Source: Trypanosoma brucei (lineage: Eukaryota). Taken from it: a stretch of 64,000 nt of DNA. Of this stretch, positions 1 through 64,000 are shown piece after piece; the first letter of the stretch is position 1, and every line of letters begins with the position of its first letter. The stretch covers positions 544,001-608,000 of the forward strand of contig CP000067.1 of assembly GCA_000002445.1 (NCBI GenBank), read 5' to 3'. The notes under the pieces were generated by a model. The model was given only the letters and a program-made list of their open reading frames with translations. It searched no databases and was not told where the DNA came from. A program made the position numbers and the translations under genes.

Positions 1-2878
1 AGAACCCTGTGGATGCGATACAGATCCGCCACGCAGACTTTTGAACTTAGTTGCTTACTGTCTAGCCCCACCAAAATTGCGAGTTATCTGCTAGGTAAAG
101 CCTGGAATTGTACTGCTAGCCAGAAAGAAAAAGGACGGTATTAAGCACCAAGTTGACCTTGCAAGTTATGAATCCGACCTATGCATAAAAGAATTATTAG
201 GTACAAAAAATAATTCGAACTTTATACTTTTTTGGCACTGCCATTTCGTGGTTTGCTTACAAATTGTGTAAATGGATAATATGGGAGTTGTCACGGACCC
301 ACCGCTGGTGGACGCGGTGATGTTGTTCCTCCGATCCTACATGTACTAGGAGAAGATACGTTGTTATTTCACGATTCGCCAAAGCCACTTTTTTTTTCCT
401 TCATTGGTGTACCGGGTTTGTGTGAATGGCTACGGTGAGAAGGTGTGTGATGCTAAAGGGTGATCGCCTGAGGTGCAGTTGTGCGTGACGAGTCTCCCTG
501 TTGGTATTTGTGAGGTTGAGCGTACGTGACGTTGCCTTTTCGCTTTGAGAAGTTTTCTGTTTGTTTTTCTGTATCCTTTAGCATTATTAGTATTTATCTA
601 CCGTCTAATTCTGGCATGCTATAAAGATATTTAAGACATCATGGGGAGGGGAGCTTCACTCTTATTCTTATTTGCTAACCGAAGGACATCGGGTTTGTGA
701 ATCCCGACCGGTGAATATCTCTTTTTATTTTACCCTATCGCGTTTGATACCTGATGTTTGGTTGAGGTGCCGCTTTCTGGGGGGGGGGGGGGATTTGTAC
801 ATGATTTGAGGGTCGTTCTCGTACTGAGTGTAAAGTTCTGTGCGGGGTGAAAGATTGTGTGCACGGCGAGAGATGCAGTTGTCTGGGGCAACGATAATAT
901 TTACGAACACTACGCTATTTTATTAAACTATGACGTTGTAGATCACGAACATGTTGACGAACATTTATGTGTCTGGGAGTTGATTGTAGAAGCACATGTA
1001 ACTTTGACAAATAATTGCATCGGTGACTTGATAGTTTGTTTTGAAATTATTGGCGTGAGGCGGCGTGTACAGATCTGAATTGTTTTCATTACGTAGTACC
1101 ATAACAACTGCGGGTACGGTTTAAGTGTTAGTGTGGAGCCACCATTGGCATTAGCTAGCTTTTCCGTGGCCTCCCCCGAACCCGCTGTTCAACCTGAGGA
1201 CGCGCAACATGTGGGCGTTGAACCTTGCGGCGATGCAGCGTAACAGAATCAAGCCGTGTGCGAATGACGATCATCAGGGTGGTCGGGAAAGGGGTGGTGA
1301 AGAGAGATCGCTTCAATGCTTCGTTGTGAGGAAAACAATAATGCTTTGTGGACGTCAATGTTTGAAGTCTTTATTCACGCTACGGTCAATTGTCCTTTAG
1401 CGGCTGCTGGGATATACATTGTTTACTTGGGGAGAGATCATTCTTAAAAATGAGCCATCGCATTTGCTGCCGTGGCCGGCGCCACGATTTTTTTTTCCAC
1501 TGTCGATCATGCCGATGCCGGTTCACTGGAGTCTTGTCATGTCTGTTCCAAATAACAAGGAACAGCTGTTTTCATGCGATATTTGCCGCTGCGATTTTTC
1601 ATGCTCCTGAAGGACGGTTGATATGTATGTAGGGTATCCGCAGATTATGCGGCTCACGCGTAAATGTTTGACTGCAACTCATGTGTTATTACTCTCATTA
1701 AATTGGATTTTTGTCGACATCACCAAAAGCGTTCGTGCAGAGGTGCGTCTACGAAGTCCAACTGTTTACTGCGTTGTGAAATACCCGAGAGAAGACTTCG
1801 TTTTCACTTTGACGCGTTTTTTTTTTTGGGGGGGGGGAGATGTGTATAAATTGGTAGCTTCTGTTGCCCAACGAGGCCAACTTCGTTGTCCCGTGCGAAA
1901 TGTGTCATTCTGAATAAGGTGGCATTCTTGAACTGGGGGTGTCTTGTTCCACCTTCATTGTGACCATGTTCCCCCGTTAAATGATTTTTTTTTTTTGAAA
2001 CCAAGCCATCGTCGACTGGGAAGGGTTGGAGGTCGGTATCGCGATAGGTTTGCTAGTGCCTGCGAGTTGTACGTTAGGTCTACCTGGGAGCGTACCTCTC
2101 AATAGATGATGTGGAATGGACATCTGAGGCGCTGGTATCGAGGGATTCTTCCGGTGGTATCAGCGCCCCTGAGTCATCATTATTGATGCCCCACCTATTT
2201 GTTGTTGAGTTTACTTTTCCTTTCCCCTCTTAAACTGTTTAATTAATTGTCAAGAAGTATTTTGGAGAGGAGTGTAAGTCCAGTGGTAAGGAAGTGAGAT
2301 GCAATGGTTCCTTCCCGCGAGCTGTCCATACCTCTCTATACTCGTGGAAGAAACAATCGGGCGGAGTAATTAACGCTTATTTTTTGCTTGTGCCATATTT
2401 TTTTTTTTGGTTCTGCACTTTCCCTCACCTAATCTAGGCCAGTGTTTACGTTGTTACCCGGACAGTTCAAAATTTTGCTATGTACTTCCTCCTTAGCCCT
2501 CGTGTTTCCCTTGTACCTATAACGGAACTGCTGTGGTGCCTATAGCTTTTCCTTTTTTCATATATACTTTTTAAGTTCGCCAACGTGTGCTCCAAAGCAC
2601 TTGTGGATCGACCCACAAGCGGTAGTAGCTGCCACGAACTCAGTAATTAAAGAAGAGGAGAGGTGATAACTGACCTTTAGTTCAAGTACGGGTAAGGTTT
2701 TGCTTCAGGAAAAAGCGGCCGGAGAGGGGAGATATAGCAGAGTGAAGGTTGGGGTGTCGCAACCCTAGGAAAAGATTGTGTTTGGCTTCGTTTGGAGGCT
2801 AGTCGTTTGTACCTGAGATCGATCGTGCGCTGCGGTAGAACCCTTTTTGTAGTGTTCTACGGTAGCTTGGGTTGAAAA

Positions 2879-3823
2879 ATGCATCAACACGGCAAGACAT
2901 CGGGAACAGATGGTAGCGGGGCAACAGTTTCCCAGTCTTCCTCGGGTTTCATGGAGACTCCGTGGCGCATCTTTGAGTACGGTGTGGCATCGGAGCAGGG
3001 CTCCCGGAAGACGATGGAAGATCAACACGCCATGGTGGCAGAATCGTTTCCATTCTTTGCCGTTTACGATGGGCACGGCGGCACGCAATGCGCTGAATTT
3101 CTTCGGGACAATCTCCACACGTTCATTTTTGGCCAGCCGGAGATCGAGACCGACCCCGAGCGTGCAACACGTGCCGGGATAGCGGAGGCCGAAAATGCCT
3201 TCCTGACAAAGTGTGCTGATGAGAAAATTGAGTCGGGCAGTACTTGTGCTGTGGCCTTGGTAGTAGATGACACTCTGATCGCGGGGAATGTCGGCGACTC
3301 GGAGATAGTGCTGTGTCGTGCCGGCGCACCCATTGTTCTGTCAACAAAGCATAGCATTCAGGACAACGTGTCTGAGGGGGAGCGCGTGAAAGCCTGCGGT
3401 GGTAGGATAATAAGCAACCGTGTGGGGCACCCCAAATTTAACCCTCAGTTACTGAGCCTCGCCATCACACGTGCTATAGGTGATGCTGGTTTTAAGCTAC
3501 GCGAATTCACTGATGGCAAACCGTCCGGCGTTATTGCCGACGCGGAGACACGATCCACAAGATTGACGGATGACGACAAGTTTCTGATCATTGGTTGCGA
3601 CGGATTGTGGGATGTTATGTCGTACGAAGCGGCAGTGCAACTCTGCTCTCGCCTCGCCTCTGAGGGCGAAACCCCGAAGGCCATTGCTGGTAGTCTGTGT
3701 CAGGAGGCTTTAAGGCAAGGGAGTACAGATAATGTCACATGCATCTACATTAATATAAGAGCAAAGAGCTCAGCCCCGGGCTGTGGACAGCTCGGCAGTG
3801 GCGACCCTCTACACAATATGTAG
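2879..3823 (+). CDS. Protein phosphatase 2C (PPM family)
   Basis: The 314-aa ORF carries PP2C signature blocks: FAVYDGHGG, GDSEIVLCR, DGLWDV and C-terminal QGSTDNVTCI. The acidic metal-binding residues are in canonical order. The start may be the downstream Met (FMETPW). Confidence 0.85.
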   Translation: MHQHGKTSGTDGSGATVSQSSSGFMETPWRIFEYGVASEQGSRKTMEDQHAMVAESFPFFAVYDGHGGTQCAEFLRDNLHTFIFGQPEIETDPERATRAGIAEAENAFLTKCADEKIESGSTCAVALVVDDTLIAGNVGDSEIVLCRAGAPIVLSTKHSIQDNVSEGERVKACGGRIISNRVGHPKFNPQLLSLAITRAIGDAGFKLREFTDGKPSGVIADAETRSTRLTDDDKFLIIGCDGLWDVMSYEAAVQLCSRLASEGETPKAIAGSLCQEALRQGSTDNVTCIYINIRAKSSAPGCGQLGSGDPLHNM

Positions 3824-6490
3824 TGAGGAAATGTGCAGAGGGCACTGCATGCATTATATGTGTCTTTGTACCCGTTGAGGACGTTCACATAACAGTGGCA
3901 ATCTAATCGTCGTCGCATTTGAGTGACTTCTTCCAAAAAAGGGGCGTCTACATGTCGATACGGGGGGGGGGGGTGGAGGCCGTAGGGCGTCAGGGCTTGT
4001 GGAGGTGTGCATGCCGTGTGTGGGTTGCTGTCGATTGGTGATGAGGAGGGTGAGACAGAAGTTAAGAGGACCGGAGGTAATGTGCTTGTGGGGAGAAACA
4101 ACGGAAGAAGAGGAGCTCTCACTCTTTTTTCTCTTCCCCATCGCGAGAAGGACCGTGCATGAGTTGTACGTGTCAACCGGGCGCTGGGCGGCGAGTTGTG
4201 TGCCGTGCAACCTATTCATGCTGTGAGAAACGATATCGACAGCAAAAAAAAAAGAAGCAACAGGACAATAAGAGAGGAAGTAGCAAGTGCCAACGATCAC
4301 CGTGCACCACCTCTCCAAGATACTTTTTATCCCTCCCCCTCTCTGGCGGCGTGTGATGCAGTGGAACATGTACCAGTGTGTTTGGGAGTTTCATACATTT
4401 TTTTACCCGTGGTGGTGGGAGTTTGGATTTACGTACCGTTTCGGTCATGACGGGACAGGAAAGGCGATGCTGAGGAGGGGTCATCATGATTAAATGCCCT
4501 CCTGCTGTGTGGACACGTCTTGACACCCGGTGTCACTTGTTACAAGAATTTATTACTACTCGCACAAGCGGCGTTGATACGAGAGCCGTCAGTGGATGAA
4601 GAGTCAAGGGAGAGGGAACGGGGGAGTCACTGGACGGAACATAGAAAAAAAAAAGACAAGACAAAAGGGAGAGTGCTACCAGTAAGGGAGAAAGGAGGGT
4701 GCCGACAGGAAAAAGCAAAAGGGAGGATCAGAGAAAGCGGAAGCGCGCGATGCTAGGCAAAGCAAACAAGACGAAATTACCTGCGTGGGTTTGTTCTCGT
4801 CTCTAATACCTTGCTGTTTTACTTGTTTTTTTCAGCCTCCTTTCAGCGCGGTTCCCCATAGCTTTCTCTCCATTCGGACCGTTTCCTCACGCTCCTCCGC
4901 GATCCTTGCACGGAGCCACAAAGAAGTGAATCATAACAAAAGTGAACGGGCAAACGAGGAGAATATCGGAAGCGCAACTCCGAAGAAGAGAGAGCGAAAA
5001 CAGCGAACGAACGCAGACACGTACATGAAAAAGGTGGAAGACTTAGTGCCCGTGCAAGGTTCGCAACTGGCTGTCCATGTATACGCATGCTTGCAGTTGC
5101 GTTTGAAAAGACAGTTAAGTGGGAGAGAAAGGGATAGCAGGGAGGGAATAGGCAAAAAGGAGGCGCACAGGGGAAAGGGATCATACAGCCGCAGAATATA
5201 GAGGAAAATCCAGGGACCCACACGCGGCCTCCGTGCGCTGTGGCAACAAAGGCAGGTTGCGCATGTTTGTGTGCTTGGTGAACTGTTGGCGCTTCAAGCG
5301 CATGAGCGTTCAGGAGGTAAAGGATGTACAAGTGGGGCTACGCGGTTGGTATATGTGGGGAGGGGGGCGGCGTGGAGGTGAAGGTTGCTGTTGAAGTGTA
5401 TATGAGGCAAAGGTTGGGCGAAAACGTGTTTGTGTGCTTAGGGGAAGAAAAAATACTTCTGAGTAATGTAAGGATGTACGCGTATACACATGCATATGTA
5501 TATACATATACGTTCTATGTATCTCTGCATGTTTATGCGTTCCGTGAGTGAACAACGGGTCTCTGGCACCAAGGGATTGCATGCGAATTAGAAAGAAATA
5601 AAAGTGAAAAATGATAGAGTGTGAGTTGCAGGGGCATGTAAAAGAGCTGAGGGGAAGTGTGGAAGGTGAAGGGGTGTGAGTGCGTGTTCAAAATGGGAAG
5701 AAATTGAAAAAAAAAGTAACACAAGAGAGCAACGACAATGCGGTTAGGGAAGTGTTTTGCCAGTGATATTACGCTGTAGCTGTGGCCATATCAGTACTGC
5801 TTCGTTTTTTTTCTTTATTTTCGGCTTGCTTTTTTTGTTTTGATTTAAACTTACCTGCTATCTATTTATTATTTTCCTTTCGTGTCTGTGTGTCTGTGTG
5901 TGTGCTCTTGTGCGTTAGGGATGTTGGTTCTTCAGTGTAAAGCGTTCTGTGGGCTGCGATTCCTTGTGCTGCGTATACATATATATATATATCTCCATTA
6001 TTTGTATGTGTTCGTGTATGTGTTTTTGTGTCCTTTTCTCCCTTTCCACATCCTCTTCCGGCCCTTAGTGTGTTCCCTACGGTGGTGCACTTGAACGGCA
6101 TTGGAAATGAGCGTATACATTTTTTGAACTGTTGGAGACGTGTGAGCTGGCTGTTGTTCCTTGTAGGAGTGCTGTACCCGTTGATGTGTTCTTATGTTGC
6201 GAACTGCACTCTTCTTTTCTACCTTATTCTATGGTCGTTTGTATGTGTGTGTTAAATTTCTATAGTGATTGTAGGGCTCCCAGTATTCCCTCTCTTTCGA
6301 TTTTACTGCCGTACATTCAATTAATACCTTTATCACGCCGCTGGCTGTCGCCGACGCAGTTCTGGTTTTTACTTTTTTTCAAGCTTTGATCGTGGTGGGT
6401 CGGCTTCATTTGTGCTGGTGGTCGTTGCTCGCCGCTGCTTGGGCCTTTTTTTCCTGGTAACTCGCAACATTGCGCGGGACACCTTGGCAA

Positions 6491-6516
6491 TATATATATA
6501 TATATATATATATATA
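6491..6516. repeat. (TA)13 microsatellite
   Basis: Direct reading: tatatatatatatatatatatatata, immediately upstream of the ATG at 6541. Confidence 0.95.
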
Positions 6517-6540
6517 GATTCGTCCTGTGAGGTCCTCATA

Positions 6541-7767
6541 ATGGAATCACCAACGTGCGGCGACGCAGTGGGGAGTGTGGATGCTGGTCGTGAAACGTCG
6601 TGCCCAGGTTCATCTTCCGGGGTGCCGTATCCTCTTTTTCATTTGATAGCGGGTGACACTGTTATCCTTGCCATGGAGCACAACAATCACAGCAAGTTGC
6701 TCGCTTTATCGACATCAAGAAATGAAATTTTTGTAACAAATACGCAGAGCCTGCCGATGGAGGCGGTGCAGATGTCGGATGGGGAGAAAGAGAGGTGGGA
6801 CCCCGCCGCTGCAACCACGTTAGTTGACCGGCTGCGCCACGCGTGTACGCAGCTTGTTTGGGCGCCTTGGCAATACGGCAACCGCCTTGCGTGTATATCC
6901 CGCGGGAAGCACATACGGATATACCGTTTATCACACAACCGCTGGGCGTTAGATGAGGCGGTACCCGTACAAGATTGCAACGCAGCCGCCTTTTCCCCCT
7001 ACCTCACCATGGCGTGCGCCTGTGCAAAAGGGAAAGTACTGATATTCGCCCAGTCGAATTCCGATGGAAACAGTGCGTGGTCTTGCTGCAGCACATACTC
7101 CTTGGAATCCGAAAGTAGCAGCTCATTTAACCAGCCTATTGGTAGGAACCGTACCACCAAGGGCTGTACATGTGTAAGCTGGGACGAAAGTGGTAGTTTG
7201 CTGGCTGTGGGAGACGGTGCAGGGAGCTTTCGTGTCATGTACGTCACCGGTGAGAGTCGACGCGTTGTCGGCACTGCGTATGGCCCCAGGGTAACCACCG
7301 ACCGCGCGGCTGTACGCCATCTGTCATGGGCTCCAGGTGCAGGCCGTAGCTTTCTTATACTCGCTGTCGTCACTTTGGAGAGCGTGACGCTTTTGTTTTT
7401 TAAGCGGCCTTCCGGGGGTGCTGTAGCTACAGGCGGAGCACACGCCCTCGTTCCTGATCGGCTACAATTGATGACTGAGACAAGTATGGAAAAGCAAGAT
7501 GTAGTGGGACTTATTTGGAATTCGAATGGGACACGTTTTGTGACTAATCACACCGCCGGTACTTTGGGCGTGTGGACGATTGTGGTTTCGTTTGTGCGGC
7601 CAGTGCGACGAGCTGTGAGCGATATGGGAGATAGGGGAATGGGCTTGCCTCATGCCGGTGAGCCGTGTGAAGACCAGTCTCCCGTTCTGGTGGCGCAAAT
7701 GAGACAGATATCAGTGGTACATCTATTTCAGAATGGAGGATATTGGTGGCGGGGAGGGGGTTCGTAG
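6541..7767 (+). CDS. Hypothetical protein, possible WD40/beta-propeller-like
   Basis: Long ORF with coding-like composition. The six-frame start at 6412 runs through a (TA)13 microsatellite (translated as IYIYIYI), so I moved the start to the in-frame ATG at 6541 (MESPTCGD...). Segments such as LVWAPWQYGNRLACISRGKHIRIY and CVSWDESGSLLAVGDGAGSFRV resemble WD-repeat strands. Confidence 0.45.
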   Translation: MESPTCGDAVGSVDAGRETSCPGSSSGVPYPLFHLIAGDTVILAMEHNNHSKLLALSTSRNEIFVTNTQSLPMEAVQMSDGEKERWDPAAATTLVDRLRHACTQLVWAPWQYGNRLACISRGKHIRIYRLSHNRWALDEAVPVQDCNAAAFSPYLTMACACAKGKVLIFAQSNSDGNSAWSCCSTYSLESESSSSFNQPIGRNRTTKGCTCVSWDESGSLLAVGDGAGSFRVMYVTGESRRVVGTAYGPRVTTDRAAVRHLSWAPGAGRSFLILAVVTLESVTLLFFKRPSGGAVATGGAHALVPDRLQLMTETSMEKQDVVGLIWNSNGTRFVTNHTAGTLGVWTIVVSFVRPVRRAVSDMGDRGMGLPHAGEPCEDQSPVLVAQMRQISVVHLFQNGGYWWRGGGS

Positions 7768-8093
7768 TTGCGTTTACGTGATACGCAGGAGACAATGCAA
7801 GTCCATGAGGTGCCGGCGAAGTTCCCAGGTGACAAGGCGCACACCTCAGGTGGATTGTGTGTGTGCGTGGTGGTAACCCATTTGCGTACTACTATTATTT
7901 ATATGTCTTTTGTTAGGTATGGTTGTTGATATGGCACACTTCACCCACTTTTTGACCCTCCTCGGTAGGTAGGACTTTGTGGCCCGGCTGGCGGAAGCTG
8001 CTACATCCGTATCGGACAGCAGCTAGAGATATCTAGGGTCGAGCAGCTGCACGTACGCATACATCTATTCCTTTCCCGCGGTAGAATCGCCAT

Positions 8094-9050
8094 ATGGGTA
8101 GTGACGTTGATTTGAGGAATGAAACCGAAGCGAAGAACAGCAACCATTTTGGGAAAAGGACAAATTTGGATCGTAGCTCGGTGAAGCGTCAGCGTGATGG
8201 CAAAGGTGGCGATTCTCTCCATAGAGCATGCCCAAATGCTGCGGATGTCCAACGTGCTGTGGCATGTGGAGGGGGAGAGGCGAAGGACGCAGCAGATGGT
8301 GGAAAACTCTCTCGGACCCGGGTCGGTCGGCTCTCTGATCCGGTATATCGAATCATGCACATGCTGCCTCGTTCTGACGTCCTTGAAGTGGTTAAATGTC
8401 GCTTTGGTCCCGAGGAGTGCCAGCGAGCGGCCTCGTACTTCGACAAATCTTTCATGGAGAACCCTCTGAGGCATCTACGATTGCAGATCGGGTGCGATCG
8501 CGCGACGGGGCTTAACCTCTTCTTTCCGAAGTTGCAGCATCACCGGGGAACGCTGCGGCACCTTGACCTATCTCGTAACCGTTTAGATGAGGACGATGTG
8601 GCAACATTGGTGCAGGTACTTGATATCCGTAGGGATGAAACAAACAACAATTCCTCGGCCCTTGAGGTTTTAGACTTGAGTTATAATCGCCATATCGGTG
8701 ACCGTGGCGGTGTGATGCTTCTCAGCGCCCTGCGCGGCAATGACCGTATTCGTGCTGTAATTCTCAAAGGTATTTCTCTGAGCGACGCTGGTGCATTTGG
8801 GATAGCGGCGTTGTTGCCGCAGCGACCCAAGCCACTTCTGTGCGGCGAGGGAGGTGGTTGTGATTATCCCTTGTCCTCATCAGCTAGCGTGTCACAAAAC
8901 CCCACGTTTTTCTTGAATCTAAATGAAAACATTATCGGTGTTAAAGGGATTGGCGCCCTAGGGAAGGGGATCCCTTCTTACGTCTCTGTCACTGCTAGTA
9001 GACAATATCCTTCGTTTTCATCGCGACGTTCGGCACGCGTGATTCGGTGA
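8094..9050 (+). CDS. Leucine-rich-repeat protein (ribonuclease-inhibitor-like LRR)
   Basis: Repeated LxxLxLSxNxLxDDD / LEVLDLSYNRHIGDRGGVMLLSALRGN motifs. These are typical RI-type LRRs of 28-29 residues. Confidence 0.6.
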   Translation: MGSDVDLRNETEAKNSNHFGKRTNLDRSSVKRQRDGKGGDSLHRACPNAADVQRAVACGGGEAKDAADGGKLSRTRVGRLSDPVYRIMHMLPRSDVLEVVKCRFGPEECQRAASYFDKSFMENPLRHLRLQIGCDRATGLNLFFPKLQHHRGTLRHLDLSRNRLDEDDVATLVQVLDIRRDETNNNSSALEVLDLSYNRHIGDRGGVMLLSALRGNDRIRAVILKGISLSDAGAFGIAALLPQRPKPLLCGEGGGCDYPLSSSASVSQNPTFFLNLNENIIGVKGIGALGKGIPSYVSVTASRQYPSFSSRRSARVIR

Positions 9051-9390
9051 GCGAGTTGAGGTCGTTGTTCGGTGTGCCTGCGTTGGTGTTTCACGTTGCC
9101 TCATAACATAACAAATCCCCCTTCTTTCTTGGTCGCTATGCATCTATTGTGAACAGTTTCGTCAGGCAGACATTTTTGTGCCGGTGTACGTTTGGTTATT
9201 TTCTTCACTCGCCGCTAGTATTCCTTCGTCTTTGCTTAGGAGGGACCAAGAGACGGTAACTAGGAAATTGAGCGAAAATCACTAGAATTAGGCGCTTACC
9301 GTTAGGTTTGCTTCGTTTCTCCTCTGAAGTGTCGTGTACGGCGCCGCTCGGCGGAGTTGATAATATACTAGCGCGTTCTGCAGCTGTGTT

Positions 9391-12300
9391 GTGGGTGAAA
9401 CCAACCCCCTTATCACAGCTGGTATGGCAGATACCTTGCAACTTCTGGGGGATGTCACAGATGTGTCAAATGCGGCTGCCATAGTCGGGCTCGACACACT
9501 TGTGGAGGAGGGGCGTCTTATCGAAGAGCGAGCCGATTATCTGAAAGAAAAATTCAAAGAGCTCCACAATCGTGTTCTGGTAGTGTACAAACGGGACTTT
9601 TTTCTTTTGAAGAGGGCACGGCAGCTGCGAAAGGAGCTTGATGCCCAGAAGGAGCGGATGGCGGCGCGCGGGAAGATTGCCCAGGATGATGACGCGGAGA
9701 TCCAGCGCTTGAATAAGTTGCTCATGGATACTGAGGAAGAGCTCTCAGATGCCCAGGAGCGCGAGAGTATTCTTCAGGTGGAGGTGCTAGAATTAGATAG
9801 GAAGAAATTTACTGTAGCGCTAGAACGTGAGGATGCTATCGCAGCTGAGGAGGCTCAGTTGAGACCTCGCATGGAGGCTATGCGGCAGGAGGTATCGTCA
9901 ACTGGAAAGGAGCTCGAGGACATGGTGGAACAATGCAAGACCCTTTCTGCGAAGCGCGACGTTTTACTAGCACAGGAAGCGGAGGCTACGGAGGCCCTCG
10001 CTAAGTTTAAAACAACGATGGCGGAGACTACAAGGCAGCTTGCCAACATCGAACGGTTGCCAGAACATTCCCTTAGACAGGCACAGGTGATTCTGAAGAG
10101 TTACGAAGCTGCGTTGCTTGAGGCGAAGGCCCTGGACGAGAAGTTGGCCGCTCAAGCTGACATGATAGCAAAGCTAGAGTTGAAGAAGAACAATCGCAAC
10201 TTGGACTACGAGCAGGCTGTGGCCAACCTGCAGAAACTCAAATCCAAGATAGACTCAAAACGCGTCACCATTGCCACCCTCAACACTTCATTAGAGATGG
10301 AGCAGGAGGCACGTCTGGGGTATCAACAACGAATAGCTCAAATAGAAGATCTCATTAACACCACCAATGCCACAAGGGCCAAACAGTGTGAAGACGTGGA
10401 ACAGGCGAGACGGGATCTAGAGCAGGCTCGGGAGGAGTATGCGGAACTTGACATTGCGCTCTGCAAAATTATAAAAGAGCAGAAGGATGTAAAGGACAAC
10501 ATAACCAGTGTAATGAAAACTATCGAGCGTGTGGAAACTACGCGCAAAAGAAACGCACAACGCTTAGACGACGCGAAACGGGATGCAGAGAGACGAAATC
10601 AACTTTTCTTGAAGGAGCAAGGCTATGAGAAGGAGTTTACCGCAAAGGTTGGAGCGGTTAGCGCTGATATCAAGGTGATAGAGAAGGAGATCATAAACCG
10701 AACGCTGCAGGAGGAGACAAAACGTCGTGAGATCAAAGCCTTGGTCGTTCGTCTACAGGAACTCAGTAAGGAGAAAGCTAAGGGCAAGAGCCGTATCATC
10801 ATAGGGAAACATGAGCTACGGATGAAGGAGATGTACGTGAGCGATGCCCGGAAGCGTCTCTCCGACTTAGAACTTCGACTTGATTCTATCATCGATACGT
10901 TCCAGAGCATCAAGCATGAACGGACTCACAAGGCTGCGCAGATACAGGCTATAACACAAAAGATGACTGAGATGACTGAGAAAAAGGCCATTCTTGAGAA
11001 TGAGCTTGTTGTCCTATGCCGAGAGTCCGCTGTAAAGGAGGCTGAGTTGGTGAAGAAGCGAAGGCAAATTCACAAACTCCGACAATCATGCAGGGCGCTC
11101 CGGTTGGAGAAAAACAATCAGCGAAAATGCTTGGAAAAAAGGAGTTTGGAAGAACGTAATATAAAGGCTCAAGCCCGGCGGGTGGCCAGCCGCATTGCCA
11201 CCATGGAGGAGGAGATGGGAGGCGCGAAGCGGAACTATCAAAACATTATCGAGAACCGTGACGGTGCTGGCATTCAGCTTCTTGACAGGAACGATGAGTT
11301 GTGTGTGTTGTACGAACGCTTCAAGACGCAAGAGAAGGTTATCCGCGATGGAATCACCGTGGACAATGCTCGTGAGGAGGAGATACGGGCGCTGCGCATA
11401 AAATTTACTGATGTCCGTCGTCAGGTTGACCTTGTTCGCGCTTCGGTGCCTCAGGTGAAGGAACTGGAGGACCGGCTGGCAAAAATCCTGAATGACATTG
11501 ATGATGAAAAGTGGAAGGTGGAGGTTCTAGAAAATGACCTCACAAATCCAAAGAACGCGCACCGCTGGCGGCTTCTTAAAAGACAAAACGCGGGGAGGAG
11601 CGTCGCCTCAGGCGTCACCGCCCCCCAGCAGGCACACTCCGACGTCGTTGCTACTGCCTCCCCTGGTGAGGCAGCACCGAGCGCCATTGTGACTGCGTCT
11701 GACAGCTGCTCGGACGACGTCGTTGACTTGCAGCAGCGATATCAGCAGTTGGAGGAACGCGTCAGAAATGTCAACGAGCGTATCCGTGAAAAGGAGCTCA
11801 TTCTCGAGGAGGTGACTGAGTTGTCGACGCGTTTAGCTGAGCAAGTTAAGAACGGGCGTGAGTTTACCCTAGCACTCACGAAACAGGTGAATTCTCACCA
11901 TCACAGCATTCGGGCAAAGACGAGGCAGATGATGGCTACCGTTTCCGAACTCTCTGTTTTTCAGGCATCCGCAATTCAGTTGCAACAAGACGTGCAGCGT
12001 CTTGAAGGCATCGTTGAGGAAGCGGAGCGGCTGATGGCGGAGGGTGAGGCTCCTTTCGCTGAGGCAGAGGAGCGGTACATTAGAGAAGTTGAGGGCAAGG
12101 CGCGGTACAGGAACGTTCTGCGGCGCAAAAAAGAGGAATTGGAATCGGAGAAATCCAAGGGTCCCAAGGTTTACGTCGAGCAACGGCCGAATGCTTACAT
12201 CCCGGATGACGGTTTGAGTGTTCCGAAACCATTTGGGGCCCTAATGCCCTTCAAACCGACGCCGGCAGTTCAAACATCGCGGTATTACAGGAGTAAATCC

Positions 12301-12426
12301 GAACGTTCTCGAGATAGCGATGGGCCGAAACGAGGCCCATACTCGGAGTCTTATAGCGGTGGGGGTAGCTTAAAGGGCAACGACAATGGGCCCCCTAAAA
12401 CCAACCACTTTTCGCTGACGCAGTGA
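9391..12426 (+). CDS. Large coiled-coil protein (about 1011 aa), function unknown
   Basis: Uninterrupted 3 kb ORF that is very rich in E/K/R/L/Q heptad-like sequence, with a low-complexity Ser/Ala/Val insert near residues 730-780. A shorter start at 9424 (MADTLQ) is possible. Confidence 0.65.
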   Translation: MGETNPLITAGMADTLQLLGDVTDVSNAAAIVGLDTLVEEGRLIEERADYLKEKFKELHNRVLVVYKRDFFLLKRARQLRKELDAQKERMAARGKIAQDDDAEIQRLNKLLMDTEEELSDAQERESILQVEVLELDRKKFTVALEREDAIAAEEAQLRPRMEAMRQEVSSTGKELEDMVEQCKTLSAKRDVLLAQEAEATEALAKFKTTMAETTRQLANIERLPEHSLRQAQVILKSYEAALLEAKALDEKLAAQADMIAKLELKKNNRNLDYEQAVANLQKLKSKIDSKRVTIATLNTSLEMEQEARLGYQQRIAQIEDLINTTNATRAKQCEDVEQARRDLEQAREEYAELDIALCKIIKEQKDVKDNITSVMKTIERVETTRKRNAQRLDDAKRDAERRNQLFLKEQGYEKEFTAKVGAVSADIKVIEKEIINRTLQEETKRREIKALVVRLQELSKEKAKGKSRIIIGKHELRMKEMYVSDARKRLSDLELRLDSIIDTFQSIKHERTHKAAQIQAITQKMTEMTEKKAILENELVVLCRESAVKEAELVKKRRQIHKLRQSCRALRLEKNNQRKCLEKRSLEERNIKAQARRVASRIATMEEEMGGAKRNYQNIIENRDGAGIQLLDRNDELCVLYERFKTQEKVIRDGITVDNAREEEIRALRIKFTDVRRQVDLVRASVPQVKELEDRLAKILNDIDDEKWKVEVLENDLTNPKNAHRWRLLKRQNAGRSVASGVTAPQQAHSDVVATASPGEAAPSAIVTASDSCSDDVVDLQQRYQQLEERVRNVNERIREKELILEEVTELSTRLAEQVKNGREFTLALTKQVNSHHHSIRAKTRQMMATVSELSVFQASAIQLQQDVQRLEGIVEEAERLMAEGEAPFAEAEERYIREVEGKARYRNVLRRKKEELESEKSKGPKVYVEQRPNAYIPDDGLSVPKPFGALMPFKPTPAVQTSRYYRSKSERSRDSDGPKRGPYSESYSGGGSLKGNDNGPPKTNHFSLTQ

Positions 12427-13006
12427 AGACCTGGGAGAACGCACGTGGTAATTGCACTATCGCATCGCTTACGGTCCTCTTCTACTTCCTTTCTGTTCTG
12501 TTATTTGAGAGTTAGGACCTACTCGACATTTTTGTGTTCTTACCCTTTGTCTAAGGTGGTTTGTAGGTGCATGGTGAGGGCGATCGTATGTACTACTATT
12601 GGTTTGCGAAGATGTCCGAGATCTCTACCCTCGTGTGTAATGTATATGAATGCTTTCACGATTATATGTATCCTTCTCTTTATTATTGCGCCTGTGTGAT
12701 TTCATAACTCACTGGCTCATCAAGGCGCGCGTACGTACGTACGCACGCGTCTATGTGCCGCAATTATTCAATTTCTCAGTAGTCTCTATGATGCGGGATG
12801 CCTTCAACCTGTATTGCGTATGCGAGGGGTTGTAGAGAATTACTCCACCAGTCTTCCTCCCTTGTCACACCTGACTGTTTTGGTTACCGCAACTCATCTA
12901 CGATGTCCGAGGCGTTTTGCTTTTGTTGTTGTATCTTTTCTCTTTCTCTTTTGTGCGTGCGTTTTGGTTCTTGCCCGTTTCACCGTAAAAGCGTTTTCCT
13001 ATAGTT

Positions 13007-13531
13007 ATGATTGTCGGCCAAATGAGAAGGGCATCAGTCGCCGGTAGCTCCGACAGCGTCCTTGCCATTCGGTCCTGTTTTGACAATAGAGATGCCGTAT
13101 TGTTTATTCAACCTGGAGATGGGGCACTTCTGGTAGCGGACGGCCACCGCTATGTTCAAGTTATTTTACACTTCCATGGTGTTACGAGGTTTCCAAGCCT
13201 GATAGTGCTCCCATGGGAACAACATCGATTTTCTGTACGAGTTAACAATGTGCTGTATGACGATGGGCCGATTAGCTTGGATGTGGGTGATGAAATTGAA
13301 CTCATGGACTCAAGATCCCGCTTGACTGCCGATAGGTGCGTGTTTCGAGTAGAGCTGCTCACCACAGGATGCGGTCCTTATGTTTCTGAGCTGTTGGCTA
13401 ATGGTAATCGCACAGATAATGCGGTGCCTGCTCACAAGCCGTATAAAGTTGGACAGGGGAGCTGTTGGGCCGAGTTTGTGAACCACCGCGTAGGGAAGCT
13501 GGACAAGGTCCTTTCCCGTGTGAAAAGGTAA
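13007..13531 (+). CDS. Hypothetical protein (174 aa)
   Basis: ORF with balanced, coding-like amino-acid composition on the same strand as its neighbours. I recognise no domain. Confidence 0.35.
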   Translation: MIVGQMRRASVAGSSDSVLAIRSCFDNRDAVLFIQPGDGALLVADGHRYVQVILHFHGVTRFPSLIVLPWEQHRFSVRVNNVLYDDGPISLDVGDEIELMDSRSRLTADRCVFRVELLTTGCGPYVSELLANGNRTDNAVPAHKPYKVGQGSCWAEFVNHRVGKLDKVLSRVKR

Positions 13532-13909
13532 CATGTATATGCGAGTTTTGTGCCCATGACCCAGAACATGGCATGTAGTGAGGATAAAGGGGGGAAATCG
13601 ACTATCTTGAAAATATTTTCCCTTTGTATATGTACGTGCACAACATTTTCTCTGCTATTTCCTCGTGAGTGTGCATTTGCCTTTGTTTGCATTTCCCCCG
13701 CCCAACAGGTTCACTCATTTACTTCGACCCTTCCTTTTCACCTTCCCCCGCGTCCAAGTGACCAAGCAGGAGGGTCACAGTACGATTTGTAGGACCTAGC
13801 TTCCCCTACCGTGCGTGGCGCCACCACCATTTCCTCTCCTCTCCTCTCCCTTCCCCCCTTTTCCCATTTCCCCCCTCCCTTGTGGCGTTGTACATATCTC
13901 GGGCGGGAA

Positions 13910-14311
13910 ATGACCGAGTCGTACCGATCGTCGATGTACCTCTTCCAGCACTCGTTTTGCAGTTCGGTTGTATTGGCTTTTTGTTTGCTCAACGGCACGC
14001 TTGCGTTCTTATTCGCATTCATGATAGATTCTGGCGCACTTGCAGCGTTCGCAGTACCTGCAGTGGAGCGGGGGTGGGTGGTAAGTGAAAAGGCCACGGC
14101 GTGCCGACGAGCCGGGGGTTTGTTCATGTTGTTGTCGGTATTGGTGTTAGTAGCACCGTCTTTGAGGTGGCTGCGCGGGCCGTGTCGTCTTCTTTCCTCA
14201 CGGTTACGGTACCGTCTGCACTGGGGTTATCGAACTTTTCTATCGAATGATTGCCAAGATGTTGCAAGCAGTAGGTGCAGTGATGGTGATTGCGAGATGC
14301 TTGAAGTGTAG
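13910..14311 (+). CDS. Hypothetical small membrane protein
   Basis: In-frame Met (MTESYRSS...) inside the 13811-14311 ORF, followed by two hydrophobic helices. It is preceded by a strong CT-rich polypyrimidine tract at 13837-13885. This is a weak call. Confidence 0.25.
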   Translation: MTESYRSSMYLFQHSFCSSVVLAFCLLNGTLAFLFAFMIDSGALAAFAVPAVERGWVVSEKATACRRAGGLFMLLSVLVLVAPSLRWLRGPCRLLSSRLRYRLHWGYRTFLSNDCQDVASSRCSDGDCEMLEV

Positions 14312-15050
14312 TTTCGTTGTGTTTGTTCCGCGGTCTTCCTCTGCGATTTTTTTTTTCACATTTCCTCGCGTACGTGAGTATACAGGGCTTACTCTCTCTA
14401 AAGGCACCTTTGGTGTGTTGGTGGGTGTCTCAGCCCAATGCTACCTGCGCTAAGTGAACAAGGCCGCTTTGCTTTTTTCACGCTTCTATACCTTTTCTCT
14501 ACGTCTTTGCGCTGCAACTGGGATACACAAATCGCTGATTCTATTTGCTGTTCATGTTCTGGCACCCCACCACCAGCGTCAGCGTGCCAGTTTCACCACC
14601 TGATCTAGGAGCAATGAGGTGAAGACTTTCCTCCCCCTCCCCCCGCGCACGTCACTACGGCGACACATGTTGTTTTCCTTTCGGTTTTGCAACATGAGGG
14701 ATTGGGATGTTGCCGAGATGATCAACGATGAGTGGGGAGGAGGTAATTCGTCGTGTTCGCGAATGCAACCGATGAGGTTTAAGAAGGCCGTTGATGAAAT
14801 GAGCATGTATGTGAGCTTGTGTTTGTGGACACGTATACGCATACATCTCTAAAGCTTGTGGTTGCTAACTTTGTGCCTTGCTTAGCTTTTCCCCCTCCTT
14901 TTAGATTCTGATTCCATCTCTACACGTTGCCCTACAGTGTTATCCCTCTTTGTTTTTATGCTATGCTTGTGCGTTATTATTATTTTTGTTACCATACATA
15001 CACATCTTCGAAGGTGAGATTAGGTGGTAAACGTTTGCTTCGCTACGACG

Positions 15051-15446
15051 ATGTCTCCCAAACTGTATGTTTGCATAGCTTTCTCTTTTGTGAACGCAGT
15101 GACAGCATTTGTCATTTCGTGGTTGATGCAGGCTCGTATCACGACATTTGATATTACTGCGTTTACGCATGGGTGGGATATGCCCCAAAAGACAGAGGCA
15201 TGTCGAAGTGCTGGGGTGCTCTACCTGATCCTGGGCGCGTGTTTCTCCGCATACGCTCTCTACTTGCGCTATGCTACGCGCGCAGAACAGTTAAGGCGCT
15301 ACGAAATGGAGCTTGCGGGAATGCCAGAGGGGACGCCGCTCTTACGCGGCCCGGTCACTAACGGGAGTTTCCCACAGAGTAAACAAAATCAGGGAGCCAC
15401 CGGGCCCCGCTCCAAAGAAAGTTATGGAGCAGACAGTAGCAATTGA
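15051..15446 (+). CDS. Hypothetical small membrane protein
   Basis: ORF 15024-15446; internal Met MSPKLYVCIAFSF... begins a predicted TM helix and a second hydrophobic stretch (VLYLILGACFSAYALYL) follows. Same strand as the transcription unit. Confidence 0.3.
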   Translation: MSPKLYVCIAFSFVNAVTAFVISWLMQARITTFDITAFTHGWDMPQKTEACRSAGVLYLILGACFSAYALYLRYATRAEQLRRYEMELAGMPEGTPLLRGPVTNGSFPQSKQNQGATGPRSKESYGADSSN

Positions 15447-16539
15447 GAGGTGTTGCGGGCAATGCAGGACCCGAAGAGGGAGGAAAGAAAAAAGTATGGT
15501 TACCGTTTCGTGACACTTGTTTGCATCCTCGTGTAAATTACCTGAGGAGGACGCGTCCGTTTCTCTTTCCATGCGCGGGTGTGTTTGCGTTTGTTTGTTT
15601 GCAGTGGGAGGAGAACATTTTATGGAATAGGCGGGGTCACATCAAATGATAGGAACAAATGTGAACGGAGAAGGGTCGTTGTGCATGTGTATTGTTTGTG
15701 TGTGTGTGCGTGAGTACTGGATGGATATATGTGCAGAAGTGATGATGCTTACAGGGCGTTTGAATTTTGCATCGTGGAATATTTGGTGGCTTCTCTTTTC
15801 CCCTTTACTTTTCCCTTTACGTGTGCGTGTGGCGCGTTTTCCGTCTCTTTACAAATTTAACGCATTATGGGAAAACTGGTAATCATCAGTGGGCATCACA
15901 CACATACTCATCGTGCGGTCAATATGATTCCTTCTCCGTTGAATAGCGATCGGACGCCCGCCTAGCAACAAATGCCTCCGTGAAAGCCTCTGCGGAGAAA
16001 CGCGGTAGCGATAGTGGATGATGATGTGGGAGAATCTTCCGTTTGGAATAGCGTTTGCGTTAGCTGGACTCGAGCTTAACCATCGAACCGACTTGTCGCG
16101 TTTGTTATTCTTTATATTTTTCACAGCGTTTTGGTCTTCTCTTTTCATTCGCTAGACTGGACATTGCACCTGTCCTTATGCCGGTACTTTCTTTCTGTGT
16201 GTGGAGGGGGCAAGCGTTGAAGGTAATTAGAGGACTTTTGCTTGTGTTTGTATCCATGGAGGTGTACCTACCGTTCCCTTCTGCTGTTTTCATTTTGTTT
16301 GACTGCTCCGTTGACGCTCCTTCTACACTGTTTTGCGTCCGTTGCTCTTTCGGGTTGTGCGAACTTTCTCCTTGTACTGTTACTTTGTGGCTATTGTGAA
16401 AGGAGAAAAAAATATAACGACAACGCCTATTATGCTCATTGATATCTAACCATCCGGAGAAATGTGTGCTATTATCGTTACGTGTCCACCTCCAAAGTGT
16501 CCATGTGTACTATTGTGCATTTGATAGTAAGTGTCACTT

Positions 16540-16600
16540 CAACCTCCTCTTTTGTTTGACGCCCTCGTCGCTGTACATCTAATAGCCAGGCTTACGCGTT
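16540..16600 (+). promoter_or_regulatory. Polypyrimidine tract + AG upstream of RPL35A (putative SL trans-splice acceptor region)
   Basis: cacttcaacctcctcttttgtttgacgccctcgtcgctg followed by AG dinucleotides 40-60 nt before the ATG. This is the standard kinetoplastid mRNA-processing signal arrangement (established knowledge). The actual site has not been mapped. Confidence 0.4.
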
Positions 16601-16643
16601 TACACGACACCAACAGTCTTCGAAAACAGACTAGCACGACAAA

Positions 16644-17093
16644 ATGGCTCTTGTGAAGAAGTTCTCCGGCTCCGTCGCTGCCAACCGCAGCAAGAAGATA
16701 CACCAGCTGACGAAGAAGACCACCAGGGTGAAGCGTGACCGCAAATCTCCTCGCCTCTACATGAAGGGGACTCTCGCCGGATACACCCGGGGGCTGCACG
16801 GGCAGAACAAAAACACTGCACTCGTCCGCATTGAGAACGTGAACACAACTGAGGATGCCAAGTGGTACGTTGGCAAGCGCGTTTGCTATGTTTACCATGG
16901 CTACAAGATTAAGCGTTGTGTGCGTTGGTCGAAAGCGCCTGCCCGCCGCAGCAACACCCGCGCCATCTGGGGCCGCATCACCCGGCCACACGGCACGTCT
17001 GGAACCGTTCGCGTTAAGTTCAATGGAAGCTCCGTTCCCGCATCGGCCATTGGCAGGCGCATTCGCGTGTATCTGTACCCCAGCCGCATCTAA
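16644..17093 (+). CDS. RPL35A: 60S ribosomal protein L35a (eL33)
   Basis: The 149-aa product (MALVKKFSGSVAANRSKKIHQLTKK...GRRIRVYLYPSRI) matches the conserved L35Ae family along its length. GC3 is high, as expected for a highly expressed gene. A polypyrimidine tract followed by AG lies about 60-100 nt upstream. Confidence 0.92.
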   Translation: MALVKKFSGSVAANRSKKIHQLTKKTTRVKRDRKSPRLYMKGTLAGYTRGLHGQNKNTALVRIENVNTTEDAKWYVGKRVCYVYHGYKIKRCVRWSKAPARRSNTRAIWGRITRPHGTSGTVRVKFNGSSVPASAIGRRIRVYLYPSRI

Positions 17094-19586
17094 AATGCAC
17101 CGAGTGAAAGAGTGGGGACGTTCTGAGAAACGATGTGGTCACAGGTGAGGAGGCCAATAGCCTTAGCAATTAAGTAATTCGATTCTTTTTTTTATTGATT
17201 CCCTCTCTTTTTTTATTTTACTCTGAAAGCAAAAAGAAGAAAAACTAATAATAATATGTTTTCATATGGAACGGGGTGTCATGTGACTGCCGGCTGACCG
17301 TTCTGTGTTGTATGGTGTTTCGCCATCAGCGGGACTATTGCCGTTACACTTGATAGTGGAGGTCGAAATTAATACTCTTTTCCCCCATTCATTCTTCTAC
17401 CTTTGGTTATGGCAGTTTGATCCGCAAGAACCCCAACTAGTGCGATGTGCACCCTAACTTTTAACCTATTTGTTCAGTGATTTGGGTTGGTTTGCCCTGT
17501 TATAACAATCCAATGAAAGGAGGGCCCCTTTAGTTGAACGATCCGCCACTGTGGATGCCTTTATTTTCTATCACTCCAATGTCACACAGTGGTGTGGGTA
17601 ATGTGCTGCCGACCCTAGTGTTGGGATGGGGAGAGCATCTGAATGCATCCACTCTGTACGTCCCCTGTGAAGGATATCGCGAGCATCCGAGGGCTGCACA
17701 TGCGCAAATGTTCACTCGTTGGTGTTGTCACGAATGAAACGGCGCAATGGGTTCCTGTGGAGCGGCACCTGCGGTAGCGCTGGAGAGCCCTTCAGGCCCT
17801 CCATTAGTTGCGAATCGTATGCAAAGGGGTAATGCGAACTTATTGTCACATACTCCTGCAACAGTTTTTGGGTAGTGCTTCGAACACTATGACGCCCCGA
17901 TTGCGCTGTTGCGACCATATCGTCTGCGTGAAGCTTTTGCACGACGAGTAGCACGCACCAAGTCTTATTGTGGAGTCTGCGGCGGCCCGCGCCCGTCCCG
18001 ATGACGCTTTAAAGATGCAGGGTGCTACTTGAAGGGATGAGTAATAATGTCGCTGTGAGGTGTTCGCGTCCAATCAGTGGCAATGAATTGCGTGGGTGCA
18101 CAGCAAGGGCGTCCTGTGTAATGCGGTGGATGTCGGCTGTCCCTATCTCGTGCGTGTGGATAGCAGAGCCCTCCTTGTTGTATGATGTCGTTGGTTCGGT
18201 ATCAACGCGACGGTTTGGCGCTCATTTGGGGTGCGACGTTATTGCACATATCGCTACCGACAGAAGCGAATTCAGACGTGTGAACCTCCTAATGTGTGGG
18301 GTGAGGAGCGTTACCATCCTAAGAATCGGCCGGCGGACGGAGCGGAATGTCGCTAAAAGGGGGTAGGATTACATGTGAAGCCCGTGTCACCATGGCGCAA
18401 TAAAATGTGGAGACAACTGGAGGATAACGCCTCTTCGGTTACAGGAGCGGTGGTGTGAAAATTGCTGCAGTGTAGGGTGTGATACTGCAGCTGAGGGTGA
18501 AAGACTCGTGGGTGTAGGGGTACCAAAACTGCCTGCGGTGCCGCAAGCGACACGATGTGCAGTCCTGAGGGGGCGAGGCTCAGATACATCGATGGAGGCA
18601 CCGTTGGATTTGAGGTGCATCTGAGAGGTGTGCCTATGTTTCAGGGCATCATAAGTGGTTACAATGGGCGGGTGGCAGCAGCTACTGTTAGCTTAATAGG
18701 GCAGGAGGAGGGGTGAGTGGATGGGCTCGACAAGCCATCCCAGCAAAAGATGGAGCGGGACGGGTGCTGACGTCAGCTTGAAGATTCTTCCCGGTATGCA
18801 AGTTGGACAGCCTGGGTCCCCGCTATCGAAAGGCATGCCCAGCGAGGGGCATGCTGCTGTTAGCGAGGGAAATTCTGTTTTCCCTTTGATGGGAATGACG
18901 GTGTCATCGGCGATATGGGGCCAAAGGCACCGTGTGTGCACAGTCACACACCACTTGGGGCTTCGTCAGATCCACTTCTACTGGCTTCGACAACTGCGCC
19001 CGCCGACCTTTGCTCGGCCACCCGTAATCCGCTCGGGTCTGAGTTTACTTCTGCGGTTACGGCTGACGCATGCTGCGACGAGCCTGCAAGCGCGGGTGGA
19101 TGAGTGATGTGCAAATTACTCATTGCATTTTTTTGGTAGTATGGTGGCGTAGTGAAACGACAATATTTGTGAAACGACGCTGAAGCTGATTTGTTCCTGT
19201 GGGTGAATAGTGATATATGATAGTCGCGGTTGGGAAGAAATTATTTAGCGCAACGTATACGTGACCCTGTTTGGCCGCTTTCTGAAGGTGTTCCACCACG
19301 GGAGTGGTTTCGAGTGTTGTGGAGGATACGATGGCTCGTGGTATTTGCATTGCTGTCTATCTGCCTGACTTCTGTTGCAGCGACTACCGTCACTCACCAA
19401 CACGTTTCCTTTTCCTTTTCACCGCACGTGGTTACGTGCAAGTGAGCGATTGTTACCCGCTAAGACAACTTTATTACTTTTGCATCTTTGTGGACTAGTC
19501 AGGGTAGTGGTATTCACTTTTAGGTTGCACGCCGCTAGTGGATTTCAAAGTGTCTGCGCGCGTGGTCGGAGCAGGCCGCGGTCAGC

Positions 19587-21371
19587 TTGCCCCTAATGGA
19601 AACTAAAGAGAAATCACCAATGTTGGACGATTTGCGGGACGATTGTCCAGCATTCTCAAGGTTGGACTGCTTGGGCAACCTGACAGGAGAGGGCGAGGGG
19701 CCAGCGGTGGGGCTGAAGGAACATGCGCTCCAACAGCGTGCTGAATCCTCCTTCGATAGGGATAGACGACTTGCGGGGATATTTTCGTTAGATGGCGTGA
19801 GAGGACGCAACCGCCTTGTCAAGGAAGATGATAATGGAAATGTAGAATACAAGTGGCGCCTAACGGGCGTCAGCGCGGGCCGCTTAGAGCACCTGATAAC
19901 TCAGATGAGATTTCGGGTGGGAGAGGGAAACGGTCAATGCCTGTACGAATTGGGTGTTGCTGATGACGGCACACCACGAGGGCTTTCCGCCGCCGATTAC
20001 CAGGAGTCTGTAGAAACACTTCTGCGCATGGCGAAGGCGCTCGGGCTTGACACAACCGTTTTACAAGAGTTTGCAGTTCAAGAGACTCCCGTACCGCTGT
20101 GGTGCGGTGAGATTCTTGTTACGCAGCGGCAAGCGAAGCAGCAGGATTGCAGGGTGGCCTTCTGTGGCACCACAGGGAGTGGGAAGTCCACCTTGATGGG
20201 CGTTCTCCTCACAGGACTCCGCGATGACGGAGTTGGCAGTGCGCGTCAGCTCATATTTAATCACAAACACGAAATCACCACGGGGAAGACGTCGTCCATT
20301 GTGACGCGTGTGCTTCCTGTTACCGAATCAAGAGTAGAAGAAATGCCGTTTGCGTATCGGCCTGAAAGTAGTGAGCGGCCATGTCGCTCTATTACGATGA
20401 TCGACCTCGGTGGGGATGTGACTAAACAGATGCTCTTTGGATTGATGAGCCGGCGGCCGGACTTCACGGGGATAACAATTGCTGTTGATCAGTCTGTTAA
20501 CGAGATAGCGAGGTACGCCCAGGTTTGCTGTGCAATGAAATTTCCGTTCTTTGTCGTTGTGACGAAGATAGACACAGTGGTTGAGTTTGAAGTTGATGCG
20601 TTTTTGCTGGAGCTGGCCGCGAAACTGTCGACTATTGGATGCAGTTCACTTGTGCTAGCAACTTCAAGTGATGTGGTGGCATTTCAAAAGACGTGGAGGA
20701 AGAATAAGCAGGTTCCTCTGCTCTCTTTGTCTTCCGTGAGTAACGATGGCATCGAAGTGTTTCAGCAGTTTCTTTCCTCCCTACCGCATGTAGAGATACC
20801 TCCAACTCCGAACTCTATGTTTGAGGTTCTTCTTGATGGTTGTTTTCTCGTTCGGGGAGTTGGCCCAGTTGTGAAAGGACATGTGTCGAAGGGATCTGTT
20901 GAGTTGGGGTGCCGCTGTAACATTGGACCGGATGCAGAGGGAAAGTTTCACGCCGTTACCGTAAGAGGAATTCATGTGGATGGATCCCACGTCACACGTG
21001 CGCAGCAGAGTGACGAGGGAACATTCGCTCTTTCCGAACTTCCTAACGGCATTGATATGTCACAGAAGGGTAAGATGCTGATTCCCAACTCGGTGGAAGT
21101 CTGTTGGGAGTTTGAGGCGCTCATAAAGGTACTCGCACAATCCATAACGCCGCAGCTGGAGCCGATTCTTTATTCGGGTAACCTTCGACAGGCCGTAAAA
21201 ATAGTACCTTCTGGTGTGGAGACCCAGCAACTTATTGATGAAAAGGTATTAGTTCGCTTTCGGTTTTTATACCACCCAGAGGTGATGCGCGAGGGTGCCA
21301 GTATTATTCTCCAGTGGCAACCGAGCGGGATCGCTGTCGGTGAGGTGCAATCGGTATTTGCAAATGTGTAG
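19587..21371 (+). CDS. GTPBP1-family GTP-binding protein (AGP-1/GP-1-like)
   Basis: The N-terminal block NGNVEYKWRLTGVSAGRLEHLITQMRFRVGEGNGQCLYELGVADDGTPRGLSAADYQESVETLLRMAKALG is characteristic of the GTPBP1/2 GP-1 N-domain. A P-loop GTTGSGKST, DxxG (DLGGD) and TKID (NKxD variant) follow, then EF-Tu-like beta-barrel domains. Confidence 0.7.
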   Translation: MPLMETKEKSPMLDDLRDDCPAFSRLDCLGNLTGEGEGPAVGLKEHALQQRAESSFDRDRRLAGIFSLDGVRGRNRLVKEDDNGNVEYKWRLTGVSAGRLEHLITQMRFRVGEGNGQCLYELGVADDGTPRGLSAADYQESVETLLRMAKALGLDTTVLQEFAVQETPVPLWCGEILVTQRQAKQQDCRVAFCGTTGSGKSTLMGVLLTGLRDDGVGSARQLIFNHKHEITTGKTSSIVTRVLPVTESRVEEMPFAYRPESSERPCRSITMIDLGGDVTKQMLFGLMSRRPDFTGITIAVDQSVNEIARYAQVCCAMKFPFFVVVTKIDTVVEFEVDAFLLELAAKLSTIGCSSLVLATSSDVVAFQKTWRKNKQVPLLSLSSVSNDGIEVFQQFLSSLPHVEIPPTPNSMFEVLLDGCFLVRGVGPVVKGHVSKGSVELGCRCNIGPDAEGKFHAVTVRGIHVDGSHVTRAQQSDEGTFALSELPNGIDMSQKGKMLIPNSVEVCWEFEALIKVLAQSITPQLEPILYSGNLRQAVKIVPSGVETQQLIDEKVLVRFRFLYHPEVMREGASIILQWQPSGIAVGEVQSVFANV

Positions 21372-22452
21372 TTCACTTTATCCTTCTGTCCCCCCCTTTT
21401 TAATGGCTGACCCCGAGGTAATTAATGAAAAGAACGTTCAATAGGGCCTCGCAGGGACGTCGCTTCGTGCCGACGGCCATTTTTTCCTTAGTTAACTTCG
21501 CTGCGGGTCGGTTTTGCCATCGTTGCGGATCCGAACAAATGTGCTTATTTTTTTGTTCCCCACCCTCTCTGTTGTGTTGCAGTACTGTATGGGCGACACG
21601 CACAGGACAGAGGTTATGGTGGGCGCTACTCTCCGTACTGCGCTTTGAAGGATGCCTTCAAATTCCTTATCTTGTTGTATCTCTTGCATCCAGAAACGGG
21701 TGAAGTGAAGAGCGGTGAGGGAAGTTCTGAACGTTCCCGAGTCGACTTGCTTCATGGTACGCAGAAGGCGGGAAAACTTACATGTGTGTTTTACATCTGT
21801 TTATTACTGTGCTCTGCTGCTCATCCAGCCGGTCACTTGCCTTTGGTTCTTGAGGAAGATAGGGACTCACTCACCGATTTTGCACAGCGGCTGCGACGAA
21901 AATTGCGGAGTAAATGTTGTCGGTGGTGTGCGAAGTTGTATTATTAAAATTTGATGCAGCAACTGCTCGGGACACGTGTGGTTTTATGTGTTAATGGGGG
22001 GGGGGCATATGTGTGAATGACGTGCTATATTAGACTGTTCTTTCGAGGTCATTTGTTGTTTTCCCCGTATCTAAGTCTCCTAATCGGGGCACCTTTTTTT
22101 TTTTTCATGAATGCTCTGCTTCACTGTTGGTACTTGTGGTTGCTGGTCGTTGGGGGAAAAGTCTCCCCGTTTTTCCTCCTATTTTCCTCTTCCTGAGTAA
22201 TCACATCCACACTTTGTTAAGCTCATCTTTCTCATACCTCAGGAACAATACCCCCACCAACGACGTTAGGGCAAGGCAACGTTTTTTGTCTTTTTTTTTT
22301 CGGGGGTGGCGTGATCGCATAACCTCACAGACCTTTCACCGTATATCCCAGATACGTACGCATTGGTTATCAAATTGGAGAGACGCAAGTGACCGTAATT
22401 CCAGGGTTGATTGTGTACTTTTTTTTTTTTAAAAGAGGTTGCCGACTGCCTC

Positions 22453-25400
22453 ATGATAGGGTCTTCTGCGACCACCGTGTCATGCTCAAATGATGTTTGT
22501 AGTCGTGCCAACGAGCGCTGGGACGAGGACCGCCTCGCCGTTGCCACTCACGTGCAGAGTTTGTTGGTTGCGATCCGCTCCAATGAGAGGTTTGGCGCCA
22601 AGGCGCGTTTCTTAGGATCGAGTGACGTGGTAGAACATGTGCTGCTGCGCCGTCTCCGGGCTTTACAACGCAAGATCGTGACTCCATGTTTGGTGCGCCC
22701 GATCACGGAGGAGGCGATTCTGCTCCCGTTCTGCGACATATGGATAAGTGAGGAGATGAGTTACACCATAATTGGCACGGCAATGACTTCTTTATCGAAC
22801 TTGATTGATCTTAGGTGCACCTTCATTACAGTGAAGGGGATCCAGAGGGTGTTGGAGCTGGCCCAGCGGTCTGTTGGTGGTTCCGAAGATGACCTTACCT
22901 ATGAGGATCTGTTGCTGAGGAAGCTGAAGTTGTGCGTGAGTTGTGTGAAGCATCCGTGCGCGCGTGCGCTTCCTGAGACCTTCTTTGTCGACGTCGTACG
23001 CCTGGCATTCGTGATAGCCATGCATCCGGACACGAGCTTGCTGCTCCGTTGTATTGCTAAGGAGGCTATGAAAGACACTGCGACGGCGATGTACGGCTTT
23101 ATAATTGAGAATATTTCTTCGTATAATTTGGGTCAAGGCAGCACCGATGGCGTTGAGAACTTTCAAGCCCACGAAAGTTGTGTCGATTTTCAGCTCACGG
23201 GCGTTCCCATGCTTCGCTATGTATGTAGTCTCATCGATGGAACTGTCAGTGAGATCAAGGAGGGCCGTTTTAGTCCGGGTATGTTTGGTTCGGCAGCGGA
23301 TTCCTCACTCGTCAGGAAGGTTCAACTGGAAGGCCTGCATTTAGCGCAGTCTATTCTTTTCGTCGTCAAGGATCATTTGTGCATGCCGGAGTGCGGGAAT
23401 TTGCTTTACAGCGTGCAGCACAATCTTTGTAGGGCTTTGTTGGTTGCTGGAGTGGGGACGGAGGACATCGGTCTTCTTTCTCAGATATTTCCAACGGTGC
23501 ACACCGTCGTGAAGGTAGCTTCATTTCACCTGCTTCCGCAAACCTATTCGTTTTTGAAGGTGCTTCATCTGGATCCGCTTGTGCGCATTGGCAGCGATCT
23601 AAACACAAATTCGACGTCCAGCCGAGTTGGCTCCGTCACAACATCCTCTCAGCGGCCGAGTCCGGCTGCTCAAATGAGCGTGTCAAAGATGCTGGATCTT
23701 TGTGAGAAGCGGGAGCTTATTTTGGAAAGTCTAGTGGGGTTCTGCACGGACGCGAACTTTGCCGTATTTTGCTACGCACAGTATGATCTTTCGCGACGCT
23801 TTCTTCCACTTCTAGAGCATATGTGTAGCTTGTTGGTGGAGAACTGTTTCAATATCACTAACTCGAACGTGCCCCTGGAGGGTGGAAAGCCTGGTCACAA
23901 CGGGCTTACAAATGATGTAGAGGTTGGGACACCGTTGACGAGGATGGATGCGCTTGCCCTCGAGGCAATCAAGGGGCTGTTGTGGCAGGTGTCGCAGGTT
24001 GCTCCACCACAGCGGTTTCATGGGGACTCAAATATGGCGGCCATGATTAACGCGCGTATAACCGAGAAGAATATGCTCGTAGAGCTCGCATCTCTTTTTC
24101 GCACTAACGCTCTAAAGAGCGGCATCCCTTTTCTTCTTGAGAAAGCCATCCGCTTGCCAGCTGGATCCTTGAAAGGGGTTGAAACGGGCAGTATTGGCTG
24201 TGATGTGCCAATGCTGATCCTCGAAGAACCTGCTGGTGGGCGTGAGGTTGGCGCCTGTCTGTACCGTTTGAGTGGTCTTCTTGATAAGCGTGCGCTAGGC
24301 GACTACCTGGGGGAGTTGGGCCGGGAACCACCCGAGCCGGATCCGGATGAAGGTGAGCATTACCAAGCGGCCCTAGCGGCTTGGATGGAAGACCGAAAGG
24401 ACGACCACTTGAAGCTTGGCACAGTACGCTATCACCAAGAGCAATTAAAGGGTTTCCTCCAGTCATTTGATTTCCGTGGCAAGTCCCTGTTGTCATCGAT
24501 ACGTGAGACAGCCTATCATATGTGCATGCCAGGCGAGGCCCAGAAGATCGATCGGGTTATGGAAGTGTTTTCCAGAACCTGGTTGGAAGCCAACCGCGGG
24601 GAGGGGAAGGATATCAATCCCTTTCAGAGCGAACAAGGGCCATTCATTTTAGGTTTTTCACTCATCATGCTTAACACCGATCAACACTCAGGGAAAATGA
24701 GTAAACCAATGACCCAAGAGGACTTCCGACGCATGCACCGTGATAGTGACGGTGGAGGCAGCCTCCCCGAAGAGTACCTGAGGGCCGTGTTTGAGGATGT
24801 GAAGGCGCATCCAATTATCATGGCGGAGATGATGGATGTCGGCTTTTCAAATGACGTCACGTGGCGCTTAGAGATGCGGCCATCCGAAGCTGTTGAGTCA
24901 AGGAAATCGGACCCGTTTACGAGGGTATCAATGCAGGCAGTGTCGCCAAACGCTCTTGAATCTTGCGAGGTGGAGGCACTTCGGCCGTTTATCTTACGTA
25001 TGATATGGAGTTATTGCCTTACCGCCTTCGGCAATACTTTAGTGGGTTGCACAAAGTCGGTGTTCGCCACCCAAAAGGATAGCACGCAGGAGACTGGCGC
25101 CGAAGGCGGCGACGTGATTCCCCAGCTTGCCACGCCTGAGTACGCGTACAACTGTGCACTGGACGGATTATGTCTTCTGGCTAAGGCAGCGAGGGACCGT
25201 GGCATGGCCTCCGTCGTTGATCGCGTCATCCTCACCATTCTGTCCCAGTTGCCGCTTGACTTGGAGAACGTTGGGAGCACAATTCCACAACTTTCCACTC
25301 AGCCTTCCGCCCTACTCTGCCTTGAAAAGGTGTTTCGTGTGCTCGATGAGTGTGTTCACGACGTCCTCGATGCTTGGGAGAAGTTGGGCCGGCTTTTTTC

Positions 25401-27468
25401 AAACTTCTTTCTTCTTGGCATGTTTTCCCGCGATGTAGTCGACTCGCCGGAGACTGTAACGCTTCGGGCTGAGTTGTACGCTAATCCCTGTGCTGGTGCC
25501 GAGGAAATCGGTGACACACAACCAGATGGCGGGTGGCTCTCCACACTGTGGGGCTCCCCAAACACTCAGAACCGCACGAAGGAGCTTCGTTTGCAGAGGG
25601 AACAGGAAACCATGGAACGTGTAAAGGCTCTTCTCCCAACTTTGGAAGAACTTCTGAATATGATTGATGGGCTTGATGTCGACTCACACGGGAGGTTTTT
25701 TTCTGTGCTTTGCGAAGAAGTGCGACATAAGCTGAGGCAGAAAGATGGCGGGAGGTTATCCACTCATTTGTTGGTACTCATTACAGAAATTGCCGTGCGC
25801 CGTCCTGCGGAGCAGACCATATTGGATCGCTACATAAAATTATGCCAACAAACAGCTTCACATTACTTTACTGCCCACGAACATCTTGACGATGCTGATT
25901 TGTATCGCAACAACATCAGTGAAGACGGTGAGAGCAGTAGCCGTCTCTATGCCCCGACCACCGAGAGGTTTGGGGTTTCTTTCGGAGCCGGTGCCTCTCC
26001 CGCGAGTTTTGACTTCTTTGAGGAGTGGTTGACATCGACAACGCGCGTCGTCAAGGCAGTACTCAGAGCTCTTGTCTGCTTCGCGTCCAATGCGGAATCT
26101 CGGCATGTTTTTTCACCCCTTCTTGACTTGCTGATGGCCGCACCACCGAACGTATTCAAGGTTGCCGTCGCCGCTGACCTCTCACTTACTCTACTGGAGT
26201 TAACTCAGGAGGCCCCTCGGCTGGTTAACCCACCATATAACCTTTCGCTTAATGGAGTACTTTCTGCGCTCTCCCTTTCCTTTACCACGTGCCCCAGCCC
26301 CGTTGTCCAAAAGCGCGTTCAGAGTGCTCTCTCCTTTGTGGTGAGGGAGGCACTTTATGATTCGTTAAGTGAGAGTGATGATATTGTGAATGTGTTAGTG
26401 ACGTGTGCTCTTCAGTCGTCCAGGATGCAGGAGGAATATCCTGCTTCTGCCGATACAACATGGCCCCGGACAAATGTGAAACCCTCCGATGTACCTGAAC
26501 AAGGTGAACTCGTAGAAAGTTTTATTGGGAGCCTGGTGACTGTGTGCCATCGCTTCGCGATAAATCACGCGTTAAGAGATGCCCCGGCTGACAACGCGAA
26601 AGGACCTGCTGTGTGGATTATTGCACTGAAGGGGCTCTCCAACTTGGTTGTTATGTCTCGTCACAGCAGGGACCGGAACATGGCCCTGTTGTGCCTACAA
26701 CGTTGTTTACTAGACTTGGAAATTGGTTCGCTGTCCGCGGATACGGTGGTCCTGGTGTACGAGAACGTAATATTCCCCCTCGTGGAGCAGACTTGCGCAT
26801 CACCTTCAGACTCCCCTGCAACTCTCGGGGAACGGTGTGATCAAAATGATGGGTGCCAAGGTGGTCACGCCACCGATAAGGTTCTTCCTCAAATTCTACC
26901 CAAACAGTTTTCGGTAACTAGTATACTAAGTTCCCTTGCCCCAGCTCCGCCGTCGCGCCGGGCTGCACAGTCCGCTGCTGCTGCTGCCGCCCAGCGATCA
27001 CAAGGCGGCAGGGACAAACACCGGGAAGTGGTTGATTTGAAGTGTCGTGTTGTGTCTCTACTTTCGAAAGTGTTCCTCCACTATGCAAAGTTAATGGGAG
27101 AAAATCCCGTAGTCCTACGGGATTTGTGGCAGCGCGTGTTGGGAACGCTGTGCGCCCTCTACACATCTTTATCTGAGGAGTCAGGGACTGGTTTACCCGG
27201 CGGCGAGGCCGCGACTTTGGATGTGCCGGCTTTTAACGGGCCGCGAAGGATTGGAGCTATGGCGGAGGATAACGCTGTGCTGCGTGAAGCCATACAGGAG
27301 GCAGTGAAGAACATGATCTACGTTCTTGCCTCTATTCTGGTAGGGACGGGATCAACTTTGGAGGCAGTAGAGGCACAGCAGTTTTGGACGTCTACGAAGA
27401 ATCTTCTGCGCACCTTTGACTTTGCAGAGCAGTTGCTAGTTTTCATTGACAACCTTGAGGGTACTTGA
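22453..27468 (+). CDS. Sec7-domain ARF guanine-nucleotide exchange factor (BIG/GBF1-like large ARF-GEF)
   Basis: 5 kb ORF. The central Sec7 catalytic motif block ...FILGFSLIMLNTDQHSGKMSKPMTQEDF... (cf. conserved IMLNTDLHN) is flanked by long helical HUS/HDS-like regions. The start was moved to the in-frame ATG at 22453, because the upstream ORF residues come from a T-run. Confidence 0.8.
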   Translation: MIGSSATTVSCSNDVCSRANERWDEDRLAVATHVQSLLVAIRSNERFGAKARFLGSSDVVEHVLLRRLRALQRKIVTPCLVRPITEEAILLPFCDIWISEEMSYTIIGTAMTSLSNLIDLRCTFITVKGIQRVLELAQRSVGGSEDDLTYEDLLLRKLKLCVSCVKHPCARALPETFFVDVVRLAFVIAMHPDTSLLLRCIAKEAMKDTATAMYGFIIENISSYNLGQGSTDGVENFQAHESCVDFQLTGVPMLRYVCSLIDGTVSEIKEGRFSPGMFGSAADSSLVRKVQLEGLHLAQSILFVVKDHLCMPECGNLLYSVQHNLCRALLVAGVGTEDIGLLSQIFPTVHTVVKVASFHLLPQTYSFLKVLHLDPLVRIGSDLNTNSTSSRVGSVTTSSQRPSPAAQMSVSKMLDLCEKRELILESLVGFCTDANFAVFCYAQYDLSRRFLPLLEHMCSLLVENCFNITNSNVPLEGGKPGHNGLTNDVEVGTPLTRMDALALEAIKGLLWQVSQVAPPQRFHGDSNMAAMINARITEKNMLVELASLFRTNALKSGIPFLLEKAIRLPAGSLKGVETGSIGCDVPMLILEEPAGGREVGACLYRLSGLLDKRALGDYLGELGREPPEPDPDEGEHYQAALAAWMEDRKDDHLKLGTVRYHQEQLKGFLQSFDFRGKSLLSSIRETAYHMCMPGEAQKIDRVMEVFSRTWLEANRGEGKDINPFQSEQGPFILGFSLIMLNTDQHSGKMSKPMTQEDFRRMHRDSDGGGSLPEEYLRAVFEDVKAHPIIMAEMMDVGFSNDVTWRLEMRPSEAVESRKSDPFTRVSMQAVSPNALESCEVEALRPFILRMIWSYCLTAFGNTLVGCTKSVFATQKDSTQETGAEGGDVIPQLATPEYAYNCALDGLCLLAKAARDRGMASVVDRVILTILSQLPLDLENVGSTIPQLSTQPSALLCLEKVFRVLDECVHDVLDAWEKLGRLFSNFFLLGMFSRDVVDSPETVTLRAELYANPCAGAEEIGDTQPDGGWLSTLWGSPNTQNRTKELRLQREQETMERVKALLPTLEELLNMIDGLDVDSHGRFFSVLCEEVRHKLRQKDGGRLSTHLLVLITEIAVRRPAEQTILDRYIKLCQQTASHYFTAHEHLDDADLYRNNISEDGESSSRLYAPTTERFGVSFGAGASPASFDFFEEWLTSTTRVVKAVLRALVCFASNAESRHVFSPLLDLLMAAPPNVFKVAVAADLSLTLLELTQEAPRLVNPPYNLSLNGVLSALSLSFTTCPSPVVQKRVQSALSFVVREALYDSLSESDDIVNVLVTCALQSSRMQEEYPASADTTWPRTNVKPSDVPEQGELVESFIGSLVTVCHRFAINHALRDAPADNAKGPAVWIIALKGLSNLVVMSRHSRDRNMALLCLQRCLLDLEIGSLSADTVVLVYENVIFPLVEQTCASPSDSPATLGERCDQNDGCQGGHATDKVLPQILPKQFSVTSILSSLAPAPPSRRAAQSAAAAAAQRSQGGRDKHREVVDLKCRVVSLLSKVFLHYAKLMGENPVVLRDLWQRVLGTLCALYTSLSEESGTGLPGGEAATLDVPAFNGPRRIGAMAEDNAVLREAIQEAVKNMIYVLASILVGTGSTLEAVEAQQFWTSTKNLLRTFDFAEQLLVFIDNLEGT

Positions 27469-28176
27469 GGGGTAACGAAGAAACTACAGTGTGAATCAAG
27501 CGATTAATGGTAGACGTAGAGCCTCCCGCTGAAGCATGTCGCAGCACTAACTGTCCTGACATCGGGCGCGGTCAAAAACAAAGAGACAAGCAAACATCAG
27601 CATCATCAGCGAATTAACTATTTCTAACAAGCTGCCGGTTTTATTCCCCTACTCCACTTTTCTTCTCTTGTCTGATGCCCACGTAGTTCCACTGGAAATG
27701 CGTATGATGGTTGCTGACAGTTAGTTGGTGACCGTGGTAGTGTTCCTATTCTCATTCCCATTCTCTACCTCATGTCTTTTAACCTCCGTTCGAGCCGTGC
27801 ACCTCAACAGGTGTTTGGTTGGTATTGTTTGTGTGTTGCGCCGCTTTGTACAGTAAAAATACCAATAGCGAAGGGGAAAGTCGTGTAAGGGAGGCGATTT
27901 GGATTTTTTTTTGCAGTCACCCGGTAGTGTCTCTTCGCTACTTTTTTCTTCGTTGCTTCATCATTCCCACAGTTTCTGTCCGTTACTGTTTGCGGAGGCG
28001 CCGGTACCTCCTTCTCTGATCACGCTCAAGTGGCTGTTGTACAAACAGGGGAGCGCCTTGATTCTCGCCGCTTGAAAGTATTTTGCGAAAGTACAGAAAA
28101 GATAACAGCAAAGGCGGCAGCGAGGGAGGCACAGACACACACACACAAAAAAAAAAGAGATTGAGGAGGCCGCTGC

Positions 28177-28656
28177 ATGAAGGCGACAATTATAACACCA
28201 GGGGAGACGTATCGCATTTTAGCGCCCGCATCGTCGTTGCACAAATACTTGACAGACAGCTACTGGTGCTCTGCGATGGAAGAGGTATGCGAGGGAAAAC
28301 TAGACGGTGTTGCAGTGCGTTATACCGGGCAGCAGTTGGTGCTTCTGCAGTTCCGCCCAAAGCAACTGTCCCCTGCAGGCTACCGGTATCCCATTTCCAT
28401 GTCTATTCCTGTGGAGTATTTGGTCCCCATATCTACTGAGGAATCGACGGAGGATCACAATATTTGCAAACATGATACCAATTACGGTACAAAGGAGTCA
28501 ACTTTTTTGGGCTCGGGGTTTGCGCCACTGTGTGTTGTTTGCGGGAGATATAATGTACCGGGTATGGTGTTGAGGCACCATGGCTATAAATGCCCCGAAT
28601 GCGTGGGCCACAAGTCGACACGCAAATTGCGCATGGAGGGTGCACGGCGGCGCTGA
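28177..28656 (+). CDS. Hypothetical protein with C-terminal CxxC...CxxC zinc-ribbon-like motif
   Basis: 159-aa ORF with coding-like composition. It ends in CVVCGRYNVPGMVLRHHGYKCPECVGH, a four-Cys pattern. Confidence 0.4.
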   Translation: MKATIITPGETYRILAPASSLHKYLTDSYWCSAMEEVCEGKLDGVAVRYTGQQLVLLQFRPKQLSPAGYRYPISMSIPVEYLVPISTEESTEDHNICKHDTNYGTKESTFLGSGFAPLCVVCGRYNVPGMVLRHHGYKCPECVGHKSTRKLRMEGARRR

Positions 28657-30675
28657 TTTGTGAAGCTTACGGAGCCAGTGGAAGTTACGTAGGAGAGGGG
28701 AATGTGTGGAAACGGGGAAGACGAAAACGGAGAGCAGAGAGAACCGGATGCGTGGGGCGTGTCTGTTGAACCACAGTGGGAAGAATGATGATTTAAGCAG
28801 AGTATCGAAGAGTGTGTGTGATGCATGCCCACGTTTGTATTGATGTATTTAACGTCACGTACATGCACATCGTATTAGTTTTGCGTTGTTCGTGCGTTAC
28901 GTTGAAAGTGATTTTGGCTGGCGTTGGGAAGGGGAGGAGGGCTTGTCAGCTCCCCATCTACACCTATGCACTCCTCATGCTCGGCTTGTGCGTGCACGTG
29001 TGCGCTTTGGTTTGTATCGTCCCACCCGATACACATCTTCACTGAACGCTTCTGTGCTGTAGTTGTTGGCACATCAGCATTAGGCCCATCCATCTGTTTA
29101 TGTGTGTTTGTGTATGTGTACAGCTAAATGTGTCTCTATTACGAGAGGGTCTGAATGGACACCTCATGTCTCATCATCACTTTCCCTCCCCCCCCCCCAA
29201 TGACACGAGAAGCCCTGTGACTGCCGATGTGAAGTACCATGTGAAGAAGTTTATTTGGTGAGTTAAGGTGCATATATACATATGTCTATATATATATATA
29301 TATACTGGGCAAGGCTTGATGCTGCTACTCGTCACGAAATGTTTGATCGTTAAGCGGTGTGAATGCACTTGGAGAGTGCTGCGGCTTTACACCACGCGAC
29401 GAGGTTTCCGTCGGAAGAGTGGTTTCGTGTTTGGAGGTTCCTCGCCGTGGCAGGTGTGATGCTTTGGGAGGTTTTTTTTTTTACTTCTCTGCTTACTCAC
29501 TTATGCCCTATGTGCATTTCGAATGTTTTCTTTTCTTTCTTTGATTCCTATGGCGTGCACATTACACATTTATAAATGTTGTGCTACCGTATGGCTGTCT
29601 GAGGTTGAAGTCAACCCCCTCCCCTCCCCTACTCCCACATGCGTGCCAAAATCCTTTTCCGCATCTGTGAGTGGAGTGCTGATGGAGCACGGGCTTGAGT
29701 TTTGTGTACACTGCTTTTAGCTGGCGTTGATGGAGGGATTCGCTTTCACCAAAAACGCGCGGGAGTGGGTGCCGGAGGTTTATCTTTTCGCCAAACTGCA
29801 CTCCTCATACTAACACCACTGATTTGTTTTCCAATGAGGAAGTTATGATTACATGTTTGCGGTGCTGTTCACCTGAGGCGGGTTTGGTAAGGAGGGGAGA
29901 GTTAAAAATGTGGATGAGTGAATATGGTTTGTGTGCGCGAAACGGAACGGTTAAGAGAAGACGAGATATTCCAACTTTTACTTCCTTCGTTTGCTTGTTT
30001 AGTTGTTTAATATGTTCAAACGAGCCGTTGCCTCCCTATTGCTTTCCTTCCCTCCGAGCGTACGAGATACGTCAGCGTGATTTTGTTTTTCTTTGTTTTT
30101 TACTATCCTTTCCACCACCTTGCTTCTTTAAGGTGCCTTTTGCTTGCTTGTTTGTTTTTACGTCTTTGAGAGCTTTTGTTTGTATGTGTGGACAAAAATA
30201 TATATATCTCGTTTTAATAATCGTGACGTCCTTCCCTTCCTTAACTCATTCTCAACTCTTTATTCCACCTTTCGGCGTCACCCTAAAACGCCGTGACCAC
30301 CATGTAAGAGGTTTAGAGCAGAGAAAAGCTGGAGAAAAGGAAGCGACGAAGCAAAGCTACAAGAAGAAAAAAGACGAAAGCACCAACAGCAACAGTAACA
30401 GCGACATCAACGAAAAGCAAAAGCAAATAATTATTGAGGACGTTCGTGTCGCACAGGGGTTGTTTGGGGTTGCGGTATATTGATATATAAACATATTTGT
30501 TGATTACCTTCCTTGCCTCAACTAGAGGCAAGGCGGTTGCATGTGTCTTCATGGCACGTTCACATTTTAAAAAATCCTTTGTTTGTCTTCTGTACTATGT
30601 CAGCTACGTTGTTCTACTTTACTTTTTTTTCCCTTACCTGAACCCTCCACCCAAAGGTGAGTTTTAGCCTCCACA

Positions 30676-32793
30676 ATGGAGACGACATGCAAGGAGGATG
30701 TTCCTCAAGTACGTTTCCCATCACCTACTTCTTCCAAGTCGATGACGACCTCGCCGCAAAAACTGTCGATCTTGGGCGACATCACCGCCGAGCCCTTGTC
30801 TGCACGCCGTTCATTTAACGATGTGTCAAAGGTGAGGGAACCTGATGGACGCTGGTGCCGGAAGTTTCTTTCAACGTACTTCCGGTGTGAACTCTGTCAG
30901 AATGTAGTGACGGACCCTGTGCAGATTTTACCGAATGTGCTGTTGGTGTGCAGGCGATGCGCCCTCTCGAGGCGTGTGCCATCAAAGGACCTGCAAGAAC
31001 TTCCAGTTAGCTTGACGAGGGCTTTTGAGGATTTGTACGAGGGACAGAGGGAAGTCCAGCTGCCGTCAGCCAGCCGAATGAGTGAGATAGGAAGGGCGAG
31101 CACAACCTCGGATGAAGCCATATGCAAGAGAAGAATGGTACGAGTGAAGCGCCCGGATGCGGTGCAGGAGGGTAGTGACCATAGTCAAACTTTCCCGCTA
31201 GCAGCTTCTATTAACGGTACACTGAATGCCTCAGGGCGGTCATCAGTGCCTCTTCTACTTAACAAGGCGCTGTGCGAACTGGAAAACAAAGAATACTGTA
31301 TGCGGGTAGAAATAGAGTCTGCTGAGGCTTCTGGTGCACTGGAGCTGAAGAAGAGCTACAACTCCGATATGCGAAAGATAACCGCACGCAGCTGCGGGAC
31401 CAGCAAAACATTGAAAACGGACGCAGATCAAAAGTATGAACAGGCTGAATATACCCTGGCGCTGGAGCTGTACACGAAGGCAATTGAGCTTCAGCCCCGT
31501 GATCGCCTCACTCGTCTTACCGCTTTGTATGGAAACAGGAGTTCTGCCTACTTCATGGCCATGCGGTATGCTGAGTGTATAGCGGATTGCATGAAGGTGG
31601 TTGAGCTGGACCCGAACAATGTGAAATTGTTCGCTCGTGCAGCAAAGGCTGCAGCCATCATGGGTGACCTCACCGCGGCTGTGTCCCACATGGAATCGAT
31701 TCCGGAGGAACGTGTTACACCCAATATCATTAGTGAAAGGGAAAAGTATAAAAATGGACTTGACACGTACAAACGCGCTGAGTCATCCTTTGGAAAATCT
31801 GATAGTGACGATGCTTGGCAGATGCTTGTTGCCCAATTCAGTGACACCATCTTTTTTCGCATCCGCTACGCTGAGTCGTTGCAAAACCAGAAACGATTTT
31901 TGAAGGCAGTTGAGGTGCTTGACGTCGTTCCGCAGGAACGCAGGACCCCCAAACTCCTGTACATTATGGCTGCTTGTCTTTTTATGTGCGGGTTTGAACA
32001 CTTTGATAAGGCACGCACTTGTTTAGAGGATGTCCAGCAATTGGACGAAAACTGTGCCCAGTTGTTGAAGGTCCTGAATATAGTAGATGAGGGCAAGCAG
32101 AAGGGGAACCAGTACTTCCAGCAGAAGAAGTTTGTAGCTGCTATGGAGCACTACACTACAGCCATCGGCGCTGCGGTAAACAACAATCAGATATTGCGCA
32201 TCCTCTACTGCAATCGAGCTGCGTCCTACAAGGAAGTAGGAAAATATCGTGAAGCCATTGAAGATTGTACCAGAACCATTCAGCTCGACCCAGCCTTCTC
32301 TAAGGCTTACGCGAGGCGTGCGCGGTGCCATCAGGCACTTAGTGACTTTGCTTCTGCTATCCGTGATTTCAAGGCGGCGATAAAGTACGATCCGAACGAT
32401 CAGGAGTTGCCACGGGAGCTCCGGAGTTGCGAGCAGAGCATGGCGAAGGAAGGCGAACGTGAGAGGGACTATTACTACGTTCTGGGCGTCAGTCGTAATG
32501 CTACCGAACGCGAAATTAAGGCAAGGTATCGTGAACTCTCACTCCGCTGGCATCCGGATAAATGCATGTCACTCCCAGAAGAGGAGCGTGTGGTTGCGGA
32601 GCGCAAGTTTAAGATTATTGTGGAGGCGCACACGACGCTTATCGATGCCGTAAAGCGGCGGGACTACGACCTTAAAATGGAGAAGGAACGGCTGACGCGA
32701 AGTGGCGGATTCGGTGGATTTAATGGTTACAGTTCAGAAACGTTCCGTGGGCATTCTAATCGTTTCCGTCAAGGCAGTAGTGGATTTTGGTGA
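30676..32793 (+). CDS. TPR-repeat DnaJ (J-domain) co-chaperone, DNAJC7-like, with N-terminal Cys-rich U-box/RING-like segment
   Basis: The C-terminal J domain is DYYYVLGVSRNATEREIKARYRELSLRWHPDKC with HPD. Multiple 34-residue TPR repeats precede it (AEYTLALELYTKAIELQP; GNQYFQQKKFVAAMEHYTTAI; AYARRARCHQALSDFASAIRDFKAAIKYDP). The N-terminus has FRCELCQNVVTDPVQILPNVLLVCRRCA. Confidence 0.85.
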   Translation: METTCKEDVPQVRFPSPTSSKSMTTSPQKLSILGDITAEPLSARRSFNDVSKVREPDGRWCRKFLSTYFRCELCQNVVTDPVQILPNVLLVCRRCALSRRVPSKDLQELPVSLTRAFEDLYEGQREVQLPSASRMSEIGRASTTSDEAICKRRMVRVKRPDAVQEGSDHSQTFPLAASINGTLNASGRSSVPLLLNKALCELENKEYCMRVEIESAEASGALELKKSYNSDMRKITARSCGTSKTLKTDADQKYEQAEYTLALELYTKAIELQPRDRLTRLTALYGNRSSAYFMAMRYAECIADCMKVVELDPNNVKLFARAAKAAAIMGDLTAAVSHMESIPEERVTPNIISEREKYKNGLDTYKRAESSFGKSDSDDAWQMLVAQFSDTIFFRIRYAESLQNQKRFLKAVEVLDVVPQERRTPKLLYIMAACLFMCGFEHFDKARTCLEDVQQLDENCAQLLKVLNIVDEGKQKGNQYFQQKKFVAAMEHYTTAIGAAVNNNQILRILYCNRAASYKEVGKYREAIEDCTRTIQLDPAFSKAYARRARCHQALSDFASAIRDFKAAIKYDPNDQELPRELRSCEQSMAKEGERERDYYYVLGVSRNATEREIKARYRELSLRWHPDKCMSLPEEERVVAERKFKIIVEAHTTLIDAVKRRDYDLKMEKERLTRSGGFGGFNGYSSETFRGHSNRFRQGSSGFW

Positions 32794-32918
32794 GTGAAGT
32801 GCACTGCGTAGCACGTGAATATGCCTTGCAGGTAGTGCAAATGTGTGTGTTAGTTTGGAAGAAGCGGCAGGTATTTTCCTTGCCGTTACCGATAGGAGGC
32901 CAAAATAACAAAAAAAAA

Positions 32919-32956
<38 letters not shown>
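32919..32956. repeat. Compound (GT)9(GA)10 microsatellite
   Basis: Direct reading: gtgtgtgtgtgtgtgtgtgagagagagagagagagaga, about 125 nt downstream of the DnaJ gene stop. Confidence 0.95.
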
Positions 32957-33199
32957 AACGAGGAGGGGAAATAAATACAAAGTTTTCGGAGGAAGAATGG
33001 CAGTGCCACTGAAGTTGTGGAAACACGTGAGTCTTCCGTATTATTCGCAAATGAACCGTTTGTTGTGAAGTAAAGTCTGTAGGAATGAGAAGATAATTTT
33101 ATTAATAGTTTTTTTTAGTTTGTTTGGTGCTCCTTCCGTGTTGTGCTTCTGCACGCCTTTATACATTTTTCTTTTCCTCATAGACACCCGTATGAACAA

Positions 33200-34480
33200 A
33201 TGAACATATATATGTGCATGTTTCGCTTTATGCTTCAGCTTTCCTTTTCTTCCCACCTTTTTCGGTTTCACCATTCACCACTCGAGTGCTTGGACGGGGC
33301 GCATTCGTAGATGTTGTGCGGCAAAAAAAAAAAAAGAAAAGCAAAACTGGACCGTTGGTTTTCCTTTTTTTTTTTCTTACTGGAAGTAGGGGGAGAGAAG
33401 GGAGCGGGGAAGGGAAGGGTTGGTACTTGGTAAACTTAAAAAAAAAAAACGCCTTCTCTCCGCTCTTTTTCTTTTTTCCCCTCTTTCTCTTTCGGTTGCT
33501 CGTGTGCTACAAATGATGAGATCCATCCCGTGTTGGGTATCACTGGCGCTCTTCGTTCCCTTTCCTTTTTTTTTAAAACCTTCTTCTTTGATACCGTCTC
33601 TTAATTTTCTTCTTATTCCCCTTTCCCTTTCCATTTCCCTCTCTCCCTCTGCTTTTCTGCACTTTGCAACCCACTTTTTTTTGTTTTGGCGTTTGTTACC
33701 GTTATGGGATTGCAGAGGTAAAAGAAAAGGGAAAAATGTGTTTGATGTGAGCGCATGTGCGAGAAGGTGAAGGGAATTGGAACTGATGCGGGTATGCTGT
33801 CGTGAAACCAAATGCATTGAAGGTAACTCTTGCGCCTGCGTCTTTGTTTTTTGTTTTTGTTTTGATTTCTTTCTTTTACTTGTTTTCTTTAGGTTGCTTC
33901 CCTCTCGTTATTACTTTCCCTTTTTTTTTTATATCAGAACGCGTTGTTACGCTTCGTGTGGTAGAAAAGGTACTAAAGAGTGGAAAGGTCAACAAAACCG
34001 AGGTCCAATTGGGGGGAGGGGGAGGAGTGGAGGGAAATGAAAAGAAAAAGGGAATAAGAAGGGATTTGTTGTCACCGCTTGTGAGCGTCCTGTATTTACT
34101 CTCTCTTTTTTTTCTTTTCCTGTTCTCTTTCTCTTTCTCTTTCTCTCGATATTTTCTCTGCGGTTCTATTTCTTTTTCTTTTTTTGTTTCCCCCCCCTTT
34201 CCTCTGCGCGTGCGTTTATTTGCGTACACCTCCGTCTCTCTTTTTTTTTCCATTTCTTTGGATTTTGCGTTTCACTCCCCCTCCCATTTTTTTTTGAAGT
34301 TGTTTCTTTTTTTTCTTTTTTTTTTCTCCTCTCCGATACTTCTTTTCATCGGTTGTATTGGTTTTCACTCCCCTCCATACTCTTTTTTTCTTTTTGTTCT
34401 GTTTTTTGTTTTTGTTTGTGTTTGTGTACCCTTGCGTGGTGGCATGTTAACGGCCAATCAATTATATTTGTGGTGTTTTC
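33200..34480 (+). repeat. About 1.3-kb pyrimidine-rich (CT) low-complexity tract on the + strand
   Basis: Visually almost purine-free over long stretches (tttcttttcctgttctctttctctttctc...). It is followed immediately by a ~0.5-kb purine-rich block at 34540-35060. Confidence 0.8.
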
Positions 34481-35289
34481 TTCATTAATGTGAATTAATT
34501 AAACAACTTCAATTCCTCATGGTGTGATACACGGGGGGGGGGAATCACAGGAGATTATTTGGAGGGATAACAAATGAGACGCCTCGGGGGGGGGGGATTT
34601 GGAGGGGAAAAAATAAATAAATAAATAACACAACAATAACAATAAAAAACAAAAGGAAACCATTTGGTGATGCAAGAAGGATGATGGAACAAATGGATAC
34701 GTGAATGGAAAGAAGGAAGGGTAGAGAATATGATATGTGTTTTCTTTGGCAGGTAAGGGAGGGTGGTGGAGGAAAAAAAAAGTGAAATGTACCGAAGAAA
34801 GAGCCCAAGAAAACAAATAAAAAAAGGAAAAAAAAAAGAAAACAGAAAAAAAAAGAGTCCGAAATGAAGCGAATGATATGGTCATGGGTGGAGGGAGAAG
34901 GGACGGGGAGGCAAAAGGGAATTTTTCATTTGCCGATGAGTAAAGAGGTTGTTACTTCACAGGAATAGAGCGTACCGGTGCGGGAGGGAAGAAGGTGAAA
35001 GAAAGAATAAAGCAAAATAAAAAGAGGAAAAGAAAGGGGCATTTGTTAAGGTACCAAATATGCCTCTCTTCTGCTGACCATAGAAAGAGGAGGCAGTGTT
35101 CTTTTTCATGTTCCTTTTTTACTTGTTTGCCTCACTGTGTGAGTGTATATAGGTGCACCTCATCTCACCATACGGTTTTGGGGGAGGGAAATAGAGTCGC
35201 TACACTTTAATTACTACTACATAAACTCTCGTGACCGCCGTGTGGGGGCCATGTTGTCCTCGCTACCCAGGCATTTGCGGTGATACGTT

Positions 35290-35340
35290 ATTTGACTTTT
35301 CCTCCTTCAATTTTACTTTGTTGTCTTTTAAAGGAAATAT
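35290..35340 (+). promoter_or_regulatory. Polypyrimidine tract + AG upstream of ALG2 (putative trans-splice acceptor)
   Basis: ttatttgacttttcctccttcaattttactttgttgtctttt then aaAG, 15 nt before ATG 35354. Confidence 0.4.
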
Positions 35341-35353
35341 TCAAGAAAGCGTG

Positions 35354-36883
35354 ATGATTTACGAACTTGCGCTACTTATATCCACCTTCCTTGGACTTTC
35401 CATCTTTGTTATTCCCTTTTCCCTGCTGCGAACATGGACACGTAGGCAGGCGAGTAGTCGTTTCGATTCTTCTTCTGCTCGTCAACGGCACCCAACGAAG
35501 TTGGATGAGCAGGTCAACGCGAAACGTCCGTTGAAGGTTGTGTTTCTTCACCCCGATCTTGGCATTGGTGGCGCCGAACGGCTTGTCGTTGACGCTGCTA
35601 TTGCACTTCAGAGGTACCAGAAAGTGACGCCTGTGCAAGTTATTATTGTGACAAACCATCATGATCCCCAGCGTGCTTTTGCTGAGACGGTGGACGGGAC
35701 AGTGACCGTGCAGGTATTCGGTTCGTGGCTTCCCGCCTCCATAAAGGGGCGAGCCAAAGTGTTTGCTGCAACCCTTCGCATGTGCTGGGCGGCGTGGGTT
35801 ACGTGTTGGATGCACCCTGATGCGGACTGTTTCATGGTGGATCAAGTAGCCGCAGTTCTTCCGCTGCTCTCATTTGTGGCACCGCAAATTCCTCGGCTCT
35901 TTTATTGTCATTTTCCCGATCAGTGCTGTGACGGGAACCGCGATGAAAACCAGCAATACAAGAAGAAACCGTCTATCTTTCGCCTGCTTTATCGGAAGCT
36001 ATTTGATGAGGTTGAAGTCTTTGCTATGAACTATGCCAGCAGTATCGTGTCGAATTCCAAATTCAGTAGAGCGGCTACTCTGAAGGTTTTTCCCAAACTA
36101 AGCAACAGGATTGACGCCGAGGCTGACATATTCTACCCTCCTGTGTCATTGGCTGTTAGGGAAGGAGCTAAACCTAACGGTGACACAAAAGTATTTGACA
36201 CCGAGGAACTCGACAAGCTCCGGGACGCTATTCAGGGAAGAAGTGTGGTGCTCAGTATCAACCGCTACGAGCGTAAGAAGAACCTTGTATTGGCTATTGA
36301 AGCATTTGCACGTTTGTTAAACTCGGGGAAAACGACATGCAGTGGTGCTCCGTTGCTCGTTCTGGCTGGTGGGTACGACACACGGTTGGAAGAGAATGTT
36401 GCACATTTGAATGAGCTCCAAAAGGTTGCTGACACATACAAGCTTATGGATAGTCAGATTCTTTTCCTGAAGAATATAACCGAACTCGAAAAGCGCTACC
36501 TTCTTTCCCAATGTTGCTGTCTTCTCTACACACCCACATCGGAGCATTTCGGTATTGTTCCGACTGAGGCAATGATTAGTGCGAAGCCAGTTGTAGCTGT
36601 CAACCGCGGTGGACCATGTGAAAGTGTGGGTGAAGGTGGCACACTTTGTGACCCAACGCCTGAGGCTTTTGCGGAGGCTATACTTTTATATCTGAATGAT
36701 GATGAATTAAGGAGGCGGGTGGGAGAGGCGGGAAGGAAACGGGCGAGCGATGTTTTCACTATTGAAAGGTTTGGGGAGAAGCTGGCCACACGTTTTGTGA
36801 AGCTATGGACTGAAACGAACGCGGCTATGGGCAGAGCGGCGTTTTGGGGGAAATGGCTTGAGGGAGGAAAAAAGGCGGACTGA
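35354..36883 (+). CDS. ALG2: Alpha-1,3/1,6-mannosyltransferase ALG2 (GT4 glycosyltransferase)
   Basis: VVFLHPDLGIGGAERLVVDAAIALQ closely matches the ALG2 N-terminal signature. A GT4 C-terminal catalytic region is also present (EHFGIVPTEAMISAKPVVAVNRGGPCE). The start was chosen at the ATG just after a 45-nt polypyrimidine tract plus AG; an N-terminal TM anchor follows. Confidence 0.82.
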   Translation: MIYELALLISTFLGLSIFVIPFSLLRTWTRRQASSRFDSSSARQRHPTKLDEQVNAKRPLKVVFLHPDLGIGGAERLVVDAAIALQRYQKVTPVQVIIVTNHHDPQRAFAETVDGTVTVQVFGSWLPASIKGRAKVFAATLRMCWAAWVTCWMHPDADCFMVDQVAAVLPLLSFVAPQIPRLFYCHFPDQCCDGNRDENQQYKKKPSIFRLLYRKLFDEVEVFAMNYASSIVSNSKFSRAATLKVFPKLSNRIDAEADIFYPPVSLAVREGAKPNGDTKVFDTEELDKLRDAIQGRSVVLSINRYERKKNLVLAIEAFARLLNSGKTTCSGAPLLVLAGGYDTRLEENVAHLNELQKVADTYKLMDSQILFLKNITELEKRYLLSQCCCLLYTPTSEHFGIVPTEAMISAKPVVAVNRGGPCESVGEGGTLCDPTPEAFAEAILLYLNDDELRRRVGEAGRKRASDVFTIERFGEKLATRFVKLWTETNAAMGRAAFWGKWLEGGKKAD

Positions 36884-36971
36884 CTGAGGGGCTGCGATCG
36901 GTTTGCCCCATCCTGGTCACCTTCGCTTCTGTCGGTAGTGGTACCTGCTACATCAGCGGACTATCGGTCAT

Positions 36972-37303
36972 CTCGTTCCTTTTTCATCCCTATCCTATCT
37001 GAGTTTTTTTTTTTTTGATGGACTGTTATCCCTTCTTGTGCTGTGATATGTTGCGTGTCTCTCCGCGCTTTGTATTTGTATTCACGAGGTGGCACCCGCC
37101 TGCGTAAGTTTAGCCAATGATGGAATGGTGTTCGCGGTCTCAACAGTTGAGCACCTCCCCACACCTCAAATCCACCTCTTTTTTTTTTCCACTCTACCTC
37201 TTCCATCGTGTTGTGATGAACCGTTGTGCATTATGTATTTCATTTACGTGTGCTATGGAGAGGAAGTGTAGGTGCTTGTTGTGCGGTGGTTTTACTTCTT
37301 TAT
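36972..37303. repeat. Copy A of a ~331-bp dispersed intergenic repeat (near-identical to 53001-53331)
   Basis: By direct comparison it differs from copy B only in a poly-T length and one g/c substitution. It begins 89 nt after the ALG2 stop and ends 94 nt before the next ATG. It contains the polypyrimidine tract tcctttttcatccctatcctatctgag(T)n. Confidence 0.9.
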
Positions 37304-37396
37304 TTCCCTTGCGGCACCCGGTAGCGGTGGTTGTCCAGTTTCATTCTTCCTAGTAGGGTCTTATCGTTCAATTTTATCCCTGGATTGGTGCTGATA

Positions 37397-38569
37397 ATGC
37401 AGACCGGCCCATTCGCCGCCGTTACACGCGTTCCCGATCATGTGCGCAACATGATTCTGAACGAAATTGCTTCCGAGAACATATGGCTATTTGATCGTGG
37501 CCGGTGCGAAGCGGTAACGGTGGGCGATATGCGGTCCTCCTCCTTTTCTATCCCGATGGCCGAGTCTCCCCCTGCAGTTGGATGCGAATTGGATAACAAT
37601 GAACATCTTCTTCTCTACGATCTGATGCGCGTGCGTAACGGCCAGGTTATGTTTGAGAACGACCATTTCAGTCGGATACGGCAAAATTGTATATTGACTG
37701 CCCCTACAGCCTGCGATGCCGCTAACGTATCGGAGGATGAGGACCTGGGGAAACTCTCAACTTACATTGAGGGTGTGCGGTCGACGACACGAGATTTCAT
37801 TAAATGTAACCCATGGGAAAATGGAGACGTCAATCTCAAGTTTGTTACATGGGTGCTTCCTTCCCAGTTGAGCGACGTATCAACGGCAGAGAGGCGAAGC
37901 GAGCTTCTTCGAACTCTTTCCTACGCGGTTTACTACGTAACTTCCTTTTTCCCTCCGGAGGATTGGTACGAGGAGGGAACGCGTTATGCCATGCTTTATG
38001 ATGCTCAGCGGCATACACCAAATGCAAAGATCCTGCAAGTCCCCCTGCGTGAGCGAGCAAAGGCGCTTCAACAGACCACTAACGCATTCGAGGTGCTTCT
38101 TGTGTCGGATAACAGGCGGCACTATCTTGTTCCTGAAGGATCACGCTCAAACTATCTTATTGTCTCCGGTGACGAGTCATTGCTCTGTTCATTGGAGGAA
38201 GACATTCTTGTTGGCATTACTCTCCGTGTTGCTCGAAGGGCTGCTGCATGTGCTCGCCTTCCACCCCTGCGACACCGTAAGCTTGTTTTGGGGGACATTT
38301 GCCTGGCGAAGAGCATTGCAATGTTGGGTACAAGCCCCGGTGTATTACCCATCAAAGAGATTCAAGTATTCTACGATGAGGAAAGTAAACAGAATTTCCT
38401 TTTAGCAATGGAAGATTATATGCAAGACAAGGATGAAGAGATCCAGCGTGCTGTCATCAATGTGCGTGGCCGCATATTGAATGATGACGGACTACTCCGA
38501 TTGGAAAGTCCAAGCTGCGATACGCTGAAGCGCCTCAGAGCGGCCTATGAAGCGGAGGCTCTTCTTTAA
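37397..38569 (+). CDS. Hypothetical protein (about 390 aa)
   Basis: Long ORF with coding-like composition. The start was moved to ATG 37397 (MQTGPFAAV) so that the CDS does not begin inside the intergenic repeat. I recognise no domain. Confidence 0.5.
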   Translation: MQTGPFAAVTRVPDHVRNMILNEIASENIWLFDRGRCEAVTVGDMRSSSFSIPMAESPPAVGCELDNNEHLLLYDLMRVRNGQVMFENDHFSRIRQNCILTAPTACDAANVSEDEDLGKLSTYIEGVRSTTRDFIKCNPWENGDVNLKFVTWVLPSQLSDVSTAERRSELLRTLSYAVYYVTSFFPPEDWYEEGTRYAMLYDAQRHTPNAKILQVPLRERAKALQQTTNAFEVLLVSDNRRHYLVPEGSRSNYLIVSGDESLLCSLEEDILVGITLRVARRAAACARLPPLRHRKLVLGDICLAKSIAMLGTSPGVLPIKEIQVFYDEESKQNFLLAMEDYMQDKDEEIQRAVINVRGRILNDDGLLRLESPSCDTLKRLRAAYEAEALL

Positions 38570-39449
38570 TTACTGTAGGAAAAGGGTATAAAGGACTGTG
38601 CTCGTTAATGTGGAAGAGGTAGCATCCCCTCGCTTGCTTTGTTATTATTAATATTAAATTGCGGGCGACAATGCCCTAGTAAGAGATGGCTAGAGGGGGG
38701 GGGGCCGTAAGTGTTTTTTTTTTTTTAATCGCTTGTTCGTTTTACTTTATTTTTTCCCCCTAATTATTTGTTTAGTGTTCGGTTTGACACGTAATAGTAC
38801 AAGTGCCTGAACGTGAATGCGGAGAAGATGACACGACTCCGAAACTTTTGTGGTTTTGCTAAGCATTTCGGAGATCGACGGAGGGGGGAGGGTTAAAGAG
38901 TGTTTTTGTAGTGAGTTGCTTTTATATTTGTTTAGAGATCCATGCGCGTTGAAAACGACGCTTCGTAATTGAAAGATACATTTTCCCCCATTCAGTTTGT
39001 TATCGGCTCCTGTTTACTTTGATTGGGCGTCCCTCCCCATGGTGAGGCGCCTGAGTGGAAAAGAAAATATTTTTTTAAAAAAAAGACGAGTGAAAAAGGA
39101 TGCCGCTACTTGTTTTTATGACTCCGTGCCTATTACCTTACATATGGCTAACGGTTTGACAGGCAAACCTGCGAAAGCTCCACACTTCTCTTCCGCCGCT
39201 CCGTTTTCTCACCACGGCGTGTCGTCGGCTCTTTCCAACGCATTAAACGTCGTCTGTTCGGAGCTTATGATTAGTATTCGCAGAAAGTTCTAGAAGGTAA
39301 AACAATATAGTAGACGAGGGAGGTGCAGCGAGAAGGAAGGAACGTCGACCACCAGTTTGTGTGTGTGTTTTGCATTGTGAACGGGAGCCATCTACCTCAA
39401 TACCTGACATCCCCGTTGGTGCTTCCGCAGCTTTATCCGAACTGGAGCG

Positions 39450-40451
39450 ATGATATTACGGCACTCTCGCCGCCTGTTGGCGATGGAGGGGGAGCGCAAA
39501 TTCACATTTCCAAGCACTCCAGCAACTCTCAGTACTGGCGGCGTGCCCTTCTATGGTAATATTTACGCAGGACGTGTTGACACACAAAATTATGTGCCTC
39601 CACCACAAGAGGGGTCTGGACTTATCAAACCAAACAGTAGCGCGTGGGACGACCCTCAGGTGCGCTCTAAGATTGAGCGGTGCCCGTATTTTGCGCTCTG
39701 CGATCAGGTTGTATGGCACAATATGGATCCAGCTTACTTGGACCCCGGCCTCCTTACAATGGAGGAGCACCAGTTGCTGCTACTATTTAGCCGTGCATAC
39801 TATGAAAAGTGGAAGTTAATCCACAAGCGGCCGCCCAATGCTCTTCCACGCGTGCGCATTAAGTACGGGTCCACCGTTCTTTTAGAAGAAATGTTGGAGC
39901 TCATCGACGTTCCGGTGCCCGTGCGGCGTGCACTGGTAAGGGAGTTTCAGGTCGACGACGCCTCCCTTATCGCTATGGACCCCGACTGCTGGTCAGCCGC
40001 GTACCTCGACCCGTTTAACAGGGATCATTTTTCCGGTCGCGTGCTGGAGTTTGCTGACATGAGTGAGGCTCATCGTGAGAAGTTCTACCTCCTTCTGCGG
40101 CAGATGCGTCGTATTGTTGTGGTGCGACGGGATACACCAGAAGAGGAGCGGTTGGTGCTACCCTTTTCGTCTGGTATAACATTGTATGACCTTTCTAAAT
40201 ATTTAGGTATTGAGCCGTACGGTGGTCAACTGAAGGTTTACGATTATGTGGACCTCCAGAAGACACAACAGGTGATTACACTGAAGGATGAGGACAGTTA
40301 CTTTGACTACCTCGTCACGACTTTCTTTAAGGCAAACCTCCGCAACGCCACCCTTAGCGACGTTGCTGACGACATGGACAACACAGCGCGGTACACCATT
40401 ACCGTGGAGCCCTTCACTGTTGCCGAGAGGCGCATCGGACGATGGTTTTGA
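39450..40451 (+). CDS. Hypothetical protein (333 aa)
   Basis: Uninterrupted ORF with diverse, non-repetitive amino-acid composition on the transcription-unit strand. An alternative start is the ATG at 39483 (MEGERKF). Confidence 0.5.
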   Translation: MILRHSRRLLAMEGERKFTFPSTPATLSTGGVPFYGNIYAGRVDTQNYVPPPQEGSGLIKPNSSAWDDPQVRSKIERCPYFALCDQVVWHNMDPAYLDPGLLTMEEHQLLLLFSRAYYEKWKLIHKRPPNALPRVRIKYGSTVLLEEMLELIDVPVPVRRALVREFQVDDASLIAMDPDCWSAAYLDPFNRDHFSGRVLEFADMSEAHREKFYLLLRQMRRIVVVRRDTPEEERLVLPFSSGITLYDLSKYLGIEPYGGQLKVYDYVDLQKTQQVITLKDEDSYFDYLVTTFFKANLRNATLSDVADDMDNTARYTITVEPFTVAERRIGRWF

Positions 40452-41250
40452 TTTCCTTTTTTTTTCTCGCTACGTAGCGTTCTACATACTGTACTCTGCA
40501 GGTCGCATTTCATCGCCCTGGTCGGCGTCTTCAAGTGTTATTGTCGCTTCTGTGTTATCTGGTTGGGGCACTGTATACCCAGTATTTGGATGTGGCCAAT
40601 TTTGCCTTTCTTCCACTGGGGAGGGGGAGGAATGCTATTTGTTACCAGTTATTGTTGCCGCATCAAACACTGGCTCTGAGTTTTGTAGAACAGGGGACGA
40701 TTTGAGGTCACGAAGCGGTGTGAGGAGTTCGGCAGTTCTGTGTACTTTTCACCGCATCTTATTACACGACCCACCAGCTTTCACTTCTTTTACATGAACG
40801 CTCGCACTCGCTCACAATGATATACGTTAAGGATTCCTGTTTTGGGTTTCTCATTTGCACCGATCCAATTGTCGCTCACCTCCACACACACACACGGTAC
40901 CTTTACGCTAACGTACGATTTCCTATTTTTCTTTTTTTTTTTTTAAAAAATCTTTCTCCGCTTTCTTTTGTATCTTTCGGCGCATTCGTGTGTATCGTGC
41001 CGTAAAGGAAGCGACTACAATCTAGGGGCACAAGAGGAGAAAGTCAGGTAGTCTCTACGATAACGCAAGCGCCATCAGCAACATCCACTACAGTTGTGGG
41101 GAAACACAGAGCCGGTTGACATTTGTAATCATATACGTTTTCTCTCGTTGCCGACGCATCGCAAGATAAGTCACATATTGACAACTTTAGTTCTCATAGA
41201 AGTGACATAGTTACATTAACTAGGAGGAGTGAGTCTTTACGGTTAGTGCC

Positions 41251-41799
41251 ATGTCCTCATCTCGTCCTGCCACTGGGAACCGCTTAGCCGTTCCTATCCG
41301 GACAAATCTTCCCGTTCCCGCACCCCGTAAGCGCCGATTTGAATTAACGGATGAGCAACGACAGGAGATTCGCGAAGCATTCGAGCTGTTCGACTCCGAC
41401 AAGAACGGTCTTATCGATGCGCATGAAATGAAGGTTAGCATGCGGGCACTTGGATTTGATGCAAAGAAAGAGGAGGTCTTGCGCATGATGCAAGACTGCG
41501 CGGCGCGGGATCAGCATAATAACCCACTTATGGACTTAGCGGGATTCACTGATTTGATGACCGAACGCTTTGCTCAACGGGACCCACGGCAGGAGATGAT
41601 CAAAGCGTTTCAACTGTTCGATGAGAACAATACGGGGAAAATATCTCTGCGTTCCCTCCGTAGGGTTGCAAGAGAATTGGGCGAGAACATGACGGATGAA
41701 GAATTGCAAGCCATGATTGACGAGTTCGACACAGATCAAGATGGCGAGATTAATCTTGACGAATTCCTTGCCATCATGCTGGAAGATGATGACTACTGA
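41251..41799 (+). CDS. Centrin (caltractin), EF-hand calcium-binding protein
   Basis: Four EF-hands with canonical loops ([12 protein letters not shown]; [12 protein letters not shown]; [12 protein letters not shown]). Centrin-specific N-terminal extension and a conserved C-terminus (...EFLAIM). Confidence 0.92.
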
Positions 41800-43498
41800 G
41801 AGGAAGGGGTGTGATTTCAAGGAGTTGGCGTGCGAATTTATCCCTTCCCCCGATCCGGTGGGCGTAACGGTGGATGAAGTACGCGGAAACGGGGGTGAAT
41901 AGAGCGAGTTCTACTGCTATCATCAAAATTATCACTGCTATTGTTGACATTCATAGAATAAAGGTGAAAATGACGAAATGTGCGTCCACCCGTCGGCGGT
42001 GATATATATATATATATATATTTATTTATTTATTTATTTATACGATACATACTCGATGTTGGTGTGCCTTCTTGCCTGCTAAGGTTATAGACAAGGATCG
42101 TTATATGAGCTGTGTCCGCCTTGTCGATTCCCCCCAAAAAATTCACTCTTCCTTTTTTCGGCTGTCGTAAAATGTCTTTTATTGTTATTACCACTATTAA
42201 AACTATCATATTTCTGTTGGATTGCGATAAAAGAAGTTGGCGGAGGGAAAAAGAAGAAAAGCAAATGAAAGAAATTATTTCCCCCCCCCCCTGTTGGCTT
42301 ACGAACATCCAAACTTTTCCTTGCCGCTACTTTTTGCGGTGGGAGTCCCTGCCAGGTGAAGGCCGGAGAGCAGTGAATTAATCCCTTCATTTTGTTGTTG
42401 TTTGCTCCTGCCTAAACGCGGTTTGCCCCCATATCGCATTCTCAACTACCGCATCTTTACCTCATACACGTTCCTTTCTCTCTTTCCTTCTTTCTTACAG
42501 TGTAGCGCCTTCAATACCACTTTTGCATATGATTTAATAACCCGCGCAAAACGTCTGGCCTCCATTAAATGGCATTAGAACTCGGCTGAATTTTCAGTAC
42601 CTTAGCGCGGAGTGAGAGGGGCCCTTCCTCCTCCTCCTACTCCTACTCCTCCTTTATTTTTATTTTTTTTGGAAGTGTGTGCCTCTTTTATTATCGTGTT
42701 AACTGTGGTCCACTCATTCTCTATTCATTGGCCTACCACCGCAATTAAAATACACGTGTGGATGAAGACGATCCGCATGAAGGAATTACATACAGCTTCT
42801 AAGGGATGACGGGGCACATGTTTCCGTAGGGAGAAGAGGTTTATGGGTGCACATATGCATGTATGTTTGTTTGTATGCGTATGGATTTGCTTTCATATGT
42901 CTGTCCACCCTTATTTCTCAATGTATCTTGTTGCTGCCACCGCCTTTTCCCATATTTCCCTTTCGTATTCTTGACTTGGTGCTGTTGTTGCTCCCACTTT
43001 TAAAAAAAGGGGGAAAATAAAGAACAAAAAAAAAAAAGAAGAAAATACAGATATTGCTACAAACAGCGCGTGCGGTGGTGCGAAGGTAGAAAGTGTTTGT
43101 AGCAATATCCCAAAATAAATTGATTCTCTCCAAAGGTGTGGCAAAGCACAGAGTAACGAGGGGGTTGGGCGAAAATTAAAGCGGGAAAAGAATTCGAAAA
43201 AAAAACAAAAAGAAAGAAATAAAGAGAGGTGAAAGGTGAAAGAGGAAATACAAAAAGTGAAAAGTGAAAGGAAACTGGATCAAAACATTTGTCCCACGAG
43301 AACAAAAACAAAAACAATAGCAACAATAGCAGCAATAATAACAACAACAATAGTTTCCTTTTTCCCCTCTCCTCTCCCCCATCCATACATCCCTAGGGGT
43401 GGAGACGATAAGAAAAGATAAGGTAAGATAAAGAGAAATAAGGGGAGATTTCTTTTTTTTTTTTTAGATAGGAAATACAGGAGAGTAGCGGGATATCG

Positions 43499-44062
43499 AT
43501 GACGCAAAACAAGGTGAGGAAGTCCAGTTCCATCATTTCTACCATACGTGGAGCTCTCTCCTTTACACGGAAGGATGAAGGGAGTCCTGCGGGTTCGCTC
43601 GGCACCCCGCTGATACGCAGCGACCCGGTTCCCATGTGTTTCCGTCGACCCCAATCATCACATGGCTGCCCGGCTGCCAGCAATCCAACTTCTTTTACTC
43701 TTCGCTCTCATGCGATGGATGACAGGAGGGATTTACTGGAAGAGGAGGAGGCGATGTTTGGTGGATTCCGACCAAAGGAGGAGGCCCTTCGAGGGAGTTC
43801 TGGTTTTTGTATTTCATCACTTTCCTTTTCACCACAACTCGTCGCAATGAATGGGGACCTTTCACCCAGTGAGCGATGGGATGATTATGATGGTTATGAT
43901 CAATATAATAATAATAATATTAATGGTGATGATGATGATGATGATGATGATTCGAACTGTAAGTTTCATGTACACAGTGAGGAGCCGCCTGCTGGCACCC
44001 GCAAGCGAGTGGAGGAATGGATAAAGACTCAAATGCCTACCGTCAAACCAGCCGCTTCATGA
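43499..44062 (+). CDS. Hypothetical protein with poly-Asn/poly-Asp tract
   Basis: 187-aa ORF inside an otherwise ORF-free low-complexity spacer. It contains NNNNINGDDDDDDDDS encoded by (AAT)n(GAT)n. Coding status is uncertain. Confidence 0.3.
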   Translation: MTQNKVRKSSSIISTIRGALSFTRKDEGSPAGSLGTPLIRSDPVPMCFRRPQSSHGCPAASNPTSFTLRSHAMDDRRDLLEEEEAMFGGFRPKEEALRGSSGFCISSLSFSPQLVAMNGDLSPSERWDDYDGYDQYNNNNINGDDDDDDDDSNCKFHVHSEEPPAGTRKRVEEWIKTQMPTVKPAAS

Positions 44063-44280
44063 GGCGGGGGGGGGAGGGGGAAAAAAAGAAAAAAAAAGAA
44101 AGAAAGAAGGTTTTACTTTCTCCTATTACCTTGATTTCAATGAACATTGGATTCAACTTTTTCATTTGGTTTTTTTTCTTGGTTTGTGCTTGTGTTTAAA
44201 GTTTTACACCCACTCGTTATTTTCGTTTCGATTTTTTCCCCCATCCATTTCTTTTCGTTTCTACACGCTGCATAGACTGA

Positions 44281-44342
44281 TTTATATATTTATTTATTTA
44301 TTTATTTGAATGCACGAATAAAGTAAATAAATAAATAAATTA
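44281..44342. repeat. Inverted microsatellite (ATTT)5 ... (AAAT)4, a potential hairpin
   Basis: tttatatatttatttatttatttatttgaatgcacgaataaagtaaataaataaataaatt; the two arms are reverse complements with a spacer of about 16 nt. Confidence 0.8.
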
Positions 44343-45934
44343 GACGATGCTGCAAGGGTTTTTGACTTAGTTTCTTGCAGTAAATATGCAGTGATTGGTA
44401 AAAGAAAAAAAAAAGATAAATGGACAACGGGTGGGTTGTTGGGGAGTTTTTTTTTTTTGAATTAATATTATTGATTTTTTTCCACTTCTTTTTTTTTTCG
44501 TGCTGTTTCCCGTTTTCTTTTTTTTTTTTTTACTTTGGTTAACTGAGATGGTAATTGCTTTTTCTTCATTTTTTTTTAATTTTTTTTTTTTCGCGTGTGT
44601 GTGTCTGAGTGGGTTTGTGTGGCCGTGTCTCTGCCTGTTTTTTGTTTGTTTGTTTTTTTTTTTTTTTTGGTGGTGGTGGTGGTGATGGTTTAAATGAAGT
44701 GATGATCAGAAGGTGAAGGAGAAAAGTGACAAAAATGGTATAATTAATTTTAAAAAAAAGAAAAGGAGAAAAAGAAAAATTGACAACGCGTGAGAATTTG
44801 ATTGTGTGCGGGTGGGAAAATTTTTTTTTTCCTTTCCTTCCTTTTTACATGATATCAACTTTGCATCTCCATTCATGATGCCAGACACAAGAACTTATGT
44901 ATGTATGAATTAAATAATTTATATTTATTTATCTCAACATTAAAATATACGAGTACGCACATGTGTGTATTCATGATTGGAGAAAATAGAAAGGAAAGGA
45001 GGAAGTGTTTGGTTGGGTGCAAATCTTCTTCTTTCTTTCTTTCTTTCTTCTTTGTTTTTTTATATTATTATTATTATTATTTTATTTATTACTTCATTCC
45101 ATTTCCCCATCCTGTGCTTTGCCCATCTGAAGCAAACAACTGATTATTTAAGTAAAATAATAATAATATTATTGTTATTATTGGTATTGGTATTGTATTA
45201 AGATGAATTCACGGATGGAGACAAAATGAAGAGGAAAGTCGATAAGCTTCCCAGTTTGTATGCGTATTTGTCTGTTTTCGTTTTTTTTGTTTTTTGTTTT
45301 GTTATTTAGAGTGGGGAGGAGGTTTGGACGAATGAAAAAAAAATAAATGCTCTCATGCTTGCTTATACGTTGCCGCGCCCGCGTTTGTGTCTCTTTAGTT
45401 CTTAATATATTTTATGTGCTGCATTCTCTTAAGTAGTAAAGGAGAAGAGGAAGGAAAATGAAGGAAAGAGAAGAAAAGTCAAGTAAATCTTAAATTTACA
45501 GGAAAAAGAGGGAATAGGAGAACACGATAGAGTGAATAAATAAATATATCAACGGAAACGAATACATATATATATATATATATATTACAAAAGAGTCCAA
45601 CTGGAAGGTAACACGGTTGCGCGCCTATTTTGCGGATCGGTAATATATATATATATATATATATGTTTATTTGTGGATTTTGTAATTCAGTTTCCTCCTT
45701 TCCTGTGATTGTGCAATTTGGATATTTGTATTATCCATATGTGTTTGTACATTTACGCGCCCTTGTGTAATAATAGTAATTACGGTAGTATTGAGCCCCC
45801 ACACCCACATGAAGCGGCACATATATTTATTTATTTATTTTGTTTATCCCGTAGCGCTTTCTTTCGTTTTTATCTATTTTATGTTTGTAGTGGTGGTAAC
45901 GTAAGTTATTGTCACCGCTTTCCTGTGCCGTCCC

Positions 45935-45984
45935 GTACTGTACTGTACTGTACTGTACTGTACTGTACTGTACTGTACTGTACT
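45935..45984. repeat. (TACTG)~10 pentanucleotide tandem repeat
   Basis: Direct reading: gtactgtactgtactg..., flanked by (AT)n and (CA)n runs. Confidence 0.95.
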
Positions 45985-45994
45985 AGGCCGTCTC

Positions 45995-46029
<35 letters not shown>

Positions 46030-47894
46030 TTATCTTGGAATATATTTCACACTACCAATTTCGCAGTGGCGCAATGGAAATAAGGAAAGAATTAGCGGTG
46101 TCAGTTCTATCGTCACTGTTTCAACATTTCATCACAGTCAGATGCGTCTGTGTGCAGTTTTCAATGTAGATATTTTAAGGAACAATCACCATAATAATTA
46201 AGGCGCTTTTGATGCATTAAACCGCAGAGTCACGCGGTGTCGCTCTTTTTTTTTTTTTTTGTTGTTGTTATTGTTGTGTTTGCCGAGTGTTTCACCTCTC
46301 AAATAAATTTAAAATTACACAAACGTATTTACGCATATTTATATGTGTGCGCTTTGTTTTTTGTTCCCGCATGTTGTACATACCTCCGCTTCCCTTTTGC
46401 GATTATTATTTCCATTTATTTGTGTATTAATAATATAATTAGTGTTTCGACACGTGCTTCTTTTTTTTTTTTTGCTTTCCGTTATTTTACATTATTATTG
46501 CCTCGTCAAGCGACCCGGATGGCGTTATCTGTTTTGTTGTATGTCTTCATCTATGTCTTGTCTGTTTTCTGATTATCTTAGTTTAGTTTAGTTTTTTTTT
46601 CCTGTTCATCTACTCGTCTTTCCTCTTATTTTTTCCTTCCAGCATTTGTTTAAATTATTGTTGTTTAGTATGTTTTTTTTTTCTTCTATTTTCGCTATTA
46701 CTTATCACCATTGGTTTTGGAGGCTCGTCAATTATTTATTTATTTATTTACTTTTCTGCTGTGCTATTTTATTGTTATTATTTTTTCGTTCTTCTAAATA
46801 ATTCCTTCGAAGGGGAGCGGAGAATAATGTGGGTGTCATCAGAGAATGGTGAAGGGGAACTCCACTCCTTTAAAAAAAAAAAAAGAAGAAAAGGAGAAAA
46901 AAACGGCAACACAAAACAACACATGTCGTGTTGAATTGTTTAGTTGTTTGAGTGCTTAAATTGTGGTTTCGCTGGAGCAGTGAAGAGAACAAGAAATATA
47001 TGAGCATAAATAAATAAATATATTTTTATCATGGAAGTGATGAATCATTGAGTGAAATGAGTGAGTTTTGTTTTAGTGTTGTGTTGTGTTGTGTTGTGTG
47101 CTTACCTTCTTGAGGACGCGTTTGGGAGGATTATGTTGTGAGCGGAGTTACCACTCAACTTGGAGTGGAGGTGCACATTATTAATATTATTATTTTAGTA
47201 TCTGCCTTTACATACGTGGTTCTGTGGGCGTAAATATAAATATACATGTGTGACTCAGTACAAAATGTAGGAGGCAAGTTATAAGCAGCGGGAGTGCTTG
47301 TCCATGTAACCGGCCTGTGTAACGCAGCAGTTTTCTTTTCTTTTCTTTTTTTCCTTTTCCTCTTGCTCGTCTCGTTGCAAAGAGAAATTGAAAACAAAAA
47401 AAAAAAAGAAAAATAGGAGAGCAGAAAAAAAAAAACAACAAAATTGACTTCACTGGAATGGGAATTCGTTCATTACCTTTTCATTTCATTCGTACTTCTC
47501 TTTTTTTTTTTTTGACTCCCGCGTTTCTTTCTTACCTTCCACTACTCATTCAAGGTAATTGATGTTTTACTTTCTTCTTTTTCTTTTTGTTTTTTTTTGT
47601 CAAAAATAAGTAAACCGGTCCGTGGTTTTTTTATATCTGTAGGTCGTTGATCGAAACAACCACCGCCGATCAGTTTCCGAAGTGAAGGGCGGTCTCCCCC
47701 TCCTCTTTTGGGCCCGACACGTGAATAGACAAACTCACATTCATATTTAAGGAGAACGAAAGGTGTGGCAAGAACCAACCAAACAAAACACAAGGATTAA
47801 ATAAAGGGAGAATAAAAAATAAAAAATACGGTATAGATCTTCTTCATAGAAACTATCGTCCCACTCTTCTTCCTACTGCTTACAGAAATCAAAA

Positions 47895-48842
47895 GTGTGC
47901 GACATGGACGAATACGGTGATTTTGACAATAGAGACACATATGATACGGATGAGGCGGCCTTCCTCACGTCCCGCCTTGCAATGCGTGCTGAGGAAGTGG
48001 AAGCGAATGTGAGCGGCTCGCAGTTTCTTAACTCACCTCGCAATGGCAGCACTTTAGACGCAGAAGAGGACGAGGAGGCCAATTTTACACCAAATGTGTT
48101 GGGAGGTCCAACGAATGACACGCCATTATTTTACGGGGAGGAACTTGACTCGTTGATACAGTCACAAGAGCGAAATGTGGCTGGAAACGTCACGACTCAA
48201 AACATAGATGCCAGTGAGGGGGATGCGCTGCACATTGACGAGCATGAAGAAAATGATGACATCGACAATAATGACGTTGATGACGACGACGAAGGTGATG
48301 ATGATGATGATGATAATAATAATAATAATTTTCTAATTGATAACTACGAACCCCCGGAGCACACGGATATGGCGAGTGGCGGTTCCGGTTGTGAGGGAGG
48401 GGGCGACCGTACGCCGTTCGCCCTTTCCCGTGTGAGGGAGCTACTAAAATTTCATAGCAATTCGACTATTGTTTCCAAGGATGCGGTTACTACGGCATCG
48501 GAGGCTGTGGTACTCATTTTACAGGATTTGACACGAATGGCTGCGGCACAGGCGGAGCGGAACAACCGCAAAACTGTGAGATATTCCGACGTGGCGACTG
48601 TGGTGCAGCACTATGACCGGTTTTCCTTCCTTTTAGATATCCTACCACCAGTACCTGAGGTTAAGAAGCACTCATCTAAGCCAGTGCAGAGGCAAACTGC
48701 TATCGTACCGACAGGTTCAAAGGTTGGCCAAACACCGCGGAGTTCTCAGAAGCAACAGCAGCTGCAGCAGACGGGCACCCAGCGGGGCAGCCACATGCGA
48801 CAGGCCAAACTTAGTTTCGGCAATGCGGCCGACTGCATATAA
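47895..48842 (+). CDS. Histone-fold protein, H2A-like POLE4/CHRAC-16/DRAP1 family, with long acidic N-terminal extension
   Basis: The C-terminal half RTPFALSRVRELLKFHSNSTIVSKDAVTTASEAVVLILQDLTRMAAAQAERNNRKTVRYSDVATVVQHYDRFSFLLDIL aligns in order with the POLE4-type histone fold (RLPLARVK...RKTLQRRDL...DEFAFLEG). The N-terminal half is D/E/N-rich. Confidence 0.55.
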   Translation: MCDMDEYGDFDNRDTYDTDEAAFLTSRLAMRAEEVEANVSGSQFLNSPRNGSTLDAEEDEEANFTPNVLGGPTNDTPLFYGEELDSLIQSQERNVAGNVTTQNIDASEGDALHIDEHEENDDIDNNDVDDDDEGDDDDDDNNNNNFLIDNYEPPEHTDMASGGSGCEGGGDRTPFALSRVRELLKFHSNSTIVSKDAVTTASEAVVLILQDLTRMAAAQAERNNRKTVRYSDVATVVQHYDRFSFLLDILPPVPEVKKHSSKPVQRQTAIVPTGSKVGQTPRSSQKQQQLQQTGTQRGSHMRQAKLSFGNAADCI

Positions 48843-49226
48843 GTCCACGTGGTACCGCTCACTACTGTGCAGCGGCACCGTTGAATGTGGCGTGAGCGAC
48901 ACGATGCCAGTTTTTTGACATTTAGGTTCGTGTACATGCTAATGAGGAGGTGTACTTTTTGTTTGGTCTCCTTACGTCTACACAAGCTATTACCCCCCCC
49001 CTTCTCTCTCTCTCTCCACCGTGTGAGTATCGTTAAATGCCTTGTAGTTGACTTATACCTATGGCATTGTGTTGTGGGAAGAGAGACACTAAACTGCTTT
49101 TCCCTTCCCTTGTTTTCGCTGTGTCTTTGTTGTTGTACTGCCTTCGCTTCCTAACAAGTATGCTTCTGTGTTACTTGTTTCATTCTCTTGTACTTGTTTG
49201 CACTACAACGACTCTAGTGTGGTAGT

Positions 49227-50438
49227 TTGTTGGCTATATTTACTGCTGCAAGGGAAGGTAAAACTACAGGTAAGAAACTGGCCGAAGATATGTTGCCTCA
49301 TTCGGTGCCCACGTCGCCTCATCAGGAACGTGACCGGCCCTTAGAGCAGATGACGGATGAGGAGTTACGACGTGAGTTGGTGATGCTCATTCGTACGAAT
49401 GCCATTCTCGCTGAAGAGTCTGCAGGCCTCCAAGCAGATATTAGTGCCCTCTGTGAGGAGTCTGTGAGGTTTCAACAGAGTACAGAAATTGAAGAAGACA
49501 AGGTGACAAATCAGTTGTTGCGGCGCCTTCAGAGCGAGGAGGTGCAGAAACACCGCTTCCACCACCAGATCCTCTGTGAGGAAAAGGCGCGACGAAAGAT
49601 CATGGATCAAATCACACAGGTCCGGCAGCAGATGGAGCTAGAGAAACAGCTTGAACAAGAACAGGAAGTGCAGCGGATGGAACTTCAGCGAAAGCTGATC
49701 GATGTGGTGAATAAAAAGATTGAGGTGGAGCGACAGCTGCTGGAAGAACGTCGTGTCCAACTTGAGGCACTAACGACAAAACTAGCTTCCATAAAGGAAG
49801 GATCATTGGCGGCAAAGTCGAAGGTCGACGGGGCTGTTGGTTCTCGAGGAACTCAGGGGCCAAGCGCATCTTCACAGCAGTGTCAGTCGGGAACAGCAAA
49901 TATGACGCATGAATCGCCTGCTGCTGCTGCTGCTGCTGCTGTCGCAGCATCCTCTCAGCCTCCACCCGTGAAAACAGAGACGGTACCGTCATCGGTAGAC
50001 TTGCCTGCTTCCGACGTTGCGGGCGATGACACGCATGGCACCATCATTAGGTTAGAGGAGCAGTTGAACCGACTCTTAGAACAACATGCCGCCGCAACAC
50101 AGGCAAGTGCAACCAACGAGAGTCTGTGCACAGAGTTGGGTAGGAACCTAGAAACTATTCAGCAAGCAGCTTCGGTTGATAGAGCTCGTACGCTGAAGTT
50201 AAAGGAAGAGCTGCAGGAAACCAAGCGAAGAGTGGCCGTACTGGAGCAGCGCGCTGCCGTTGGCACGGCGTATGCCGCATCCGATGATAGTTCTGATTTG
50301 CCTACGCCATCGGTCTCCTCCTTGTACGATGACAAGAGACGGGAATCGCTCCTCAATTGCCACCAGCGGTACCCAAGCAGTTGTGTACCACCATCATGCT
50401 CCGCTTCTGAAGCCGGTGAAGATACACGATCCGTCTAA
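49227..50438 (+). CDS. Coiled-coil protein, unknown function
   Basis: 403-aa ORF with strong heptad-type E/Q/R/L/K content in residues about 40-190 and a (GCT)8 poly-Ala tract. The start could be the downstream MLPHSVPTS. Confidence 0.5.
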   Translation: MLAIFTAAREGKTTGKKLAEDMLPHSVPTSPHQERDRPLEQMTDEELRRELVMLIRTNAILAEESAGLQADISALCEESVRFQQSTEIEEDKVTNQLLRRLQSEEVQKHRFHHQILCEEKARRKIMDQITQVRQQMELEKQLEQEQEVQRMELQRKLIDVVNKKIEVERQLLEERRVQLEALTTKLASIKEGSLAAKSKVDGAVGSRGTQGPSASSQQCQSGTANMTHESPAAAAAAAVAASSQPPPVKTETVPSSVDLPASDVAGDDTHGTIIRLEEQLNRLLEQHAAATQASATNESLCTELGRNLETIQQAASVDRARTLKLKEELQETKRRVAVLEQRAAVGTAYAASDDSSDLPTPSVSSLYDDKRRESLLNCHQRYPSSCVPPSCSASEAGEDTRSV

Positions 50439-51169
50439 GCAGCTGACAATACCAATGCATGGGAACAACTCGGCGTCTAGGGAAGTGGAGAATTAGTCAC
50501 GTGATGTTACAAAGTAGTGGGAATGGGTATATTCGGTTTTTGAGTTTTTTTTTTGGGGGGGGGGAAACATCTTAGAAGGAATTTGGGGATCAGGGAGACA
50601 GAGTTGTGTGTGTGTAAATTCTGTGGTTGGTCCGGCAAGAAGAAAGTAACCGGAGTGATATCGGCGGGCGCTCGTCTGTGGGCACGGGTGGTTACTGCAC
50701 TTTTTTTTTTTTGGCCGTTGAGTTTTCAGTCGATTCTACCTTACTGCGCTGAAGTCCTTCGACTTAACTCTCACCTCATTTCTTTCGATCGTTCTTTTAC
50801 TTTATTCTCTCTATTTTGTTTTTTACCACAGCGATGCAGAAAAAAGGCACTTTTCAACCTGTCCTATTTCCTCCCGTCCCCATTACTCCTCCGGCTGTGA
50901 CGGTGCACTTCCCCTATTTTCTTATTCCCTCTTTGTTGTTTTTGGTTTTTTTTTTCCGCGTTTCCCCTTATGTTTCCCTTATATTTGAAACTACCAATTA
51001 TTTTCTTCATGGAAACGCAGGTACAAAAGAAAAATAGTTGTTCCTTGAGGGCGACGAGTGCTTATGTGGTGGAGCCAGTCCCCTTTCTTTACAAAATGAT
51101 GCGATCACCCTTGTAAATCCTTTTCCTCCACATGTTTGCGCTCCGTGCGTTGAGCTCGTTTTGCAAAAA

Positions 51170-51260
51170 TCGGTTCAGTTTTGTTTTATATCATTTTTCT
51201 CACCTTGCTATTTCCGTTTGTTTTTTTCCTTTCCACCTCCTACTTCCTAATGACCAGCGG
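51170..51260 (+). promoter_or_regulatory. Polypyrimidine tract + AG upstream of the MFS transporter gene (putative trans-splice acceptor)
   Basis: ttttgttttatatcatttttctcaccttgctatttccgtttgtttttttcctttccacctcctacttcc then ccAG, about 30 nt before ATG 51290. Confidence 0.4.
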
Positions 51261-51289
51261 GGTACCTCTAGTATCTTTGCTTACCCATT

Positions 51290-52948
51290 ATGATTGAGGG
51301 AAGCAGAAACTCAAGCGCCGTAAAGAAGCGGCTGGTCGCCAAACCGTTGGAGGAGTGTGCGCCGCTTAACTTGTTGGGTGCGGAAGATGTGATGGGAGCT
51401 CTTCACACTTCTTCAGTGTCATTCTTTACATGGGGAATTCTTCAGACCGTCATCGTGCACTGCTTCGCAGGTGCGCTCTTCGGTTATGGTATAGGTTTTG
51501 TAGGGCCGTACTACACACTTTACAAAATGGGAAGCGATTGTATGACAGTGACGACTCAATCCACCTGCCCGATGTTTATCCCAGAAAAGTGTACCTGGAA
51601 GGACAATGCATGTAAGTTTGTCGTTGACAACTGTAGCGGACAGTTAAAGGAGGCTTGTGGCGCCAGCAGTTCCTCAAGTGTTTCTCAAACGTGCTACTGG
51701 AACCACAAAACGAACGTGTGCCAGCCGATGGCTGGTTTTACAGCATTACAAAACGGTATCTTTGCTGGCGCGTTTATTTTTGGAGGCTGCATCGGGTCTC
51801 TCATATCCGCTCCTCTTCTCTCAGTGTCGGGACATCGAATAACCTTTCTTTTGTGTGGATTCGTTGGTACGGTAGGGGGTGCGCTGACACACTTTGCAAC
51901 TTATACGGATTCATACATGCTCTTGGTGGCGGGGCGCTTTCTTACTGGAGTTTCGGCCGGTGTACTTTGTGTGAGTTCTCCCGCGTATGTGGAGGAAACG
52001 GCACCAATACAACATCGGCAGCTCGTTGGAGTTTTCTTCCAGATTGCATGTACGTTCGGTATTCTCAGTGCTTCGGCCATGGGCTTAGGTCTTGCACAGC
52101 GAAGCTTCTCCACACAACACGACATGCAACAACGACAACAGATGTTTTGTTTGCCAGGAACAATCATCGCGCTGCTCATGATGTTTATTAGTGGACCCAT
52201 GAGGGAGAGCGTTGTGTGGATGGAACAGCGCCACCTTTCCAGGCCAGGGGAGCAGGACGATTTGGTCACCTTTGCTGAGGGCCGCGTTTCGTACGGAACA
52301 GTGATATCAAGTGATCCGAAGCCTGGATGGGGAGGTGTTAAGGGACAGCTGCTCACCGCTTTAGTTCTGTGCATTGCACAGCAACTTACTGGCATGAATG
52401 CCATTATGAACTACGCCCCCATTATCACGGACAGAATGGGCCTGGAGCCACTTTTTGGAAACTTCGTTGTTATGGCATGGAACTTCATTACGGTACTTAC
52501 TTCGATTCCAATATCCTCCAGGGCGCATGCGGACCGCGCTTACGTTGTGGCTCTGCTTTTGGCCTCCTTATCGTGCTTGCTGGTGGCCGTGGCGGTGCTA
52601 CCATTTTTTGGCTTTAGTAGCAATCTAAAAGTAAAACTGTCGGCTACCGGAATACTGCTTTTTATCACCTTCTTTGAGTTGGGAATGGGAAGTTTCTTTT
52701 GGACTCTCTCGCAGGGCATCTTCCCCCCAAACTTCCGTCACCGAGGATCAAGTTTTACGGTGCTTGTTCATTTTTTAATTAACATCGTTATTAACGTAGG
52801 GTTTCCCCTTGCGGTGGAGTGGCTCTCGGGTGGTCCCTCAGGAAACCAAGATGTTGGAATGGGCATTGCTTTCCTCTTTTTTGGTATTGTGGGTCTCCTG
52901 TCAACTGCCTACCTGCACAGGCATTTACGCTTATGGCAATCATCTTAG
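51290..52948 (+). CDS. MFS sugar (hexose) transporter-like permease
   Basis: 552 aa with about 12 predicted TM segments and sugar-porter-like motifs (GRFLTGVSAGV...; PAYVEETAP; QQLTGMNAIMNYAP). There is a Cys-rich (8 Cys) extracellular loop between TM1 and TM2, as in trypanosomatid hexose transporters. Confidence 0.7.
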   Translation: MIEGSRNSSAVKKRLVAKPLEECAPLNLLGAEDVMGALHTSSVSFFTWGILQTVIVHCFAGALFGYGIGFVGPYYTLYKMGSDCMTVTTQSTCPMFIPEKCTWKDNACKFVVDNCSGQLKEACGASSSSSVSQTCYWNHKTNVCQPMAGFTALQNGIFAGAFIFGGCIGSLISAPLLSVSGHRITFLLCGFVGTVGGALTHFATYTDSYMLLVAGRFLTGVSAGVLCVSSPAYVEETAPIQHRQLVGVFFQIACTFGILSASAMGLGLAQRSFSTQHDMQQRQQMFCLPGTIIALLMMFISGPMRESVVWMEQRHLSRPGEQDDLVTFAEGRVSYGTVISSDPKPGWGGVKGQLLTALVLCIAQQLTGMNAIMNYAPIITDRMGLEPLFGNFVVMAWNFITVLTSIPISSRAHADRAYVVALLLASLSCLLVAVAVLPFFGFSSNLKVKLSATGILLFITFFELGMGSFFWTLSQGIFPPNFRHRGSSFTVLVHFLINIVINVGFPLAVEWLSGGPSGNQDVGMGIAFLFFGIVGLLSTAYLHRHLRLWQSS

Positions 52949-53000
52949 ACACCGAGTGGTGTGTACAGGCTGCTTTCTCTTTTCAGAGTAATGCAGCTGG

Positions 53001-53331
53001 CTCGTTCCTTTTTCATCCCTATCCTATCTGAGTTTTTTTTTCTTGATGGACTGTTATCCCTTCTTGTGCTGTGATATGTTGCGTGTCTCTCCGCGCTTTG
53101 TATTTGTATTCACGAGGTGGCACCCGCCTGCGTAAGTTTAGCCAATGATGGAATGGTGTTCGCGGTCTCAACAGTTGAGCACCTCCCCACACCTCAAATC
53201 CACCTCTTTTTTTTTTCCACTCTACCTCTTCCATCGTGTTGTGATGAACCGTTGTGCATTATGTATTTCATTTACGTGTGCTATGGAGAGGAAGTGTAGC
53301 TGCTTGTTGTGCGGTGGTTTTACTTCTTTAT
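53001..53331. repeat. Copy B of the ~331-bp dispersed intergenic repeat (near-identical to 36972-37303)
   Basis: Begins 53 nt after the MFS transporter stop codon and ends 418 nt before the next ATG. See copy A for the sequence comparison. Confidence 0.9.
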
Positions 53332-53748
53332 CTTTTGCTTTTTCGCTTCACCAAAAATGTTTACCCTGCCGGGGAGGGAGGAGAGGAGCTTACGATTTTT
53401 TACTGTACTGAAGATTGCATTTTCTTCTAGATACATTTCTGAGGCCGTTCCACACAAACACAGTATTACTGTCGAGAATTTGGATAGTTATTTTATTTCC
53501 TTGTTGTTTCGATTTTTCTTTTATTCATCCATGCCTCAGGCTCTGCGTGTTTATCATTCCATCTGTACGCGCATATCTGTGTTTTGGTTCGTTGGTTGGT
53601 GTGCAGCGAGGTGGATCATCCTTGATATACATACATATATATATATATTTATATATATATTTGTTTCACTCTCTCCTGTTAGGTAAAGCATCACGAGGAA
53701 GAGGGAAAGCAAGAGTAAAAGTAACTAATTGGCGCCCCAGAAGGGAAA

Positions 53749-55869
53749 ATGTCTGCGGTTTCTTCTCCTAAGCAGTCTCAGCATTCCGATGTGAAATTTC
53801 CTGAGATTGTGCCACGGATGGATGAAGCGATGGATGAGGTAAAAGAGGAGGCGCAAGTGGAGAGAGAGGAAGTAGAAGAAGAATTCCACTTACCTGTCTG
53901 TTTTCGCATGCATTATGATGCACTTCCATATCCACGAACAAATGTCTTCCGTGGGCCAAGTACGTATCGATTGCATTCCCAGATTGTTTTGCCGTTCATA
54001 AAACCGCTGTCCTCCGCCACTGTTGGTGAGTTGGTGTCCCGCTTCACCGCACGGGCGTTCAAGTGTTACCCTGAGCTATCTGATTTTGTGGTTGAGGCCT
54101 TGTATCCGTGCTTTCAAGGGACGACAACTAGTGGTGATAATGTATTCATTGGTCATTTGTCGGACCGTATTGTTGTCAAGGAGCATGCAGCGTCCCCGCT
54201 GTTGAGCTTCCTCGCTCCCACCACACCGGGCAAAACGGCGGTGTATGACCTTTTCACGCTATGGAGGGGGACAAAAACGCGTTGTGGATCAGCACAAATG
54301 CCGGTGCTGGCTCCCATATGCCATAATGCTGACATGAAAAATGGTGGAAGGCAGCAGGAAAACGCAATGATTTACACGTGGCCCAACGTGTCTCTCAGTG
54401 AAATCCCCTACCCGCTCAAGCACAGATGTCCCCTCACGAAGTTGCCTCCACTCTTCAGCTCAGGAGAGGAAGGTGGTTTATGCGATGGCTTACCTGCGGT
54501 TCATTCGCGATTAAACCCGGAGCAGAGGAAGCTGCTGGACCAACTCGTTGGTTTTGAGTCGGAGGAACGTCACGCTCGCAGTAGTATTTTGGAAGATGAA
54601 GGAGTGTCTTGGAGAAGCTTTCGGGAATGGGAATTAGACGCTAGGCGACGTACAGTGGTTCTGTTGCGTCTGAAGAGTAGAGATGCATCTAAAGTACCAT
54701 TATGTGGTCTTGAAGAGTTTAATGTACCCGAGTTTCCCCGCACGTACCCTGTGGATACGGTTCCACTAATATCCCCCGAAAAGATGGTAAAGCTTGAAAA
54801 GGTGAAGGAGTACTCGATAGACACTGTTTGGCTATCCCGCGCATTTGCCAGGTATGAGAAACGTCAATCTTGCGACACCAACGACACCCAACCGCAGCCG
54901 CTGCCCTCAAAGCTTCGTGAATGCAATGGGAATGCCGTTGCATCAAGCGCACAACTAGGTGAGAACATAGACAATAGTGTTGATAAGGGCGATGAGTCCG
55001 ATGAGATGGACGAGCTCATTGATCAGTTCGCAGATTTCCGTCGCGACTTGCTAATGTTGGAGCGCAAAGAGTTCCGTAGTCTTACAGCAGGATTTCGGCT
55101 CATTCTGGAGCGGCAGAGAGAGTTTGAAGAGGAGTACATGAAGGAAATAATGGCTGATGAGCTACGCGGTACGGATGTGTTAGATGCTGAAAGCTATGAG
55201 GCGCCTTATGATTCGCAGAATGTCAATGGCGCATGGACTTGTGTCGCAAGAATGAGCGCATCTCCACAAGATTATAGTGCAAATCTGCCAAATGGGTGCG
55301 CTGCGTCGTCGCCGGCGCCACCGTCCACATGCGCATCACCTGCTAAAGTGGTAAAGGAGGTCGAGCTAGTTGGAGATTCGCCCAAGTTTCCATCTTATGA
55401 AAAGAGGGAGTGCGACATAGGCGTTAAGGCTGTCACGTGTCCGGACTTCGAGGATGGGATTCCTTACCGCAAGATTCTGACCGATAAAGAGGCACGCGTT
55501 CGGGCTGCACTCGATACCATTGAACGTATTGATTCCCAGTGGTCTGAACCCATGTGGTTGAAGGTGGGGAAACGTCGTGTGGAGCATTGTGAAGCTGATG
55601 TACGACGTAAGTTGTATGCGGACGAGGTTGCTAGGAGATGTGATATATGCATTTGTCAGAGGCAGGATGTGGAACACATGAAAGAGAAGAAACGCCTTGC
55701 GCTCGTCAGAGCCTTTGAACCTATCGTCGAGGGAGAGGAAGAGGACCGTATGGCTATTTACGAGGAAGAGGAGCGTTGGCGATCGCTTCTTCTTTCCTTG
55801 TGTCTCCGTGGTGTAGTGCTGCTGAAGACTTTTAGGCCTCAGCGTTGGGGATGGGACGATGATGTATAA
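53749..55869 (+). CDS. Hypothetical protein (706 aa)
   Basis: Long uninterrupted ORF with coding-like composition and an acidic N-terminus (EEAQVEREEVEEE). I recognise no domain. Confidence 0.55.
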   Translation: MSAVSSPKQSQHSDVKFPEIVPRMDEAMDEVKEEAQVEREEVEEEFHLPVCFRMHYDALPYPRTNVFRGPSTYRLHSQIVLPFIKPLSSATVGELVSRFTARAFKCYPELSDFVVEALYPCFQGTTTSGDNVFIGHLSDRIVVKEHAASPLLSFLAPTTPGKTAVYDLFTLWRGTKTRCGSAQMPVLAPICHNADMKNGGRQQENAMIYTWPNVSLSEIPYPLKHRCPLTKLPPLFSSGEEGGLCDGLPAVHSRLNPEQRKLLDQLVGFESEERHARSSILEDEGVSWRSFREWELDARRRTVVLLRLKSRDASKVPLCGLEEFNVPEFPRTYPVDTVPLISPEKMVKLEKVKEYSIDTVWLSRAFARYEKRQSCDTNDTQPQPLPSKLRECNGNAVASSAQLGENIDNSVDKGDESDEMDELIDQFADFRRDLLMLERKEFRSLTAGFRLILERQREFEEEYMKEIMADELRGTDVLDAESYEAPYDSQNVNGAWTCVARMSASPQDYSANLPNGCAASSPAPPSTCASPAKVVKEVELVGDSPKFPSYEKRECDIGVKAVTCPDFEDGIPYRKILTDKEARVRAALDTIERIDSQWSEPMWLKVGKRRVEHCEADVRRKLYADEVARRCDICICQRQDVEHMKEKKRLALVRAFEPIVEGEEEDRMAIYEEEERWRSLLLSLCLRGVVLLKTFRPQRWGWDDDV

Positions 55870-57191
55870 ACAGCTTACATGCTTCTCTTTTCTTTTCTTT
55901 TTTTGTTGTTGGTGTTACAGACAGGGAAGAAGAAGAGAGAGGGTTTCAGATTTATCTGTTATGGATGGGGGCTGAAAACGCATCTGTGGGACTGCATAGG
56001 GGTGGATGCGAATGAGTAATTTATAACTCGTTCCCCATGTCCGAGTGAGCTTGTGCTCATGTTAACAACTTACTTAACTGTTTGTGCGTTGCCCTTCCTT
56101 CCTTCGTTTATGTTTTTTTTATGTTTTCCTTTTAGGGGGTTTAATTTTATTTCACCTCTCATGAGCAGCGTAAGGGGGAAACCCAGCAGTGAGCTGCCCT
56201 TCGTATGGCGTGAATGGCCCTTCCATGTAGGGTAACCTTTTGTTATTGTCGTTATCACACCGTGTTGTGGTTGTCATTTATGTAACTCTTCCGCTTCCCT
56301 CTCTTTTTTCCTGAATTTTTAAATGACCCTGTCTTTTTGTCTTGCCCGTTGTGCATTACATCATGCAGTGTGTTATCGTTTGCGTGGTTCTTCCCTATTC
56401 AACTACCCCCGCTTCGGGGAGCGTGGGGTGGGGGGAAGAGGTGGGGAAAATATGGGAGGGAAGGGAAGGAGCCGTACTACCGCGGACAACTCATGTATTT
56501 TACACTTTTTTCCCCCCCCCCCTCACTCTTGCTGTTGTTTGTTTGGAATCGTTTTGTGATGTTCCCCTCCCCCCCCCCTTCCTTTACGTTGCAGATCCGC
56601 ATCCCTTTGAGCAAGAGGGGAAAAGGAAAAAGAAAATGCCCAGGGGAGGGGGAAATGTGAAATGTATGTGATACGTAACCCCCTCCCTGTACTTGTACAT
56701 TTTTTTTCTTTTAATTGTTATTATCACAAGCACTGTATCAGAGAGCAAGGGTGTAAAAAACAAAGACAATACCAAAAGGAATCATTAAGCTTTTAGAAAG
56801 AGGGGAATACAAAAATTAGGGGAAAGGGTAGAGAAGTTGCCGTGTGTATCGATACTTGCGTTCGTGTTTGTATCCTTGTTGACACTCACAAGAGTAGTGG
56901 TGGTGACGTCTGTGTGTGTGTGTGCGTGTGTGTGTGTATGTGTGTATATATGGGAGAGTAAAAAAGGAGGAGGAATCAACATCGACACTAACAGAAAACA
57001 TCTAATGGTGTTGATGCGTAAGTTTCGATGCCATGGCGGGGTGCAGTGCAACTGTGCCCTCCACTGCTTTTACTTTTATCGCTGCCCCTTATTATGTACA
57101 AATATACCGATACGTACTGCTGCGGTACTGAGCTCCCTTAGAAGATCCTCACCACTGCTGTCTGATCCCTACGAAAGCGGCACAAAAAAAA

Positions 57192-57230
57192 CCTTCTCCC
57201 CCCGTCGAGCCTTTATTCACACCACAGAAA
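57192..57230 (+). promoter_or_regulatory. Polypyrimidine tract + AG upstream of the AsnRS start (putative trans-splice acceptor)
   Basis: ccttctccccccgtcgagcctttattcacacc then cAG, 14 nt before ATG 57242. This supports the shortened start. Confidence 0.4.
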
Positions 57231-57241
57231 GAAGCAAATTG

Positions 57242-59245
57242 ATGTCGGAGGAAATAATTACAAAGCTTCGGGAGGTTGTTGGCTTGGATGAAAAGAATGC
57301 GAAGGATTTGTCCACGAAGCCTGAACGTGTGACGGACCTTCTCGAGTTCTTCGGCGTCCAGGGAATTACGGCCGCCTCGCCTCGGGAGCAAAAGGTGATG
57401 ATGTTCAATATTTGGACAAAGGTGAAACTCTCCGAGCATCGTGACCACATCGCCACTTACGTAAAGAATAATAAGCTCGACTCCACGCAGAAGGTGGACG
57501 CTGCCGTGCGGTTTGTTAATGCCCTCAAGGCGAACGCCGCGTTTGAAGTTGCGAAGTTTGAGGAAGAGTGCGGTGTCGGTGTTGTATTGTCCCGTGATGA
57601 TACCGTCAGGCTTGTGAAGGAGGCACTGGAAGCGGAGGATCCCAAAGTGCTCAAGGCTTCGTGGGTGAAGAATCCCAATATGCTCATTGGTAAGGTGAAA
57701 CGAGCAAAGGGACTGCAGTGGGCCGACATCAGCGTGGTAAAGTCTGCAGTGGAGGAAATGGTGCCCCCCATGATTGAAGGTGTTGTACTTGAGGAAGCAC
57801 CCAGTAAACCAAAGCAGGCAGCACCGTCTGCTCCGTCCGGTAAGGGAGCGGGAGGCGCACAGCAGTGCCCACGCAACGATGACTGGAAGAACGTCGTTGA
57901 TACGAAGAAACGCAATCTTATTGGCGATTTACCCAAGTGCAAGGAAGGTGAAATTGTGCACGTAATTGGGTGGGCGCATCGTGTCCGGCATCAGTCACGC
58001 ATTTCCTTTGTTGTACTACGTGATGGTTCGGGCTACATTCAAGTGGTTTTTGGAGGCGAAACGGAACCGTTTCATCGAGAGACGTCGTTGGCTATCCGTG
58101 GAAGACTGAAACACGAACCAAAGGCCAAAGCCGAGTTGCAGCCCCCGTACGAACTGCACGTGGAGGAGTACGCTATCATTGGCAACTCAGACGGAAGCAT
58201 TGAAAACGTTATTACAGCTGAAAGCTCCCCTGATAAATTGCTGGATGATAGACATTTAGTCATTAGAGGAACGTATGGATCTACAACACTAAAGGTGCGG
58301 CATGAACTTATTCGTGCCTTCCGCGAGTACTTCTGGTCCAAGGGGATGTACGAAGTAACACCGCCAACGCTTGTGGGTACTCAGTGTGAGGGTGGGTCAA
58401 CTCTTTTTGACGTGATGTATTACGGAAAGAAGGCGTATCTCACTCAGTCCTCTCAGTTATACCTGGAAGCCTGCACAGCTTCCCTTGGAGATGTTTACTG
58501 TCTCCTTTCAAGCTACAGAGCAGAGAAATCCAAAACGAAACGCCATCTAAGTGAGTACACACACTTGGAAGTGGAGTATGCGGTGTGCAATTTTGAGGAG
58601 ATGTTGACATATATTGAGGACCTCATCGTGTCGGTGTTCAACATGGTGATTGAACGTGTCGGTGACCTCATTGCCTTCATGAATCCCAAGCAATTGGTCG
58701 ATCCGAACGGCAACCCACGCGATCCCAAGAACTGGAAACTGGCGCCGAAGAAACCCTTCAGGCGGCTCAAGTATGCTGATGCAATTAAATTCTGCAACGA
58801 GCACAACATATTAAACCCCGAGACCAATGAGCCATTCAAATTCGGTGAGGACATCACTGATCAACCGGAGCGGGCAATGGTGGGAATGATTGGCGAGATT
58901 GTTTTAATGACGCATTTCCCTGCCGAAATGAAGTCCTTTTACATGGCTCGGGATGATCATGACAACCGGCTCACGGAGTCAGTGGATGTGTTGGCGCCCG
59001 GCATTGGTGAAGTGGTTGGCGGCTCGATGCGTATGTGGGATTATGATGAGTTAATGGAGGCATACAAACGCGAGGGTCTCGACCCCGAGGTGTACTACTG
59101 GTATACGGAGCAGCGGAAGTACGGCTCAACTCCGCACGGTGGTTTCGGGTTGGGGCTGGAGCGGCTGCTTGTGTGGCTGTTGGATCTTGACTCCGTAAGG
59201 GATGCGTGTTTGTTCCCACGTTATATGGGTCGATGCCAACCCTAA
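57242..59245 (+). CDS. Asparaginyl-tRNA synthetase, eukaryotic cytoplasmic type (class IIb)
   Basis: The catalytic core is nearly colinear with eukaryotic AsnRS (LTQSSQLYLE...YRAEKSKTKRHLSEYTHLE...ESVDVLAPGIGEVVGGSMR...HGGFGLGLERLLVWLL...CLFPRYMGRC). The six-frame ORF begins at 56837, but those upstream residues translate a (GT)n/polypyrimidine spacer. I chose ATG 57242, which lies 14 nt after a pPy tract plus AG. Confidence 0.9.
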   Translation: MSEEIITKLREVVGLDEKNAKDLSTKPERVTDLLEFFGVQGITAASPREQKVMMFNIWTKVKLSEHRDHIATYVKNNKLDSTQKVDAAVRFVNALKANAAFEVAKFEEECGVGVVLSRDDTVRLVKEALEAEDPKVLKASWVKNPNMLIGKVKRAKGLQWADISVVKSAVEEMVPPMIEGVVLEEAPSKPKQAAPSAPSGKGAGGAQQCPRNDDWKNVVDTKKRNLIGDLPKCKEGEIVHVIGWAHRVRHQSRISFVVLRDGSGYIQVVFGGETEPFHRETSLAIRGRLKHEPKAKAELQPPYELHVEEYAIIGNSDGSIENVITAESSPDKLLDDRHLVIRGTYGSTTLKVRHELIRAFREYFWSKGMYEVTPPTLVGTQCEGGSTLFDVMYYGKKAYLTQSSQLYLEACTASLGDVYCLLSSYRAEKSKTKRHLSEYTHLEVEYAVCNFEEMLTYIEDLIVSVFNMVIERVGDLIAFMNPKQLVDPNGNPRDPKNWKLAPKKPFRRLKYADAIKFCNEHNILNPETNEPFKFGEDITDQPERAMVGMIGEIVLMTHFPAEMKSFYMARDDHDNRLTESVDVLAPGIGEVVGGSMRMWDYDELMEAYKREGLDPEVYYWYTEQRKYGSTPHGGFGLGLERLLVWLLDLDSVRDACLFPRYMGRCQP

Positions 59246-60608
59246 TGTTCATGTGGCGTGTCAATTAACTATTTAATCGAAGTAAAGCAATCAAGGGGGG
59301 GGGCAACCGTAGGCAAAGCATATATATATATATATACTAAAAATGAAGTAGACCTGCGATGATTGGGAATCCAACAATGAAACTAAGTGAAAACTATCCG
59401 GGAAAAGAGGAAAACGGGGGAAGACAATCCGCTAATTATCCGTTACTGCATTAAAATAGAGCGGAGAGAGTGCGTGCAAAACGATTTCTGTAGTGGACTG
59501 TTGGCCCGGCGGGAGAGCATGTGGTGTGACGAGAGGGCGAGTTATGGAAAGTTTTTTTTTTCTTACGTGTTGCATTTGGGCGGAGTGGGGGCTGAAACTG
59601 AACTCCTTATCATTTATTCGCTATTTAATCTCAGTTGAGCTCCACTCGCATCCCTTGAGGAAGGTGTCAGCAGGATGATGGGAATACCTTTTAAGGTTAC
59701 GAAGCGTACGTGTGTGTGTGTGTGTGTTTTGATCTTGCCAACCTTTTTGCTGTTGTTTCCAGCATTAGACGGGGGCTTGTCCAACCTGAGCTCTCCGGTG
59801 TTGTGAATATTCCCAATTTCCTGTGATTGTTTTCCTTTTTGTTTTGTTTTGTTATTGCTTGGTTGCTCCCTGTTTGTATCTCTTTCCCTGACCGGAGAGG
59901 GGGCCAAAACGAAGTGGCAGCGTGCAGCCAGTCGCAGGATTGCGGAAGACCTTTGGAAAGAAGGAGGAAAAAGGCGGTTGGGGGTGAAGTGTGACATGAC
60001 GTAATGTAAAAAACAAAACAAATAACAATGGTAATTAGTTAAATAAAATGGAGGAGGGGTTAATAGTGTAACACTTTAAAAATAAAAGTTTTTTTTTTAA
60101 AAAAGGAGGTGTTTATATTTACATTTAGGTGTAATTCGTGTTAAAACATCGTAGCGGCAGGTGAATTACACCTTTGATGTTGCAGATGGTGTTGGCGTTC
60201 AAATTAAAGGGGGAAAAACACATTCACGTTGATGCCTCTTTGGAAAATATTACTTTTATTCTTTTTTTCTTATTGTTGCCGACATCAATAACGCGGTTGG
60301 CGCTCATAACTCTCGTACATATATATATATATACAGAAGGTGTGAGCGAGGTAATTACTTAGAGGTAGCCAAAGCATTTTTTTTCCACATCGCGGGAAAC
60401 AATTCAGAAGGAGGAGACGAGCAGACTCATCGACACCCAGATTAAAATACACGCAGGTATCCCTTTTATTAAACTGAGGGCAAAGGAGTACTTCGTGCTT
60501 CAGTTTTCCCTCCGGGGGCCTAACTTTCGTCTCAGCCACACCCGCTGATTTTTTTTATTATTATCACTACTATTATTTTACGAGTAACTTCCCCGTCACG
60601 CGCTACTA

Positions 60609-61043
60609 ATGGTTGTGTTTCACCAATTGATACTTCCACTAGGGGTACTGCTTTTACTGCACAGTATTTACCTCGCGCTGAGTGCTCGTGAGCAACTTCA
60701 GGAACAGCACCACGGGACTGGTGAATCCCTCAATAGAGGCGACTATTTTCCCATGACGTCTTTACGCACGGGAGCTGTGACAGGCAGCAGTGGCGCAACA
60801 TTGTACATCTTCGCAGAGTTACTTGTAGGTGTCGCTGTATCGATAATTGGATATGTGAAGCGCTCAACCTTCAAACCCGCGCGACTCATCGACAAAAACT
60901 GTTTTGACCGTTACGACAGCATTGCTTACACAGGTGTGGGTTTTATGCATTTCAATCATCGCGGAGCAGGAACAGCAAGGCGAAGCGCAAAGACACCCAA
61001 CGGGGAGAGCATTCGAGCATCAACAGGGAAGAAACATGCGTAA
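60609..61043 (+). CDS. Hypothetical small membrane protein
   Basis: 144-aa ORF with two hydrophobic helices. This is a weak call. Confidence 0.2.
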   Translation: MVVFHQLILPLGVLLLLHSIYLALSAREQLQEQHHGTGESLNRGDYFPMTSLRTGAVTGSSGATLYIFAELLVGVAVSIIGYVKRSTFKPARLIDKNCFDRYDSIAYTGVGFMHFNHRGAGTARRSAKTPNGESIRASTGKKHA

Positions 61044-62107
61044 GATGTTGTCGGTTCTCTCGTTATTTGTTTGTGTAGTCGGCGGCAACAGAGACTGTTG
61101 CAGTTTTGGATCCTTCTTTGGTGTGGTGTAAATGGGATAAGGACGAGAAGTGCATTGTGGTGGCTAGTGAAGGAAAAGCACCAGTGAGTGCGAGTAAGAT
61201 AGATGTGTAGCGTACGCACGGCTTCTCTTTTATTGGTTATCTGTGCGGCCGTCCCGAGGGAAGGGACGACACATCATGTAGGAGGAAATTTGTTTATTCT
61301 CCCCCTGGTTACTGTTTTGTGCTTTACCTTCTATCTGATTGTAACGTTTTGTTGTCTTATTTTTGTAATGGGGCCCATCTTCCGCCATGACGTTGTATTG
61401 CTGTGTATGGGAACAGGGGAAGGGCGAGAATGATGGCGGATGCGTTAAAAGGGAAGAGGGGAAGAATTCAAAAAGAGGACGAGAGGTGGGAGGCCCTTTG
61501 AGCAACAATGGCGGAAAGGGGTGTTCAAACCATACCGTCAATAAAGTGAGACAAGTAAGATGTATGCCGTGGGAAGTAGGGAGGCATCAGGGATATCCGA
61601 TGCCGCTCCTATCGACTTAGCAGTAAATCATCTCTAGCTGTCGCAAATCTGTTTTAAAAGTGCGTGTTTCGTTTTCGTTATTCCTGTTATTATTACTGTC
61701 AATGGCCGAGTCACTTTTGACATAGCGGGGCTCATTGGTGTGACGTTCCCACTTTCGATGGTGACGTGTGTTGCATTTACTTACTTCAACTCCCCTCCCT
61801 TTCACTTTTAATTAATACCTTCGGGTGTGCAAATTATGTTCTTTGCTTCCCTCAGTGGACTTTGTACAGACGTTCACGCCCCATTGTAGGTAATCGTTAA
61901 CCTACTACCCGCACACGGCTCTACATATTTTTTTGTCGAGCAGTGGACTACCGCCTGGGCAAGTGGTTGGCAGGACGGGCATATTAGGTGATTCGTCACC
62001 GCTACAGGGAAAGCAACTGTGAAACCAAAAAGTCAGGAAACCCGAAGGGGGAAAACACAACACGGCGAAGTGAAGCAAAGGGGCGCACATTTTGTTTGTT
62101 TTAGCAA

Positions 62108-62350
62108 ATGTTTAGGAGGACATTCTTTACACCAATGATTGCACAACCAACGCTGTTGATGCTTGGAAACAAGGGCGGTACGCCGAAGCGCAAGAAGAAC
62201 CCGATGCAGCTACGCCGCAAGGTGTACGGGCTGCACTTCAAGGAAAAATACCTCAAAATGGAGGAGTGGTACTACTGCCCGCTGTGCGCAGAGCCCAAGA
62301 AACCCGGCGAATGGTGCCGTCGAGAGGACTGCCGTCAAATTAAACCGTAG
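62108..62350 (+). CDS. Small basic CxxC...C protein (80 aa), possible zinc-ribbon / organellar ribosomal-like protein
   Basis: MFRRTFFTPM... is a basic N-terminus resembling a mitochondrial presequence. It is followed by YYCPLCAEPKKPGEWCRREDC. Basic, Lys/Arg-rich. Confidence 0.35.
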   Translation: MFRRTFFTPMIAQPTLLMLGNKGGTPKRKKNPMQLRRKVYGLHFKEKYLKMEEWYYCPLCAEPKKPGEWCRREDCRQIKP

Positions 62351-62858
62351 GGCTCCAGTGAGTGGTAACATTATCGGAATTCTCAATGATTTCTCCCGCA
62401 CAATCGGTGTCCAACGTCTTCACTTTGAGAAAAGCAGGTGAGACCATGACGTTTTTCTTTTTATGCGAGACAATTATGGAAGGGGAGCTGGAAAAGAAAG
62501 AGAGAGTCGAAGTATTCTCAGAGTCTTTTGTCCTTGTTTCCTTTCAGGCGTTTCACGCTTTATTTCTCCTCTTCCCCCCCCCCTGTTGTGGATCACGTCA
62601 CAAACTTATGCGTCACAAATGTAACGGGTCCGTCCTCACTGTATGTTGTGCCTGTTGGTGAGGTGAGGCGAGGCGTAGTTGCGTGGTGTTTTGAATTGGT
62701 TACTCCGACACCGCACCATGGCTGTTCCACCACGGTGGCAATAATTGTAACGACTACGTTTTCCCTGCTTTTCTCTTTCCCCTTTGGATAATTTACTTCG
62801 GCCTGGCACATCACATCACATGATACATATATGTAACCCCACAGAGGAAAGGTGCAGA

Positions 62859-64000
62859 ATGGACTTGATCTTCCCCGAAGAGGCCCACACTGTCACGGTA
62901 AGACACTTTTCGGTTCCCGAACCCCCGGGTGCACCGGAGTTAAGGCAACAAAGTAATTTCCCCATCACCTCCAATCCTCAAATCTCTCCCGCACCTGACC
63001 CTGTTGTCGTGGCCGCAATTCAGCGCCGGATTGAGTGCGGCAGCGGGTTATCTAGTTGTGGTGAAAGTGGTGACTCAATGGATAATGCCAGTGATCCGGC
63101 ACGTCGATTAGCACACCTGCAGTCCGCCCTCTCGATCCTTTGCCACACGGCTGCGATGGATAAGTCGCAATTCTTTCTATACCGGAAACAAGTAAGCAAA
63201 AAAAGCACAAATGATAACGCAGAATGTGCTTCAACAACGGATTATTCAATCACCGACATTTATACTACCGTGCGGGCGTTGAAATTAGAGTATGATGAAG
63301 CAGTAAAACACTCAAGGGATGAAAAAGGAACCCAAACGGCAAACGCAGAAGTCTTGGAGTTGGCGCGCCGCAGAACCGAGTGCCGTGTGGATGACTGCTT
63401 GCGCCTTTTGGAGCCAACTATCACTGAACTTATACTCGACTTTACCCACGTGAAGAAAGTACCTGTCGCCTACACTGAGGAGATGCTTCAAGGGTTGCCG
63501 CAGGTGTTCGCCATGGAGAGGTGGCCGTGTACTATTTTGCGGAAGGAAACTGACGATTTCGTTGGGCAAAAGCGTCCACGTGTCTCTTCGCGACCTCTCG
63601 CAGGCGAAAGCGGTCGTGGTGAGTCTTTTTTTGAGCATAACGATGTGGCACACGCGGCTACCGCAGTTGTCTTTAAAGCCCTGCGGGACCTGAGGAAAAA
63701 CGACTACATGTGCCTGCTCGGCGATAAAACATTAACTTCAGCTCCAAAAGCAGCCGATGTGTCGCGATCGCATCTTACTTATGGAGAGCTGGTTGAAAGA
63801 ACCCTCAGCGGTGTTTATCGGGAGCGGGGTCTATTAGCTGCATTGTATGACGTCAAGCGGCTTCTCTACGGTGCATACGATGCCGCACCTGCTGAGCACG
63901 CTCCAACTATCAAGTCACTTCACGCTCAGTTTGAGCAAGATTTGCGCCGCCATTACAGTGCGTTTCTCAGCAAAACTGGACTGCGCTGCAGGGCTAACGA
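62859..64000 (+). CDS. Hypothetical protein, 5' portion (ORF runs off the window end)
   Basis: From the ATG at 62859 I found no stop codon in frame through position 64000, reading the sequence by hand. The six-frame track omits it because it has no stop in the window. Composition is coding-like. Confidence 0.5.
   Translation, partial: MDLIFPEEAHTVTVRHFSVPEPPGAPELRQQSNFPITSNPQISPAPDPVVVAAIQRRIECGSGLSSCGESGDSMDNASDPARRLAHLQSALSILCHTAAMDKSQFFLYRKQVSKKSTNDNAECASTTDYSITDIYTTVRALKLEYDEAVKHSRDEKGTQTANAEVLELARRRTECRVDDCLRLLEPTITELILDFTHVKKVPVAYTEEMLQGLPQVFAMERWPCTILRKETDDFVGQKRPRVSSRPLAGESGRGESFFEHNDVAHAATAVVFKALRDLRKNDYMCLLGDKTLTSAPKAADVSRSHLTYGELVERTLSGVYRERGLLAALYDVKRLLYGAYDAAPAEHAPTIKSLHAQFEQDLRRHYSAFLSKTGLRCRAN

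What the first reader, a model, noticed from the sequence alone, without database searches (positions are those of the whole stretch)
30676..32793. Co-chaperone combining a U-box/RING-like Cys cluster, TPR repeats and a J-domain
The TPR + DnaJ arrangement matches DNAJC7/TPR2. The N-terminus also has FRCELCQNVVTDPVQILPNVLLVCRRCA. This is a C-x2-C...C-x2-C pattern with a 'TDPV' core, reminiscent of U-box/RING E3 motifs; CHIP pairs TPR with U-box. A single polypeptide with a ubiquitin-ligase-like module, Hsp70/Hsp90-docking TPRs and an Hsp70-activating J domain would be an unusual triage factor.
Basis: inference. Interest (0 to 1): 0.5.

Follow-up and report, generated by a model that had tools for sequence, protein, structure and literature searches.

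The report
Trypanosome co-chaperone with RING-like zinc module
This Trypanosoma brucei gene (Tb927.4.2220, J-protein "J51") encodes an Hsp70/Hsp90 co-chaperone whose undescribed N-terminal four-cysteine module is strictly conserved and is predicted to fold like a one-zinc RING/U-box domain, but the surface such domains use to recruit ubiquitin-conjugating enzymes is not conserved, so a ubiquitin-ligase role is possible but unproven.

Summary
[quoted passage not shown] It has nine-TPR-type repeats with an invariant EEVD carboxylate clamp, a J domain with an invariant HPD motif, and the N-terminal motif C71-x2-C74...D80-P-V82...C92-x2-C95.

All four Cys are invariant in 23 J51 relatives down to about 25% module identity. 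No Pfam RING, U-box or zinc-finger model reaches significance, and sequence profiles alone cannot separate LIM, RING and zinc-ribbon.

Three lines of evidence point to a RING-like fold:
- hhalign against a true RING family aligns C1/C2/C5/C6 in register (P = 7e-5; 0 of 100 shuffles reach it).
- A true RING protein is among the few non-J51 hits of an exhaustive profile search.

Caveats:
- The module is low-confidence in the full-length model.
- Only zinc site 1 exists.
- The central helix and loop 2, which form the E2 groove, are unconserved.

Verdict: a new single-zinc RING-like variant on a DNAJC7-like body. It is most likely a scaffold or dimerisation module; E3 activity has a probability of about 0.25.

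The parts
30676..32793 (+). Complete intron-less CDS of 705 aa plus stop: T. brucei Tb927.4.2220 / Tb427.04.2220, kinetoplastid J-protein J51
   Evidence: ORF list. 100% identity to P0001 = AAZ10813.1 / CBH10513.1 / T. equiperdum protein. Gene ID from PMC9633767. J51 assignment by architecture and length relative to LmjF34.2430 / LINF_340029700.
30676..30846 (+). Residues 1-57: poorly conserved, predicted disordered Ser/Pro-rich leader carrying phosphosite S42 (nt 30799-30801)
   Evidence: pLDDT <50 for residues 1-56. Phosphopeptide residues 30-44.
30847..31059 (+). Residues 58-128: RING/U-box-like single-zinc module. It consists of an N-terminal amphipathic helix (58-68), a C71-x2-C74 knuckle, a D80-P-V82 strand, a hairpin, C92-R-x-C95 at the start of a short helix (93-98), a variable loop (97-105), E108-L109-P110 and a C-terminal helix (111-128).
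30886..30960 (+). Putative zinc ligands C71 (30886-30888), C74 (30895-30897), C92 (30949-30951) and C95 (30958-30960), equivalent to RING ligands C1, C2, C5 and C6 (zinc site 1)
   Evidence: Invariant in 23/23 sequences. Register from hhalign and from ungapped alignment with the true RINGs of P0017 and P0045.
31108..31155 (+). Residues 145-160, SDEAICKRRMVRVKRP: conserved acidic-then-basic linear motif (R152, R156, K158, R159 invariant in 11 orthologues) inside a disordered linker. Possibly a nuclear-localisation or docking motif.
   Evidence: Alignment A1 invariant columns. Disordered in AF2, residues 128-191 with pLDDT <50. The function is inference only.
31246..31386 (+). Residues 191-237: single long predicted helix between the RING-like module and the TPRs (candidate coiled coil or dimerisation element)
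   Evidence: AF2 full-length model, helix H191-237, pLDDT about 67-83.
31402..32460 (+). Residues 243-595: TPR solenoid of DNAJC7/DNAJC3 type. The C-terminal triad (470-577; nt 32083-32406) carries a complete two-carboxylate (EEVD) clamp: K474, N478, N513, K543, R547. The first triad has K247, D251 (not N), N287, K317, R321.
   Evidence: Pfam TPR families. PDB sequence hits to HOP, RPAP3, PP5, SGTA and TOM70 clamp domains. Clamp residues invariant in A1. pLDDT >90. Best solved match P58IPK/DNAJC3 at E=3.7e-14.
32464..32697 (+). Residues 597-674: J domain with invariant H626-P627-D628
   Evidence: Pfam DnaJ E=3.7e-20, residues 598-665. HPD invariant. PDB J-domain hits.
32698..32790 (+). Residues 675-705: Gly/Phe-rich disordered tail ending in a conserved aromatic-Trp C-terminus (G-F704-W705-COOH)
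   Evidence: F704 and W705 are at least 90% conserved. Distant relatives end in FW, YW, NW or FF. pLDDT <50. G/F region annotated for Leishmania J51.

Best explanation
The gene encodes kinetoplastid J51, a DNAJC7-like Hsp70/Hsp90 co-chaperone. Its C-terminal TPR triad docks the EEVD tails of cytosolic Hsp70/Hsp83 through a canonical carboxylate clamp, and its HPD J domain then stimulates Hsp70 ATP hydrolysis so that a client is loaded. These steps are inferred from invariant signature residues. The lineage-specific N-terminal extension carries a roughly 70-residue module that binds one Zn2+ through C71/C74/C92/C95. It adopts a RING/U-box-like fold in which only zinc site 1 (RING ligands C1, C2, C5, C6) survives, and site 2 (C3, H4, C7, C8) is replaced by non-ligand residues and a shortened loop. 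The conserved residues are the fold core plus the two flanking amphipathic helices, like those that mediate dimerisation in BRCA1/BARD1, RING1B/BMI1, Rad18 and TRIM RINGs. The E2-binding groove is not conserved. The module therefore most likely serves as a non-catalytic, RING-derived interaction or dimerisation scaffold that positions or targets the chaperone-recruiting TPR-J body, rather than as an autonomous ubiquitin ligase. Shown here: ORF, domains, conservation, predicted fold similarity. Inferred: zinc binding, dimerisation or targeting role, lack of E3 activity.
Against: No Pfam RING or U-box model is significant for this protein or for any of 21 relatives. The best sequence-profile hits to solved structures are LIM fingers (CRP1 7.9e-4, PINCH 3.2e-3), ahead of BARD1 (0.038). 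Weak eIF2beta/eIF5 ribbon hits recur in 6 of 21 members. In the full-length AF2 model the module is low-confidence (pLDDT 45-68) and the hairpin is not formed. The MSA is shallow (11 sequences), and AF2 may be pattern-matching CxxC...DPV. Foldseek E-values are weak (0.03-0.3; none at or below 1e-3). Invariant P110 and conserved L73 could still be remnants of an E2 interface, and U-boxes and SP-RINGs show that loss of zinc sites is compatible with ligase activity. No experimental data on zinc binding, dimerisation or localisation were found. Literature statements on localisation conflict (basal body or flagellar pocket versus cytosol).
Confidence: 0.45

Rival explanations
1. Active chaperone-coupled ubiquitin ligase. 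The single-zinc RING-like module recruits an E2~Ub while the TPR clamp and J domain hold Hsp70/Hsp90 and their client, so one polypeptide both loads Hsp70 and ubiquitinates the client: a CHIP-like triage factor with a built-in J domain.
For: RING/U-box-like predicted fold, including matches to the CHIP, Ufd2/E4B and LubX U-boxes. L73 at the C1+2 E2-contact position is 87% hydrophobic, and P110 is invariant. U-box and SP-RING domains are active with fewer or no zinc sites (established knowledge). An independent lineage (stramenopiles) fuses a fully canonical RING to the same TPR-J body, which shows that this functional combination is selected in nature.
Against: The central helix and loop 2 (residues 97-105) are the least conserved and most length-variable part of the module. 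There is no conserved hydrophobic residue at C6+4, and no conserved linchpin Arg/Lys after the C8-equivalent (L113 is hydrophobic). The segment from C6 to the C-terminal helix is about 11 residues shorter than in true RINGs. No profile-level RING or U-box match. The J51 body is not specifically related to the true RING-TPR-J family.
Confidence: 0.25
2. The module is a generic four-cysteine treble-clef or zinc-ribbon finger unrelated to RING/U-box (LIM-half-like or eIF2beta/Elf1-like). It would bind a protein partner or nucleic acid, and the RING-like AF2 model is an artefact of motif resemblance.
For: The best sequence-profile hits are LIM second fingers, which have identical C-x2-C-x17-C-x2-C spacing. 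eIF-5_eIF-2B and Zn_ribbon_Elf1 are the recurrent weak Pfam hits. The module is low-confidence in the full-length model.
Confidence: 0.25
3. The cysteines do not bind metal but form structural or redox-active disulfides (a CxxC thiol switch regulating the co-chaperone).
For: Two CxxC pairs are the classical redox motif, and chaperone networks contain redox switches such as the Hsp33 and DnaJ zinc centres (established knowledge).
Against: The protein is cytosolic or nuclear-type, with no signal peptide or transmembrane segment. The paired CxxC motifs with 17-residue spacing and a following helix fit a tetrahedral zinc site. There is no thioredoxin-like context.
Confidence: 0.05

Closest known systems
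CHIP / STUB1 (TPR + U-box E3)
   Different: CHIP has the TPR at the N-terminus and the U-box at the C-terminus, no J domain, no zinc, and conserved E2 contacts. J51 has the module at the N-terminus, one putative zinc site, nine-TPR-type repeats plus a J domain, and an unconserved E2 groove. There is no sequence-profile match to PF04564.
DNAJC7 / TPR2 and DNAJC3 / P58IPK (TPR + J co-chaperones)
   Same: The body is the same: multiple TPR triads followed by a C-terminal J domain with HPD, and a clamp-type TPR.
   Different: J51 has a roughly 240-residue N-terminal extension (RING-like module, basic motif, long helix) that DNAJC7 and DNAJC3 lack. The kinetoplastid DNAJC7 orthologue is a separate gene, J52 / Tb927.10.4900. 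J51 forms its own clade.
Stramenopile RING-TRAF-like-zf-TPR-DnaJ proteins (e.g. Hondaea fermentalgiana 'DnaJ-like subfamily C member 7', Rhizochromulina marina A0A7S2RN34)
   Same: Same domain order: an N-terminal RING-type domain, then TPRs, then a J domain. The first 33 residues of the RING align with the J51 module in register.
   Different: These have a complete C3HC4 RING (Pfam-significant) with conserved E2-contact residues plus a TRAF-like Cys/His segment. Their TPR-J body is no closer to J51 than DNAJC7 is (91 vs 125 bits; separate clades), so the architectures probably arose independently.
Zinc-depleted or non-catalytic RING variants: SP-RING (Siz/PIAS, Nse2/Mms21), Pex12 RING, BARD1, PCGF/BMI1
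   Different: The SP-RING keeps the other zinc site (site 2; from memory, not tested here). Those proteins are not fused to chaperone-recruiting domains. No partner RING for J51 is known.
LIM domain second finger / eIF2beta-eIF5 zinc ribbon
   Same: Same C-x2-C-x17-19-C-x2-C spacing; the best (sub-threshold to marginal) sequence-profile hits.
   Different: LIM needs two contiguous fingers. Ribbons lack the helix that starts at the second CxxC and lack the flanking helices. Neither fold appears among the structural matches.

Membership tests
J-domain protein (Hsp40), DNAJC7-like TPR-J class | J domain with HPD tripeptide | tested here: met
   Pfam DnaJ E=3.7e-20; H626-P627-D628 invariant in 11/11.
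J-domain protein (Hsp40), DNAJC7-like TPR-J class | Clamp-type TPR domain with the K-N-N-K-R two-carboxylate clamp | tested here: met
   K474, N478, N513, K543 and R547 invariant; strong hits to HOP, PP5, RPAP3 and SGTA clamp domains. The first TPR triad has D251 in place of the first Asn, so only one canonical clamp is present.
J-domain protein (Hsp40), DNAJC7-like TPR-J class | Orthology to DNAJC7 | tested here: not met
   The literature assigns the DNAJC7 orthologue to J52 / Tb927.10.4900. J51 forms a separate clade from DNAJC7-like sequences. It is a kinetoplastid paralogue with DNAJC7-like architecture.
J-domain protein (Hsp40), DNAJC7-like TPR-J class | Physical binding of Hsp70/Hsp90 EEVD tails and stimulation of Hsp70 ATPase | not testable with these tools
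   Requires biochemistry.
RING finger (C3HC4 / C3H2C3) | Eight Cys/His ligands forming two cross-braced zinc sites | tested here: not met
   Only C1, C2, C5 and C6 equivalents are present. The C3/H4 equivalents N87/L89 are variable, and there are no C7/C8 equivalents in any of the 23 sequences.
RING finger (C3HC4 / C3H2C3) | Significant match to RING sequence profiles | tested here: not met
   No RING Pfam hit at E<=10 for this protein. Isolated sub-threshold hits in 1 of 21 members each. hhalign to a true RING family gives P=6.9e-5 and probability 63% over 33 columns: supportive but partial.
RING finger (C3HC4 / C3H2C3) | RING beta-beta-alpha fold | tested here: inconclusive
RING finger (C3HC4 / C3H2C3) | Conserved E2-contact residues (hydrophobic at C1+2, Trp/Leu at C6+4, Pro at C7+1, linchpin after C8) | tested here: not met
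   Only C1+2 (L73) is mostly hydrophobic. C6+4 is Arg or polar and variable. The loop-2 region is variable in sequence and length. The true RING-TPR-J family conserves all of these.
U-box (PF04564) | Match to the U-box profile; zinc sites replaced by salt-bridge and H-bond networks (no Cys ligands) | tested here: not met
E3 ubiquitin ligase (functional class) | E2 binding and E2~Ub discharge | not testable with these tools
   Needs in vitro ubiquitination and E2-binding assays.
LIM domain | Two contiguous zinc fingers, C-x2-C-x16-23-H-x2-C-x2-C-x2-C-x16-21-C-x2-(C/H/D) | tested here: not met
   A single four-Cys cluster only. LIM Pfam hits occur in 3 of 21 members, all below threshold. PDB hits cover one finger only.
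eIF2beta/eIF5-type zinc ribbon (PF01873) | Profile match above threshold; both CxxC knuckles in beta-hairpins | tested here: not met
   Best E=0.021-0.17 with bit scores around 12-13 against a cut-off of 27. A helix starts at the second CxxC in both AF2 runs.

The most novel reading that the evidence does not exclude
J51 is an active, minimal single-zinc RING E3 ligase fused to an EEVD-clamp TPR and a J domain. One polypeptide would dock Hsp70/Hsp90, fire Hsp70's ATPase and ubiquitinate the bound client. This would be a kinetoplastid-specific 'CHIP-plus-Hsp40' triage enzyme, with a convergent full-RING counterpart in stramenopiles.
Probability: 0.25. Interest if true: 0.7.

Novelty: new variant of a known kind. 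Interest (0 to 1): 0.45.

Why it matters
Published catalogues of trypanosomatid J-proteins list J51 only as "TPR + C-terminal J domain (+G/F)", and none of the Leishmania or T. brucei J-proteins of this type has been characterised biochemically.

Recognising a strictly conserved, RING-derived zinc module at its N-terminus gives this orphan co-chaperone a testable handle. Either it is a chaperone-coupled ubiquitin ligase of a new minimal type, or it is a pseudo-RING used for dimerisation or targeting.

A canonical RING is fused to the same TPR-J body in stramenopiles, apparently independently. This suggests that linking Hsp70 activation to RING-type domains is a recurrent evolutionary solution that has not been studied.

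The module is absent from the human DNAJC7 and DNAJC3 counterparts, which makes it a parasite-specific feature of a proteostasis factor.

Tried and rejected
1. A homology search with the N-terminal 240 aa alone found nothing, because of the word-index limit. The full-length search and the exhaustive profile search succeeded.
2. Pfam on the N-terminus at E<=10 gave only noise (Mso1_C, Zn_ribbon_Elf1, eIF-5_eIF-2B, TRI4_N). The per-member scan of 21 modules gave no consistent significant family.
3. hmmsearch of module profiles against PDB sequences was ambiguous between LIM, RING and ribbon, so it was rejected as a basis for classification.
4. The afdb50 fold library was not available.
5. Shared ancestry of J51 with the stramenopile RING-TPR-J family was tested and not supported.
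6. P0040 and P0042 from the profile search look like repeat or low-complexity noise and were ignored.
7. Literature searches for Tb927.4.2220 and Leishmania gene IDs, for single-zinc RING + TPR + J, and for CHIP in trypanosomatids gave nothing useful. Whether kinetoplastids have a CHIP orthologue was not established.
8. Rfam found no RNA families in the window.
9. Model coordinates are not exposed, so Cys-Cys distances and the E2 surface could not be measured.

Full report
**1. Observation**

Window 30676-32793 (+) is a single uninterrupted ORF of 705 codons plus TGA. In-frame stops lie just upstream of the ATG. The surroundings are a one-strand array of intron-less ORFs separated by pyrimidine-rich spacers: a Sec7 GEF, a GTPase, a glycosyltransferase, an aminotransferase, a sugar transporter and a class II tRNA synthetase.

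[quoted passage not shown] The Lister 427 gene ID is Tb427.04.2220. By length and architecture it corresponds to the kinetoplastid J-protein 'J51' (LmjF34.2430 / LINF_340029700).

A published phosphopeptide covering residues 30-44 (pS42) shows that the N-terminal extension is made in bloodstream parasites.

**2. The TPR-J body**

Pfam finds TPRs (TPR_1 E=4.4e-25) and a DnaJ domain at 598-665 (E=3.7e-20). The PDB sequence search hits EEVD-clamp TPR domains (HOP, RPAP3, PP5, SGTA, TOM70) and DNAJC3/P58IPK across TPR + J.

In an alignment of 11 orthologues (69-39% identity), the two-carboxylate-clamp residues K474, N478, N513, K543 and R547 and the HPD tripeptide H626-P627-D628 are invariant. The first TPR triad has D251 where the clamp Asn would be.

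The full-length AF2 model has pLDDT >90 through residues 243-670. Its best solved match is P58IPK (Foldseek E=3.7e-14). The DNAJC7-like description of the body is therefore correct. However, the literature assigns the true DNAJC7 orthologue to a different gene, J52 / Tb927.10.4900, and J51 forms its own clade.

**3. Is the Cys cluster real?**

A CxxC-x12-25-CxxC pattern occurs in 0.5% of shuffles of this protein. Conservation is the stronger argument. C71, C74, C92 and C95 are invariant in 11 of 11 orthologues.

An exhaustive profile search of 1.84 billion representatives returned about 12 more J51-type proteins. The cysteines are invariant in all 23 modules, whose identity to the T. brucei module falls to about 25%. 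Also conserved are D80-P81-V82 (87-91%), R93 (91%), E108-L109-P110 (P110 100%), and the hydrophobic faces of an N-terminal helix (W60, F64, Y68, F69) and a C-terminal helix (L113, A116, F117, L120).

**4. What fold is it?**

*Sequence profiles alone do not decide.*
- No Pfam RING, U-box or zinc-finger model hits residues 1-175 or 50-110 at E<=10.
- A scan of 21 family members gives only scattered sub-threshold hits: eIF-5_eIF-2B in 6 of 21, LIM in 3 of 21, and single hits to several RING families.
- hmmsearch against PDB sequences ranks LIM fingers first (7.9e-4, 3.2e-3), then BARD1 and RAG1 RINGs (0.04-0.06) and eIF2beta (0.09).

*Three further lines point to RING.*
- **(b) Profile-profile comparison.** The search found a true family of C3HC4-RING + TRAF-like zf + TPR + DnaJ proteins in stramenopiles. 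hhalign of the 23 J51 modules against those RINGs gives P=6.9e-5 (probability 63%) over 33 columns. C71/C74/C92/C95 fall on RING ligands C1/C2/C5/C6, and N87/L89 fall on C3/H4. None of 100 column shuffles reaches the score, even with the Cys columns held fixed.
- **(c) The exhaustive search.** A bona fide RING protein (P0045) hits at E=7.4e-4 in the same ungapped register. A Gigaspora protein (P0041) carries two similar four-Cys DPV modules.

*Caveat.* In the full-length AF2 run the module has pLDDT of only 45-68 and the hairpin is not formed, although helices 58-68, 93-98 and 111-128 recur. The MSA was shallow (11 sequences). I put the probability of the RING/U-box-like fold at about 0.7.

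**5. Is it likely to be a ligase?**

The module keeps only zinc site 1. The site-2 positions are variable, and the stretch between C6 and the C-terminal helix is about 11 residues shorter than in true RINGs.

Of the canonical E2-contact positions, only C1+2 (L73) is mostly hydrophobic. C6+4 is Arg or polar. Residues 97-105, which correspond to the central helix and loop 2, are the most variable part in both sequence and length. The stramenopile RING-TPR-J family, by contrast, conserves I/V at C1+2, W at C6+4 and Pro after C7.

**6. Evolution**

The J51 TPR-J body is no closer to the stramenopile RING-TPR-J proteins (mean 91 bits) than to DNAJC7-like proteins (mean 125 bits). The three groups form separate clades in a crude NJ tree. 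The two RING-type N-terminal additions therefore look independent, which suggests that this combination is functionally favoured.

The distant J51 relatives come from unnamed environmental or SRA assemblies with kinetoplastid-like gene organisation. Their taxa could not be determined.

**7. Comparison with what is known, and novelty**

The gene and its TPR-J domains are annotated and catalogued. The N-terminal module is not mentioned in the J-protein or Hsp90 co-chaperone surveys I could read, and no paper in the library cites Tb927.4.2220.

The module fails the membership tests for RING (ligand count, profiles, E2 residues), U-box (profile, zinc-free), LIM and eIF2beta ribbon. It resembles RING and U-box at the level of predicted fold. 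I class it as a new variant of a known kind: a single-zinc, RING-derived domain on a DNAJC7-like co-chaperone.

**8. Verdict**

Interest is moderate (0.45). The conserved module is real and undescribed, and the architecture is suggestive. However, the fold rests on a prediction that is context-sensitive, and the evidence leans against canonical E3 activity.

Noticed in passing
window 32785-32790 (residues 704-705) and tail 32698-32790: The protein ends in a conserved aromatic-Trp C-terminus (…GFW-COOH). Distant J51 relatives end in FW, YW, NW or FF after a Gly/Phe-rich disordered tail. A conserved extreme C-terminal motif next to carboxylate-clamp TPRs could be an intramolecular (autoinhibitory) or intermolecular TPR ligand.
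   Followed up: partly
window 31108-31155 (residues 145-160): A conserved motif, DD-S-I-A-x-RR-x-V-R-V-KR (R152, R156, K158, R159 invariant in 11 orthologues and recognisable in distant relatives), sits in an otherwise disordered linker between the RING-like module and the long helix. It may be a nuclear-localisation signal or a docking motif.
   Followed up: partly
window 30799-30801 (S42): Published phosphoproteomics report that phospho-S42 (peptide LSILGDITAEPLsAR) is lost (about 100-fold) on knockdown of the pseudokinase NRP1, a regulator of transferrin endocytosis (PMC9633767). This links J51 to a flagellar-pocket or endocytosis signalling pathway.
   Followed up: partly
P0017, P0046-P0063 (not in the window; stramenopile transcriptomes and genomes): A family of about 18 clusters with a canonical C3HC4 RING + TRAF-like Cys/His segment + TPRs + J domain (e.g. 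Hondaea fermentalgiana, Rhizochromulina marina). It appears to be an unstudied true RING-TPR-Hsp40 architecture.
   Followed up: partly
P0041 (Gigaspora rosea RIB00794.1), residues ~160-205 and ~362-407: A fungal coiled-coil protein carries two copies of a similar C-x2-C…DPV…C-R-x-C module lacking RING site-2 ligands. The single-zinc 'DPV' module therefore may exist outside kinetoplastids.
   Followed up: no
window ~44000-47800: An AT-rich (31-36% GC, against about 48-50% elsewhere) stretch of roughly 3.8 kb without long ORFs lies inside the same-strand gene array. It contains a perfect (GTACT)x10 microsatellite at 45935-45984. No Rfam family and no larger tandem array were found.
   Followed up: partly
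window 53749-55869 (+) and 39450-40451 (+): Two long ORFs (706 aa and 333 aa) have no Pfam domain at E<=1e-5. They are probably kinetoplastid-specific hypothetical proteins.
   Followed up: no
window 9391-12426 (+): A 1011-aa ORF matches the CFAP58 central coiled coil (E=2.2e-12), so it is a flagellar/ciliary protein gene in the same array.
   Followed up: no

Follow-up and report, generated by a model that had tools for sequence, protein, structure and literature searches.

We found that the spacers behind two unrelated genes on Trypanosoma brucei chromosome 4, the ALG2 mannosyltransferase gene (Tb927.4.2230) and a putative glucose transporter/MFS gene (Tb927.4.2290), carry direct, near-identical copies of one non-coding element, and that in three Trypanozoon genomes these copies change in a manner which points to concerted evolution by gene conversion. 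The reading we favor, and consider probable, is that the pair is a locally duplicated two-copy spacer, a low-copy intergenic direct repeat of the RAG kind, whose copies have been held alike by conversion.

A near-identical pair in three genomes

The window, the whole 64-kb stretch of DNA that was analyzed, is from strain TREU927, and the proteins it encodes match those of TREU927 chromosome 4 exactly. Positions are given in the window; adding 544,000 yields the chromosome 4 coordinate, an offset that follows from the placement of the Tb927.4.2300 coding sequence at 597749-599869 in Kolev file 19. Comparison of the window with itself identified two plus-strand copies of 332 nt (copy A) and 331 nt (copy B), whose starts lie 16,029 bp apart (Table 1). 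They are about 99.1% identical, differing by two substitutions, T/C in the first T-run (the C is at 53042 in copy B) and G37272 versus C53300, and by one 1-nt indel, which is the length of that same T-run. The original prediction had noticed the near-identical element behind two unrelated genes and the length difference, but had counted one substitution where there are two. It had also described the surroundings as unique, and indeed similarity stops sharply at both ends, the flanks being unrelated at once, and there are no further long repeats in the 64 kb, only low-complexity families. Both copies lie wholly between annotated stop and start codons with no called gene inside either, and both begin within the predicted 100 nt of a stop codon: copy A 88 nt after that of ALG2 (at 36883) and copy B 52 nt after that of Tb927.4.2290 (at 52948). 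The statement that copy A fills nearly the whole interval between its genes was somewhat overstated, as it covers 332 of 513 nt. Only these two copies were seen in the window and in approximately 43 kb from each of two other subspecies genomes; the element may have a larger dispersed family beyond the DNA examined. The block that they bracket includes a centrin gene as well as the putative glucose transporter gene and has an AT-rich core at 42-47.8 kb.

Table 1. Positions in the window of the repeat copies, their neighboring genes and mapped or predicted processing signals.
Feature	Position	Strand	Remarks
ALG2 mannosyltransferase CDS (Tb927.4.2230), 5' of copy A	35354..36883	+	Pfam GT1 match; exact match XP_844373
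Repeat copy A, 332 nt, ALG2 (Tb927.4.2230)/Tb927.4.2240 spacer	36972..37303	+	Window comparison; same junctions in other subspecies
Internal pyrimidine tract CCTCT10CC, copy A	37175..37190	+	Twin in copy B at 53203-53218
15.7-kb block bracketed by the repeats, six annotated genes, Tb927.4.2240 to Tb927.4.2290	37304..53000	+	
AG acceptor, major SL-addition site of Tb927.4.2240	37323..37324	+	Kolev et al. 2010, supplementary file 28
Aminotransferase class IV domain protein CDS (Tb927.4.2240), 3' of copy A	37397..38569	+	
Putative glucose transporter/MFS CDS (Tb927.4.2290), 5' of copy B	51290..52948	+	
Repeat copy B, 331 nt, Tb927.4.2290/Tb927.4.2300 spacer	53001..53331	+	Window comparison; same junctions in other subspecies
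AG acceptor, major SL-addition site of Tb927.4.2300	53681..53682	+	Kolev et al. 2010, supplementary file 28
Conserved hypothetical 706-aa CDS (Tb927.4.2300), 3' of copy B	53749..55869	+	

Is the identity of the copies a sign of recent origin, or has it been maintained? We compared TREU927 with T. b. gambiense DAL972 and T. b. equiperdum (GCA_003543875.1), in both of which the two copies are present at identical junctions (copy A at 11619-11954 of L007 in T. b. gambiense and 11619-11950 of L006 in T. b. equiperdum; copy B at 11712-12042 of L005 and 11712-12045 of L004 in the two subspecies). No site distinguishes A from B consistently in all three genomes. Instead, at three sites (columns 196, 218, and 273 of alignment A3) the two TREU927 copies share one allele and all four copies in the remaining genomes have the alternative, and the copies within a genome differ by 1-3 substitutions whereas orthologous copies differ by 4-7 between TREU927 and the others. 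Since the three sites switch in both copies together, we conclude that the copies have been homogenized by gene conversion, a pattern seen at three sites in assemblies that give one haploid consensus for a diploid organism. Very recent transposition or duplication, or ongoing gene conversion, had been offered as explanations of the high identity; concerted evolution in three genomes supports the part of this that named duplication or ongoing conversion.

Gene order was compared with the outgroups T. vivax and T. theileri, both less close than T. congolense, the closest outgroup. ALG2 adjoins the aminotransferase gene in both species and the transporter gene adjoins the Tb927.4.2300 orthologue in T. 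vivax, and because this order is kept the 16-kb six-gene block is ancestral and was not inserted. The element itself is absent from, or undetectable in, the T. vivax and T. theileri spacers. With the element subtracted, the spacer at A would measure 181 nt where those of the two outgroups measure 422 and 954 nt, and the spacer at B 469 nt where that of T. vivax measures 310 nt; judging only from these lengths and the positions of the splice sites, the most likely direction of copying is from A to B. We propose that in the Trypanozoon ancestor a 332-bp segment, most likely of the ALG2-Tb927.4.2240 spacer, would have been copied into the spacer after the transporter gene, which belongs to the same polycistron and lies 16 kb downstream, and that intrachromosomal gene conversion, through homologous recombination of one copy with the other, would afterwards have kept them nearly identical. 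Copying would have been at the DNA level rather than RNA-mediated, because the element crosses a predicted poly(A) zone and a pyrimidine tract and has neither a terminal A-tail nor a target-site duplication.

Processing signals in the two spacers

Both copies occupy mRNA-processing spacers, and each has the polypyrimidine tract that had been predicted (T13 in copy A and T9CT2 in copy B, plus CCTCT10CC in both). Mapping of spliced leader (SL) addition sites onto the two copies, as had been suggested with the original prediction, revealed different arrangements. The major SL site of Tb927.4.2240 is 581325, window position 37325 (mean 581309, spread 18.6; Kolev file 28), with its acceptor 20 nt beyond the end of copy A, and the pyrimidine run spans the 3' boundary of that copy, as TTTTACTTCTTTAT within it and TTCCCTT immediately outside. 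The SL site of Tb927.4.2300 is 597683, window position 53683 (spread 5.4; Kolev file 28), and this gene is spliced at a pyrimidine tract of its own; the acceptor is 351 nt downstream of copy B and is, therefore, not supplied by the repeat. ALG2 has its own SL site at 35334, giving a 5'UTR of 20 nt (Kolev et al. 2010 data).

The published distance between poly(A) and splice sites has a median of 142 nt (interquartile 123-178), and from these values the ALG2 poly(A) zone is predicted at about 37147-37202, at the internal tract of copy A. Most of the ALG2 3'UTR would accordingly come from copy A, together with the predicted poly(A) zone and a pyrimidine tract, and this copy would probably also hold minor splice-acceptor AGs for Tb927.4.2240; copy B would most likely be a passive passenger in a longer transporter 3'UTR. 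The function of the element thus appears to be that of an ordinary mRNA-processing spacer, with its membership in the 3'UTRs being a prediction.

Selection, retroposition and older duplication

Could selection, rather than conversion, account for the identity of the copies? A cis-regulatory 3'UTR module under selection for joint control of ALG2 and the transporter, and/or of their downstream genes, would fit the predicted location of at least the first ~210 nt of the element inside both 3'UTRs, its UGUA-type and U-rich motifs, and the published translational up-regulation of Tb927.4.2290 in bloodstream forms. We consider this explanation rather unlikely, however. Between subspecies the element diverges by 1.2-2.1% and neighboring spacers by 0-1.3%, so that it is no more conserved than spacers or coding sequence, and its identity within a genome is accounted for by conversion rather than constraint. 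There is no fold signal (z-score -1.06), the corresponding spacers of T. vivax and T. theileri showed no homologue and, as weak evidence, the published table of translationally stage-regulated genes lists Tb927.4.2290 but not ALG2. The co-regulation suggested by the original prediction for the flanking gene pairs thus gains no support from conservation, folding or that table, nor from the gene downstream of copy B, with its remote splice site.

A retroposon origin had also been suggested; on that reading a short retroposon, either non-autonomous or extinct, or a retroposon fragment (related to RIME, TbSIDER or SIRE) would have inserted independently at two sites and would now supply UTR and processing signals. 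An element of ~330 bp that is non-coding and directly follows stop codons does recall the LmSIDERs, and its minus strand has an A13 run 33 nt from the element end, within a stretch that is 60% A. Retroposons of this kind are recognized by a 5' signature of 79 bp, a 3' adenosine-rich stretch and a target-site duplication (12 bp for ingi/RIME) (Bringaud et al. 2007, PMC2323293). No direct repeat of at least 7 bp flanks either copy, the longest k-mer shared by the boundary zones of each copy being 6 nt and situated away from the junction. The plus-strand 3' terminus is not A-rich, ending in ...GGTTTTACTTCTTTAT, and the A13 run of the minus strand is not terminal. A search of the element against Rfam, HDV-like ribozyme models included, returned nothing, which is a weak negative for the retroposon signature. 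Composition also argues against such an origin: the element has a GC content of 44% relative to 47.7% for the window, whereas retroposons are richer in GC than the genome (RIME 53.8% versus 41%; Bringaud et al. 2007, PMC2323293), and a T content of 41% gives it the strand composition of ordinary sense-strand spacer. Moreover, the gene clusters of T. brucei contain only 38 retroposons and 22 TbSIDERs (Bringaud et al. 2007, PMC2323293), and copies A and B, the only two in the DNA reached, have the same ends and orientation and are 16 kb apart. We regard a SIRE/SIDER/RIME-type origin as very unlikely.

It seems more improbable still that the pair is all that survives of a larger and ancient duplication, segmental or tandem, the remainder of which has decayed. 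Direct repeats in one chromosome and one transcription unit would be expected of such a remnant, but the homology breaks off sharply at each junction and does not fade into the flanks, the flanking genes are all single-copy with an order conserved in outgroups, and 99% identity would fit an ancient origin only if conversion were called upon in any case. Finally, an assembly artefact, that is, a collapsed or misjoined reference contig, which had been allowed for from the outset and might be suspected from the mishandling of the repeat in a short-read assembly of T. equiperdum OVI, is ruled out for practical purposes, as A and B differ at three positions in the window itself and both occur at the same junctions, with locus-specific variants, in the reference and in two further assemblies, all three of chromosome scale and produced independently.

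Known repeat classes and recombination between the copies

The local duplication maintained by conversion that we favor has close counterparts in the RAG pairs of Ubeda et al. (2014, PMC4028189), which are intergenic repeats of 200-2,500 bp with at least 85% identity on one chromosome, direct or inverted and typically 1-100 kb apart, with a position conserved among relatives. The present copies are likewise non-coding and intergenic, 332/331 nt long at 99.1% identity, direct and 16,029 bp apart on chromosome 4, and conserved in position among TREU927, DAL972, and T. b. equiperdum. Ubeda et al. (2014, PMC4028189) counted 773 such repeats in T. brucei, and 242 of the 507 RAGs of L. major are simple pairs; rearrangements were confirmed by PCR at four other T. 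brucei pairs, which are on chromosomes 2, 3, 6, and 7 and not on chromosome 4. Concerted evolution of a pair across subspecies, as observed here, is not part of their description of RAGs. By analogy, we take our pair to be a further instance of this known trypanosomatid class of low-copy intergenic repeats, a class that can drive local rearrangement.

Other repeats offer less complete parallels. LmSIDER1/2 and TbSIDER (PMC2323293) are also short, non-coding and located in 3'UTRs just after stop codons, and Leishmania SIDERs double as recombination platforms and as elements of mRNA stability or translation (Bringaud et al. 2007, PMC2323293); unlike that degenerate family, our element was seen as two near-identical copies and has no target-site duplication, terminal A-rich stretch or raised GC content. 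Repeat-mediated deletion is documented in T. brucei for FRDg/FRDm2 and the AQP2/AQP3 chimera (Wargnies et al. 2021, PMC8065229), where, as here, direct repeats of a few hundred base pairs lie on one chromosome; there they feed a stochastic recombination that alters gene dosage. Those repeats are coding paralogues whose recombinants were selected experimentally, whereas the present repeat is non-coding and its recombination products are inferred.

What might those products be? A direct repeat of 330 bp and 99% identity would be a substrate for RAD51-type recombination, by which the six-gene block could be deleted, excised as a circle or duplicated in tandem. A junction of the recombinant kind exists in T. 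equiperdum OVI, where contig CZPT02000920.1, assembled with Velvet (k=33) from digitally normalized reads, joins transporter, repeat and aminotransferase, and the OVI contigs with ALG2 and Tb927.4.2300 stop 32 and 31 nt into the repeat. A short-read misjoin is at least as likely an explanation of this junction, and we think it unlikely that the repeats have truly recombined in this natural Trypanozoon isolate to form a tandem duplication or extrachromosomal circle of the 16-kb six-gene block. In T. brucei no stable amplification has been seen; if the junction were real, OVI would be a natural case of repeat-mediated segmental amplification in a lineage whose genes are said not to be stably amplified, and the copy number of a block containing a transporter gene would have changed naturally in Trypanozoon.

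We conclude that by itself this pair is a small and ordinary feature of a genome for which several hundred low-copy intergenic repeats have already been counted. As a worked example, it illustrates how a 330-bp repeat suffices to trick short-read assemblies into a circularly permuted contig, how a duplicated spacer may donate 3'UTR sequence to an unrelated mRNA and, from the pattern in the genomes compared, how gene conversion, rather than recent origin or selection, would maintain such a pair across subspecies.

A direct repeat in two intergenic spacers

The original prediction of two near-identical elements in unrelated intergenic spacers was confirmed by alignment, as copies A and B (see table) form a direct repeat with copies 16,029 bp apart and 99.1% identical. 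The differences had been counted by eye as one substitution and one length change; the length change (one T in the first T-run) stands, but the alignment gives two substitutions rather than one, a T/C within the first T-run (C at 53042) and G37272 versus C53300. Alignment of the flanks showed that similarity breaks off abruptly at both ends of the repeat, and the all-window search found no further repeats in the 64 kb except low-complexity tracts.

Every gene in the window is on the + strand, and four of the window proteins are identical to T. brucei brucei TREU927 chromosome 4 proteins. Copy A starts 88 nt past the ALG2 stop codon and ends 93 nt short of the Tb927.4.2240 ATG, and copy B starts 52 nt past the stop codon of the transporter gene and ends 417 nt short of the Tb927.4.2300 ATG. 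Between them lie Tb927.4.2240 to Tb927.4.2290, six annotated genes in all, together with an AT-rich core of 5.8 kb. This mid-block core has a GC content of 33-42% and carries long runs of T as well as (TA)n and (TTTA)n tracts. Kolev et al. (2010) list two novel transcripts here, Tb4.NT.19 and Tb4.NT.20, whose SL sites map to window ~42507 and ~43020. Trinucleotide runs of (GAT/AAT)n at 43871-43966 and 48282-48341, inside an ORF and the histone-fold gene, respectively, would be low-complexity Asp/Asn-rich coding repeats.

Features of the repeat pair and its surroundings (window positions; chromosome 4 position = window + 544,000, from published chromosome coordinates)
Feature	Position	Strand	Gene	Protein	Basis
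Repeat copy A, 332 nt	36972-37303	+			direct reading, alignment, all-window repeat search
Repeat copy B, 331 nt	53001-53331	+			direct reading, alignment, all-window repeat search
ALG2		+	Tb927.4.2230	XP_844373	identical protein
Aminotransferase class IV domain protein		+	Tb927.4.2240	XP_844374	identical protein; gene ID from published tables
Gene after aminotransferase	39450-40451	+	Tb927.4.2250
AT-rich core	42000-47800
ORF with (GAT/AAT)n run	43499-44062
Histone-fold gene	47895-48842	+
"Glucose transporter, putative"	51290-52948	+	Tb927.4.2290	XP_844379	identical protein; gene ID from published tables
Conserved hypothetical protein		+	Tb927.4.2300	XP_844380	identical protein

Exchange of sequence between the copies

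An assembly artefact, named at the outset as a result that would undo the observation, can be set aside. Gene order, both copies and their junctions are as in TREU927 in T. b. gambiense DAL972 and also in a chromosome-level assembly of T. b. equiperdum (GCA_003543875.1), and the repeat pair is thus real and older than the subspecies.

What, then, has kept the two copies alike? We aligned the six copies, two from each of the three genomes (alignment A3), and found no site at which every A copy differs from every B copy. At columns 196, 218 and 273 both TREU927 copies have one allele and both gambiense and both equiperdum copies have the other. Paralogous copies within a genome are 1-3 substitutions apart, whereas orthologous copies are 4-7 substitutions apart between TREU927 and gambiense or equiperdum. 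Because the junctions are identical everywhere, the duplication predates the subspecies split, and independent evolution of the copies would then require the same change to have arisen in parallel at three sites within 332 nt at ~1% divergence, which is implausible. The alignment therefore bears out the earlier alternative of "duplication or gene conversion" and sharpens it: the pattern of three concerted sites and zero A/B-fixed sites shows that the copies exchange sequence, and gene conversion (or repeated unequal exchange) explains the 99% identity with no recent origin required. The element itself is not unusually conserved between subspecies, diverging by 1.2-2.1% compared with 0-1.3% for neighbouring spacers and 0.2-1.5% for coding sequence.

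Copy A of gambiense (L007, 11619-11954) and of equiperdum (L006, 11619-11950) has two variants that copy B lacks, a C-to-T substitution and a TTT insertion that makes the second T-tract 3 nt longer; in TREU927 copy A equals copy B at these positions. These variants suggest that one copy converted the other, in either direction, within a single lineage.

A different arrangement was found in T. equiperdum OVI, where a short-read draft contig (CZPT02000920.1, 1-14218) reads transporter, repeat, aminotransferase, with a single repeat copy at 7287-7617, as might be seen if the block were mobile or amplified. The contig represents the 16-kb unit in circularly permuted order, window 45647-53331 being joined to 36972-43919, which is the exact junction expected from a circle or a tandem duplication, and its N-gaps lie elsewhere, with none at the repeat. 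A misjoin by the assembler, Velvet (k=33, digitally normalised 2x150 reads), is at least as likely an explanation: within the repeat, the OVI ALG2 contig stops after 32 nt and the OVI Tb927.4.2300 contig begins 31 nt before the end, the k-1 overhangs expected of a collapsed repeat. In addition, an independent k=31 assembly (a Logan contig of run ERR7929159) stops exactly 30 nt into copy A (contig positions 1650-1679), implying that the element is repeated in that sample too. We treat a real recombinant in OVI as unproven and consider it improbable. The OVI contig breaks (window 43919 and 45647) are inside the AT-rich core. In the same contig Tb927.4.2250 is called at 402 aa (9764-10984), whereas the calls in TREU927, gambiense and T. 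b. equiperdum are all 333 aa; a different start codon, a shift of frame or the N run at 10749-10760 may be the cause.

mRNA processing at the two spacers

The SL-addition sites mapped by Kolev et al. (2010) place the major site of Tb927.4.2240 at window 37325, with its acceptor AG (37323-4) 20 nt past the end of copy A and preceded by a pyrimidine run straddling the repeat boundary. The sites of this gene have a weighted mean of 37309 and a spread of 18.6, which implies minor splice sites at AGs within the element (37265 and 37270). The major site of Tb927.4.2300 is at 53683 (spread 5), 351 nt beyond copy B, so its acceptor does not come from copy B.

Poly(A) sites of Tb927.4.2230 and Tb927.4.2290 are absent from the Kolev et al. 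(2010) table and from the UTRme and Jensen supplements. If we apply the published median distance of 142 nt (interquartile 123-178) between a poly(A) site and the next splice site downstream, the ALG2 site is predicted at ~37183, within copy A by the CCTCT10CC tract, and the transporter site at ~53541, past copy B, in which case the element would contribute its first ~210 nt, or more, to both 3'UTRs. Co-regulation of the flanking gene pairs, as originally proposed, is unsupported. Stage regulation of the transporter gene is mainly translational, with a log2 translation efficiency, bloodstream versus procyclic, of ~+2 (Jensen et al., 2014, Table 2); ALG2, which has the same repeat in its 3' spacer, is absent from that table.

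Origin and class of the repeat

Since the element crosses both the predicted poly(A) zone and the pyrimidine tract, it is unlikely to have been copied from a mature mRNA, and we infer a duplication at the DNA level. Gene order in T. theileri (ALG2, aminotransferase, centrin, histone-fold gene) is as in T. brucei, and in T. vivax the aminotransferase comes next after ALG2, as the Tb927.4.2300 orthologue does after the transporter. The same order in these outgroups rules out the 16-kb block as an insertion or integrated circle bounded by repeats and indicates that the block is ancestral, one of the two spacers having gained the element. The T. theileri and T. vivax spacers gave no homologue of the element, only poly-T and low-complexity matches. 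Without the element, the ALG2-Tb927.4.2240 spacer would shrink to 181 nt, whereas its T. theileri and T. vivax orthologues measure 422 and 954 nt; the transporter-Tb927.4.2300 spacer would be 469 nt, compared with 310 nt in T. vivax. These lengths, and the separate splice site that the B spacer has well beyond the element, make copy A the likelier original.

Trypanosomatid retroposons are recognised by a 79-bp 5' signature, an A-rich 3' end, a target-site duplication and GC above background, and only 38 of them, along with 22 TbSIDERs, were counted in T. brucei gene clusters (Bringaud et al., 2007). The suggested retroposon-family origin is unsupported: neither copy has a flanking duplication of at least 7 bp or a terminal A-rich stretch (an A13 on the minus strand sits 33 nt inside the element end), and the element, at 44% GC versus 47.7% for the window, is T-rich like sense-strand spacer. 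Rfam searches (window at gathering threshold, element at E<=10) and a tRNA scan gave only one chance match (6A RNA, E=5.5), and folding of the element as RNA gave no signal (z = -1.06). A protein search for further copies with its 89-aa minus-strand frame gave no candidate, exact look-up of its 48-aa plus-strand ORF gave no record, and exact 33-mers had 0 hits in metagenome and prokaryote genome collections, which hold no trypanosome genomes and are hence uninformative.

A better match is the class of low-copy repeats screened by Ubeda et al. (2014), that is, intergenic repeats of 200-2,500 bp with at least 85% identity on the same chromosome, which are mostly confined to a single chromosome at spacings of 1-100 kb, are shared between species, and whose recombination as direct repeats produces circles or deletions. 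L. major has 1,926 such repeats in 507 groups, 242 of them simple pairs, and T. brucei has 773, with PCR-confirmed rearrangements at four pairs on chromosomes 2, 3, 6 and 7 (Ubeda et al., 2014). The A/B pair agrees with these repeats in every sequence criterion but lies on chromosome 4, which has none of the four T. brucei primer pairs. Deletions mediated by repeats have been documented in T. brucei under selection (Wargnies et al., 2021). We conclude that the A/B pair is a member of a known repeat class, individually undescribed before, and that its overall significance is modest.
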